Positions 1-64,000 of a stretch of 64,000 nucleotides of DNA are shown here, in pieces. The first letter of the stretch is position 1, and each line of letters opens with the position of its first letter. The stretch comes from Mustelus asterias. Its lineage: Eukaryota. The stretch covers positions 3,968,001 through 4,032,000 of the forward strand of contig NW_027590117.1 of assembly GCF_964213995.1 (NCBI RefSeq), written 5' to 3'. The notes under the pieces were generated by a model that was given only the letters and a program-made list of their open reading frames with translations, ran no database searches and had not been told where the DNA came from. The position numbers were made by a program, and so were the translations under genes.

Positions 1-305
1 TCAGCCCGAATCAAACAGACAGAGAAAGACACACAGAGAAGCAGTAAGAGATGATCAGGACACACACAGAGCGATAGACAGAGAAGGTACCCAACAAACC
101 AACAAGATACTGAGATGGAACAACTGATTATGTTTGAAAAGGGATCTTCTGTTACATAAAGATAGACCTTGTTTTAAAATTAATTTCATGTAGGTGTAAC
201 TGCACTCTCTGCTGTGTAACTGTTCTCTCTGTTGTGAAACTGTGTCTCTGCCGTTGACAGATCTTTATTGTGGTTGTGTCAAATTCATCCCTGTTGTGTA
301 AATAT

Positions 306-870
306 ATTCATAAGACATGGGAGCAGAATTATGCCACTTGGACCTTTGAGTCTGCTCCACCATTCAATCATATATTTCCCTCATCCTCATTATCCTGCCT
401 TTTCCCCATAACCCATGATCCCCTTATTAATCAAGAATCTATCTATTTCTGTCTTAAAGACACGCAATGACCCGACCTCCACAGCCTTCTGCAGCAAAGA
501 GTTCCACAGATTCACCACTCTCTGGCTGAATAATTTCATCCTCATCTCTGTTTTAAAGAATCGTCCCTTTTGCCTGAGGTTGTGCCCTCTGTTTCTAATT
601 TTTCCTACGAGTGGAAACATCCTCTCCATGCCCACTCTATCCGGGCCTCGCAGTATCCTGTAAGTTTCAATAAGATGCCCCCTCATTCTTCTAAACTCGA
701 AGGAATACAGATCCAGAGTCCTCAACTGTTCCTTATACGACAAGCTCTTCATTCCAGGGACCATTCTTGTGAACCTCCTCTGGACCCTTTCCAAGGCCAG
801 CACATCCTTCCTTAGATATGGGGCCCAAAACTGCTCACAATATTCCAAATGGGGTCTGACCAGATTCCCG
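306..870 (-). mobile_element. CR1 LINE, 5'-truncated 3' fragment
   Basis: ORF 390-1031 carries CR1 ORF2 C-terminal motifs (LVRPHLEYC, LERVQRRFTRM, FSQRVVNLWNSL). Imperfect TSD GTT(G/A)TGTAAATAT at 293-305 and 871-883, within a ~20-bp degenerate tandem repeat. Confidence 0.9.
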
Positions 871-1789
871 GTTATGTAAATATGAGCCATCTTGAGCACA
901 ATTTTTATTTTCTGTTCTGCAAAGGTGTTTCCTGTTGTGTGAAATGTTCTCTGTTGTTCAGTGAAAATGTTTCCTGTGGGAAACCAATCAACAGGAATTT
1001 CAAGGCCGCCATTTCTGAGGCTTGGTTTCAAGTCCAGACTTATTTCGGCTGAATGGCCTACTCCTGTTTCTGTTTTTGATCAATGATTCTGTGTATCAAA
1101 TCAGTTAATTTAAATTTCACCAGCTGCCATGGTGGGACTTACTCCATGCCTCCAAAGATCAGTGCGGGCCTCTGGTTTACCAGCCCAGTGACATAACCTT
1201 TCATCCCTGTAAACAAAAACACTTCATTCAGCTCATTATTAAACCTCGTCCTGAGGAAATTAGAATTGCCTCCACAGAACTTCAATCACCCAATCAATAC
1301 AAAGCATTTTGCTCTAGTTGGGAACATCAATAATTTATCCAGATCAAACAGATATTGTGGAATTGTTCAGAGCTAAGATTATTTTAGAATTGAATTAATA
1401 AAATAACAAGGACCTACATTCTGAGAAAGCACCCTGCAATGTTTGGAAGAAAATGTGGATTTAATATGATGTGGGAGATCGGTTCCCAGGATGCTCCACC
1501 AGAAACGACCGTGACAGAACTCAAACCTGCAATTTTCTGATATCATTACTACAAACACCAAAGTCAGACACTTTATCCATAAGGCCACACAGTCAGCTCA
1601 TAACTACTGCAACCTGATGTTAGTACCATGTGAATAAATACTGTGAAATATTCTTTTCGTTCTATCTCTAGATGATCCACTGATTCCTAGATCCCTGAAA
1701 ATACAAGGGAAAGCTCCAGCTGCCGTACATTGTATTTTTTGATGATAAAAGAGCCTTTCACTCTGTGACTTGTGAAGATTCATGAAACA

Positions 1790-2680
1790 TGAGGAATGGA
1801 GTATTAATGTATGATTATAAGAGCAGCAAGACAATGTTGGAGCTATACAAAACTTTGGTGAGGCCATAGTTGGAGCACTGAGTGCAGTTCTGGTCAAATC
1901 ACTGGAGAAAGGATATGATTGTACTGGAGAGGGTGCAGAGGCCATTCACCAGGATGTTGACTGGGATAAGACTATAAGACCATAAGACATAGGAGCGGAA
2001 GTAAGGCCATTCGGCCCATCGAGTCCACTCCACCATTCAATCATGGTTGATTTCAACTCCATTTACCCGCTCTCTCCCCATAGCCCTTAATTCCTCGAGA
2101 AATCAAGAATTTATCAATTTCTGTCTTGAAGACGCTCAACGTCTCGGCCTCCACAGCCCTCTGTGGCAATGAATTCCACAGACCCACCACTCTCTGGCTG
2201 AAGAAATTTCTCCTCATCTCTATTCTAAAGAAATGGGATGGAGAATTTGAACTAGGAAGAGAGACTATATAGGCTCGCGTCATTTTCTTTACAGCAGAGA
2301 AGGCTGAGGGGAGACCTGATTGAGGTGTATAAGATTATGAGGGTTATGGAAAGGGTGGATAGGAAGCAGCTGTTCCTCCTAGTTGCAGGGTTGATACCAA
2401 GGAAGCAGAATTTTAAGGTGAGGGGCAGAAAGTTTAGAGGGGATTTGAGAGAAACATTTTTTCATCCAAAGCATGGTCAGAGTCTGGATTGCAATGCCTG
2501 GAGAGGTAGTAGAGGTGGGAAAACTCACTAATTTTACAAAGTATGTGGATGAACACTTGAAATGTCATAACTTTCAATGCTACGAGCCAAGTGCTGAAAG
2601 GTAGGAATACTTGTAGATTTAATGTAGGTTTGTTGGTGCAGACGTGATGGGTCAAAGCGCCTCTTCTGTACTGTATGACT
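1790..2680 (+). mobile_element. Old CR1 3' fragment (+) interrupted by a minus-strand CR1 3' end (~1968-2232)
   Basis: Degenerate YKTLVRP..ERVQRPFTRML, resuming as YKIMRVMERVDRKQLF (ORF 2325-2531). The nested piece encodes RRNFFSQRVVGLWNSLP (ORF 2053-2283) with a CATAAGA tail; TGGGAT occurs at both junctions. Confidence 0.85.
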
Positions 2681-2734
2681 CTCGCTATTATCGTCAGACT
2701 TGGCTTCTCACGGACATGTGTCAGCACCCTCTCC

Positions 2735-3030
2735 TCATGGTTGCACAGTGGTTAGCACTGCTGCCTCACAGTGCCAGTGACCCGGGTTTGCTTCCCGGCT
2801 TGGATCACTATCTGTTCAGTGTCTGCACGTTTCCCTGTGTCTGCGTGAGTGTTCTCCAGGTGCTCCATTTTCCTCCCACAGTCCGAAAAATGCACTTGTT
2901 AGGTGCATTGACCATGTTAAATTCTCCCTCAGTGTATCCGAACAGGCGCTGGAGTGTGGCGACTGGGGAATTTTCACAGTAACTTCATTGCAGTTTTAAT
3001 GTAAGCCTACTTGCGATGTTAATAAATGAA
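2735..3030 (+). mobile_element. tRNA-derived SINE
   Basis: tRNA-like head GCACAGTGGTTAGCACTGCTGCC..GGGTTTGCTTCCC and core CTCCATTTTCCTCCCACAGTCC; same family as 19360-19654. Confidence 0.85.
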
Positions 3031-3094
3031 CCTAAAACACTCCACAAATACATGCAGTCAGTGATCCTAACCCAGTGAACCAACACAAACCCCG

Positions 3095-3180
3095 TTCAGT
3101 AAAAACTGCAGCCAAATAAGGTTGTGTCATTGCACCAATTCTCTTTTTCATTTTCCTCACTGCAACACTGCACCTGTTCA
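3095..3180 (+). mobile_element. RTE-clade RT fragment
   Basis: Translates VKTAAK*GCVIAPILFFIFL, resembling the RTE motif GVKQGCVIAPTLFSIF. Confidence 0.55.
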
Positions 3181-3689
3181 GCCTGCACCGTCCTGATGAG
3201 AAAGACAAAATCCCGCTTCAGTAATTGAGCTCCAGGCTGCAGGTAAAGCTTGTGTGGGTGCTAACTCAGAAACTTAGCCCCAGCTCACTGAGCATTCCTT
3301 CTGAGAAGCAGATGAGACTTTAGTTTGCAACATGCAGAAAAATAAAGATCATTTCCACCATTCCCGACTCGGAAACACCCCCAGAAACAGCATCTCCACA
3401 TCATCGATTCACTCCACCAGTGATGGCTATGCTTTCAATTCTCAGGGACTCAGCTCCAGAATTCCCTCTCTAAACCTCACTGCTTCCATCTTCCTTTCCT
3501 CTCCTTTCATTTCTATCGCGTTTCCTACATTTATTTCCTCCTTCCTTTCCCCCAGTTCTACTTCTCTCACGCTCTGACTTTCACCAATCCTGTTGTTGCT
3601 TTAACTATCGTAAGTAAATTAGAGTTGTACAACGGTAATTCTAATAGCGGTTCCGCTTTAAGGATTCTTTACCCGCCTCCAGCTGTCTG

Positions 3690-4320
3690 ATTTCTCATTG
3701 GTTTGAGCCGCGGATCGAATTGTATGACGCAATGACGCTGGGCTGGGAGTGACGTTGCTGGAGCCGAACATCAGCGCCGCATTCCGATTGGTGTATGTGT
3801 TACAGCGGCGTTCTTCGATTGGTTCATGCCGATGTCAATCGTGATGTGGGCGGGTGTTGTTTGAAGCATGTCGCTCTATTGGTCAAGATTAAAACGTCAT
3901 TTCCATTGTTCGCGCACATTTCAGACAGACTGAGCTCACTGATTGGATGATGCAGCCATCACTCAATCAACGCAGAGCGTCTATTGGATAACAGAAATGG
4001 CTCAATTTCTGATTGGTTTTCTCAGCTGTCGGTCACAGGTCGGTGACTGTGATTGGACAGAGGGCGGGGGTACACACTGGTCCCATCAGACACCGGGCGG
4101 CGGTAAATGTCCGGCCAGTGGCTTCAGTCCCCGGGCCCAGATCCTGAGCCGGCGGTGGGGCTTCGGATGGGGGAAGGGTTTTGGCAGCGGGAATCCCGCC
4201 CCGCCCGGCTATCAATCCGCAGCTCAGGGTTTCGAATGGCGGCTTCCTGTGTAAACATGTCACGCTGCAGCTCCCCAGTCTCGGCGCTGCAAACCCCGTC
4301 ACACCAATCAGCACAGAGAC
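3690..4320. promoter_or_regulatory. CpG-rich, CCAAT-box-dense promoter-like region
   Basis: ATTGG at 3697, 3787, 3818, 3878, 3942, 3983, 4012, 4052 and CCAAT at 4304; TGACG half-sites; GC boxes (GGGCGG); high CpG density. Confidence 0.65.
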
Positions 4321-5254
4321 TGGGATCTTCCTGTGTTCTTGTGTGGGGCGCAGTGCCACACCGGGTTAGAGAACCTCACTCTTCATAGGCCAGGGAGAGA
4401 TACTGGAATCTTCCGGTGCCCTGTGTCTGGGGCCAGGGCTTGGTTACTCTCAGTGTGTCTCCCTCATTGTTTGGTTCTAATTGCAGCCTCTCTCTCTCTT
4501 GCAGTCAGTCTGGGTGTTCCTGACTGAGCAGAATGGCCTGATCTCACCACACACATTGAGATGGAGGAGCTGCCGACCGAGACGAAGATGATTGAGAACT
4601 CCAGCTTTCGCTCCACTCGTTTCCTGAGGCCCAGCCCTTCATTCATCATTAGTTTCCTCAGGTTGTCAGGTACATTAACATCTTCATCTGCTGTGAACAC
4701 TGACCTGACAGTGGGAAGGTATTGGAGCAGGATGGTGCAGTCAACTCTGTCAATAGTGGGGGACAGGTGGAGAGATTGTTCAGCTGGGTAAGATGGCACT
4801 CCCCAGTTCCATTCTTCTCTTTCTGGTCTTAAGCACAACATCACCCGCAATGGTTTCTCTTCCCACTCCTGTGCTGTTACCTCCCGAATCCCCCAAGGAT
4901 CTATCCTTGGCCCCCCACAAGGCGCATTGACTCTTTTCCACCATTCAGTTCGATCATGACTCATTTATTTATCTTGATTGCCACACAGTCACAGTATTAA
5001 AAACAAGAACGGCAACAACATCAAACAATACATAAATAGAAATCACACTATGTTTCTGACAGGTTTTCCAAAAGTCACTGCGTTTTCAGCATTCACCACA
5101 GAATCAGGCAACGCTTTTGAAATATCAACAATTCTATGTGGGATAAACAAATTGACTATTGAGACATGAACCAAATTTCTGTAGTTTATTATGACACACA
5201 AAATACAGTAACTGAGAGTAAAGAACTTTTCAAGCTTGGGTAGTAAGGCTATGT

Positions 5255-6250
5255 ATCACAGAATATTACAGTGCAGAAGAGGCCCTTCGGCTCATCAAGT
5301 CTGCACCGATGCATGAAATGCCCTGACCTGGGCACCTAATCCCACTTGCCAGCACTTGGCCCATAGCCTTGAATGTTATGGCATGCAAAGTACTCATCCA
5401 GGTACTTTTTAAAGGATGTGAGGCACCCCGCCTCCACCACTTTCCCAGGCAGTGCATTCCTGACTGTCACCACCCTCTGGGTAGAAACATTTTTCCTCAA
5501 CTCCCCCCTAAACCTCACACCCCTCACTTTGAACTTGTGTCCCCTCGTAACTGACCCCTCAACTAAGGGGAACAGCTGCTCCCTATCCACCCTGTCCATT
5601 CCCCTCAATCAAGTCGCCCCCTCAGTCTTCTCTGCTTCAACAAAAACAACCCAAGCGTATCCAACCTCTCTTCATAACTTAAATGTTCCATCCCAGGCAG
5701 CACCCTGGTAAGTCTCCTCTGCACCCCCTCCAACGCAGTCACATCCTTTCTATAATGTGACAACCAGAACTGCACACACAATTCCAGCTGTGGCCTCACC
5801 GAAGCTCTATACATCATTGATGCACTATCAATTACAACGCGGAGACTTCTGAGAGTGAGGGAAAACTAATAGGCTTTTATTCTCTGAGAACAGGAGCACA
5901 CCCTTTTAGCTGACCTGGTCTGAACTGAGGCAAGAAGGAGGGACCATCACCTTTATACCTCACTCTGGGTGGAAAGGGAGGGGTCCCAGGTGGAAAGGGA
6001 GGAGTCTCGGGCCAGGTGCAGCATGGGTGTGTCCAGGTACATACATGTAGTAACAGTGGTTCACCACAATCATGACCTCTCTGCTTTTGTAATCTATACC
6101 CCGATTGATAAAGGTGAATGTGCCATACACCTTTTTCACCACACTATTAACCTGCCTTTCTGCCTTCAGAGATCGATGAACAAACACGCCAAGGTCCCTT
6201 TGTTGTTCGGAACTTCCCCGTACCAGACCTTTCATCGAGTACTTCCATGT
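5255..6250 (-). mobile_element. CR1 3' fragment split by a solo LTR
   Basis: ORFs 5336-5608, 5605-5817 and 5960-6268 give consecutive CR1 ORF2 C-terminal motifs. Confidence 0.88.
5818..6068 (-). mobile_element. Solo LTR (251 bp) with 5-bp TSD
   Basis: TG...CA termini; ATCAT duplicated at 5813-5817 and 6069-6073; minus-strand TATAAA followed by AATAAA; the CR1 host is continuous across it. Confidence 0.85.
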
Positions 6251-6556
6251 CAAATTAAAATGTATCAATTTATAAACTTGAACTGAACCATAAATCAGCC
6301 TTCTCTAAAGATTGCAATCCAAAATCTCTTAATCCCTCATAAAATATTCCCCACATTCCTTCCATTTTCCTGGTAACATGTCTTTGCAATCTATGAGCTG
6401 TATTTCTCTTTGAAAATGTGGATTCCAAACTGTGGATTCAGGCTCCAGATGTGGGCGTAGTAGCAGCTTATAGTGTTTCAGATCTTCAGCTTCAACCCCA
6501 TTTTACTCCTTGATTTTTTTGAGAAACCAAAGTTTGTCTATTTCAGCCTTAACTGT

Positions 6557-6838
6557 CATAGAATCCTTACAGTGCAGATGAAGGCCATTTGGCCCATCGA
6601 GTCTACACAGACTCTGACACAGCATCTCACCCAGAACCTATCCTGGTAACCCCACATATTTATCCTGCTAATCCCCCTAACCAATATATTTGGGACACTA
6701 AGGGACAATTTAGCATGGTCAATCCACTTAACATTTGGAGCATGGGAGGAAACGCAAACAAGGGGAGGATGTGCAAACTTTACACAGACAATCACCCAAG
6801 GTGGAATTGAACCTGGGTCCCTGGAACTTTGAAACAGT
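6557..6838 (-). mobile_element. HE1-like SINE (older copy)
   Basis: Reverse-complement similarity to the SINEs at 39542 and 44313 (GGCCATTTGGCCCATCGAGTCT.., GTGCAAACTTTACACAGAC). Confidence 0.8.
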
Positions 6839-7614
6839 ATCCGAGTGTGGGATTTACTCACTCTGGTACAGTGCGAGAGTGAGGGATTTACTCACTGGAT
6901 GATGCAGTGTGAGAGTGTGGGATTTACTCTCTGTCTGATAGTGTGTGAAGTGTGGGATTTACTCACTCGCTGATACAGTGCGAGAGTTTGGGATTTACTC
7001 TCTGTTCGGGTGTGAAGGTGAGGATCATTCTGTATCTTTTAGTCTCGGGGACTATGCGACTGATGGAGTCATTCTGTCTGTGGTAGTGTTGGAGACTCAT
7101 TGTGTATTTGCCAGTTGGTGGGGGCTAAGAGTGAGCGCGGGATTCATTCACTCTCTGGGATGATATGCCAGTTTGGGATTAATGTTGTAGCTGTCCTTCT
7201 CGGCCACTTTGAGGGGGCTGGGTTTATTCGGTACCTATCAGTCTTTGTAACCATCTGTGAGATTCATCCTGTATTTGTCAGTCTCTGGCAGTGTGAATCA
7301 GTGTGATATTGATTGAATATCTTTCAGTCTGTGGCATTGAGTGTGCTCCGCTGCTCAATGTGATAGTGGAATTCAGTCTGTATCTGTCAGCTACTCGCAT
7401 TGAATGGGAATGTGGGAATCATTCTCAAAATCTGGGAATCTTTGACACCAATTCTGCATCTGTTTAACTTCAGTGCTGTTTGTGAGAGTGGGATTAATTC
7501 TGTCAGTCGGTGGTACTGTCTGTGAGATTGGGATCAATTGTCAGGGCCCTGCATATAATTATATGCTGCCTCTGGCCTGTGTAAGTGAGACACATTGTGA
7601 AATATGAGGAACTT

Positions 7615-8025
7615 CAGTTATTGAGATAAACTGGTGAAGTTGGGACCACGTTCCTTGGAGCAGAGAAGGTTGAGAGGAGATTTGATAACAGAATCATGAG
7701 GAGTCTGGACAGAGTTGACAGAGAACAACTGTCCCCATTGTTGGATGGGTTGAGAAGCAGAGGGAACAGATTTAAGGGAATTGGGAAAGGGAGGAATGGA
7801 TACATGAGGAGAAACTTCTTCCTACAGCGAGTGGTTATGGTCTGGGATGTGGGGCCTGACAGTGCATGAGAGGCAGCTTCAATCGAGGCCTTCAAGAAAG
7901 AATTGGATTATTGCCTGAAAATGAAGAATGTGCAAAGATGTGGGGAGAAGGTGGATGAATGGCCCGAGGTGTGTTACTCACTTGGAGAGCCAGAACTTGA
8001 CAGGCCAAAAATCCTCTTTCAGTCG
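7615..8025 (+). mobile_element. Old CR1 3' fragment
   Basis: Degenerate RRLRGDL..IMRSLDRVDREQL..FFLQRVVMVW coding and CR1 3' UTR. Confidence 0.75.
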
Positions 8026-8189
8026 TGTAACAAGTGTGTCTCTCTGTGAGTTTGACTATGTTGATTACGCACATCAGATTCTGGTGCTGTATGTGAATGT
8101 GGAATTCATGCTGTGTCTGTCAGCATCTGGTGCTGGATGTGAGTGTGGGATTATTTTAGTATAATTCAGTGATCCTCCGTGGGAATGTG

Positions 8190-8549
8190 GTAAACCGGTT
8201 TGAAAATGTGGGTCTGTAACTCCCACTCTTTAATGGGTGTGTGTTGTTAGAATGTAACCGGTGACAACTTTGATTGGATGTAATGAGACTAATGGGAACA
8301 AGATGTAAGGGTCAGCTGACCCAGTGAACCATGGAACCAATTAGAGTGATGTAATAGTCAGCTGACCAGCTGATTCACTATAAATAAGGAACTGTGCAGA
8401 ATTTTGGAGAGCTTGGATTGGCCCAGGCGAGACCCCGAGTTTGGAGTAATGATGCTTCTTTATCAAACCCTTTCTTTGATTTATAAGTTGGAGTAAGTTT
8501 TGTTGTATTTTCATTAGCTGCATTTTGAAGAGTTCCTTCTGAAGAAACA
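8190..8549 (+). mobile_element. Possible solo LTR
   Basis: Block interrupting the minisatellite with CCAAT, repeated CAGCTG, TATAAATA (~8378) and a CA end; (A)TGTG on both sides, but the 5' TG terminus is ambiguous. Confidence 0.4.
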
Positions 8550-9399
8550 TGTGCTGTTTGTGCACATTCGGCAGTCTATGTGGGTTTGTGATGATTTCTG
8601 ACCATGTCAGTGGTACCATATATGTGTGTCAGATTGATTAGTGTCATTCAGGATCAGGTTCTGTCAGTGAGTTCAGTAACAGTCTGTCTCTGTCAGTGTC
8701 TGGTAATGAACATGTGCTCGAGAATGATTCTGAATCTGTCAGCTACTCTGACAGTGCAGGATTCATTACATGACCTCAGGCTCTGGGACTGTTTAACAAT
8801 CTGAGTTCATTCCACGTTGAAATTTCAGCACAGAAACAGACCATTAATGCTGTGGGTTTTAATGGAATTATTGAGAATTTGGCCGAGTATTAAATCACTT
8901 TCTATTTGAACACAATTGGGAAGGACCATGGATCTTTTCATCTCACAATCGTTGCAAAGTCAAAGAAAGTGTTATTCAAATTTTATTAATCAAATTGATG
9001 CTTTCATCATTCACTCTGGTTGTAAGAACTTTATACTTGAATGTTGAGCTTAGCTTTCACTGTTAGAATATAATATCTGCCGTACACTCTATGAGGCATC
9101 AGGTTGGGTATGTGATCTGTATCTCAATCTGTACTCATCAAATTTATATGTATTCTTATCTTAATGATCACAGTTGGTGTCTCAGGTTATCCTATCATTC
9201 AGTTGTATCTGGCATTTAATTTAATTGCAGCCAATGCTGCAATATTTTAGGACTGACACATTGACAATCTGATAGTGGGTGAGAATTTGGACTGGGATTT
9301 ATCTATCTCTCTGTCAGTGGTACTGAGTTGGGGTGACATGGAAACAATGTCTGTCTCTCCTGCTCTGACTGATTGTGGATTAAAAAGATATCTCTGGAA

Positions 9400-9965
9400 C
9401 CACATCCAGTCCATGCTGGTTCTCCATGCAACAATCCAGTCAGTCTCACTCCCCTGCTCTATCCCCAGAGCCCTATCAGTTTATTTTCCTCAAATGTCCA
9501 TCGCAATTCATCTTTCAAATTCTTCATCATCTCTGCTTCCACCCTCAGAGGCAGCGACTTCCAGGTTGTTACTCGCTGCATGAGAAGTTCTTCCACACAC
9601 ATCCCCTCTCTGTCTCATCCCAAAACCTTCAACTTGTGCACCCTAGTCCTTGCATTCTCAGCGAATGGGATCAGCATTTCTTTGTCTACTTGATCTACAC
9701 CTGGCATAATCCTGTCCACCTCTATCAGATCTCCCCCTCAATCTGCTTTGCTCCAAAAAGATCAATCCCAGCTTCTCCAGCCAAACCTTGTGGCTAAAAG
9801 CCTCATTGCTGAAACCATTCTGGTTAATCTCCTCTGCACCCGCTGAATGATCCTCACGTGTTTCCTCAAGGGTGCTGAGCAGAACTGGACTCAATACTGC
9901 AGCCGTGGTACAATCAAAACTTTCTAAAGGCTCAGCATAACTTGCATGATTCTGTACTCAATGCC
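9400..9965 (-). mobile_element. Old CR1 3' fragment
   Basis: Degenerate LEKLGLIFLEQSRLRG motif in ORF 9658-9894. Confidence 0.7.
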
Positions 9966-10783
9966 TGTGTCCTCATGGGGAGGTCACTCGTGTGAATGGG
10001 GAGGGTCTGAACTAACCTGGCAGGGGGATAGACATCAGTGTATAGAAGTAGAAAGGAGGAATATCTAGAGGAAGAAGTAGGGCCATATAAGATCAGAGTA
10101 GATGAAGAAGGAATCTAAGAGGAATACAAGGACAGGTTTAGAATGCATGTGTGTAATCACACAGTGTGGTGTATCAGGTTGGTGAGTTAGAAGCACAAAT
10201 AGCCATTTGGGAATACAATACACTGGCAATGATGACAATGTGGCTTAGAAATGGAGTGAACCGGGCGATTGCTATTCAATACAATGTGAAGAGAAAAGAC
10301 AGAGAAGGGAAAAAGGTAGGTGTGGTGACAAAGAAATAGAGCAGCAAATCTGGAGGCAGATCAGGCATTGCAGATACAGAATTAATTCCATTCTCACACA
10401 GACTGACAGGAAGGTTGACTGCATGATCCAAGTGTCTGTGGGTCGTCACTTGGGTAACAGTGATCATTGTATCACAAGCTTGATATTAGCAAGGAACAAT
10501 CTAAAGTAGCACTTCTGAATGGGAAGAGGACTAACTTCAACGGGAGGAGCTGGGATTGAGCGAGAGTAAAATGGAGCCAAAATCTGACAGGAAAAACTGT
10601 AACAGGACAATGGGTGATTTTTCAGGAGATGTTTCAGGTACAGACTCGGTACATTCCAATCAGGTTGAAAGGGAGGGGAACCAAAGCCAGAGCTGGATGA
10701 TGAGGAAGATAGAAAATATAACGAAACAATGAAGAAGCCGCATGATGCATGTCAGAAGAATTCTTCAAATGAGAACCACTATA

Positions 10784-13700
10784 CAAAGAGAACAAGAAAA
10801 TAAATAACAGTACAGCACAGGAACAGGCCCTTCAGCCCACAAGCCTACGCCGAACACGTTGTACTATCGAGACCATCCACCTGTACCCCTCTATTCCCTG
10901 CCTGTTCATATGTCTATACAGATAAGTCTTAAATGTCACGAACATATCTGCCTCAACCAACTCACTTGGCAGTGCATTCCAGGCCTCCACCACCCTCTGT
11001 GTAAAAAAACTTCCCCGCACATCTCCACTTAACCTTTCCCTCCTTAGCTTGTACTTGTGCCCCCTTGTAATTGTCATTGTCAAAAAGCTTCCAACTGTTC
11101 ACCCTATCTATATCCCTCATAATTTTATAAAGTTCTATCAGGTCTCCCCTCAGCCTCTGTCTTTCCAGGGAGAACAATCCCATTTTATTTAATCTCTCCT
11201 TATAGCTAATACCTTCCATCCCAGGCAACATCCTGGCAAACCTTTCTGCACTCTTTCCAAAGCCTCCACATTCCTCTGGTAGTGTGGTGACCAGAATTGA
11301 ACACAGTATTCCAAATGTGGCCAAACCAACATTTTATGTAACTGTAACATAATTTGCCAACTTTTATACCCGATGCCCCGTCCAATGAAGGCAAGCAAGT
11401 CATATGCTTTCTTCACCATCTTTTCCACATGTGCTGCCATGTTTAAGGATCTGTGGACTTGCATGCCCAGATCTCTCTGTGTGTCTTGCTCCTGATGCTT
11501 CTGCCATTTATTTTATAGCTCCCATCTGAACTGGACCTACCAATATGAATCACCTCGCATTTGTCCGGATTAAATTCCACCTGCCATTTCTCTGCCCAAT
11601 TTTCCAGCCCAGCAATACCCTGCTGTATTCTCTGACCTCTTCATCACTATCCCCAACTCCAATCTCAGTATCGGCCAACTTGTTCATCAGTTCAGCTACG
11701 TTTTCTTCCAAGTCATTTATATATATTACAAACAACAGAAAACCTGCGGAACACCACTAGTTACAGACCTCCATTCAGAAAAACACCCTTCCATCACTAC
11801 CCTCTGTCTTCTGTGGTCAAGGCAGTTCTGAATCCATCTGGCTAGTTCACACTGATCCCATGTGATTTAATCTTTTGTACCAGCCTGCTATGAGGGACCT
11901 TTTCAAATGCTTAACTAAAGTCAAGGTAGACAACATCCACAGCACTTCCGTCGTCAATCATTTTTGTCACCTCCTCAAAAAACTAAATTAAATGAATGAG
12001 ACATGACGTCCCTCCTACAAAACCATGCCGTCTGTCACTAATAAGACCATTCAGTTCCAAATCCTCTCATTAAAAATCTTCCCCAACAATTTCACTATCA
12101 TTGACGTCAAGCTCACCAGCCTATAATTAACCGGGTTATCCTTGCTACCTTCTTAAATAATGGGAAAACATTAGCTATCCTCCAATCCTGTAGGACCTCA
12201 CCTGTGGCCAACGAGGAAACAAAGATTTCTGTTAGAGACCCAACAATTTCAAATTTTGTCTCCTTCAGAAATCTGGAATAAATGCCATCTGGCCCTAGGA
12301 GTTTGTCCACCTTAATGCTTTTTAATTCACCTAACACTTCCTGCCTCATAATTTGTCCCAAAAGGCTTACATATCCCTCTGAGACACCACCAATCAACAT
12401 GTCCCTCTCCATTGTGAATACCGATGCAAAGTACTCATGAAGGATCTCACCCATTTCCTTTGGTTCTACGCATTATTTCCCTCCTTCGTCCTTAAGTGGA
12501 CCAACTCTTTCTCTAGCTACCCTCTTGTTCCTAATATCTGTACAAAATGCCTTGGGATTCTCCTTAATTCTGTCTGCCAAGGATATTTCTTGACCCCTTT
12601 TTGCCCTCCTAGCTCCCTGTTTGAGTTCTTTTCTACTTTCCCGATATTCTTCAAGTGCTTCATCTGTTTTTAGTTGCCTCGGCCTCATGTATGTATCCTT
12701 TTCCTTTTTGATTAGATTCACAATTTCCCTGGTCATCCACTGTTCCCGAATTCTGCCTTTCCTGTCCTTCCTTTTCACAGGCACATTCCAGTCCTGCACT
12801 CTGATCAACCGCTCCTTAAAAGACTCCCACATGCCAGATGTGGATTTACCCTCAAAGAGCCTCTCCCAAACAACAGCCTCCAAATCCGACCTAATCTGGT
12901 TGTAGTTAGCCTTCCCCCAATTTAGCACCTTTCACCCGAGGACAACACTCGCCCTTTTCCATGAGTATCTGAAAGGTTCCGGAATTGTGATCACTGTCCG
13001 TTGCATGTTTCCTCACTGCAACTTGGATGACCTGGCTGGGCAAATTCCCGAGTACTAGGTCCAGTATAGCCCCTTTTCTAGTCGGACTGGTCACATATTG
13101 TTCCAAAAAACCTTCGACACTCTTAAATTCCTCACCATCCGACCCCAAGCACTAAGGGATTTCCAGTCAATATGAGGAAAATTGAAGTCTCCCACTACAA
13201 CAAACCTTTTATTTCTACATCTGTCCAGAATCTGTTTCTATATCCGTTCAACTTCCATGGGCTGTTGTGAGGCCTGTAGTACACCCCGATCATAGCGACT
13301 TCCCCCTTCCTGTTTCTGAGCTCTACCCACAGCGTCTCATTACATGATTCTTCCAAGTTGTCCTCCCTCTGTACAGCTGTAACATGTTCCCTCACCAGTA
13401 TTGCAACTCCCAAACCTCTTTAACCTTCCCCTCTGACTCGCCTAAAACACTTTATATTCTGGAATATTTAGCAATCAGTCCTGTCCCTTTTTTAACCAAG
13501 TCTCCGTTGCTGCAACTACATCCAAGTTCTGCTCATGAATCAGGGCTTTAAGTTCATCTGTCTCACCCGTTATACTCCTTACATTGAAGCAGTTCAACTC
13601 CTGACCTCCAGGTCCATTGAGTTCGACCTCCCCCAGCCTGCTGTTCCTTTTAGCTCGCCTGGCCATAGTCCCATGGTCATCCGTACTGTTCTGATTTCCA

Positions 13701-14126
13701 CTCCCTGCCACATTAGTTGAAACCGACCTGAACCATAGCAGCAAATCTCCCAGCCAGGATGTTGGTGCCCCTTCAGCTCAGGTGTGACCCGTCCTTCTTG
13801 GCCAGGCCCCACCTTCCCTGGAAGACATCCCAATGATCCAAAAATCTGAAGCCCTCCTTCCTGCACCAGCTCTTTCGCCACGTGTTCAGGTGCACTATCT
13901 CCCTGTTCTTAGCCCCACTCGCACGTGGCACAGGGAGTAATCCTGAGATTACTCTCCGAGAGGTCCTGTTTTTAATCTTCTACCTAACTGCCTAAATTGC
14001 TGTTACTCTTTCTACCTTTGTCATGTGTGACATCTGTCTGATTTCCCTCCTGTTTTGGGATGCTTTGTATCCACTCAGAGACATCCAGGACCCTGGCACC
14101 AGGGAGGCAAACTGCCATCCTGGAGT
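10784..14126 (-). mobile_element. CR1 LINE ~3.3 kb: ORF1 esterase end plus degraded ORF2
   Basis: SGNH-esterase-like ORF1 text (WCRKEGFRFLDHWDVFQG..DGSHL..GTNILAGRFA, ~13740-13880); endonuclease motifs (VYYRP, DLVLGN, SDHN); RT C-terminus. TSD CTATA at 10779-10783 and 14127-14131; absent from the right arm. Confidence 0.92.
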
Positions 14127-14869
14127 CTATAGAGTGAGAGTGTGGAATTCACTCTCTATCTGTCCATCTCTGTTACTGTATGTGAATGTGGAATTAACTC
14201 ATTCCCGCTATCTGTCAATGTATACATGAGAGCACAATTCACTCTCTGTCAGTCTCTGTTACTGTATTTCAGGGTGGAATTACAGTGAATTTCTTCCTGT
14301 CAGTTTATTTGAGAATGGAATCAATTCTCTGATGTGTCAGCCTCTATTAGTGCAAGTCAGTGTGGAATTAACTCGATCAGTCTGTCTCTGTTCCTGTGTT
14401 TCAGTGTGCAATTACCTCTGTCTTATCCTGAGGATTGATTTGCTCAGTTGGCCGGACAGCGGGGCTGTGCTGCGGACCAACCCCAACAGCGTGGGTTCAA
14501 TTCCCGTACCAGCTGAGGTTATTCATGAAAGGGGAGAGCAGCCTATGGTCATCTGGGACTGTGCTGAATTTAGTTTTAACCTTTCTGTCCATCTTTGTTA
14601 GCATGTGTGAATATAGAATTAATTCTGTATCTGTTACTCTCTATTACTGTATGTGAATGGGGCATTAACGCTCTGTTCATCTCTGATTTGCATGTGAGGC
14701 TGGAAGTAACTATTCTTTATCCTTCACTGCAGTGAGGCATTAACACTGTCAATCTCTGTTACTGTACGTAGCAGTGGAATTGACTCTAAATCAATTCATA
14801 ACAATTTATCTGCCAGTCCCTGTTACTGTATGGAAGTGGGTCACTGTCAGCTTCGCAAACTGAAGCGAG

Positions 14870-16060
14870 TGGAGAGACACAGGGATCAGTGCTGGGTTCT
14901 CAGCTATTTACAATCTATATTAATGACTCAGGTGAAGGGACAGACCGTCACCAAATTTTCAGACAATAGATAGGTGGGAAAGCAGGTTGTGAGGAGGACA
15001 CAGAGTCTGCAAAGGGATCTCTATAGGTTAAGTGAGTGGACACAAATTTGGCAGATGTTTTATACAATCTGAAAAAATGTGAGCACAATAAGGAGTCTCA
15101 CAACACCAGGTTAAAGTCCAACAGGTTTATTTGGTATCATGAGCTTTCGGAGAGCTGCTCCTTCTTCAGGTGAATCTCATCTGATGAATGAGCAGTGCGC
15201 CGAAAGCTTGTGCTACCAAATGAACCATTTGGACTTTAACCTGGTGTTGTGAGACTTCTTACTGTGCCCATTCCAGTCCAACGCCGACATCTCCACATCT
15301 TGGGAAAATGTGAGGTTTTCCAGTTTAGTGGGAAGAATAGAAAAGTATAAAATATTCAAATAGAGAGAGACGGCAGAATGTTGCAGTGCAGATGGATTTG
15401 GCTGTCCGTGTACACGAATCATAAGTTAATGAACAGGTTCAGCAAGTATTAGGAAGGCAAATGGAATGTTGATCTTTATTCCAATGGGGCTGGAGTATAA
15501 AAGTAGGAAAGTCTTGTTACAACTACAGGGCATTGGTGAGACAACATCTAGAGTACTGTGTAAAGTTTTCATCTTCTTACTATCGGAGGGATATACTTGC
15601 ATCGGAGGCAGTTCAGTGAGGATTCACTGGGCTGATTCCTGAAATGAAGGCGTTATCTTAAGAGAAAAATTTAAACAAGTTTGACCAATTCTCATTGGAG
15701 AAGAATGAGAGATGATTGTACTAAAACATACAAGATTCTGAGTGGCTTGACACGATAGATGCTGAGGGGGATATTGCAATGTGTTGGGGAAACTAAAATT
15801 GAAGGCACAGTTTAAAGATAAAACATATCCAAATTAAGATGGCGATTAGGAGGAATTACTTCTTTTAATGGATCTTTACTTTTTGGCATTGAATAGATTC
15901 AATCCTGAGTTACACAGTTTTGATCGACAAGAGAATCAAGAGTTATGGGGACAGACACTGCAGTTGAGGCAACAATCAGATCAACCATGATCTTACAGAA
16001 TGGCAGAGCAGGCCTGATGGGCTGAATGGCCTTCTCCTGCTCCTTTTTCTTACGTTCTGA
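14870..16060 (+). mobile_element. Old CR1 RT/3' fragment
   Basis: QGSVLGSQLFTIYIND through a CR1 3' UTR; the partner in the right arm (55170-55610) is partly deleted. Confidence 0.8.
15084..15300. mobile_element. Short Penelope-like element, inverted pair
   Basis: Inverted copies of CAACACCAGGTTAAAGTCCAACAGG; hammerhead-like CTGATGA..CGAAAGCTTG; TSD AAAATGTGAG at 15074-15083 and 15305-15314. Confidence 0.8.
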
Positions 16061-16599
16061 TATTACTCTTTTTCTGTCAGTCTCTGTTACAGTATTTGTG
16101 TGGAATTAACTCAGTCTGATACTGCATATGAATGTGCCCATGTGAATCTGCCCAACACTTATTGTATGTCAGAGTGCAATGTCTCTATAACTGTACAAGA
16201 CACAGTTAATGACCTTTGATCAGAAGTGTTTGGACCCTATTGCTCTCAGATGTTAAGGTTACGGTTAAACCCGCCACTTTCTCCTGCTTTTGCACACCAA
16301 AGTCACTCTTTTAACAAGAACATACCTTCACAGAAACTGAGGGACTGAGTTCCGCAAACAACATTCTGCCTGATTCAAGAGCTCTTCATTTGGCTCCTTC
16401 AAGCCTCGGTTTTCTGAGCAACAGCTGCAATATTTCACTGGTGGACACTGGGAATCTGAAACAAGATGAAAATTCTGCAAATACAGAAATCAGGCAGCAT
16501 TTGTGGAGAAAGAAACAGAGTTCACGTTTCAGCTCTCTGACAATCAGCCTGCAATAAAACAATTATTGATACCGGCTAATGGCAGCCACAGTTCCCACA

Positions 16600-16940
16600 T
16601 GGGGAGGTAATGGTGTACTGGTATTATCGCTGGACTAGTGATCGAGAGATCCATTGTAATGCATTGGGACCTGAATATCACCACAGCAGAGAGTGACATT
16701 TGAACTCAATAAAAAGCTGGAATTAAAGGTCTAATGAAGGGCATGTTGTAAAAAACGCACTTGGTTCACTGATACCCCTTGAGGGAAGCATATCTGCCCA
16801 CATGTGACTCCAGACCCCCAGTATGTTTTTGATGCTTTAATGCCCCCTGAAATGGCCGAAGATGCCACTCAGTTCAAAGGTAATTAGTGCAATGAATGCT
16901 GGCCAAGCCAGTGACGCACACATCACATGAATGAATAAAA
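16600..16940 (+). mobile_element. Ancient SINE (SacSINE1/AmnSINE-like tail)
   Basis: TGACTCCAGACC..CTGAAATGGCC..GCCACTCAGTTCAA..CATCACATGAATGAATAAAA; mirror copy at ~54255-54600. Confidence 0.6.
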
Positions 16941-17309
16941 CAATTATCTGCACCCAGACAGCGCTCTATCCAACACTGACTTGCCCAGGCACTGAGAGTG
17001 GGCATGCTCCCCAGGGGCAGCTGCGGGGCAATCGGTGGTGGAACTTTTCCCACTGCCACTTGTCTCCCATTCCACCAAGCTGCCTGTGTCCTTCTGAAGT
17101 TTCCCACTTTCCTCCTCACAGTTGCCAATGCCTCCAAGTTTGGTGGCGTGTGGAAATGTTGAGCTTGTGTCCTGTACACCAAGGTGTGTGTCATTCATAT
17201 ATATCAGGAAGAGCAGGGCTCCTAACACCGAGCCCTGGGAACTCCACTGGAAACCTTCCTCCAGTCTGAAACACAACCATTAACCACTGCTCTCTGTTTC
17301 CTCTCACTC

Positions 17310-17580
17310 ACACTGTTCCATATGGGGCGGTGAGGATGGCCTCGCTGCACCATCCGCTTCATGGTGCCGTGCTCTCGCCGCCGGGCGCCTCTGCTCCGGC
17401 CTCTGACTGGTATTACTGCGGCTGCGCGCGGCCACGCCGACCTTCCGGGAGCCGCTCCGCGCCTGCTCCGCGCAGCCACACGGTTACCGTGGGCGCGGCC
17501 TAATAGAGCCTGCGCTGTGCGGACCATTCTGAATGAGATAGACGAAATTCACCCCCACACTGTATCCTGGGTTACACAGG
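17310..17580 (-). promoter_or_regulatory. CpG-island-like segment (copy 1)
   Basis: GC/CpG-rich; CCGGAAG; GCACCATG followed 51 nt later by GTGAGT; mirrored at 53590-53870. Confidence 0.5.
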
Positions 17581-18291
17581 CCACCATTGCATTGAATAAA
17601 ACAGCACATGGAATTATATTTCAAATCATCCGCATTCCACCTGAGATTTGGTATCGCTTTGGAGCAATACTTCCTCTTGTCTAAAAATTCAACCTCAAAA
17701 TGTATTTCTATCTTATTTGTCCAATGACATTTTAAATTTACTGTTCATTCTGATTCGCTTGGATTACAGGCAACTTATTCAGGATCATAAGTCTCGCTGC
17801 CCAATGTAACGTCAAATATGTTCCCTGACGGTTTTCTTATTTTGTACCATTCACCAGGAATCTGTGCCGTTGGTTCACATAAATAATTTATTCCCAATTA
17901 CTCTATTGAAACTGATCATGATTTTAATAACCTCTCTCAAAACTCCTCGGAATCTCAGCACTGACGCCACATAGTATGAATGCAGGAAGTATGAATTAAA
18001 TTTCGAAGTTCTGGAATTACATAACACGTCAGTGCTGCGGAGACAAACAAAGTTAATGGCGAATATTTCAGATCAATGTATTTTCATCAGAACTGGTGGA
18101 TGTTAGAAATGTAAAACATTACAGGCAAATGGAGAGGAGAGAGACTCATGTGTAAAGGAACAAAATGGAAGGTCTGTGACCGTTTGGACCAAACATGTTT
18201 TAAATAAGGAGAGTTAGTGACACAATCAAATGGGATAATCACCAGACACATCAACATGGAAGAATCTGTATAGAGCAGGGGTGCTCTGAAC

Positions 18292-18390
18292 TTCCTTGGA
18301 AGGGGCTTGGGGCTCCGAAAGCTTGTGTGGCGTTTGCCACCAAATAAACCTGTTGCACTTTAACTTGGTGTTGTTAAACTTCTTCCTTGG
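18292..18390 (+). mobile_element. Short Penelope-like fragment
   Basis: GGGGCTCCGAAAGCTTGTGTGG..AAATAAACCTGTTG matches the 58648-59771 family; empty site in the right arm (~52670). Confidence 0.7.
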
Positions 18391-18807
18391 AACACCAGCA
18401 AAGACCAAGGACAGATTGATCATGTGAGAGTAAGACGCACAATGAAAATGACAGGCTGGCAGAAACTCTGATCAGAAATTGAATCATCCTTATGGACTGG
18501 TTTGCAATGTTCCAACTGTGGGACATGGGAATGACACACTTGACAAGCCCTGCCAGCCACAGAGGGGTGAGAGGATTGATTGAGGAAAGGGAAGAAATAT
18601 CAGAAGTTCTTGAATGGAAGGTCGCATTACCTCTCGTCACAGTTAAGTGTTTCGATACATACAATGCAGGAGAAATAGCTTTTTCAACATTTTTTTGTCC
18701 AATTTTTCAATGCTAATGATGGGTCGATTGAGTGACTGCAATGTGCTCTACGTTGGGTAGATTGAGTGACTGTTTTGTGGAACACCTCCCATCAGTCCAT
18801 AAACATC

Positions 18808-19137
18808 AACAAAGAACAAAGAAAATGACAGCACTGGAACAGGCCCATCGGCCCTTCAAGCCATCACCGACCATGCTGCCCGTCTGAACTAAAAACCCCT
18901 CCCATTCCGGAGACCATAATCCTCTATTCCCATCTTCTGCATATATTTGTCAAGACGCCCCTTAAAAGTCACTATCTTATCTGCTTCCACTACCTCCCCC
19001 AGCAGCGAGTTCCAGGCACCCACCACACTCTGTGTAAAAACACTTGCATTGTACATCTCTCTTAAACGTTGCCCCTTGCACCTTAAATCTATGCCCCCTG
19101 GGAATTGACTCTTCTACCCTGGGAAAGTGCTTCTGAG
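18808..19137 (-). mobile_element. CR1 3' end
   Basis: AAAGAAC tail and 3' UTR similar to 40205-41223; absent from the right arm. Confidence 0.8.
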
Positions 19138-19359
19138 GGTCCAATCCTGAACTGGAATCCTAAATCTAAACAAAGTAACCTCGGAAGGTATGAGGGGTGA
19201 ATTTGCTAAAATAGGTTATGGATGAATAGATTAATCAAATGGCATGACGGTGGATAGGCAATGGCTAGTATTTAAGTCATAGTTGTATGCAATGAACGTA
19301 AACATAACAGGAAATTATTGGAAAAAAAATTCTGAGGGACAAGATTTACTCACATTTAA

Positions 19360-19654
19360 GGGCGGCACGGTGGCACACTGATTACCCTGCTGACTCGCAA
19401 CTCCAGTGACCTGGGTTCAATTCCGGTCTTGTGTCCTTGTCTGTGCAGAGTTTGCATGTTCTTTCTGTGTTTGTGCAGGTTTCCTACAAATACACCAATT
19501 TCCTCCCACAGTCCAAAAGACGTGCTGGTTAGCTGCAATGACCATGCTAAAATCTACCTCAGGACCTGAACAGGCGCTGGAGCGTGGTGACTGGGGGATT
19601 TTCACGGTAACTTCATTGTGGTGTTAATGTAAGCCTACTTTTTACTAATAAATA
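19360..19654 (+). mobile_element. tRNA-derived SINE
   Basis: GGGCGGCACGGTGGCAC head, B-box GGTTCAATTCC, TAAATAA tail; left arm only. Confidence 0.85.
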
Positions 19655-20093
19655 ATTGCTTCTTTCCTTGCACTATTCCTTTCTGGCACGAAAACATAAC
19701 TGGTGAAGTGGTCCAACCATGGCGAGCAAAATAAATTAAATAGTCTTGGATTCAAAGAAGAACTTAAGAACTTGGAGCAGGAGTGGTCCATTTGTCCCCT
19801 CGAGCCTGCTCCGCCATTCAATAAGATCATGGCTGATCTTTTCAGGAAAACTTCACACAAATGATCAGTCGGTGCATTCTCCTTTGCCTGTGTGTGATCT
19901 TGTGTATGCTGACAGTCTCTCGCTGTTTTTGTGTGTATTTCTGTTATTGTTCCATTCTTGGTGTTTAGACAGTGGAATTGTGCCGCTAGGCGGAGCTGCT
20001 GGGCACATTTGCTGTCATTAAACAGCAATACGAAAGTGATTTTTTTTGCTTTGCTATAGCGCAACAATAATAAACAGAACCTTGTTGGTAGAT

Positions 20094-20165
20094 AGCAGAG
20101 TGGCGCAGCGGAAGCGTGCTGGGCCCATAACCCAGAGGTCGATGGACCGAAACCATTCTCTGCTA
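20094..20165 (+). tRNA. tRNA-iMet(CAT), two substitutions relative to the canonical vertebrate initiator
   Basis: AGCAGAGTGGCGCAGCGGAAGCGTGCTGGGCCCATAACCCAGAGGTCGATGGAcCGAAACCATtCTCTGCTA; the T-loop ATCG is changed to ACCG, altering the B-box; T-run downstream. Confidence 0.9.
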
Positions 20166-22698
20166 TTTACGTTTTCAGGATCAGTTTAAAAAAAATTGCT
20201 GCTCCCCGCAAATATCACTGCTATTTCTTTACAGGCTACAGTTATTTTCATCAGCTCTCGCTTGCAATCAACAATTTAGTTTGCAACATGCTCACTGTTG
20301 TAAATGCCACAAACACAGGTTTTCTCTTTTTATCTCAGGGCATTTATGACAGAGAAATGACCCAAAAATCATAGAATCCCTAAAGCGCTGAAGAAGGCCA
20401 TGGGGCCCATCGAGACTGCACCAACTCTCCGACAGAGCATCCCACCTAGGCTCTTTACCCACAGCCCCACGCATCTACCCCGCTAATCTACTTAACCTGC
20501 ACTTCTTACGACACCAGGCACAATCTAGCATGGCCAGTCCACCCAGCCTGCACATCTTTGGACTGTGGAAAGAAACTAGAATATCTGGTTTCCAGACATA
20601 GCTTGCCTGGGTAAATGCAGCTTCAACAACACTGGCCGTTTGACACCATCCAGTCCAAAATATCTGACTTAATTTGCTTCCATCCACAAACATTCAATCC
20701 CTCCAACACCGACAAAAAGGGACAGAAGAGCGCACTATCCAAAAGATGCACTGCAGGAATTCACAAAGGCTCATTTGACAGCACCTTCCAAACCCACCTT
20801 GACTATGGTCTGAAAGGAAAAGGGCAGCAGACATATCAGAACAACACCACCTGGAATTCTCCCTCCATACAACTCACTATCCGGACTTGGAAATATATTG
20901 TCATTCCTTCAGCGTCAGCAGATAAGAATCCAGGGAGTTTGCATTCCACCCACCCCACCCCCTCCCCCCAAACAGCACCGTGGGTGTACCTGCATGACAT
21001 TGATGCCAGCAGTCGAAGCATGCAGTTCAGATGAGCAATAAATCCTGACCAAACCAGCAATGCCCGAGTCTGAAGAATGCACAAAATGAAATAAAAACAA
21101 CTGATCAAAAAGGTTCCTCCTCATCTCCGTCTTAACTGGGAGATCATTTAAAAAACAAACTCTGCTTTTCTGGTCCCATTGTCAGTGTAATTCTGAGCAC
21201 AATCGGGATTGTTTAGTCAACGTTGTCCCATTGCAGAATCATATTGTGCAGTAGTGACCTGCCTGGTGGTGTATACGGTACGATTTGTCCCTATGATTCA
21301 CTGCATCCCCGTAGATATGGGCTGCCCAAGTCACACAATCAGTGTTAGAATTAATTCACATGTTTCAGTATCTGGTACCATTCTGTATCTGAATTTGTCT
21401 GGCGTTGTTTCTGAGGGTGTCTCACACTCATGAAGTGTGTGAGTGTGGGATCATTCTAGATCTGTCAATGCCTCTCTATGTCTGTGATAATTTTGTATAA
21501 ATGTTGGAATCATCAATACCTTTAAGTCCCCTGGTGCTGTTTGTGAAACATATGCTTTATGTTCCCTGGTACTGTTTGTAGAACATCAGCTTAATGCTGT
21601 ACCTTTCAGCGGAACTAATTATGTTTGCAAGTCTATACTGCTGTTTAAACTGATGGTTTCAGTTGAGATTTTTCAGTCACGTCTCTCTCTCTCTCTCTCT
21701 GATCGTCCATTTGTATTCATGACTCAATGTGAGACTGGGATTCTTTCCAAATCTCTCAGTGATACAATTGTTGTGTGTAATGTTTTTCGTATCACTCATG
21801 ACAGCTCCAGTGAGTGAGTGCAGTGAACAGCCTGTATATTTCAGCTCCTGACACTGAACACGTGATTGAGAACGATTCTCTTATCTATCAGTCTTTGCTA
21901 TTTCGTGTTAGTTTGGGATGAATTAAATCACATTCAGTCCCTGGGACTATTTATAAGTTTGGATTAATTCCAAATAACTTTCCAGCACAGAAACAGGCCA
22001 CTGATGCAGTAGGTTTTAAACAGACAATGTGAGTGAGTTTCGGTCCAGCATTAAATCTCTGTCAGTGTGAATACAATTGTGAAAGATAATGTATCCTTCA
22101 ATCTGATACTGGATTGCTATGCAAGTTTCACTCAGGTTGTTCACCTTGATTTGATCTGTGACACTCAGTCGGATTCCAAATAAGAATTTTGACATGAATA
22201 CAAAATGGAGTCCAACCTGGAATTGGACAGTGTCTTCCATCTGGCCCAACGTGAGTGAGGATTTAGGATGAGTTCATAATTTATATTTCAGTTCATAGTC
22301 ATCAAATTGATCTTGCAACTTTTAGTTTCATAATCTGGGTGAGTTTTCAATGGAATCTGAGTTGTATCCCAGGTTAGACGAGCTTTCAGAATATCCCAAT
22401 CTGAGAATCTGTACTTCAGATTTGGATTTGTATCGAATATATTTGTGAGGACTCACTATGAGGATTAGTACAGTAACTTCCAAACCCCTGATGTGGGTGA
22501 TATGACTGGTATTGAACTCGAATCTCAGAGTGCATTATTAAGGTTAATTGTCTAATTTTTAACCGAAACCATCTGTCAGTTTTATCTGATATTTAATTTG
22601 GAGCTAAGGCTGCACTATTGTGGGATTGACACAGTGATGATCTGATTGTGGATGACAATTTGGATTGGGTTTTATGGATTCCCCTATCAGTGGTACAG

Positions 22699-23483
22699 TG
22701 GAGTTTAATTTAGATAAATGCAAGGTGATGCATTTTCATAGATCGAATCAGGGCAGGACCGACTAAGTTAATGGTAGGGCGTTGGGGAGAGTATAGAACA
22801 AAGAGATCTCGGGGTACATGTTCACAGCTCATTGAAAGTGGAGTCACAGGTGGACAGAATGGTGAAGAAGGCATTTGGCATGCTTTGTTTCATTGGTCAG
22901 AACATTGAATACAGGAGTTGGGACGTCTTTTGAAGTTGTATAAGACATTGGTAAGGCCACATTTGGAATACTGTGTATAGTTCTGGTCACCCTAATATAG
23001 AAAGCACAGAAAAGATAGACTCGGATCCTACCAGAACTTGATGGTTTGAGTTATAAGGAGAGGCTGGATAGACTGGGATTTCTTTCTCTGGAGTATAGTC
23101 GGCTTCGGGGTGATCTTAGAGGTCCATAAAATAATGAGGGGCACAGGTCAGTTCGACAGTCAATATATTTTTCCAAAAGTAGGGGAGTCTAAAACTAGAG
23201 GACATAGGTTTAAGGTGAGAGGGCAGCGGTACAAAAGGGAAGTGAGGGGCAATTTTTTCACACAGAGGGTGGTGAGTGTCTGGAACGAGCTGCCAGAGGT
23301 AGTAATGGAGGAGTATAAAATTTTGTCTTTTAAAAAGCGTTTAGACAGTTACATGAGTAAGTGGCTATCGAGGGATATGAGCCAAGTGCGGGCAATTGGG
23401 ACTAGTTTAGCCGTTAAAAAAGGGTGTCATGGACAAGTTGGGCCGAAGGGCCTATTTCCATGCTGTAAACCTCTATGACTCGA
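22699..23483 (+). mobile_element. CR1 3' fragment with 8-bp TSD
   Basis: ORF 23110-23478 (FFTQRVVSVWNELP); TGGTACAG at 22691-22698 and 23484-23491; empty site in the right arm (~48845). Confidence 0.9.
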
Positions 23484-23639
23484 TGGTACAGAGTTTGATT
23501 TGATTACTTCTTGTTTCATGAATTGGTATGCAGTGAAAATCTTGTTTCTTGCGCGCTATACAGACAAAGCATACCGTTCATGGAGTAGATAGGGGAGAAC
23601 GAAAGGAGAGGGTGCAGAATGTAGTGTTAAAAATCCATT

Positions 23640-23707
23640 TGCCAAGAGTGGGGTTCAAACCCATTGGATCTATAAATCCAACGCCTTAACCACTCGACCA
23701 TCCTGGT
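23640..23707 (-). pseudogene. tRNA-Leu(TAA) pseudogene
   Basis: Mirror of 48605-48687. The variable arm is deleted between two TGG repeats, and the anticodon loop and T-loop are mutated. Confidence 0.88.
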
Positions 23708-23999
23708 ACGAGAGCTGGGCATGATATGGACACAACACCTGTCTCTGCTGCTGTTTGAGCAGTGACTTGAAAAGGCGTCTCTGGAATTATTTCTGCTGTC
23801 CTGAGACTGAGCTCCGTCAGTGACAATGTGCGGACTGTGTGTGAGAAGGTCTCTTCTCTGTAACTAGTGCGGAGGAAATATCACATTTATTATGGTTCAT
23901 TCAAATATTTGTCTGTGGAAACAAAGTACATTTAATATCTCAAATACAGATTCCGTCAGTTTAATCTCTATTAATAATCATTGTGAGCGGTTTGTGAGG

Positions 24000-24135
24000 C
24001 TGCAGCCAGACTCGAGCTCTGATTGGTCACTCACATTTCAATCACATTCTTAACCAATCAGAGAGCCAGGGAGAAGAAATGGGAGGCTCTGATTGGTTCA
24101 CATTTTGAAACTGGAAAAGCCCGCCAATTTCAGTG
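24000..24135. promoter_or_regulatory. Histone/cell-cycle-type promoter motifs with no adjacent gene
   Basis: Three CCAAT/ATTGG boxes, TTTGAA and CCCGCCAA (E2F-like); mirrored at 48205-48345. Confidence 0.5.
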
Positions 24136-24994
24136 CAGGAAAAATACAAAATAACGGAACTATTTCAATCTCACACTTTATAATCTGTTTATTGTATTTT
24201 CCCTCAGAATCCTGGCGCTATTTTAGGAACAGTTTGAATTTCTCAATCTCTGATCTATAACCCGCGGTAATCAGACCCCGTTCAGCAATTTAAAACGGAG
24301 CAAATCTCAGCTCAGTGGAAAAGCAGAAACATAGAGATCACCAACCAACCCCTTCACACAGGCTTCACAGGGACAGAGGGAAACGGCTGATTTCTGATCC
24401 TCTCCCCTGAAATCGGCCGGGAATGTTACAATGGGAAGTGCGGAGAGAATCCCCGGCCCGATCCCGCCGGTGGAACAGGCAGCTTTGTGTCCGGAGAATA
24501 GGGAGCGCCGGGGGGAGGCAGATCTTAAAGCGCTGCAATGAACTCAGGTCCTGTGTGTGCACAAATCTGGCTGAGTCCGTCCTCTGGGAAAGCTGCGGAA
24601 TAAACAGATCAGCCCGAAAATAACCTTTTCATTTCCGTCTGTACTCTGTTGCGGGAGCGACTCCCAGATCACCCGAAATAACGAATAAATAATCGTATTA
24701 TGAATTTAATTCTGCTGCTGCGAAACTGTGAATATAGTTATCATTAAATCTAAAGAACTACCTTCCGATGTGGTGTTTCTCCTCATTGTCCATCATAAAT
24801 CCCAGACTAGAATTTACCATCCGCTCTCAGTTCAGTTTGATTGTCCCTTCAATGTGAAAGTGTGTGTAAGGGGCGGGTATGAAGTCCCATTCACAGCATT
24901 CAGCACCGGGACAAATCTCTATCCTCCAGAAAGACATTTCTCATTCACTCAATAAGGGAAAAGATGGCGCAGCTTTTTCACAGAGATTGTGGGT

Positions 24995-25010
24995 GGCTCT
25001 TAAAAGAGCC
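24995..25010 (-). terminator. Histone 3' stem-loop
   Basis: GGCTCTTTTAAGAGCC followed by ACCCA and a purine-rich element (GAAAAAG). Confidence 0.95.
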
Positions 25011-25047
25011 GTTGTGTTTGGAGTGTTTTTCAGTCCATGGGGGAGTT

Positions 25048-25434
25048 TTACTTGGAGCTGGTGTACTTGGTCACCGCCTTTGTCCCTTCCGACACGGCGT
25101 GCTTGGCCAGTTCCCCGGGCAGCAGCAGGCGCACGGCGGTCTGGATCTCCCGGGAGCTGATGGTGCTGCGCTTGTTGTAATGGGCCAGGCGGGAAGCCTC
25201 ACGCGCGATGCGCTCGAAAATATCGTTCACGAACGAGTTCATGATGCTCATGGCCTTGGAGGAGATGCCGGTGTCGGGGTGAACCTGCTTCATCACTTTG
25301 TAGATGTAGATGGAGTAACTCTCCTTCCTCGACTTTCGCCGCTTCTTACCGCCCTTTGTTCCCGGTTTCTTAATCACTTTTTTCGCCCCCTTCTTGGGAG
25401 CTGGTTTCGATGTTTGTTTCTTCTCATCAGCCAT
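25048..25434 (-). CDS. H2B: Replication-dependent histone H2B (128 aa)
   Basis: [46 protein letters not shown]; intronless; stem-loop downstream; ATG at 25434. Confidence 0.97.
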
Positions 25435-25478
25435 CTTCAATTCCACGCAGAAATAAAGCAAACCCCTTCCGAGCGCTG

Positions 25479-25545
25479 ATTAAATAGACAGTCCCACAGA
25501 ACTATGCTAATGAGGAATTGGAAAAGCAATGATTGTGATTGGACA
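25479..25545 (-). promoter_or_regulatory. H2B promoter: TATA-like, octamer variant, CCAAT boxes
   Basis: Minus-strand TATTTAAT (~25480), ATTAGCAT (25504-25511), CCAAT at 25517 and 25538. Confidence 0.8.
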
Positions 25546-26462
25546 TTTTGAAAGTTATTACAGTCACTTATCAGGGATTCATTTGAGTGGATATGAAAAC
25601 AGACCAATCAGATTGAGGAGTTTCCGCCAATCACAAGCCCCCTTACCACAATCAGGAAATACATTTCACAAAGAATCTCCAGCGCCAGTTTCTCAGTGTG
25701 TAAAGATCCACCGGGAAATGTCGCCTGGCTGTCGGTGTGAGGGACCCTTCTCCACAGAGGGACTGTGCGGGAGTGTGGGATTCCTTCCGGAACTGTGAAT
25801 CTCTGGTAATGTGTGTGAGTGTGGGATTTACTCACTCTCTCTGATACAGTGTGTGAGTGTGGGATTTACTCACTCTCTGACACAGTGTGAGAGTGTGGGA
25901 GTTACTCTCTGATACACTGTGTGTCTGTGTGGGATTAATTCACTGTTTGTAAGTATGGAGTACATTATGTGAGTTTGGAAATCATGTATCTGACTTGCTC
26001 TGACCATGTTTGAGTGTTGGATTTATTCTATATTTGAGTATTGGACTCATTTGTTTCTGGGGATTCATTGTGTATCTGTTCGATAGTGAGGCATGTGAGT
26101 GAGTGTATTGATTCTCTCCCTGGGGATAAAAGGCAGTGCTGAATTAACTGTGCATGTGTCACATTCACCATGCTGGACTTATTCTGTACTTGTCACTTTC
26201 TGGAACTGTATGTAAAAGAGATTCACCCTGTCACTGTCATTCTCTAACACTGTACGTCAGTGTGAAATTGATTCAGTCTGGGTTTCTTTGTCTGAGTGTG
26301 AACTTCTCATCCACTGTCAGTGCCTGGTACTGTGTGGGAATGTGAGTTTAACTCTGTACCTGTTAACATCTGCTGCTGTAAGGGTGCACGGATCTCAATC
26401 TGTATCCGTCAGTCTCTGGTGCTGAATGGGTGTGTGGAGTTCATTCTGTATCTGTCAGTCTT

Positions 26463-26620
26463 TGGTCCCAAAAGAAAATATGCGGAAAATCTCAGCAGGT
26501 CTGGCAGCATCTGTAAATAGAGAAAAGAACTGATGTTTCGAGTCCAGATGACCGTTTGTCAAACCTTTGACCCGGAGAGAAGGGGCGGGGGGGGGGGGGG
26601 GGGGGGGCGGCGCGGGGGGC
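26463..26620 (-). mobile_element. Penelope-like 3' end with poly-G tract
   Basis: AAATCTCAGCAGGTCTGGCAGCATCTGT..GTTTCGAGTCCAGATGACC shared with 50263-50461; the purine-rich tract resumes at 27480 after a CR1 insertion. Confidence 0.6.
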
Positions 26621-27481
26621 AAGAACAAAGAACAATACAGCACAGGAACAGGCCCTTCGGCCCTCCAAGCCCACGCCGCTCCCTCGTCCTAACTAGACCA
26701 TTCTTTTGTATCCCTCCATTCCCACTCCGTTCATGTGGCTATCTAGATAAGTCTTAAACGTTCCCAGTGTGTCTGCCTCCACCACCTTGCCTGGCAGCGC
26801 ATTCCAGGCCCCCACCACCCTCTGTGTAAAATACGTCCTTCTGATATCCGTGTTAAACCTCCCCACCACCCCCGCCTCACCTTGAACCTATGACCCCTCG
26901 TGAACGTCATCACCGACCTGGGAAAAAGCTTCCCACCATTCACCCTATCTATGCCTTTCATAATTTTATACACCTCTATTAGGTCACCCTTCATCCTCTG
27001 TCTTTCCAGAGAGAACAACCCCAGTTTACCCAATCTCTCCTCATAACTAAGCCCTTCCATACCAGGCAACATCCTGGTAAACCTCCTCTGCACTCTCTCT
27101 AAAGCCTCCACGTCCTTCTGGTAGTGTGGCGACCAGAACCAACGTTCTATACAACTGCAACATCAGACCCCAACTTTTATACTCTATGCCCCGTCCTATA
27201 AAGGCAAGCATGCCATATGCCTTATTCACTACCTTCTCCACCTGTGACGTCACCTTCAAGGATCTGTGGACTTGCACACCCAGGTCCCTCTGCATATCTA
27301 CACCCTTTATGGTTCTGCCATTTATCGTATAGCTCCCCCCTACGTTCGTTCTACCAAAATGCAACACTTCGCATTCATCTGGATTGAACTCCATCTGCCA
27401 TTTCTTTGCCCAAATTTCCAGCCTATCTATATCCTTCTGTAGCCTCTGACAATGTTCCTCACTATCTGCAAGTCCAGCCAT
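26621..27481 (-). mobile_element. CR1 3' fragment
   Basis: ORFs 27047-27481 and 26743-27111 encode the CR1 ORF2 C-terminus; AAGAAC tail. Confidence 0.9.
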
Positions 27482-28409
27482 TGGAAGTGGGGGAATGGAG
27501 AGAAGTGGGGGGTGGAGAGAATTGGGGGAGGTGGAGAGAAGGGGGAGGCAATGTCAAAGCCATGTTCTTAACGGGGGAGGCAATTCATAGACAGGTTCTG
27601 AACAAGGCCAGGGGGACACAATGGCAAGAACTCATTATTCAACATTGTTGCTGTTTTCACTCCCAAACCACCGGAAGGTGCCTCATTTAGTTCCCATCTC
27701 CCAATGTTTGTTATTATTATTGTACAATGAACAGCGGAAATGTAACTGCACAATAACCACGAGAGCAGCCGTACAAACAAGTTCTACTGTCGGCAGCAGG
27801 TTTGGAGTGGGAAGGAGAGGGTTTACAAAGTGGCTGGTTGTTTATTTTTCGATATTTGTTTAAAGTGGGAGCAGGAAATAGATATCTGACCTGTGCAAAA
27901 GTTACTGCTGCTTCGCACAGCTCAACTCAATCAGCAGTGCATGGATTGGGCTGTTTCTGAATGTCACAAAACTGTTTGAAACTCGCCCCAAACACCCAGT
28001 GAGCAAAAGCAGTTTGGTGTATTAGTGAAGTGATCTCAAATATTGTTTGTGCTCATGGTTTTCCTTTTACCCAGGTTCCTAAATAATTGTTATTTGTGAA
28101 GTTCTCTCGAAACTTTTGTACCTTTTATTTCATCTGTTCCTCAGTTAAGTTAGTTATTTTTCTTTTTACAGGCAGATATTTGTTGGTCTCAGATGATTCC
28201 TTGGCACAAGCACAATTTCATCAAGCCAGTTCCAACACAAAGCAGTTCCAGTATCATTCACAGAGCACAGTGATACTGCCAACTCATTGGGTTCACTGTC
28301 ACAAAGAGAAGTATTCAGCCCCATACTGTTTGCAAGGTAAGAGACAACTTTTCAATCCAAGAGTTGAACAGGAAAAGAGGCTTTTTTTATTTCCTTCCCC
28401 ACAAATGTG

Positions 28410-29310
28410 GGACATAGGATCAGGAGTTGACCATTCAGCCCATTGAGCCTGCACCACCATTCAATCTGATTATGGCTGACCATCTCCTTCAATGCCCTTT
28501 CCCCTCTCTATCCCCAATTTCCCTTTTTGACATTGAGATTTAGAAATCTGTCAATGTCCATGAATGTTTACTCTGTGTGTGAACTTCCACAGCCCTCTGA
28601 GCTACAGAATTCCAAAGGAGCACAACGCTGAGTAAAGAAAAATGCAGATCTCGGTCCAAAGAGGATTTGCCCTTATTTTAAAATTGTGCCTAGACTCCCA
28701 ACCAGGGGAAACATCTCACCTGCATCTACCATGTATACCCTTTTAAATACTTTGTTGTTTTCAGTGAACTACAGGCCCTGTTTCCCCAGGATTTCTTCAT
28801 CAGACAGTCCCACCATTCCTGGAACAAATCTGCTGAACAGTCATTACACTCCCTCTGAGGCAATAATATTATTCGTAAGGTGAGGGGACCGAAACTGCAC
28901 ACAGTATTCTAGATGCAATCTAATAACACTGCTATACAATTAAACCAAGGCTTCACTACTCCTCCTGTACTCAGATCCTCTTGCAATAAAGACCAACGCA
29001 CCATTAACCTTCCAAATTACCTGCTTCATTTCCTTGTTACCTCCAGTGACTTATTAATGAGGATACACATGTCCCTTTGTACATCGACACTTTCTAACCT
29101 CTTAGCATTGAAGAAATACTCTGAACATCTGTTCCTTCTGCGAAAATGAAAAATCTCACACATTCCACATGATATTCCATCTGCAATGTTCTGAACCTCT
29201 CATTACTTCTGTCCAAATCCTCCTGAAGCTGCTTTGTATCTTTCTCCCAACACACATTCGCGTTGAGCTTTGTATCAAGTGCAAACTCCTCAATATTATA
29301 TTTGGCTGAC
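28410..29310 (-). mobile_element. Old CR1 3' fragment
   Basis: CR1 3' UTR (CATAGGATCAGGAGTTGACCATTCAGCCC) followed by degenerate ORF2 sequence. Confidence 0.7.
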
Positions 29311-30667
29311 AGGTAGATACATCAATCACAGGATTTTAACAAAACACACCACTCACAGATATAAAACATTGTGTCATGTTGGTCACAAATTGAATAAGAA
29401 TTCATAGCCAGAATAGACAAAAAAATGATGTTGTGATACTAAAAAAAATTGCAATTAATGACCTCAGAATATAGGTTTTGATACATTTTGTAAACCAATC
29501 CAAAAATCTCAATGAGTCAAACTGAAAGATGCAATGACAATTCTGTTACTACAAACTGCAGTAATTAATTACCAGGTGATGTATCCAAATGTTACCATTC
29601 ACAGAGCTATAAATTGAATACCATTTGCACAACTTAAAAACAGCTACTGAATATAACCCATGACTGTAAAATGTACCCAAATCCATGTGATAAATTGAAT
29701 CAAATGGCAAACAAATATCAATGCATTATGTTTTAAATAAATAGTTTCTAACACAGTGCCTGAAATGCATGTAAAGTTAAAGTGCAAAAGTATCCCACAT
29801 TTCAATACATCACAAGGAACAACTGTAGAAGGATTGATTCCTACACTTGCAAAGATAACGAGAGAATCACAGATGTAAATTTAATCCTACATTCACAAAA
29901 TCCCAAGAGACAGATGGAAGAACAAGGAATTCCATAACATACTCATGAATGACAACGACAGAATGATTCTTACACCCAAACGTTCATCAGAGGAAAAGTG
30001 AAACAAAATGAACTCCACACTCACACGGTATCAGCAAAGTAACATTTACAGAATGAATCCTGTAGTCGTACACAGCACCACAGGAACAGAGATACAGAAG
30101 GAAAATAACTTCGAGCTGCTGTACCAGGGATGGATACAAACAGTATGAATCACACACTCATGTTCTTACTCAAAATCTGAAGACTGCAAAACTGAAATCA
30201 AACTCATGTTGACTTCATGGCAAACTGAGGAACAGAATTAACCCCATATTAACATACAACAGCGGAGACTGACATAGTGCCAGAGTCACAAAATCATGTT
30301 CATCTCATCTCACACATGCAGACGGACAACAGTGTCCAATACTTATAGGCACAAAATTAATCTCATTCTTTATAAGAGATGGAGAGATGCAGATTGAGTC
30401 CCACACTCAGCCTCACTGAGTTGTTGCAGTGTATCTCACGGATGGTACACATTGTGCACCAGTGGCTGAGGAATTAAATGCTGAAGCTGGTGTGCAAGTG
30501 AAACCCAAAATATTATTTTGTTTTTGAGATTCTTTCATGTTGTTGGAGATGCACTTACCCAGTGAGTGGAGAGTATTCCATCTCTGACCTGACATGCGAC
30601 TTTTCAATTGTGGAAAGTCTTTGGGGAAATAAAGGGTCAGTCACTAGCTGTGGACATGCTCTGCTCT

Positions 30668-31300
30668 TGTAAGGAATAATCATTAAGACAACATATATTG
30701 GAAGGAATAATTATTAGGACAAGTAGGAGATAATAATTAACATAGAAGAGATAATCACTACTTAAGAAGTTCTCATATATATCACATATCTTATTAAGCA
30801 TACACATGGATACTCGCATAAATGAACATAGAAGCTGAAAGTAATTTCTTAAATAAACGTGAGAAAGTCAGACAACGGGAAAAAAGACTTGGCATAGCAG
30901 GATGCCCTACAATGGTTGAACAAGCAACAACCTTGGCTGATTAGACAATAAACTTCAGATAAGAAGGCAGGATGTAACCACAGTGATATCATAGCACATT
31001 CATTCGTGAAAAAACAGAAAGAAGGCAGATAACGTAGGTCTAGTAAATCATGGTGGCTAACAAAAAGTGGCCTTGGGGTCTGCAACAAAAAAACCTTGAC
31101 TGTAAGATAAGAATGATGAAATATGAAGCTAAATGTGGATAAAAAGGACTGTGAGAGCACTGGTTTTTTGGATTTCATCTGGGAATCCCGGCTTTATTGA
31201 AATGTACTAGCTAATAAAGCCTTGCTGCCTGGAAGATCAAGACTCAGACTCTCTATTCTGATTGATGAATTCTTCTTGCCGTCCACGGGGAACCACGGCA
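30668..31300 (+). repeat. 5' LTR (633 bp)
   Basis: TG..CA termini; AATAAA at ~31213; one mismatch seen against 38536-39168 (A31062/G38930). Confidence 0.96.
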
Positions 31301-31304
31301 AATT

Positions 31305-31323
31305 TGGCGGTTGCGAGCAGGGC
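31305..31323 (+). promoter_or_regulatory. Primer-binding site, tRNA-Ser-like
   Basis: TGGCGGTTGCGAGCAGGG resembles the complement of vertebrate tRNA-Ser(TGA/CGA) 3' ends. Candidate major splice donor AAG|GTAAGC at 31421/31422. Confidence 0.7.
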
Positions 31324-31981
31324 AGAGTTGAGGTCGTCCGGTGACTCAACCCCGGAGGGATCGAGGGAGACGGTGGTCCGACCGGAACCGAGAAGTCCCC
31401 AGCCGGCCTTCTGTCAACAAGGTAAGCAGACTTGCATGCATGTAAATCCTTGTTGTCAGAAAGGGGTTTTCGAGGCCTGGCGCACCCGGTTCTCCACTGG
31501 TCCTGGATCTCACCTGCCCAAAAGATAACCTGCATTGGTAAAGTTAAAATTGTGTAAAATATTGAGAGACTGAGTCTGATCGGAAGGGCAAATTTTGCAT
31601 GTAAAAAGCACGCTTTAGTTTTATGTACTGTATTGTCCACGAATGGGTAAAAAGTGAGACGCTACAAAAACCGAACGCTAATTGATGCAATTAGGTTAGT
31701 CGAGCGGTTAGGAGCGGGCTTCCAGGTTACGACTTGCCCAAGGAGAGTAAGTGTAGGCAAGCCTGCCAGTCCAAACCTACCCAGGACCTCGGAGAGAGTG
31801 ACGTCAGCCGAGAGGAAGGAGAGATCTAGGAGAGATTGCTCTCCTACCTGATATAGTAATTAAGGACCTACGTTGATCGCCGGAAGAAGAGAGGGGATAG
31901 GTAGTGAAATAAAGTAAAGGGGCTACAAGGAGAAGCCTGAAAAGGTTGATCTGGAATAGCGGTGTAAGCAGCTGTTGGTAA

Positions 31982-33547
31982 ATGTGGAGTGCAAAGCAGG
32001 ATCACGACAGTGATGAATCACGTAGGAATATTGCAGTAATAGATTTCTTAAGTAGTGGTGTTAACACACATTTTTTTAGAGAAGATCTAGTAAAAATAGT
32101 TGGAGGAGGTTTTAGGGAGTGGTATGAGGGTGAGAGAAATGCCCTGCTAAGAAGAATAACTGAAGTAGTTAATTTGGAGGAAGTGAATAAGGAGTGGCCA
32201 TACGTAAATTGGGACGAAATAATATACAAAAATTGGACGAGTGAAGCAGTAGAAGAAACATTGACAGAATTAATAGAAGAAATCAGACCAAGTAAGGCTC
32301 TGTTGGAAATCAGTGAGCAAGTGGAGGCATATTATCCACTAGCAGAAGAAAAAGGATTATCACCAGGAGAGGGAAGAACAGGGAAGCAAATACTGAGACC
32401 TCGGTTGGAAATACAGGTGTCAGTCAGGGAAGTGCAGTGGGAAGATAGGCCAAGGACAGAAAAAGGGAAAACAGTATATCGCATAAAAATAACAATAGTG
32501 CCAAATACCAACATATCAGAAAATATTAAGCCGCAAGGCAGTGCAAAGAAACAGAACATGCCATATCAAACTAAGACACCGGTGGAAATTCTGGGAGAAA
32601 AGTACCCAGCCCTGAAAGGAGACATAGCCCATATCTCCCAAAAATGGACCAAAAGAACAAGTAAATTAAACACACAGTGGCCAGAGGGAGGCACCTGGTG
32701 TACAGAAAGATGTGAGGATCAGAAAGGACTGGTAAAGAACTATAAATTAAGGGGTAAATCACAAAAGAGAAATCAGAAAAGAAAAAAAGAATTGGAGATA
32801 CTAACATTATTTGAAAAGGAAGGAAAAGAGAAAAAGCGCATATGGAAAATGCAAATGCCAGTTCAGATTCAGGAAAAGGAAAAATTGAAAGACCCACATA
32901 TAGCCCCGCCCCCTTATAAGGAAAACCAAGATTTTGCTGGGCTGTATCCAGTAATAAAGGGGACAGTGAATTTTGAGGGGGAATATGAAGAAAGGGACAT
33001 GACCCGCGAACAATGGGCAAAGCAGGAGGTGGAAAGAAAGGTAAAAAGGGAAGAAGAAGGTGCTAAAGTGGAAGGAGAACTGGATAACATACGCCGTATG
33101 AGGCAAGAGTTAGAGGAAGAGTTGGTTCGGGTAAGGGTGTTAAAATGGGCAAATAGAAAAATGGAGGAAGAACAGAGTAAGAAAGGTGAGGAGGCAGTGG
33201 ACAGTCAGGCAAGGTGTGAAGAGGAGGAGGGTAAGGAAGAATGGGATGAAAAATGTAAATATAGCAAGGGAAGTGCAGGAGGAAAAGGACAGGGACAGGG
33301 AAAAGCACCCTATCAGAACCAGAGGGGACAAAACCAAGGATATAATCAAGGCCCCAGGCAGGGAGGACCACCTGGCCCTCCAGGGGTATGCTGGGGATGT
33401 GGGGAAACAGGACACATAAAAAGGAATTGTCCCCAAAACAGCTATAGACAAGGAGGTCAACAACAAATGAGTCAGCAAATGATGCAAGTGCCAACCAGTG
33501 ACTGCCCAATGAGTCAGGGGCCAGTAAATCACCAGAGTTTCCTATAG
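31982..33547 (+). CDS. gag: Gag-derived ORF (521 aa): unknown leader, MA-like region, PPPY, CCHC knuckle; no recognisable capsid
   Basis: TPVEIL..KW..WPEGGTW (MA-like); PPPY at 32906-32917; CWGCGETGHIKRNC at 33389-33430; ends TAG-GGA in frame with pro. Confidence 0.85.
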   Translation: MWSAKQDHDSDESRRNIAVIDFLSSGVNTHFFREDLVKIVGGGFREWYEGERNALLRRITEVVNLEEVNKEWPYVNWDEIIYKNWTSEAVEETLTELIEEIRPSKALLEISEQVEAYYPLAEEKGLSPGEGRTGKQILRPRLEIQVSVREVQWEDRPRTEKGKTVYRIKITIVPNTNISENIKPQGSAKKQNMPYQTKTPVEILGEKYPALKGDIAHISQKWTKRTSKLNTQWPEGGTWCTERCEDQKGLVKNYKLRGKSQKRNQKRKKELEILTLFEKEGKEKKRIWKMQMPVQIQEKEKLKDPHIAPPPYKENQDFAGLYPVIKGTVNFEGEYEERDMTREQWAKQEVERKVKREEEGAKVEGELDNIRRMRQELEEELVRVRVLKWANRKMEEEQSKKGEEAVDSQARCEEEEGKEEWDEKCKYSKGSAGGKGQGQGKAPYQNQRGQNQGYNQGPRQGGPPGPPGVCWGCGETGHIKRNCPQNSYRQGGQQQMSQQMMQVPTSDCPMSQGPVNHQSFL

Positions 33548-33923
33548 GGAGGCCCAGAGAACCCCGAAATGGTAGGCCAGTATGTACAAATAACGGACAC
33601 AGCAAATCAAGAACCTGTAATCAATGTTAGAATAGGGGGGGTTGAGATCCCCATGATGATAGATACAGGAGCTACTTGTACGTGCATACAAGAAAAATAT
33701 GCAGGACACCTACCATTGTCAGGTCAGTTTGTAAAAACTATGGGGTTCTCGTGGAAAGCAGTATTGACTCAAATGACGATGCCGGTGCCTATCACCGTTG
33801 GAAACAAAACCACTCATGTGCCTGTGTTAGTATGCAATAAAACACCACTGAATTTGTTAAGATGCAATCTTAGGGTTAGGGTTAAAATTAGAGTGTACAA
33901 CTCAAGGAATTAATCTGACGGGC
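33548..33923 (+). pseudogene. pro: Retroviral aspartic protease, frameshifted
   Basis: MIDTGA active site; TPLNLL is followed by a small deletion at ~33860 where GRD is expected, breaking the frame into pol. Confidence 0.9.
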
Positions 33924-36320
33924 ATGTACGTAATTAGGGTAAGGGGAGAAGAGTGGGCCAATGTATATTGGCTAGGGGACATAGAAGAACAAATTAAAAA
34001 GCAGGTATGGGAAATTTGGGGGACATTTGTAGAGGCACAGATTCCAGACGCCGAATGGCCAAAAACTGAACTACATAGCACAATGATTTTTGATAAAATA
34101 CAACAGTCAGAGATACAGGAGAAGTGGAATAAAGAGGCAGGACAAGAACAGGAAATAAATTCGGACAGCATTTTAATCGGACCAGAGGGAACAGCCCTCA
34201 CAATTAGAAAGAATGAATGGGTCAGAAAATGGTTCTCAGTGCCTGAGACAGAACCACATGTTACGCTAAAGGTGAATCCTGATTACAGACCAAAGGATTT
34301 GGGACTTATGACGTTTAGGGCACAGGAACTGGAATTTATTAAAGCAAACAATGAGAATATTTGGATGTCGACTGACGGACAAATGATGAAAATATCTGTT
34401 AATGCAAGGATGACTGGAAGACCAAAAGAGGTAAAAATAGAGTTAAAAGATAAAGAAGTAGAGCAAGAATGGAGAGCAAAGTTAGAAAAAGATTTAGATT
34501 CTCTCCCTGAGGAATTGTGGTCAATGAACGACACAGATGTAGGCAAAGTTAAAACAGCTACCCCAGTCGAAGTAAAATTGAAGCCAGGATGTCAAGGACC
34601 TTATAAACCACAATATCCAATCAAGGCAGAAGCAGTAAAAGGCATAAGAGAAACAATCAGAGGATTAGTAGACGCAGGGGTGTTAAAAGAAACCCGAAGT
34701 AAATGTAACACACCCTTATTACCAGTTAAAAAGGCAGATGGGGAAAAGTGGAGGTTAGTACACGACCTGAGAGCAGTTAATGAAGTAGTTGAAAATATGC
34801 CAGTAGAAGTCCCTAACCCCTACACCTTATTGACTAACATACCGTCTGAAAGCAGATGGCTTACAGTAATAGACTTATGCTCAGCATTTTTCAGTGTGCC
34901 CTTGGCACAAGCGAGTCAGTACTTATTTGCTTTCAAGTACAAGGGAAAGTACAATAGAATGCCACAAGGATTCAAACACTCCCCACATGTATTCAACCAA
35001 GTGTTGAGAGCAGATTTGGCAGGGATACAACTAGAAGGAACACTGATACAATATGTGGATGACTTGTTGTTGTGTACAGAAACAAAGGAACAGTGTCGGG
35101 AAGAAAGTTTAAAACTGCTGGGAAAGCTGGCGAAAGGAGGACATAAAGTGTCAAGAAATAAATTACAGTTCTGTCAAAGAAAAGTAGAATACCTTGGAAG
35201 GGAAATAACTGTTGGACAAAAAAGAATAGCTCACCAGCAGATAGAAGCAGTATTGAAAATCCCAAAACCACAGACAGTGAGACAGATGATGACATTCTTA
35301 GGAATGACAGGATTTAGTTCAGAATGGATAGAAAACTATGCAGAAAAAACACAAGCGTTAAGGAAAATAATGAAAGAGGCCGGATGTGAGGAGTTAAAAG
35401 TGATCTTGATATGGGACAGGGAGGCCTCAGAAGCATTTGATAACGTGAAACAAGAGATGGTGCAAGCACCAGCACTGATGCTGCCTTCGTATGATAAACC
35501 CTTTGACCTTTTTGTTAGCAACAGGGAAACAGGATTCGCAACTGCTGTGTTAATGCAGGACAGCTGTAAAGGAAGAAAGAAACAAGCAATAGCTTATTAT
35601 AGCACCAAGTTAGATGATGTGGCCCTGGGGTACCCTCCATGTTATCAGGATTTGGCAGCTGCTTGGTGGGCTTACGAAAAAGCAGCTACCATCACAATGG
35701 GATATTTAATAAACATACATGTACACCACAAAGTAGCTGAATTGATTGAGCAAGGAAAATTTGTGCTGACACCTGCTAGGATCCATCATTATCGAATGCT
35801 AACCACATTCCCAGATATCACGATAATAAAGTGCAACAGAGTAAATCCAGCTGATTACATGCCATTACCTCATGAAGGAAAAGAACATGAATGCTTAAGA
35901 GAAGCAAAAACATTTATGAAACTGAGAGAAGACTTAAGAGCAGAGGGACTAGTGACAGAAGAGAAGAGGACACTGTATGTAGATGGCTCATGCTACAGGG
36001 ATCACTTGGGAAACCACGCAGGCTATGCCATAGTTGAACAAAGACCAGGAGGACTTGAAGTTATAGAAGCAGAAAAATGTGAACAGCCCTGTTCGGCCCA
36101 ACTAGCAGAACTTAAGGCACTAACCAGAGCATGTGAATTAGCAAAAGGGGAGGCAGTAGAAGTGTATACAGATTCGGCTTATGCACATGGAGTGTGTCAT
36201 CTGTTTGGATCAATCTGGAAACAGAGAGGCTTTATGAAAAGTAGTGGGGGACCAATACAGCATGAAAGTCAAATAAAAGCCTTAATACAAGCTATGATGG
36301 GCCCAAAAGAATTGGCCATA
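33924..36320 (+). pseudogene. pol: pol: 2H-like domain, RT and RNase H; integrase deleted
   Basis: LHST and PHVT motifs; RT motifs NTPLLPVKK, DLCSAFF, MPQGF, YVDD; RNase H motifs YVDGS, SAQLAEL, YTDSAY; homology stops at KELAI. Confidence 0.92.
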
Positions 36321-36609
36321 ATATTTGGAATTGGCTTGATAATGTATTCGGACAATGGGGAGCATGGTTTGCAAAGGCGGGGTTATAATGGTAGTAGTAA
36401 TAATCATAATTGGACTAATCTTTTGTTGTTTACTGCCTGCTTTGAGATCTTTTATTACCAGACTAATGATGCGACAAATGGTAGTGCGAATGGAGAATGA
36501 ACAAATCCCCGAACAAGAAGTCCAGGAATGGGGTCAAGTTGAATTACCCCCACCGAATAGACTCATGATAATTTTGATTGAGACTGACGCTCCTTGTTTT
36601 GCAATGTAG
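36317..36609 (+). pseudogene. env: C-terminal remnant of a first env (membrane-proximal region, TM helix, tail)
   Basis: HNIWNWLDNVFGQWGAWFAKAG, a 1-nt shift, then VIMVVVIIIIGLIFCCLLPALRSFITRLM; PPT-like AAAAGAGGGGAA at 36623-36634. Confidence 0.72.
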
Positions 36610-36922
36610 CACTAAAGACTGCAAAAGAGGGGAAGATCTGTTTCAATGCGTTAAAAGAAGATGGAAATTTGATTTGTATACCAGTGATCAGTATGTTCCT
36701 TCCTCAGGAACAAGGACTGTTGACACAAACTCTACCGCTCAAGTTCATGGTTCATCGAATTCGACCCAGGAAACTGAGCTATCAACTGAACTGACAAAAC
36801 AAGAGAAATCACTGAAATTGAAGCTGAAAGACTGTATAAACTAAATAGTAGTAGCGGCGACTAAGCGCGGGAAAAGAATTGTGTAAACTGTGATAAATTG
36901 TACTCTCCCTCCTTGTGATAGC

Positions 36923-38209
36923 ATGGGAAAAGTAGGGGTAGGATGGATGGGGATAATACTAGTACTTAGTATGGGGGGTGGCAAGAGTAAAAATGAACAG
37001 GAAGAAGACAGATCGCATATAAATACTTACCTATATATGTCATATATGTATGCAGAAAGATTGAACATAAGCAAATGTTGGGTCTGCACTCATGTCCCAA
37101 GCCATTCCCAAGAAGGCCTACCACTCCAGTCTCTCCCCTTTCAGATTTCAGAAACTATAGAATGGATATTGAGACAAAATAAGACAGGGGAAGGAGGAAA
37201 CATGACAATGTGGGAGTCAGCTGGGTATAGAATGACCAGGTTTGCTACATGGTACCAACCAACTTACAACCATTCCCAGTTCCCACCTGTACCGACGGTC
37301 CTAAAATCAAATGGACCAGGATCCTTCTGTTTAAAGAAAAATGTGGATGGAGCAAGAGTTGGAGAAAGTAAATGTCAGCAAACTGTAGAATGGCAACCAC
37401 CTGTGAAAGATTTAAGTGCAGCTGGTATGTTCAAAATAGACTGGACTGAAATATGCAACATCACATCAAGCAACGTGTGGGAAGGAAAAGCTGTACAACC
37501 TTAGATGACGTTGGCTGATAACTTTACGGCCTACAATGGAACTTACTTTATATGCGGTACAAAGGCATATCCCTGGCTTCCTGCGAACTGGACAGGCTCC
37601 TGTTATCTGGGATATGTAGTGCCCTATATGCACCACATGCCTTCCCTACGAAGCTACCCTTCGCGAGCAAAACGAACAATCAGTAAGATTGACTGGTTCT
37701 TTATGATGGCCTTTCCATTACATGGGACAGGAAGAACGGCAAACGAGTTAATTCTGATGGCCACAGCCCTGGAACAACTGGCTAATATCACTGCAGCTGA
37801 AGCTCGATAAACAGGGCAAGCCTTGACAGAAGTATCAGCAGAACTGATGGCAGTCCGCACAGTAGCCCTGCAAAATAGACTGGCTTTGGACTATCTATTG
37901 GCCTCGCAGGGAGGAACATGTGCCATAATTTAACAAGAATGCTGTACTTACATACCAGATAAATCTGAGAATATAACTAACCTTGCAAAGCATATCAAGG
38001 CACAAGCAGACCAACTCCAAAAGATAGGTCACGAATTCCATGATTATAACCCACCTGGATGGTTAGGATGGGTGGGAAATGGGATGTTTGATTGGATTTT
38101 TAAATCATTTATGTTACTGCTGCTTATAATAGTAGAGATAGCGTAAGCAGGATGCTTATGTCGATGTGTAATTAACAGGGCAATGGACAGCATGTACCAT
38201 TATCAATAG
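36923..38209 (+). pseudogene. env: Second env, full span with in-frame stops
   Basis: Signal peptide, CWVC, furin site RAKR, immunosuppressive domain LQNRLALDYLL, CX6CC and TM helix; stops at 37502, 37808, 37931 and ~38144. Confidence 0.93.
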
Positions 38210-38535
38210 TTTGAAAATAAGAGGAGATAATATGACCCTAGATACCATACGCATAGAGGGAAATACTTAAATGATCAAGCAAAATCAAGGAGGGAGAGAT
38301 GTGTGAGTACAAAGTGTATGAAATGTATTAATGCAAAAATGTATTTTAATGAACTATCAGGTAAAGGAAATCTGGAGGAGCAGTTCGCAATTAGGCTATT
38401 AATAAACAAAAAGGGATATTGATCCTACACTTAAGCTCCTCCACATTTCGTGAAACCAAACATAACTAAGACATATATTGGGAAAATATATCAAGAAATA
38501 GTTTAGTGAGACAATGATGTCTCAAAGAGGGGATA

Positions 38536-39168
38536 TGTAAGGAATAATCATTAAGACAACATATATTGGAAGGAATAATTATTAGGACAAGTAGGAGATA
38601 ATAATTAACATAGAAGAGATAATCACTACTTAAGAAGTTCTCATATATATCACATATCTTATTAAGCATACACATGGATACTCGCATAAATGAACATAGA
38701 AGCTGAAAGTAATTTCTTAAATAAACGTGAGAAAGTCAGACAACGGGAAAAAAGACTTGGCATAGCAGGATGCCCTACAATGGTTGAACAAGCAACAACC
38801 TTGGCTGATTAGACAATAAACTTCAGATAAGAAGGCAGGATGTAACCACAGTGATATCATAGCACATTCATTCGTGAAAAAACAGAAAGAAGGCAGATAA
38901 CGTAGGTCTAGTAAATCATGGTGGCTAACGAAAAGTGGCCTTGGGGTCTGCAACAAAAAAACCTTGACTGTAAGATAAGAATGATGAAATATGAAGCTAA
39001 ATGTGGATAAAAAGGACTGTGAGAGCACTGGTTTTTTGGATTTCATCTGGGAATCCCGGCTTTATTGAAATGTACTAGCTAATAAAGCCTTGCTGCCTGG
39101 AAGATCAAGACTCAGACTCTCTATTCTGATTGATGAATTCTTCTTGCCGTCCACGGGGAACCACGGCA
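38536..39168 (+). repeat. 3' LTR (633 bp), preceded by PPT
   Basis: AAAGAGGGGATA at 38524-38535, then TG..CA copy of the 5' LTR. Confidence 0.96.
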
Positions 39169-39541
39169 AATTTGGCGCTGCGAGCTCTATATTTAAAGCC
39201 ACAGTCACATTGTGACAGGATACGAAAAGAACCTTGGAGTCATTTCTCATTAATTACAGTCACAAAATGATGACCATGCTGAAACATAATTAAAGATGTA
39301 AATTGTGAGGAAGAGTAGGCCATTCAGCTCTTTGAGCCCATATTGTCACACAATGAGGTCATGGCTGATTTTCCACTTCAACACCATTTCCCTGCTGTAT
39401 CGCCATATCCCTTGATGTTACTAATACGTAGAAATCTATCCATCTCACTCATGAACTTAATCAACAAGTAAGACTCCACAGCCCATTGGACTGATAATTC
39501 CAAAGAATCACCCACTCAGGGAAATAATTCCACCACATTAG

Positions 39542-39878
39542 GGGCGGCACGGTAGCACAGTGGTTAGCACTGCTGCTTCACAGCTCCAGGGTCCCGGGTT
39601 CGATTCCCGGCTCGGGTCACTGTCTGTGTGGAGTTTGCACATTCTCCTCGTGTCTGCGTGGGTTTCCTCCGGGTGCTCCGGTTTCCTCCCACAGTCCAAA
39701 GATGTGCGGGTTAGGTTGATTGGCCAGGTTAAAAATTGCCCCTTAGAGTCTTGGGATGCATAGGTTAGAGGGATTAGCGGGTAAATATGTGGGGGTAGGG
39801 CCTGGGTGGGATTGTGGTCGGTGCAGACTCGATGGGCTAAATGGCCTCCTTCTGCACTGTAGGGTTTCTATGATTTCT
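39542..39878 (+). mobile_element. Young HE1-like SINE
   Basis: A and B boxes (GGTTCGATTCC) and CR1-like tail (TTTCTATG); nearly identical to 44313-44649. Confidence 0.92.
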
Positions 39879-40204
39879 ACATCTCAGTCCTAAATGAGCT
39901 GTATCCTTTGGTTCCAAACACACCAGCCAGGGAAAGCATACTTCCTGCTTCTACCCTATTGAGCCCTGTAAGATTGTTGTATGCTTGAATGTCAGCAACT
40001 CTCATTCTTTTAAATGCCAGAAAATAAACACCTGGTGTTTCTCGTTTTTACTCCTCCAACAATCCCTCCAACCAAGAAATTCATTTCGTAAACCTTCATT
40101 CCACTCCCTTTATGGCAATCATATCTTTCTTTTGGTAAGGAGAACAATACTGCACACAATAGTCTAGCTGCTGTCTCAGCAAGACTATATAATTATGGAA
40201 TACT

Positions 40205-41223
40205 CTGCATTTCTGAATGGAGGGCTGTGACAAGTGGTGTTCCTTAGGGATCAGTGCTGGGACCTTTGCTGCTTGTAATATATATAAATGAGTTGGAGGA
40301 AAATGTAACTGGATTGATTAGTAAGTTTGCGGATGCCACAAAGGTTGGTGGATTTGCGGATAGCGATGAGGACCATCAGATGGAGACTTGGGCAGAGAGA
40401 TGGCAGATGGTGTTTAATCCGGACAAATGTGAGGTAATGCATTTTGGAAGGTCTAATACAGATAGGAAATATACTGTAAATGGCAGAACCCTTAGGAGTA
40501 TTGATAGGCAAAGGGATCTGGGTGTACAGGTAAACAGGTCACTGAAAGTGGCAATGTAGGTGGAGAAAGTAGTCAAGAAGGCATACGGCATGCCTGCCTT
40601 CATCGGCCGGGGTATTGAGTTTAAAAATTGACAAGTCATGCTGACGCTTTATAGAACCTTAGTGAGGCCACACTTGGAATATAGTGTTCAATTCTGGTCG
40701 CCACACTACCAGAAGGATGTGGAGGCTTTGGAGAGGGCACAGAAAAGATTTACCCGGATGTTGCCCGGAATGGAGGGCATTAGCTATGAGGAGAGGTTGG
40801 AGAAACTTGGTTTGTTCTCACTGGAGCGACGAAGGTTGAGGGTAGACCTGATAGAAGTCTACAAGATTATGAGAGGCATGGACAGAGTGGATAGTCAGAA
40901 GCTTTTTCCAAGGGTGGAAGAGTCAATTACTAGGGGGCATAGGTTTATGGTGCGAGGGGCAAGTTTTAAGAGATATACGAGGCATATTTTATACACAGAG
41001 AGTGGTGGGTGCCTGGAACTCGTTGCCGGGGGAGATAGTGGAAGCAGATACGGTAGTGACTTTTGAAGGGCGTTTTGACAAGTACATGAATGAGATGGGA
41101 ATCGAGGGATATGGTCCCCGGAAGCGTAGGGGGTTTTAGTTAAGTCGGGCAGCATGGCTGGTGCAGGCTTGGAGGGCCGAAGGGCCTGTTCCTGTGCTGT
41201 AATTTTCTTTGTTCTTTGTTCTT
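40205..41223 (+). mobile_element. CR1 ~1-kb 3' fragment
   Basis: [27 protein letters not shown]; TTGTTCT tail. Confidence 0.9.
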
Positions 41224-43388
41224 AGTGCAGTAAAACATCTTTACCCCGTATTCAAAACATCTTGCAATAAAGGCTTACATTCCATTTTCCTTCTTAATTG
41301 CTTGTTCTAGCTGCAGATTAGTTTTCTGTGACTCATGAACAGGAACAGTCAAGTGCTTTTGAATTTCAACACTTTCAAGCCCCTCATCATTTCAGGAATA
41401 CTCTGCACATTGCATTCCATCTGCAAAATTGTTGCCCACTCTCTTAGCCACTTCAAATCCCCTTGAGGAGTTTTTGCCTCCTCTTCACAACTCACACTTC
41501 CAGCTTATTTTGTGCATTCTCCAAAGATTGATATAGATTGTGAATGTTGGGGCCCAAGCACTGATCCTTGTTGTACCCTACTTGTCATTGTCTGCTAACT
41601 TGATATGACCTATTTATATCTATTCTCTGTTTTCTGTCCTTTAACCAGTTCTCAATCCAGGGCAGTATTCACCATGTGTTCTGATTGTGTTTATTAACCT
41701 CTTGTGTGGAAACTTATCAAAGGATTTCTGAAAATGTAAATATACCACAACAGCTGGTTACTCCTGATCTATTCAGTTAGTTGCATCCTCAGATCTCCAA
41801 CAGGTTTGCTGAACCTGATTTCACTTTCATCAGACCATCAGGAACTGTTAAAAATAGAAACATAGAAGATACAAGCAAGAATAGGTCATTTGGCCCTTGG
41901 AGCCTGCTCCAACATTCGTTTTGATTGTGGCTGATCATCAAGATCAATATCCTGTTCCCGCCTTCCCCCCATATCCCTTGATCCCTTGAGTCCAAAGAGC
42001 TATCTCAAATTTACTCCACAGATTGACCAAGATCTGGGTGAAGAAATTTCTCCTCCCCTTTCTCCTCACCTCAGGTCATGTTTCCTGGATTTGTTGTCAC
42101 CTAACATAGAAGCAAAGAAACTAGAGGTAGGAAACAGAATACTGTATTTGCAATCAGCAAATTGACAAGAACAGCATAAAACACTGCTACTCATAAAATA
42201 CAGCAGCTACAGAGTACAACCCACATCTTCCTCACACTGACAGGAAAAATAATACTCACATTGCAACAATTAACAGATTCTGCGTAAAGACACGCAGACC
42301 TACCACACACCGACAGCAGGACCTACTTGAAATCCTTCCAGGCCAGAAACAGAGAGGGACAGAATAAAGCCCGTTGTAATAAAGCAGAAAATGACTGGCA
42401 CAGACTGAAATCCATATTTATGTTTCAGGAACTTATAAACAATCCACACATCGCTAGCAGAGTGTACTAGATGTTGAATAAAGAACATGCATAAGTTAAT
42501 AGTCACGGTAGGCAGGATGGTGTCTCATCTCTATTTAGTGCATTAGCGACTAAGTGACGTTTCATAGAATCCATACAGTACAGAAGGAGGCCATTCGGCC
42601 CATCGAGCCTGCACTGACCACAGTCCCACCCAGGCCCTTTCCCCGGAACCCTATGTATTTATCCTTCAATCCCATGACGCTAAGGGGCAAATGTTGATTC
42701 GTTGGTTAGTGTTGACTTTAATTTGTTACAGTACAAGTTGTGAACCTTTGTCATGTGACCCTTTCAGATGGTCACTGGGCAATATCAACCTCAATGGGAA
42801 CTGTAACATCACACATAACTGCGACCTTGAGAATTAGTGGTAGAGACACACTCCAAATAATAGAACAGCATGTTTGGGAAAATACCAACACACTTATACC
42901 AAAGACTGTTATGCATAGATTAAAAACTTACTCACATGGCAGAAATTAAAGTGTGCAGTGAAATAACACAAACAAATCCAAAACTGAGAAGCGCAGCTAG
43001 AAAAAAATCGCAAGATTTTCCATTTCAGAAACCAACAGGTGCCAAATGAAATAGAGAATAACATCCCAGATCCAACATACTGTAAAGCCCACACTCTCTT
43101 AAATACTGAATGTTATAGAGAAAATAAAACACACGGACATATATCAGAGATTGCATTTTCTGAATTAAATCTTAACATCACCGACCACTGACAGAGATCG
43201 AAGCAACATAGAAATATCAGATACAAATCGACACAGCATGAAACCCACTCAGACATGGCTGACAGACAAGCAGTTTGAAATAGAATGTGTGTATCCTGTT
43301 GTGGAATCGCTCTCGCATTGTTCCATAACTGGTACCAAATAGATTCTGTTTGATCCCTCAATGTCATCCCCCCAGCACTCTAATAGTT

Positions 43389-43719
43389 TTTTTTATACTT
43401 TTCCAATTCAATCAAATCAAATCCAATTCAGAGTCTCAACAAGTTGAGACATTTCAGATCCAGGCTGACAAGACAGGGCGAGCGACCAAACCACCCTGTC
43501 CTGGGCCTGATCTACATGAGCCAAGCTGATTGGAGGAGGGGGAGGTTCCTCCGCCAAGACTTGAGCTCATTTGCATCTTAGCCAAAAGGCCGAGATGCCG
43601 CTTTTAAAAATTGCTTCATATGAAACATATGAAGCTTCAGTGTAACCTAATGACCTCGACCAAGTGCGGCCGACCATGGGCTGCCGACCATACTACACTT
43701 GATCTTAGCCAAAAGGCCG
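43389..43719 (-). mobile_element. U2 snRNA-headed retroposon (SINEU-like)
   Basis: Exact U2 nt 9-39 at 43690-43720; second U2 nt 7-27 at 43575-43595; A tail; TSD AATAGTT at 43382-43388 and 43720-43726. Confidence 0.8.
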
Positions 43720-44204
43720 AATAGTTGCTTTGAACAGTAAATCACCCTCCGGGATTGTTTGACTAATCGTCCCTGAACACCTTGCAGCCAGTAATGTCCA
43801 ACTCTCATTCCAGTCCTTCTTTCAGTCACTTTTCTGTTTTAGCCACAATGTTAGTGTCACATGTGGGACTTGTGGCTGCTGCTTATCAAACATATTCCCT
43901 TTTAACACGCACAGCAGAGCTCGCATTAACCCCTGTCTGAGCCCAGATATTCTGCACTGCCAGCTCCCGGTGATGGACGGAAGTAAAGCAGAGCAGTTGG
44001 TGCTGGTGAGGAAGGGGAAATGTATGAACAGTATCAGCAGTCTGATAGAGTGATGTGGGATTAGCAGCAGAGAGAATGCGCTGGTGCGGGAGAGGGAGTG
44101 AGAGGGTCAGGGGGTTGGGTGGATCGGGGCGGACAAGGGGAAAGGACGGATTGACAACAGACAGTTTGTGGATTTGAGCAGCAACCAATGTGTTTGGGTG
44201 TCTA

Positions 44205-44312
44205 AACTAACCAATCAGAGACAGCATCACGAATTGACATCACTGTGAATGAGCCAATGAGGAACAGGGCTTTCAGCCATGCTTCATTAGCATAGGCCTC
44301 TGCTTTGGTCTC
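44205..44312 (+). promoter_or_regulatory. Displaced H2B promoter elements
   Basis: Two CCAAT boxes and ATTAGCAT (44286-44293), separated from the gene by a SINE insertion. Confidence 0.75.
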
Positions 44313-44649
44313 TAGAAACATAGAAACCCTACAGTGCAGAAGGAGGCCATTCGGCCCATCGAGTCTGCACCGACCACAATCCCACCCAGGCCCTACCCCC
44401 ACATATTTACCCGCTAATCCCTCTAACCTATGCATCCCAGGACTCTAAGGGGCAATTTTTAACCTGGCCAATCAACCTAACCCGCACATCTTTGGACTGT
44501 GGGAGGAAACCGGAGCACCCGGAGGAAACCCACGCAGACACGAGGAGAATGTGCAAACTCCACACAGACAGTGACCCGAGCCGGGAATCGAACCCGGGAC
44601 CCTGGAGCTGTGAAGCAGCAGTGCTAACCACTGTGCTACCGTGCCGCCC
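44313..44649 (-). mobile_element. Young HE1-like SINE in the H2B promoter
   Basis: Reverse complement of 39542-39878 with few differences. Confidence 0.92.
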
Positions 44650-44812
44650 CGTGGATCATTGGGTCTGAGTAATATTTAAAATTAATTAACTGGTTCCTCA
44701 CCCTCTCTGGGTTTAGATCTCAGAAGCGTTGATATTCGGTCCCTTTTCCAGGCTTTAAAAGAGGAGTTCCGAGCGCGACTCAGTGATTCTGTGTCTGAAA
44801 TTAACTGTGACA

Positions 44813-45190
44813 ATGGTGGATGAGAAGAAAGCGCCGGTTGCCAAGAAGGGCGCTAAAAAAACGCAGAAAAAGCTGCCAGCAAAGGGCGGCAAGAAGAGGA
44901 AAAGATCCAGGAAGGAGAGTTACTCCATCTACGTCTACAAAGTGATGAAGCAGGTTCACCCTGACACCGGCATCTCCTCCAAGGCCATGAGCATCATGAA
45001 CTCGTTCGTGAACGATATTTTCGAGCGCATCGCGCGTGAGGCTTCCCGCCTGGCCCATTACAACAAGCGCAGCACCATCAGCTCCCGGGAGATCCAGACC
45101 GCCGTGCGCCTGCTGCTGCCCGGGGAACTGGCCAAGCACGCCGTGTCGGAAGGGACAAAGGCGGTGACCAAGTACACCAGCTCCAAGTAA
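44813..45190 (+). CDS. H2B: Histone H2B (125 aa), intact ORF with damaged regulatory elements
   Basis: [44 protein letters not shown]. Confidence 0.95.
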
Positions 45191-45226
45191 AACTCCCCAA
45201 TGGACTGAAAAGCACCCAAACACAAC

Positions 45227-45242
45227 GGCTGTTTTAAGAGCC
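45227..45242 (+). terminator. Histone stem-loop with stem mismatch
   Basis: GGCTgTTTTAAGAGCC: C>G at 45231 gives a G-G opposition. Confidence 0.9.
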
Positions 45243-45509
45243 ACCCACAATCCCTGGGAAAAGGCTGTATCATCCATTTAGTTTCAATTATTATTTTACG
45301 ACGCAGCGTCTCGAACAATGATAATTGTTGTTTTTCTGGTTATCAATGATAGACACGGAGTCAATCGCCCCGTGGATCATTGGGTCTGAGTAATATTTAA
45401 AATTAATTAACTGGTTCCTCACCCTCTCTGGGTTTAGATCTCAGACGCGTTGATATTCGGTCCCTTTTCCAGGCTTTAGAGAGAGAGCGAGGTAATGGAG
45501 CAAATGTGT

Positions 45510-45745
45510 CAGAATCATCGAATCCCTGCAGTACAGGGGGCCATTTGGCCCATCGAGTTTGCACCGACAACAATCCCTCACCCATCCTCGTAACCCTAAA
45601 TATTTACCCTGTTAATCCCCCTCATACTGGGGCAATTTAGCATAGCCAATCCACCCAACCCGCATACCTTTGGGCTGTGGGAAGAAAGCGGAGTGCCCGC
45701 AGGAAAACCACGCGGAATCGGGGGGAAAAAGTGCAAACTCCTCAG
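45510..45745 (-). mobile_element. HE1-like SINE fragment
   Basis: GGCCATTTGGCCCATCGAG..GTGCAAACTCC similar to the other copies; further fragments at 20370-20580, 42565-42690 and 51230-51430. Confidence 0.75.
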
Positions 45746-46515
45746 TTTCCAGTTTGGTCTCAATGACCGATCAGTTTATTCCCGATAAGCCCCGGTTGTG
45801 CAGGAACCCTCAGTCTCGACGAAGATGGAGAACAGCCCGTCCGTTTGCAGAACGATGTCAATGAAACGTTCTGGCGGCTGGTTCGAGAGTTTGAAAAAGA
45901 AAGAGATTAACCCCGAATGTATCCCGCATTCGAAAAGCAAATCTGCAACTTGGGATAAAACGTGAAATTGTGCAAACACAGACTGATGTTTTAAAAACGT
46001 TGTTGATAGATAGTTAATTATTGATGGGATTTGTTATTAACCGTATTTCTTGTTTGAGAAATATATCTGCGAAGTTTCCAAATTTGAATAATTTATTTTC
46101 GGCTTGTTTTCAGATAAACCCAGACTGAAAATCAGAGACTGCCAGATACAGGTTAACTATAGACTGGGGAAGAGAGAAAGGGAGATTCTTACATTACTCA
46201 AAATGAATTCACCATTACCGATTAGAATAATTTCCGAAACTCTTGTTCTTTCCGCTTTGGCGGCTTTTACAGTTTGAAATGAAATCGGTTGGAATCTGAG
46301 ATTTTGGCGCCGTTATTTTCCGCCCTCACTCCGTGGGCTCTCCGGATTGGTGAGTTAAGCAGATTTCTGATTGGTCATATGAACAAGATGCTGAGAGGCA
46401 GCAACAAAGTGACCAATCAGCAATGTCCACACCTCCATTCCTCCCGGAGCAAGAAGAGAAGCGAAAGGGAGTGGATTTCAGCATTCTTTGTGAAAGTGTT
46501 TGTGAGATTGTGTAG

Positions 46516-46905
<390 letters not shown>

Positions 46906-46935
46906 AGCGGCCATTCTTTAATCTGATAACCCAAA

Positions 46936-46951
46936 GGCTCTTTTCAGAGCC
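46936..46951 (+). terminator. Histone 3' stem-loop
   Basis: Consensus GGCTCTTTTCAGAGCC. Confidence 0.96.
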
Positions 46952-47073
46952 ACTCATTTTATCTGTAAAAGGGTGATCTGTTTAACCGTCAGAGACACTG
47001 CACTGCTATTCACAGTAGAGCTGTTTCTCGCTTTGCTTTATCAATCCGTAGTTCGCCCTGTGCACATTATTGA

Positions 47074-47147
47074 TGATGTGGAGATGCCGGCGTTGGACTG
47101 GGGTGAACACAGTAAGAAGTCTCACCTGGTGTTGTGAGACTTCTTAC
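47074..47147. mobile_element. 74-bp Penelope-like insertion
   Basis: Internal inverted repeat GTAAGAAGTCTCAC; TSD CACATTATTGA at 47063-47073 and 47148-47158. Confidence 0.85.
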
Positions 47148-47334
47148 CACATTATTGACCCAGGTGTTTTAATGCATGTAAATTTATGCTATTTATTGGA
47201 GAACATTTTACATATGTTAGAAATATCATTTCCAGCACCATGTCTGAGGTAATTATTTAAATACAGGTACACAATTGCCCCAGAGTGAGAAACAGCATCA
47301 AAGATTGATGGCTGAAAAACAACTCAAACTCAAC

Positions 47335-47350
47335 GGCTCTTTTAAGAGCC
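47335..47350 (+). pseudogene. Orphan histone stem-loop (H2B 3' UTR without CDS)
   Basis: GGCTCTTTTAAGAGCC in context matching the H2B 3' UTR at 24960-25040; no histone ORF upstream. Confidence 0.85.
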
Positions 47351-48604
47351 AGCCACAATCTCTGAAAAATCTGCGCCATCTTTTCCCTTATTGAGTTAAT
47401 GAGAAATCTCTTTCTGAAGGATAGAGATTTGTCCCGTTCCGGAATGCTGTGAATGGGACGTCATATCCGCCCCTCGCACGCACACTCAGATTGAAGGAAC
47501 AATCAAACTGAACTGAGAGCAGATTTTAAACCCCAGTCTGGGATTTGTGACGGACAATGAGGCCCAGCACAATATCAGGATGTAATTATTTACATTTAAT
47601 GATAACTATATTCAGTTTCAGAATAAGGTTTTTTTTTCACTCGAGTTATCTGGGCACCGCTCCCGGAACAGAATAAAGGCGGGAATGAAGAGGTTATTCT
47701 CGGGCTGATCTGTTTATTCCGCAGTTTTCCCAGAGGACGGAATCAGCGAGATCTGTGCACACACAGGACCTGAGTTCATTGCAGCGCTTTAAGATCTGCC
47801 TCCCCCCGGCGCTCCCTATTCTCCGGGCACAAAGCTGCCTGTTCCACCGGCGGGATTGAGTCAGGAATTCTCTCCACACCTTCCATTGGAACATTCCCGA
47901 CAGCTTTCAGGGGAGAGGATCAGAAATCAGCCGTTTCCCTCTGTCCCTGTGAAGCCTGTGTGAAGGGGTTGGTTGGTGATCTCTATGTTTCTGCTTTTCC
48001 ACTGAGCTGAGATTTGCTCCGTTTTAAATTGCTGAACGGGGTCTGATTACCGCCGGTTACAGATAAGAGATTGAAAAGTTCAAACTGTTCCTAAAATAAC
48101 GCCAAGATTCTGTGAGGGAAAATACAATAAACAAATTATAAAGCGTGAGATTGAAATAGTTTCCTGAACATTCAGGCGTTCCGTTATTTTGTATTTTTCC
48201 TGCACTGAAATTGGCGGGTTATTCCAATTTGAAAATGTGAACCAAACAAAACCTCCCATTTCTTCTCCCTTGCTCTCCGATTGGTGAAGAATTGGATTGA
48301 CATGGGAGTGTCCAATCAGAGCTCGAGTCTGGCTGCAGCCTCGCAAACCGCTCACAATGATTATTAATAGAGATTAAACTGACGGAATCTGTATTTGAGA
48401 TATTAGATGTACTTTGTTTCCACAGATAAATATTTGAAGAAACCAGATATTTCCTCCACAGGAGTTACAGGGAAGAATGTCCCAGCTTCTTCTCACAATT
48501 CCACAGTCTCCGAGAACAGAAATGATTCCAGAGGCACGTTTTTAATCCAGCAATCAAACAGCAGGAATGGCAGACGCTGTGTCCCTATCACGTCTAGTTT
48601 TCGT

Positions 48605-48687
48605 ACCAGGATGGCCGAGTGCTAAAGGCGTTGGACTTAAGATCCAACGGACATATGTCCGCGTGGGTTCGAACCCCACTCCTGGTA
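48605..48687 (+). tRNA. tRNA-Leu(TAA), D-loop variant
   Basis: ACCAGGATGGCCGAGTGcTaAAGGCGTTGGACTTAAGATCCAAcGGACATATGTCCGCGTGGGTTCGAACCCCACTCCTGGTA; the conserved D-loop GG is GC; T5 run downstream. Confidence 0.92.
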
Positions 48688-50262
48688 GAAGGATTTTTAA
48701 CACTACATTCTGCACCCTCTCCTTTCCTTCTCCCCTATATACTCTGCGAACGGTATGCTCGGTCTGTAAAATGCGCAAGAAACCAGAGTTTTCACAGCAT
48801 AGTAATTATTTCTTGTCACAATAAGAAATCAAATCAATCTCAATACCGCTGACAGGGTGATCCATAAATCCCAGTCCAAACCATTATCAGATCATCACTG
48901 TGTCAATCCCACAATAGAGCAGCCTTAGCTCCAAATTCAGTATCTGATAAAACCGTAAAATGCTTTTTTGGTTAAATGTTACACAATTAACCTTAATAAT
49001 GTACTTTGAGATTCTAGTTAAATACCAGTCACATCACCCACATCAGGGGTTTGGAACTGGCAGTACTAATCGCCATGGCGAGTTCTCACAAATACATTAG
49101 ATACAAATCTGAAAGACAATCTCAGATTGAGATATTCTGAAAGCGAGTATAACCTGAGATACAAACTCAGGTTCCAGTTGAAAACTCACCCAGATTATGA
49201 AACTAAAAGTTACAATATCAGTTTGATGACTATGAACTGAACCATAAATTATAAACTAATCCTCACTCAGACTGAGCCAGATGGAAGACACTGTACCAAT
49301 TCCAGACTGAGCTCCATTTTACACATGTCAAAATTCTTACTCAGAATCAGACTGTCACAGATCAAATCAATGTGAACAACCTGAGTGAAACTTGCATAGC
49401 AATCTAGTATCAGATTGAAGGATACATTATCTTTCACAATTGTGTTTACAGTAACAGATTTATTGCTGGGCATAAACTCACACATTATTTGCTTCAAACC
49501 TACTGCATCAGTGGCCTATTTCTGTGTTGGAAATTTATTTGGAATTAATCCAAATAGAGAACTTGTCCCAGAGATTGAAGGTTATTTAATTAATCCCATA
49601 TTCACACAAAATACCAAAGACTGATAAATACGAGAATAGTTCTGAATCGCATGTTCAGCATCAACAGCTGAAAAGTACAGGCTGTTTACTGCACTCACTC
49701 ACAGGAGCTGAGTCTGAGTGATATGAAATAAATCACACACACACCAATTGTATCACTGAGGGATTTGGAAACAACCAAAGGCTCACACAGAGTAACGGAA
49801 ACAAATGGAAGATTAGACAGAGAGAGACGTGAGTGAAAAATCCCAAATGAGACACACAATTTTAAACAGCACCATAGATTTACATACATGATTAATTCCA
49901 CTGACAGGAACAGCATGAAGCTGATGTTCTGCAAACAGCACCAGGGAATTAAAGCATATATTCCAGAAGCAGCAGCAGGGGATTTAAAATTACTGATGTT
50001 TGCCACACTTATATAAAATGCTCACAGATATAGAGGCCATTGACAGGTCTAGAATGATCCAACACTCACACACTTTATAAGTGTCTGCCAGATATATATA
50101 ACTGGCACCTTCAGAAATAACACCAGACAAATTCAGATACAGAATGGAACCAGATACTGAAACATGTGAATTGATTCCAACACTGATTGTGTGTCTTGGG
50201 CAGCCCATACCTACGGGGATATGGTGGATCATGACGACAATTCCAGGCAGGTCTCTATTGCA

Positions 50263-50461
50263 CAAATAAAAGCAAATTACTGTGGATGCTGGAATCTGAA
50301 ATCAAAAGAGAAAATTCTGGAAAATCTCAGCAGGTCTGGCAGCATCTGTAAGATGACAAAGGTCTTCGACAAAGGGTCGTCTGGACTCGAAACGTCAGCT
50401 CTTTTCTCTCCTTACAGATGCTGCCAGACCTACTGAGATTCTCCAGCATTTTCTCTTTTGG
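50263..50461. mobile_element. Short Penelope-like inverted pair (second family)
   Basis: Inverted CTCAGCAGGTCTGGCAGCATCTGTAAG; hammerhead-like GGGTC..GACTCGAAACGTC; right arm only. Confidence 0.7.
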
Positions 50462-51633
50462 TCGCTGCTGCACAATGTGATTCTGCAATGGGGCAACACA
50501 TACTAAATAATCCTGATTGTGCTCAGAATTACACTGAAAATGTGACCAGAAGAGCAGAATTTTTTTTGAAAGATGTGACCTCCCCTTTAAGGCAGAGGTG
50601 AGGAGGAACCTTTTTGATCAGTTGTTTTTTTTTTACTTTATCCATTCATGGGATGAGGGCATCACTGGCTCGGCCAGGATTTATTGCCACTCATAATTGC
50701 CCTGGGGTAGGCGGTGCTGAGCTGCAATCTTCAACTGCTGCTGACAATGCCATATAGGTACACCCATAGTGCGTTTTTTTGGGGGGGGGATGTTGGGGAG
50801 TGGGAAGTTCCTGGACTCTGACCTACTGACACTGAAGGAACGGCGATATATTTCCAAGCCCTGATGATGAGTGGCTTGGAGGGAGATTTCCAGGTGATGT
50901 TGTTCTGATGCATCTGCTTTTCCTTTTCCTTCTCGGCTATAGTCATGGTGGGTTTGGAAGGTTCTGTCAAATAAACCTTTGTGAATTCTGGCAATGCATC
51001 TTGTAGATGGTGTGCACTGCTGACCCTGTCTGTCAATGGTAACATAAGCCTTATTGTGACTAATAAATACACTTTAACTTTAACTTTTGGTGCAGGGAGT
51101 GACTCTTTGTGGATGGGAAACGAATTAAGTCAGATGCTTTGTACTGGATAGTGTCAAACTTCTAGTGTTGTTGGAGCTGCATTCACCCAGGCAAGTTACA
51201 TCTGGAAACCGGGTACTCCGGCTTCCTTCCACAGTCCAAAGATGTGCAGGTTGGGTGGATTGGTCATTCTAGATTGCCCTTTGTGTGGCAAAAAGTGAAG
51301 GTCAGGTAGATTAGCGGGGTGGGTGCGTGGGATTCTGGCAATAGGACATGGATGGGATGCTCTGTCGGAGAGTCAGTGCAGTTTCAATGGGCCAAATAGT
51401 CTCCTTCAGCACTGTAGGGATTCTGTGATTTAAAGGTCATTTGACTGTCAGAACTGCCCTGAGGAAAGTGGGAAAGCTGTTTGTAGCATTTACAGCAGTG
51501 AGCTTGTTGCAGATCAAATTGTTTATTGCAAGTGAGAATTGATGAAAATAACTGTTTCCTGCAAAGAAATAGAAGAGACACTTGTGGGGAACTGCAAAAT
51601 GTTTTTCTTTCAAACTGCTCCTGAAAAGGTGAA

Positions 51634-51705
51634 TAGCAGAAAATGGTTTTGATCCATCGACCTCTGGGTTATGGGCGCAGCACGCTTCCGGTGCGCCACT
51701 CTGCT
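51634..51705 (-). pseudogene. tRNA-iMet pseudogene
   Basis: Mirror of 20094-20165 with five changes from canonical, including a broken anticodon-stem G-C pair. Confidence 0.85.
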
Positions 51706-53399
51706 ATTACCTAACAGCTTCCTGCTTATTATTGTTGAGCTGTAGTAGGACAAAATGTCACTGTTGCATTGCTGTTTAATGTCAGAAAATGAGGCAGCTC
51801 CGCCTGGCGGCACAATTCCATGCTTAATACACCAAGAATGGAACACACATAAAAGCAGCAAGAGACTGACAGGAGGCACAGGCAAAGGAGAATGGACCGA
51901 CTGATCATTTGTGTAGTGTTCATGAAAAGATCAGCCATGATCTTATTGAATGGCGGTGCAGGCTCGAGCTGACAAATGGCCTATTGATGCTCCACGCTTT
52001 TATAATCTCATATTCTTCTTTGGATCCAATACTACTTAATTTATTTTGTTAGCCATGATTGGGGCACTTTCCAGTTATGTTTACGTGCCGGAAAGGAATG
52101 TATAACTCTTTCATTACATACAACTATGCCTTAAATATTAAACATTAAATATTAGCCATTGCCTATCGACCGTTATGCCATTTTATGAATCTATTGATCT
52201 GTAATCTATTTTAGCAAACTCACCTCTCATAACTTCCTAGTTTACTTTATTTAGGTTTGGGATTCTCGTTCAGGATTGGATCTGAGTCATGCTTCTGGAC
52301 TGATGGGAGATGTTCCACAAAGCAGTCATTCAATCTACCAATGCAGAGCACATCATTAGCAGTGAAATTTTAGAAAAAATATAATGTTGCAAAAGCTAAT
52401 TCTCCTGCATATAGACACTGAACTGTGAGGAAAGGTAATGCGGCCTTCCATTCGGGAACTTCTGATATTTCTTCCCTTTCCTCAACCAATCCTCTCACTG
52501 CTCTGTGGCTGGCAGGGTTCTCAAGTGTGTCGCTCCCATGTCCCACACTTGGAACATTTCCAATTAGTTCACAATGATGATTGAATTTCTGATAACAGTT
52601 TCTAGTCACCTGCCATTTTCATTCTGCATCTCACTCTCACGTGGATCATTCTGTCCTGGGTCTTTCCTGGTGTTCAGAGCACCTCTCCTCCATTCAGATT
52701 TTTCTTACTTTATGTATCTGGTGATTATCCCTTTCATTGTGTAACTAATTCTTATTATTTAATGCATGTGTGCATGTCACCGATATTCCATTTCGTTCTT
52801 TTTCACATGAGCCCCTCTCCTCTCCATTTGCCTGTAATGTATTACATTTCTAACTTCAACCAGTTCTGATGGGCAGATGTTGATCTGAAATATTTGCTAT
52901 TAACTGTTTGTCTCTGCAGCAGCTCACTTGTTATGTAATTACAGAACTTCGAAACTAAATTCATACTGCCTGCATTCATACCGTTTGAAGTCAGTACTAA
53001 GGTTGAGAGGAGTTTTCAGAGAGGTGAGTAAAATCGTGATCAGTTTCAATGGAGTAAATGGAAATAAAATGTTTCTGTGAAACAATGGCACGGGTTCGTT
53101 GTGAATGATATAAAAGAACAAAGAAAACCGTCAGGGAACACATTTGTCATTACATTGGGCAGCAAGTTGCTGTGATCTTGAATATGATGCCTGTAATCGA
53201 AGCCAATTAGAATGAAAAGTAAATTCAAAATGTCATTGGACAAATAAGGATAGAAATACATTTTGAGGCTGTACTTTAGATAAGAGGAAGTATTACACTA
53301 AAGGGAGAGGAAATCTCTTTCGGAATGCTGATGGGTTTAAATTTAATTCCTTGTGCTGTTTTATTCAATGTAATGGTGGCCTGTGTAACTAACCCAGGA

Positions 53400-53578
53400 A
53401 GAGTTTAATTAAAACCAGGTTAGAGTCCAACAGGTTTATTTGGCAGCAAATGCCATTAGATTTCAGCGCTCCGAAAGCTAATGGCATTTGCTACCAAATA
53501 AACCTGTTGGACTTTAACCTGGTGTTGTTAAAACTCTTACTGTATTTACCCCAGTCCAACGCCGGCATTTCAACACCA
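53400..53578. mobile_element. Short Penelope-like inverted pair
   Basis: TSD TAACTAACCCAGGA at 53386-53399 and 53579-53592; empty site in the left arm (~17570). Confidence 0.85.
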
Positions 53579-53589
53579 TAACTAACCCA

Positions 53590-53870
53590 GGATACAGCGC
53601 GCGGGTGAATATGGTCGATCTCATTCAGAATGGTCCGCACGGCGCAGCTGCCATTCGGCCGCGTCCTCGGAAACCGTATGTCTGCGCGGAGCATGCGCGG
53701 TGCTGTTCCCGGAAGTTCAGCGGGGTCGCGCGCAGCGGCAGTAATACCGAGTCAGAGGTCGGAGCCGAGGCGCCCGGGTCCGGCGGACGTGCGGCGAGGG
53801 AGCGGCACCATGAAGCGGATGGTGCAGCGAGGCCATCCTCACCGCCCCATATGGAACAGTGTGAGTGAGA
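53590..53870 (+). promoter_or_regulatory. CpG-island-like segment (copy 2)
   Basis: GCATGCGC, CCGGAAGT, GCACCATG at ~53810, then GTGAGT running into a CR1 RT fragment. Confidence 0.5.
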
Positions 53871-56537
53871 GGAAACAGAGAGCAGTGGTTAATGGTTGTT
53901 TCTCAGACTGGAGGAAGGTTTCCAGTGGAGTTCCCCAGGGCTCGGTGTTAGGAGCCCTGCTCTTCCTGATATATATTAATGACACACACAAAGAACAAAC
54001 AAACACCTTGGTGTACAGGACACAAGCTCAACATTTCCACACGCCACCAAACTTGGAGGCATTGGCAACTGTGAGGAGGAAAGTGGGAAACTTCAAAAGG
54101 ACACAGGCAGCTTGGTGGAATGGGAGACAAGTGGCAGTGAGGAAAGTTCCTGCACCGATTGTCCTGCAGCTGCCCCTGGGGAGCGTGCCCATTCTCAGTG
54201 CCTGGGCAAGTCAGTGTGTTGGATAGAGCGCTTTCTGGGGCGCAGATAATTGTTTTCATTCATGTGATGTGTTCATAACTGGCTTGGCCAGCATTTATTG
54301 CACTAATTTCCCTTGAACTGAGTGGCTTGTTAGGCCATTTCAGAGGGCATTAAAGAGTCAAAAACATACTGTGGGTCTGGAGTCACAGGTCGGCCAGAAC
54401 AGGTAATGTGGGTGGGTTTCCTTTCCTAAAGGGGTATCAGTGAACCAAATGGGTTTTTACAACATGGCCATCATTAGACCTTTAATTCCAGATTTTAATT
54501 GAGCTCAAATTGCACACTGTGCTGAGGTGATAATCAGGTCCCATTGAATTGCACTGGACCTCTGGGTCACAAGTCCAGTGACAATACCACTACACCATTA
54601 CCTCCTCATGTGGGAACTGCGGCCGCCATGAGCAGATATCAGCAAGTAGTTTATTGTAGGCTGATTGTCAGTGAGCTGAAACATGAACTCTGTTTCTCTC
54701 TTCACAGATGCTGCCTGACCTGTTGTGTATTCCAGAATTTTCACCTTGTTTCAGATGTCCAGCGTCCACATGATTTCACCTGTGAATTATTGCAGCTGTT
54801 GCTCAGAAAACTGAGGCCTGAAATAGACAAATTAAGAGCGATTTTGAATCAAGCTGGATGTTGGTTTTGGAATTTGACCCCTCAGTTTCTGTGAAGGTAT
54901 GTTTTTCTTTGGGTGACTTTGGTCTGTAGAAGCAGGAGAAAGTGATGGGTTTAATTCTGAGTAAATTTGAGAGCAGTAGGGTCAAAACACTTCTGATCAA
55001 AGATCATTAACTGTGTCTTGTACAGTTAAAGAATCATTGCACACTCACATACAATAAGTGTTGGACAGAGAATCAATTCCACATTGATATGCAGTATCAG
55101 ACTGAGTTAATTCCACACTGAAAACTGTAACAGAGACTGAGAAAAAGAGTTAGTCCCACACACACACTACCAGAACATAAGAAAAAGGAGCAGGAGAAGG
55201 CCATTCAGCCCATCAGGCCTGTTCTGCCATTCAGTAAGATCATGGCTGATCTGATTGTGGCCTCCACCCCACTTCAGTACCTGTCCCCATAACCCTTGAT
55301 TCTCTTGTAGCTCAAAAATCTGTCTAACTCAAGATTGAATCTATTCAATGACAAAAATTAAGGTTCCCTTAAAATAAGTAATTCCTCCTAATCTCCATCT
55401 TAAATTGGAGATGCTTTATCTTTAAACTGTGCCTCTAGTTCCAGTTTCCCCCTACACATTGCAACATCCCACTCAGCATCTACACTGTCAAGCCCTTGAG
55501 AATCTTATATGTTTTAGTACGATCCTCACTCATTCTTCTCCACTGAAAATTGGCCAGACTTGTTTAATTTTTCCTCATAAGAGAACTCCTTCATCTCAGG
55601 AATCAGCCTCCACTCGCTGCAGTTTGCTAAGCTGACAGTGACCCACTTCCATACACTATCAGACACTGACACAGACATTATTATCAATTGATTGAGTCAA
55701 TTCCACATCTACACACAGTAATAGAGATTGACAGAGTGTTAATGCCACACTGCAGTAAAGGATAAAGAATAGAGAAGAGTTAATTCCAGCTTCATGTGCA
55801 AATCAGAGATGAACAGTGTTAATGCCCCATTCACATACAGTAATGCAGAATAACAGATACAGAATTAATTCTATATTCACATACGCTAACAAAGATGGAC
55901 AGAAAGGTAATGGCTAAATTCAGCACAGTCCCAGATGATCATAGGCTACTCTCTCCTTTCATGAATATCCTCAGCTGGTACAGGAATATGAACTCACGCT
56001 GTTGGGGTTACTCTGCATCACGGTCCCGCTGTCCAGCCAACTGAGCAAATCAACCCCCAGGGTAGGACAGAGAACAAAGAAAATTATAGCACAGGAACAG
56101 GCCCTTCGGCCCTCCAAACCTGCACCAACCATGCTGCCTGATTTAACTAAAACCCCCAACGCTTCTGGGGACCATATCCCTCTATTCCCATCTCATTCAT
56201 GTACTTGTCAAGATGCCCCAAGAGAGGTAATTGCAAACTGAAACACAGGAACTGAGACTGGCGAATCAATTTAATTCCACACTCACTTGCACGAATACAG
56301 GCTGACACATCAGAGAATTAATCCATCCTCAAATAAACTGACAGGAAGAAATTCACTGTCGTTCCACCCTGAGATACAGTAACAGAGACTGACAGAGTGA
56401 ATCGTGCTCTCATGTACAGATTGACAGATAGCGGGAATGAGTTAACTCCACATTCTCATACAGTAACAGAGATGGACAGATAGAGTGTGAATTCCACACT
56501 CTAATGGTTCTCACTTGAAGAATTCTTCTGATATGCA

Positions 56538-57748
56538 TAGAGTCATAGAGGTTTACAACATGGAAACAGGCCCTTCGGCCAAACTTGTCCATGCCGCCCT
56601 TTTTTTAAAAAACAAAGTCAAGGTAATCCCAATTGCCCGCATTTGGCCCATATCCCTCTATACCCATTGTACCCATGTAACTATCCAAATGCTTTTTAAA
56701 AGACAAAATTGTACCCGCCTCTACTACTACCTCTGGCAGCTTGTTCCAGACACTCACCATCCTCTGTGAAAAAATTGCCCCTCTGGACACTTTTGTATCT
56801 CTCCCCTCTAGTTTTGGACTCCCCTACCTTTGGGAAAAGATATAGACTATCCAGCTGATCTGGGCACCTCATTATTTTATAGACCTCTATAAGATCACCA
56901 CCTACGCTCCAGAAGAAAAAGTCCCAGTTTATCCAGCATCTCCTTATAACTCAATCCATCAAGTCCCGGTAGCATCCTAGTAAATATTTTCTACACTCTT
57001 TCTAGTTTAATAATGTCCTTTCTAAAATAGGGTGACCAGAATTGCACACAGTATTCCAAGTGTGGCTTTACCAATGTTTTGTACAACTTCAACAAGACAT
57101 TCCAAGTCCTGTATTCAGTGTTCTGACCAATGAAACCAAGCATGCCGAATGCCTTCTTCACCACTCTGTCCACCTGTGACTCCACTTTCAAGGAGCTATG
57201 AACATGTACCCCTAGATCTCTTTGTTCTGTAACTTTCCCCAATGCCCTACTATTAACTGAGTCAGTCCTGCCCTGGTTCAATCTACCAAAATGCATCACC
57301 TCGCATTTAAACTCCATCTGCCATTCGTCAGCCCACTGGCCCAATTGATCAAGATCCCCTTGCAATTGGAGATCACTTTCTTCACTGTCCACTCTGCCAC
57401 CAATCGTAGTGTCATCTGCAAACTTACTAACCATTCCTCATATATTCTCATCAAATTATGAATATAAATGACAAATAACAGTGGACCGAGCACAGATCCC
57501 TGAGGCACATCCCTGGTCACAGGCCTCCAGTTTGAAAAATAACTCTCTACAACCACCATCTGGCTTCTGTCAAGAAGTCAATTTTGTATCCAATTAGATA
57601 CCTCACCCTGGATCCCGTGAGATTTAACCTTATGCAACAACCTACCATGCGGTACCTTGTCAAAGGCCTTGCTAAAGTCCATGTAGACAACATCAACTGC
57701 ACTGCCCTCATCTACCTTCTTGGTTACCCCTTCAAAAAACTCAATCAA
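56538..57748 (-). mobile_element. CR1 1.2-kb 3' fragment
   Basis: [14 protein letters not shown] and KPHLEYC in ORFs 57296-57559 and 56991-57434; right arm only. Confidence 0.9.
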
Positions 57749-58647
57749 ATGGCCTCTTCATTGTTTCATTATACTTTCTATCTTCTTCATCCTCCAAGGA
57801 GCCCTGGCTTTGGTTCCCCTCCCTTTCACCCTGATTAGAATGTACCGAGTCTGTACCTGAAACATCTCCTGAAAGATCACCCATTGTTCTGTGACAGCTT
57901 TTCCTGTCAGATTTTGGCTCCAGTTTACTCTGGCTCAATTCCAGCTCCTCCCATTGAGGTTAGTCCTCTTCCCGTTCAGAAGTGCTACTTTAGATTGTTC
58001 CTCGCTAATATCAAGCTTGTGACACAATGATCACTGTTACTCAAGTGACCACCTCCAGACACTTGGATCATGTGGTCAACCTTCCTGTCAGTCTGTGTGA
58101 GAATGGAATTAATTCTGTATCTACAATGCATGATCTGCCTGTAGATTTGCTGCTCTATTTCCTTCTCACCACACCTACCTTTTACCCTTCTCTCTTTTCT
58201 GTTCACATTGTATTGAATAGTAATCGCCCGGTTCTCTCCATTTCCAGACCGCATTTTCAACATTGACACTCTCTTGTGTTCCTATGTGGCTATTTGTGCT
58301 TCTAACTCACCAACCTTATTCACCACACTGTCCACTATGTTACCAAGATTGCTGGCATAGTGGACAGTGAAGAAGGTTATCTAGGATTGCAACAGTATTG
58401 TGATCAATTGGGCCAGTGGGCTGACGAATGGCAGATGTAGTTTAATTTCGACAAATGCAAGGTGATGCATTTTGGTAGATCGAACCAGGGCAGGACTTAG
58501 TCAGTTAATAGCAGGGAGTTGGGGAGCGTTATAGAACAAAGAGATCTCGGGGTACAGGTTCATAGCTCCTTGAAAGTGAAGACACAGGTGGACAGAATGG
58601 TGAAGAAGACATTCAGCATGCTTCGTTTCACTGGTCAGAATATTGAA

Positions 58648-59771
58648 GATGTGGAGATGCCGGCGTTGGACTGGGGTAAACACAGTAAGAAGTTTAACAA
58701 CACCAGGTTAAAGTCCAACAGGTTTATTTGGTAGCAAAAGCCACACAAGCTTTCGGAGCTCTTAGCCCCTTCTTCAGGTGAGTGGGAATTCTGTTCACTA
58801 ACAGAGCTTATAAAGACACAGACTCAATTTACATGAATAATGGTTGGAATGCGAATACTTACAACTAATCAAGTCTTTAAGAAACGAAACAATGTGAGTG
58901 GAGAGAGCATCAAGACAGGCTAAAAAGATGTGTATTGTCTCCAGACAAGACAGCCAGTGAAACTCTGCAGGTCCACGCAACTGTCGGAGTTACAAATAGT
59001 GTGACATGAACCCAATATCCCGGTTGAGGCCGTCCTCGTGTGTGCGGAACTTGGCTATCAGTTTCTGCTCAGCGACTCTGCGCTGTCGTGTGTCGCGAAG
59101 GCCGCCTTGGAGGACGCTTACCCGAATATCAGAGGCCGAATGCCCGTGACCGCTGAAGTGCTCCCCAACAGGAAGAGAACAGTCTTGCCTGGTGATTGTC
59201 GAGCGGTGTTCATTCATCCGTTGACGCTGCGACAACGGATGAATGAACACCGCTCGACAATCACCAGGCAAGACTGTTCTCTTCCTGTTGGGGAGCACTT
59301 CAGCGGTCACGGGCATTCGGCCTCTGATATTCGGGTAAGCGTTCTCCAAGGCGGCCTTCGCGACACACGACAGCGCAGAGTCGCTGAGCAGAAACTGATA
59401 GCCAAGTTCCGCACACACGAGGACGGCCTCAACCGGGATACTGGGTTCATGTCACACTATTTGTAACTCCCACAATTGCGTGGACCTGCAGAGTTTCACT
59501 GGCTGTCTTGTCTGGAGACAATACACATCTTTTTAGCCTGTCTTGATGCTCTCTCCACTCACATTGTTTCGTTTCTTAAAGACTTGATTAGTTGTAAGTA
59601 TTCGCATTCCAACCATTATTCATGTAAATTGAGTCTGTGTCTTTATATGCTCTGTTTGTGAACAGAATTCCCACTCACCTGAAGAAGGGGCTAAGAGCTC
59701 CGAAAGCTTGTGTGGCTTTTGCTACCAAATAAACCTGTTGGACTTTAACCTGGTGTTGTTAAACTTCTTAC
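58648..59771. mobile_element. Penelope-like element forming a ~1.09-kb palindrome
   Basis: GIY-YIG C-terminal text RQRMNEHR..VGEHF..EQKLIAKFRTHEDGLN on both strands; TSD AGAATATTGAA at 58637-58647 and 59772-59782. Confidence 0.9.
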
Positions 59772-60357
59772 AGAATATTGAATACAGGAGTTGGGACGTC
59801 TTGTTGAAGTTGTACAAGACATTGGGTATTTGAAATTGTACAAGACATTGGGACGTCTTGTCGAAGTTGTACAAGAGGGCATGGGTTAAGGGTGAAAGGA
59901 GAAAAGTTTAAAGGGAATTTTAGGGGGGGCTTCTTCACGCAGAGAGTGGTGGGAGTGTGGAATGAGCTGCCGGATAAAGTGGTAAATGCGGGGTCACTTT
60001 TAACATTTAAGAAAAACTTGGATGGGTTCATGGATGAGAGGGGTGTGTAGGGATATGGTCCAAGTGCAGGTCAGTGGGACGAGGCAAAAAATGGTTCGGC
60101 ACAGACAAGAAGGGCCAAAAGGCCTGTTTCTGAGCTGTAATTTTCTATGGTTCTATTGATCAGGCCACACTTGGAATACTGTGTACAGTTCTGGTCACAT
60201 TATAGAAAGGATATTATTAAATAAGAAAGAGTGCAGAAAAGATTTATAGGATGCTACCGGGACTTGATGGTTTGAATTATAAGGAGAGGCTGGATAGACT
60301 GGGACGTTTTTCTCTGAAGCGTACAAGGCTGAGGGGTGATGTTATAGAGTGTTATAA

Positions 60358-63011
60358 GAACATAACATAAGAAATAGGAGCAGGAGTAGGCCATCTAGCC
60401 CCTCGAGCCTGCCCCGCCATTCAATAAGATCATGGCTGATCTGACGTGGATCAGGACCACCTACCCGCCTGATCCCCATAACCCTTAATTCCCTTACCGA
60501 TCAGGAATCCATCCATCCGCGCTTTAAACATATTCAGCGAGGTAGCCTCCACCACCTCAGTGGGCAGAGAATTCCAGAGATTCACCACCCTCTGGGAGAA
60601 GAAGTTCCTCCTCAACTCTGTCTTAAACCGACCCCCCTTTATTTTGAGGCTGTGTCCTCTAGTTTTAACTTCCTTACTAAGTGGAAAGAATCTCTCCGCC
60701 TCCACCCTATCCAGCCCCCGCATTATCTTATAAGTCTCCATAAGATCCCCCCTCATCCTTCTAAACTCCAACGAGTACAAACCCAATCTCCTCAGCCTCT
60801 CCTCATAATCCAAACCCCTCATCTCCGGTATCAACCTGGTGAACCTTCTCTGCACTCCCTCCAATGCCAATATATCCTTCCTCATATAAGGGGACCAATA
60901 CTGCACACAGTATTCCAGCTGCGGCCTCACCAATGCCTTGTACAGGTGCATCAAGACATCCCTGCTTTTATATTCTATCCCCCTCGCGATATAGGCCAAC
61001 ATCCCATTTGCCTTCTTGATCACCTGTTGTACCTGCAGACTGGGCTTTTGCGTCTCATGCACAAGGACCCCCAGGTCCCTTTGCACGGTAGCATGTTTTA
61101 ATTTGTTCCCATTGAGATAGTAATCCCATTTGTCATTATTTCCTCCAAAGTGTATAACCTCGCATTTATCAACGTTATACTCCATTTGCCATATCCTCGC
61201 CCACTCACTCAGCCTGTCCAAATCTCTCTGCAGATCTTCTCCGTCCTCCACACGATTCACTTTTCCACTTATCTTTGTGTCGTCTGCAAACTTCGTTACC
61301 CTACACTCCGTCCCCTCCTCCAGATCATCTATATAAATGGTAAATAGTTGCGGCCCGAGTACCGATCCCTGCGGCACGCCACTAGTTACCTTCCTCCAAC
61401 CGGAAAAACACCCATTTATTCCGACTCTTTGCTTCCTGTCGGATAGCCAGTCCCCAATCCACTTTAACACACTACCCCCAACTCCGTGTGCCCTAATCCT
61501 CTTCAGCAGCCTTTTGTGGGGCACCTTATCAAACGCCTTTTGGAAATCCAAAAACACCACATCCACCGGTTCTCCTCCATCAACCGCCCTCGTCACATCT
61601 TCATAAAAATCCAACATGTTCGTCAAGCACGACTTTCCCCTCATGAATCCATGCTGCGTCTGATTGATCGAATCATTTCTATCCAGATGCCCTGCTATCT
61701 CCTCTTTAATAATGGATTCCAGCATTTTCCCTGCTACAGACGTTAAGCTGACCGGCCTATAGTTACCCGCCTTTTGTCTCCTTCCTTTTTTAAACAGCGG
61801 CGTAACATTAGCCGTTTTCCAATCAACCGGCACTACCCCAGAATGCAACGAGTTTTGATAGATAATCACTAACGCATCCACTATTACCTCTGACATTTCT
61901 TTCAATACCCTGGGATGCATTCCATCCAGACCCGGGGACTTGTCCACCTTCAGTCCCATTAGTCTACCCAGCACTGCCTCTCTGGTAACATTAATTGTAT
62001 TAAGTATTTCTCCTGCTGCCAACCCTCTATCGTTAATGTTTGGCAAACTATTTGTGTCCTCCACCGTGAAGACCGACACAAAAAACTTATTTAAAGACTC
62101 AGCCATATCCTCATTTCCCACTATTAACTCCCCCCTCTCGTCCTCCAAGGGTCCAACATTCACTCTAGCCACTCTATTCCTTTTTATATATTTATAAAAA
62201 TTTTTACTATCATTTTTTATATTAATTGCTAGCCTAGCTTCATAGTCTATCCTTCCTTTCTTTATCGCTTTCTTAGTCTCTCTTTGTTGTTTCTTAAATT
62301 TTTCCCAATCACTTGTTTCTCCACTTTTTTTGGCCACTCTGTACGCAGCTGTTTTTATTTTAATACTCTCCTTTATTTCCTTCGTTATCCACGGCTGGTT
62401 CTCCCTTTTCTTTTTTGCTGGAATATATTTTTGCTGAGAACTGAAAAGGATCTCCTTAAAAATCCTCCACTGTTCCTCAGCTATCCTACCTGCCAGCCTG
62501 CTCTCCCAGTCTACCTTAGCCAATTCATCCCTCATCCTATCATATTTCCCTCTGTTCAAACAGAGGACACTGGTTTGGGACCAAACTTTCTCCTCTTCCA
62601 TCTGAATCAGAAATTCGACCTGGACCATATTGTGGTCACTAGACCCAAGAGGGTCCTTCACAATAAGATCCTTAATTCTACCTACCTCGTTACACAATAC
62701 CAGATCCAACATAGCTCGTTCCGTCGTCGGTTCCGTAACATGCTGTTCAAGGAAACTATCCCGACAGCATTCTAAGAACTCTTCCTCCATTCCACCCTTA
62801 CCGACTTGAGTCTGCCAGTCAATGTGCATGTTGAAGTCCCCCATGATTATTGCCGTTCCGTTTTTACACGCATCCCTTATCTGCTTGTTTATAGCCCTCC
62901 CTACCTCAACGTTATTATTTGGGGGCCTATATACCACACCTACTAGTGTCTTTCTCCCTCTACTATTCCTCATCTCTACCCATAATGATTCCACATTTTG
63001 TTCCTAATTAA
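60358..63011 (-). mobile_element. Young 5'-truncated CR1 LINE
   Basis: Uninterrupted ORF2 segment; CATAA(GAA) tail; TATAA at 60353-60357 and 63012-63016. Confidence 0.93.
60451..62994 (-). CDS. CR1 ORF2 (partial APE endonuclease plus RT), 847 aa open
   Basis: [34 protein letters not shown]; the endonuclease N-terminus is missing. Confidence 0.9.
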   Translation of the reverse strand: MESLWVEMRNSRGRKTLVGVVYRPPNNNVEVGRAINKQIRDACKNGTAIIMGDFNMHIDWQTQVGKGGMEEEFLECCRDSFLEQHVTEPTTERAMLDLVLCNEVGRIKDLIVKDPLGSSDHNMVQVEFLIQMEEEKVWSQTSVLCLNRGKYDRMRDELAKVDWESRLAGRIAEEQWRIFKEILFSSQQKYIPAKKKRENQPWITKEIKESIKIKTAAYRVAKKSGETSDWEKFKKQQRETKKAIKKGRIDYEARLAINIKNDSKNFYKYIKRNRVARVNVGPLEDERGELIVGNEDMAESLNKFFVSVFTVEDTNSLPNINDRGLAAGEILNTINVTREAVLGRLMGLKVDKSPGLDGMHPRVLKEMSEVIVDALVIIYQNSLHSGVVPVDWKTANVTPLFKKGRRQKAGNYRPVSLTSVAGKMLESIIKEEIAGHLDRNDSINQTQHGFMRGKSCLTNMLDFYEDVTRAVDGGEPVDVVFLDFQKAFDKVPHKRLLKRIRAHGVGGSVLKWIGDWLSDRKQRVGINGCFSGWRKVTSGVPQGSVLGPQLFTIYIDDLEEGTECRVTKFADDTKISGKVNRVEDGEDLQRDLDRLSEWARIWQMEYNVDKCEVIHFGGNNDKWDYYLNGNKLKHATVQRDLGVLVHETQKPSLQVQQVIKKANGMLAYIARGIEYKSRDVLMHLYKALVRPQLEYCVQYWSPYMRKDILALEGVQRRFTRLIPEMRGLDYEERLRRLGLYSLEFRRMRGDLMETYKIMRGLDRVEAERFFPLSKEVKTRGHSLKIKGGRFKTELRRNFFSQRVVNLWNSLPTEVVEATSLNMFKARMDGFLIGKGIKGYGDQAGRWS

Positions 63012-63456
63012 TATAAAATAATGAGGAGCATCGGGCAGCTAGATAGTCGATATCTTTTCCCAAAGGTAGGGGAGTCTAAAACGAGAGGGCATAGGTTTAA
63101 GGTGAGAGGGGAGAGATATAAAAGAGTCCAGAGGTGCAATTTTTTCACCCAGAAGGTGATAAGTGTCTGGAACAAGTTGCCACAGTTGTAGTAGAGGTGG
63201 GTACAATTTTGTCTGTTAAGTGTTTAGACAGTTACATGGGTAAGATAGGTATAGAGAGATATGGGCCAAATACAGGCAATTGGGACTAGATTAGGGGGTT
63301 AAAAAACGGGGTGGCATGGACCAATTGGGCCAAAGGGCCTGTTTCCATGCTGTAAACCTCTGACTCGATGACACTTTGTGTGATTACACACATGCTTTCC
63401 AAACCTATCCTTGTATTCCACTGAGATTCCTTCTTCATCTACTCCTATCTTATATG

Positions 63457-64000
63457 ATTTGATTTATTATTTTCACGTGTATGAGTATACAGTGAAAATT
63501 ACTGTTTCTTGCGCGCTATATAGACAAAGCATACCTTTCATAGAGAAGTAAAGGAGAGAGTGCAGAATGTAGTCATAGCTAGGGTGTAGAGAAAGATCAA
63601 CTTAATGCTAGGTAGGTCCATTCAAAAGTCTGGCAGCAGCAGGGAAGAAACTGTTCTTGAGTCGGTTGGTACGTGACCTCAGACTTTTCTATCTTTTTCC
63701 CAATGGAAGAAGGTGGAAGAGATAATGTCCGGGGTGAGTGGGGTCCTGAATTCTGCTGGCTGGCAGCAGGAAGTGTATACAGAGTCAATGGATGGGAGGC
63801 TGGTTTGCGTGATGGATTGGGCTACATTCACAACATTTTGTAGTTTCTTGCAGTCTTGGGCAGAGCAGGAGCCAAACCAAGTTGTGATACAACCAGAAAT
63901 AATGCTTTCTATGGTGCATCTCTAACAGTTGGTGAGAGTCGTAGCTGATGTGCTAAATTTCTTTAGTCTGCTGAGAAAGTATAGACGTTGGTGGTGCTTT
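63457..64000 (-). mobile_element. Rex1/Babar-like LINE 3' end
   Basis: Minus strand reads KSLRSRTNRLKNSFFPAAARLLN with an AAATC tail; related 3' stubs at 23495-23628 and 48700-48838. Confidence 0.7.

Follow-up and report, generated by a model that had tools for sequence, protein, structure and literature searches.

A provirus whose pol gene is followed by what appear to be two different env genes in series raises the question of how one retrovirus came to carry two envelopes. It lies on the forward strand of the window, by which we mean the whole stretch of 64,000 nucleotides that was analysed. An initial annotation had described an RNase H that jumps directly into a Trp-rich membrane-proximal segment, a transmembrane (TM) helix and a Cys-Cys/Pro tail, and then, about 300 bp later, a second full-span env with a dissimilar TM region. 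Both observations were reproduced. RNase H breaks off in the pol frame at 36322, the tail reads CCxxP, and the second env follows at 36923-38209. The annotation had also proposed that the envelope was captured by recombination between two retroviruses.

Layout and affinity of the provirus

The provirus (30668-39168, plus strand, as are all its features) is 8.5 kb long and is bounded by a pair of 633-bp LTRs. The 5' LTR (30668-31300) runs from TG to CA and is identical to the 3' LTR (38536-39168) at 632 of 633 bases, leaving one mismatch. It is followed by a primer-binding site (PBS, 31305-31322) that starts with TGG and that may resemble tRNA-Ser. A candidate splice donor with 8/9 consensus letters was located in the leader at 31419-31427 (site at about 31422) by an ad hoc scan, in which it was one of four sites with 8/9 letters inside the provirus. 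The gag gene (31982-33547) encodes 521 amino acids with a PPPY motif and a CCHC knuckle, and its product gave no capsid family match. The protease (33548-33913; RVP, E 1.2e-8) follows in frame after the gag stop. The pol gene (33861-36322) encodes reverse transcriptase, the connection and a shortened RNase H. Integrase is absent, with no match inside the provirus at E up to 1e-3 among the matches listed. At the other end, the working polypurine tract (PPT2, 38524-38533) stands just ahead of the 3' LTR. The right end of the provirus is unprocessed: the piece at 39169-39188 comprises four bases past the terminal CA, about 11 PBS-like bases and then the 5-base target-site duplication, the left copy of which is at 30663-30667. 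The ERV family is young.

The closest relatives of the Pol were those of fish class I ERVs (52-62% identical), the named ones being from teleosts and rays. The order LTR-PBS-gag-pro-pol-env-PPT-LTR and the gag stop in frame with pro, as in class I epsilon-like fish ERVs, were both present, and the integrase of an autonomous element has been deleted from the window copy. The family would thus be a fish-type class I, epsilon-like one, the term "epsilon-like" resting on the Pol matches. The best named env relatives were from sharks. Since the nearest named relatives are fish ERV Pols and shark envs, a cartilaginous-fish host is likely, and the host group is, judged from the sequence, probably sharks.

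The two env frames and the tract between them

RNase H homology in the pol frame ended after 36322, a point across which 99 of 119 Pol relatives aligned. Past it, the relatives continued into a normal RNase H end (14/14 among the matches listed), and one of them, P0053, had 510 further residues beyond the break, integrase included. What follows in the window is the env1 stub (36312-36609, 98 codons), which encodes the membrane-proximal region, the TM helix and a cytoplasmic tail and contains a single frame break near 36374-36378. Lying in a different frame from pol and lacking its own start, the stub is a relic rather than a gene in the window copy. With X in place of the break, it scored 331 against the env protein P0049 (0/300 shuffles as high), and the 21-residue piece ahead of the frame break scored 104 by itself against the same protein (0/300 shuffles). 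The 78-residue piece past the break had one match among 21 candidates, again P0049 (BLASTP 62%, 95% covered, E 6.5e-21). P0049 is a TLV_coat protein, and the membrane-proximal region, TM and tail of env1 are homologous to it, as is characteristic of a gamma-type Env. The ISD and the CX6CC motif have been removed from env1 in the window; P0049 and P0171, its closest relatives, have both. P0171, a 572-residue Mustelus asterias env (XP_078067312.1), led the best 150 of the 1660 proteins found in a search with P0049 and scored 263 against the stub. The ESM Atlas gave no useful match for the stub or for the frame of the spacer behind it (scores 0.75-0.76).

The second gene, env2 (36923-38209), spans 428 codons with four internal stops (codons 194, 296, 337 and 408) and matched Pfam TLV_coat (E 2.8e-18). 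A hydrophobic N-terminus, the CXXC motif of SU as CWVC at 52-55, the furin site RAKR at 248-251, the ISD, CX6CC at 333-341 and a TM region, all gamma-type features, were present, the CX6CC being interrupted by a stop. Its nearest relative, P0002 (63% identical), has just 425 residues, so the short SU of env2 is natural. Env2 was 41% identical to a Heptranchias env, and its shark relatives are labelled "PABLB-like/syncytin-like".

The annotation had allowed that 36317-36609 might have no env homology or merely repeat the C-terminal part of env2. The two genes do have a TM helix and a Trp-rich segment in common, the stub scored up to 89 against 48 env2-class proteins, and Pfam alone returned only Orthoreo_P10 for it, at E 4e-4 and below the Pfam cut-off. 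However, the score of 331 against P0049 stands against one of 32 for the env2 protein (86/300 shuffles as high), and the comparison with env2 DNA (score 21, 144/200 shuffles as high) was likewise at the level of shuffled sequence. P0049 itself shared 37% identity with env2 over 78 TM residues. A TM tree of the kind that the annotation had called for was built from 19 of 151 env1-class and 25 of 48 env2-class proteins, of which 5 and 7 were dropped because the ISD pattern did not cut them. It had 33 rows including the stub, which fills just 40% of the columns, and some of its branches are long. The two env classes separated at 100/99, and the stub grouped with P0049 and P0171 at 99/91, P0049 being nearest (64% over 66 columns). 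A single clade of stub and env2 was rejected (p-AU 2.6e-7). The idea of a duplicate or a non-env sequence is refuted by these results and keeps virtually no probability; on the sequence comparisons, env1 and env2 are separate env lineages. No fused protein with parts of both envs was found in the 151 env1-class or the 48 env2-class matches listed.

Between the two genes, an internal polypurine tract (PPT1, 36623-36636) lies as a relic 14 bases beyond the env1 stop. Its resemblance to the tract at 38524, which had already been pointed out, extends to the 10-mer AAAGAGGGGA, which occurs at 36624 and at 38524 and nowhere else in the window (expected by chance, 0.24; two copies reached in 2 of 100 shuffles). 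The spacer that follows (36637-36922) matched neither the rest of the window nor integrase, no protein homology was found for it, and it holds no LTR copy (the best match to the LTR was 19 nt long, at E 2.4). Its AGs at 36707 and 36921 were in the top 6 of 691 by our rough splice score and are candidate acceptors, the latter ending one base ahead of the env2 ATG. From these sites env2 may be expressed; no spliced joint was seen in the contigs compared over 35500-38700, a stretch that does not reach the donor. Among the matches listed, no RNA run contained part of the provirus.

A spacer frame ending in SLKLKLK had been likened to a gamma-type integrase tail. The letters are there, but an integrase tail is not supported. 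A profile of 48 integrase C-termini gave 1.1 bits (36/300 shuffles as high), compared with 76.7 bits for a held-out control; tblastn with 72 post-break Pol parts reached at best E 0.12 in the spacer; and Pfam MLVIN_C was absent even at E up to 10. In 12 pairwise tests against four LKL-ending tails, the proposed frame came at best to 33/300 shuffles as high, and one result of 3/300 in another frame was taken as chance. The proposed frame is in register with one LKL tail but is without the W-x-H core. Neither the GP-x-V...W-x-H core nor MLVIN_C, which precede the LKL in a gammaretroviral integrase C-terminus, was found in the spacer.

The deletion junction and other copies of the family

A deletion at an 11-base microhomology has taken the end of RNase H, integrase and the greater part of env1 from the window copy. 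The overlap of RNase H and env1 at 36312-36322 is identified as this microhomology by loose contig ends on either side of it. Microhomology is the usual footprint of a template-switch deletion. The deletion was estimated from P0053 and P0171 at roughly 2.9 kb, giving an undeleted form of about 11.4 kb; this length is plausible because ZFERV is given as 11.2 kb (PMC4977317, available part).

At least 19 of 21 listed public runs contain part of the stretch, under ten labels (one a metagenome), and the best-matching runs may include the window's own source. Contigs of four runs (X1, X2, X6 and X10), from three organisms and four studies, were compared over 35500-38700 at 80% likeness; the contig figures given here are among the matches listed (40 of 253 differences, with 80 loose ends and 316 pieces beyond). 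The env1-spacer-env2 order recurred in the contigs of all four runs, and the two-env block in the three organisms was about 96-99.6% identical to the window. In X10 a single 2063-nt contig covered 36445-38555, in X2 a single 1608-nt contig covered 36293-37899, and in X6 two contigs covered 36312-36710 and 36793-37097. Repeats are often misjoined, and the layout might be an assembly chimera of two repeats. Nevertheless, the passage from env1 to env2 is bridged by these contigs of other studies and organisms (X10, X2, X6) and the pol junction by the one X2 contig, with 30 bases on its left, which makes a chimera very improbable.

Contigs left the window at 36322 into a normal RNase H end in 4/4 runs, including an X10 contig that was identical to the window over 36144-36322 and then ran on for 388 nt. 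In at least two of the four runs, contigs entered at 36312 from other bases (81 nt in X6, 13 nt in X10) and continued env1; read by hand in the env1 frame, the 81 nt of X6 matched P0049 at 7/9 residues. Env1 therefore runs further upstream in organisms B and E than in the window. In X2 (organism A), the contig crossed the junction unbroken at 36312, and the deleted form is accordingly the main env1-bearing form in that run. By extension from X2, we infer that the main form of X1 also carries the deletion. In X1, where the main contigs over 36352-38562 have a depth of about 1,030-1,140 and minor contigs one of about 16-50, the depth suggests tens of copies, though it is not a copy number.

In none of the four runs did the main contigs share the frame break of env1 or the stops of env2 at codons 194 and 408. 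For organism A, the main contigs of both runs had the stop at codon 296 (X1 record 6 and X2 record 23; every difference in them is accounted for at other positions), and codon 337 falls within a short block in which some contigs vary. Fuller family members, which the annotation had suggested looking for, were encountered in part: RNase H continued in four runs and env1 was extended in two organisms, while integrase, whole env1 and env2 did not occur together on one contig among the pieces listed, the extra env1 bases being the 81 and 13 mentioned above. Neither P0002 nor P0049 had a match when viral contigs were scanned, nor did P0002 in a metagenome scan. The metagenome scan with P0049 found a single locus, L001, where an env1-class frame of 625 codons is followed by only about 120 bases, too few to bear on a second env.

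Origin and meaning of the two-env arrangement

With respect to the annotation's account of the locus, the two env lineages are borne out by the tree and the later loss of most of env1 by the loose contig ends; capture by recombination is the best reading that we infer from them. We consider it rather likely that an epsilon-like family gained a second env by recombination and then lost env1 in part. The same fairly good confidence covers, as part of this whole explanation, a family layout of LTR-gag-pro-pol-env1-PPT1-spacer-env2-PPT2-LTR with the window copy as a non-autonomous member. Of the two genes, env1 is probably the native one and env2 the addition. Env1 stands directly after pol with a PPT behind it; in P0199 an integrase end 65% like that of P0053 is joined to an env1-class TM; and in Brienomyrus the LOC numbers of a Pol relative (61%) and of an env1-class env, each on a contig of the same length, nearly follow one another (125740321 and 125740327). 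Against this counts P0035, whose RT is 48% like that of P0053 and is paired with an env2-class env.

Under this explanation, the RNAs of an env1-bearing virus and of an unrelated retrovirus would have been packaged together, and a template switch would have brought the env cassette of the latter into the former. Reverse transcriptase would have started on the RNA of the second retrovirus and, once the env cassette had been copied, moved over to the first virus just behind its PPT. A crossover at that point would add env2, keep env1 and leave PPT1 as a relic. The splice acceptors in the spacer may have come along with env2, which would make a spliced mRNA of its own possible. The two-env block, whose layout is seen in the contigs, would then have been copied as a unit and spread in at least three related organisms. 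In organism A the microhomology deletion followed, its junction being directly visible and reverse transcriptase its presumed cause, and the defective form may have multiplied with help in trans. The env2 donor was not found among the sequences compared.

The main rival holds that the layout arose by events in host DNA, either a nested insertion or an unequal crossover of neighbouring proviruses, and that later copying took in the whole chimera. It ends in the same layout, neither donor nor crossover has been located, and a TG-like start right after PPT1 could mark the beginning of an LTR since lost. However, the spacer is without an LTR copy, and the flanking LTRs, with 632/633 bases identical, mean that later replication passed through reverse transcription anyway. 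We regard a DNA-level origin as unlikely. Another possibility is that both envs were whole and used together in the replicating virus, for two receptors or for entry and receptor interference, so that selection kept the layout and it was not a passing intermediate. The retention of the block in three organisms at the identity given above, the longer env1 in B and E, the main contigs of all four runs free of the env1 break and of stops 194 and 408, and the candidate acceptors of env2 itself are in keeping with joint use. On the other hand, the contigs listed hold no whole env1, both runs of organism A have stop 296 in their main contigs, and the young age has left little time for selection to show. 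Joint use is a tentative reading, less likely than not, and it supplements capture by recombination without replacing it.

Fish ERVs with an epsilon-like Pol and a gamma-type Env are described as widespread (PMC9967133; bioRxiv 10.1101/2021.11.23.469661; available parts of both). The ERVs-GTE of fish and amphibians (Chen et al., bioRxiv 10.1101/2021.11.23.469661) resemble the present family in their epsilon-like Pol and gamma-type TM with ISD, CX6CC and TM region, and they comprise several deep Env clades with frequent pol/env incongruence by recombination. The available text on them makes no mention of two, second, multiple or dual env, whereas the window provirus has two Env lineages. Env swapping is established for type-D viruses, BaEV, RD-114 and XtERV-S (Henzy & Johnson PMC3758190; PMC10536682), where, as probably here, a heterologous env was acquired, in those cases thought to be from co-packaged RNAs. 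In these recombinants, as far as the available parts of the two sources go, env was gained or replaced and no old env was retained, whereas here an old env and its PPT lie upstream of the new one. The single replaced env of such recombinants was not found; the provirus has two envs and two PPTs. As to an env foreign to its gag-pol, the envs here are of separate lineages, and the designation of env2 as the foreign one rests on position, P0199 and Brienomyrus.

XTERV1 of Xenopus tropicalis (Sinzelle et al. 2011) reportedly has a pair of env ORFs in its annotation, named env1 and env2, and is a probable precedent for a two-env ERV. It is an epsilon-type ERV according to the available part of PMC8278194, like the window family but in another host class. 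An amphibian foamy ERV with two envs was not borne out by the available text of bioRxiv 10.1101/2020.12.18.423569. The available parts of this preprint and of bioRxiv 2024.07.05.601823 and 2024.03.17.585361, and those of PMC8672886, PMC8278194, PMC12690878 and PMC4131045, contained no two-env provirus. Titles and the beginnings of abstracts likewise yielded no provirus with two unrelated envs, a scope mostly outside subscription papers, Repbase and the supplementary maps of the anamniote env survey.

Env swapping itself is well known; here the old and the new env apparently stand together in one provirus family. To our knowledge, env exchange is inferred almost wholly from mismatched pol and env trees, and the intermediate is rarely seen. 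The family apparently represents an env-swap step at which the incoming gene is in place while its predecessor still remains. Both genes and both PPTs have been kept, and in one organism the loss of the old env has left a precise scar, so that natural copies from related species record the order of addition, spread and deletion. It is possible, albeit doubtful, that the family was a recent shark retrovirus of about 11-11.5 kb with two complete, separately spliced envs of deeply divergent lineages, and that it carried both into several species as it spread. Two envs open simultaneously would challenge the one-env rule for retroviruses and pose the question of how two trimeric fusion proteins share a virion or a cell. 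If the reading of two complete envs is true, this would be a natural two-envelope retrovirus, and "add first, delete later" would be a route of env exchange.

Gag and the protease-RT interval

In the gag region of the provirus (31982-33547), a PPPY motif and a CCHC knuckle were present, and no match to a capsid family was found there. The gag may have undergone a second internal deletion. The interval between protease and RT (33861-34500) spans approximately 200 residues and contains two HxT motifs; in this we take it to resemble an insert of the 2H phosphoesterase/CNPase type that certain fish ERVs carry. No Pfam match was obtained for this interval at E values up to 0.1. CNPase ORFs are mentioned in PMC4977317.

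Relatives of the provirus and of env1

When contigs from two public sequencing runs (X1 and X2) were compared with the provirus, a sister subfamily was found whose RNase H was approximately 82-85% identical to that of the provirus (35650-36322). Its depth in X1 and X2 was about 5-fold that of the two-env provirus subfamily, and in the contig comparison it aligned to neither env1 nor env2 at 80% likeness. Among the envelope proteins of the env1 class, P0338 is 1026 aa long, and its N-terminal part resembles two immunoglobulin domains by eye.

Surrounding repeats and the right end

Nested inverted-repeat pairs with 81-97% identity lie in series at about 15600-25400 and 44800-55600, suggesting that a large old inverted duplication flanks the provirus on both sides. 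ARAGORN called a tRNA-Met(CAT) at 20093-20166 and a tRNA-Leu(TAA) at 48604-48688. A 335-nt element, which may resemble the shark HE1 SINE, occurs in two 99% identical copies of opposite orientation (39541-39875 and 44316-44650). At 58685-59771, a near-perfect palindrome was observed (two 543-nt arms, 99% complementarity, 1-nt spacing), which reflects either a genuine inverted duplication or a fold-back created during assembly.

At 39169-39188, to the right of the 3' LTR, 4 unprocessed bases and approximately 11 PBS-like bases precede the 5-base target-site duplication, whose left copy (5 bases) occupies 30663-30667. These additional bases suggest that the right end of the provirus is aberrant and would have retained part of the tRNA-primer copy.
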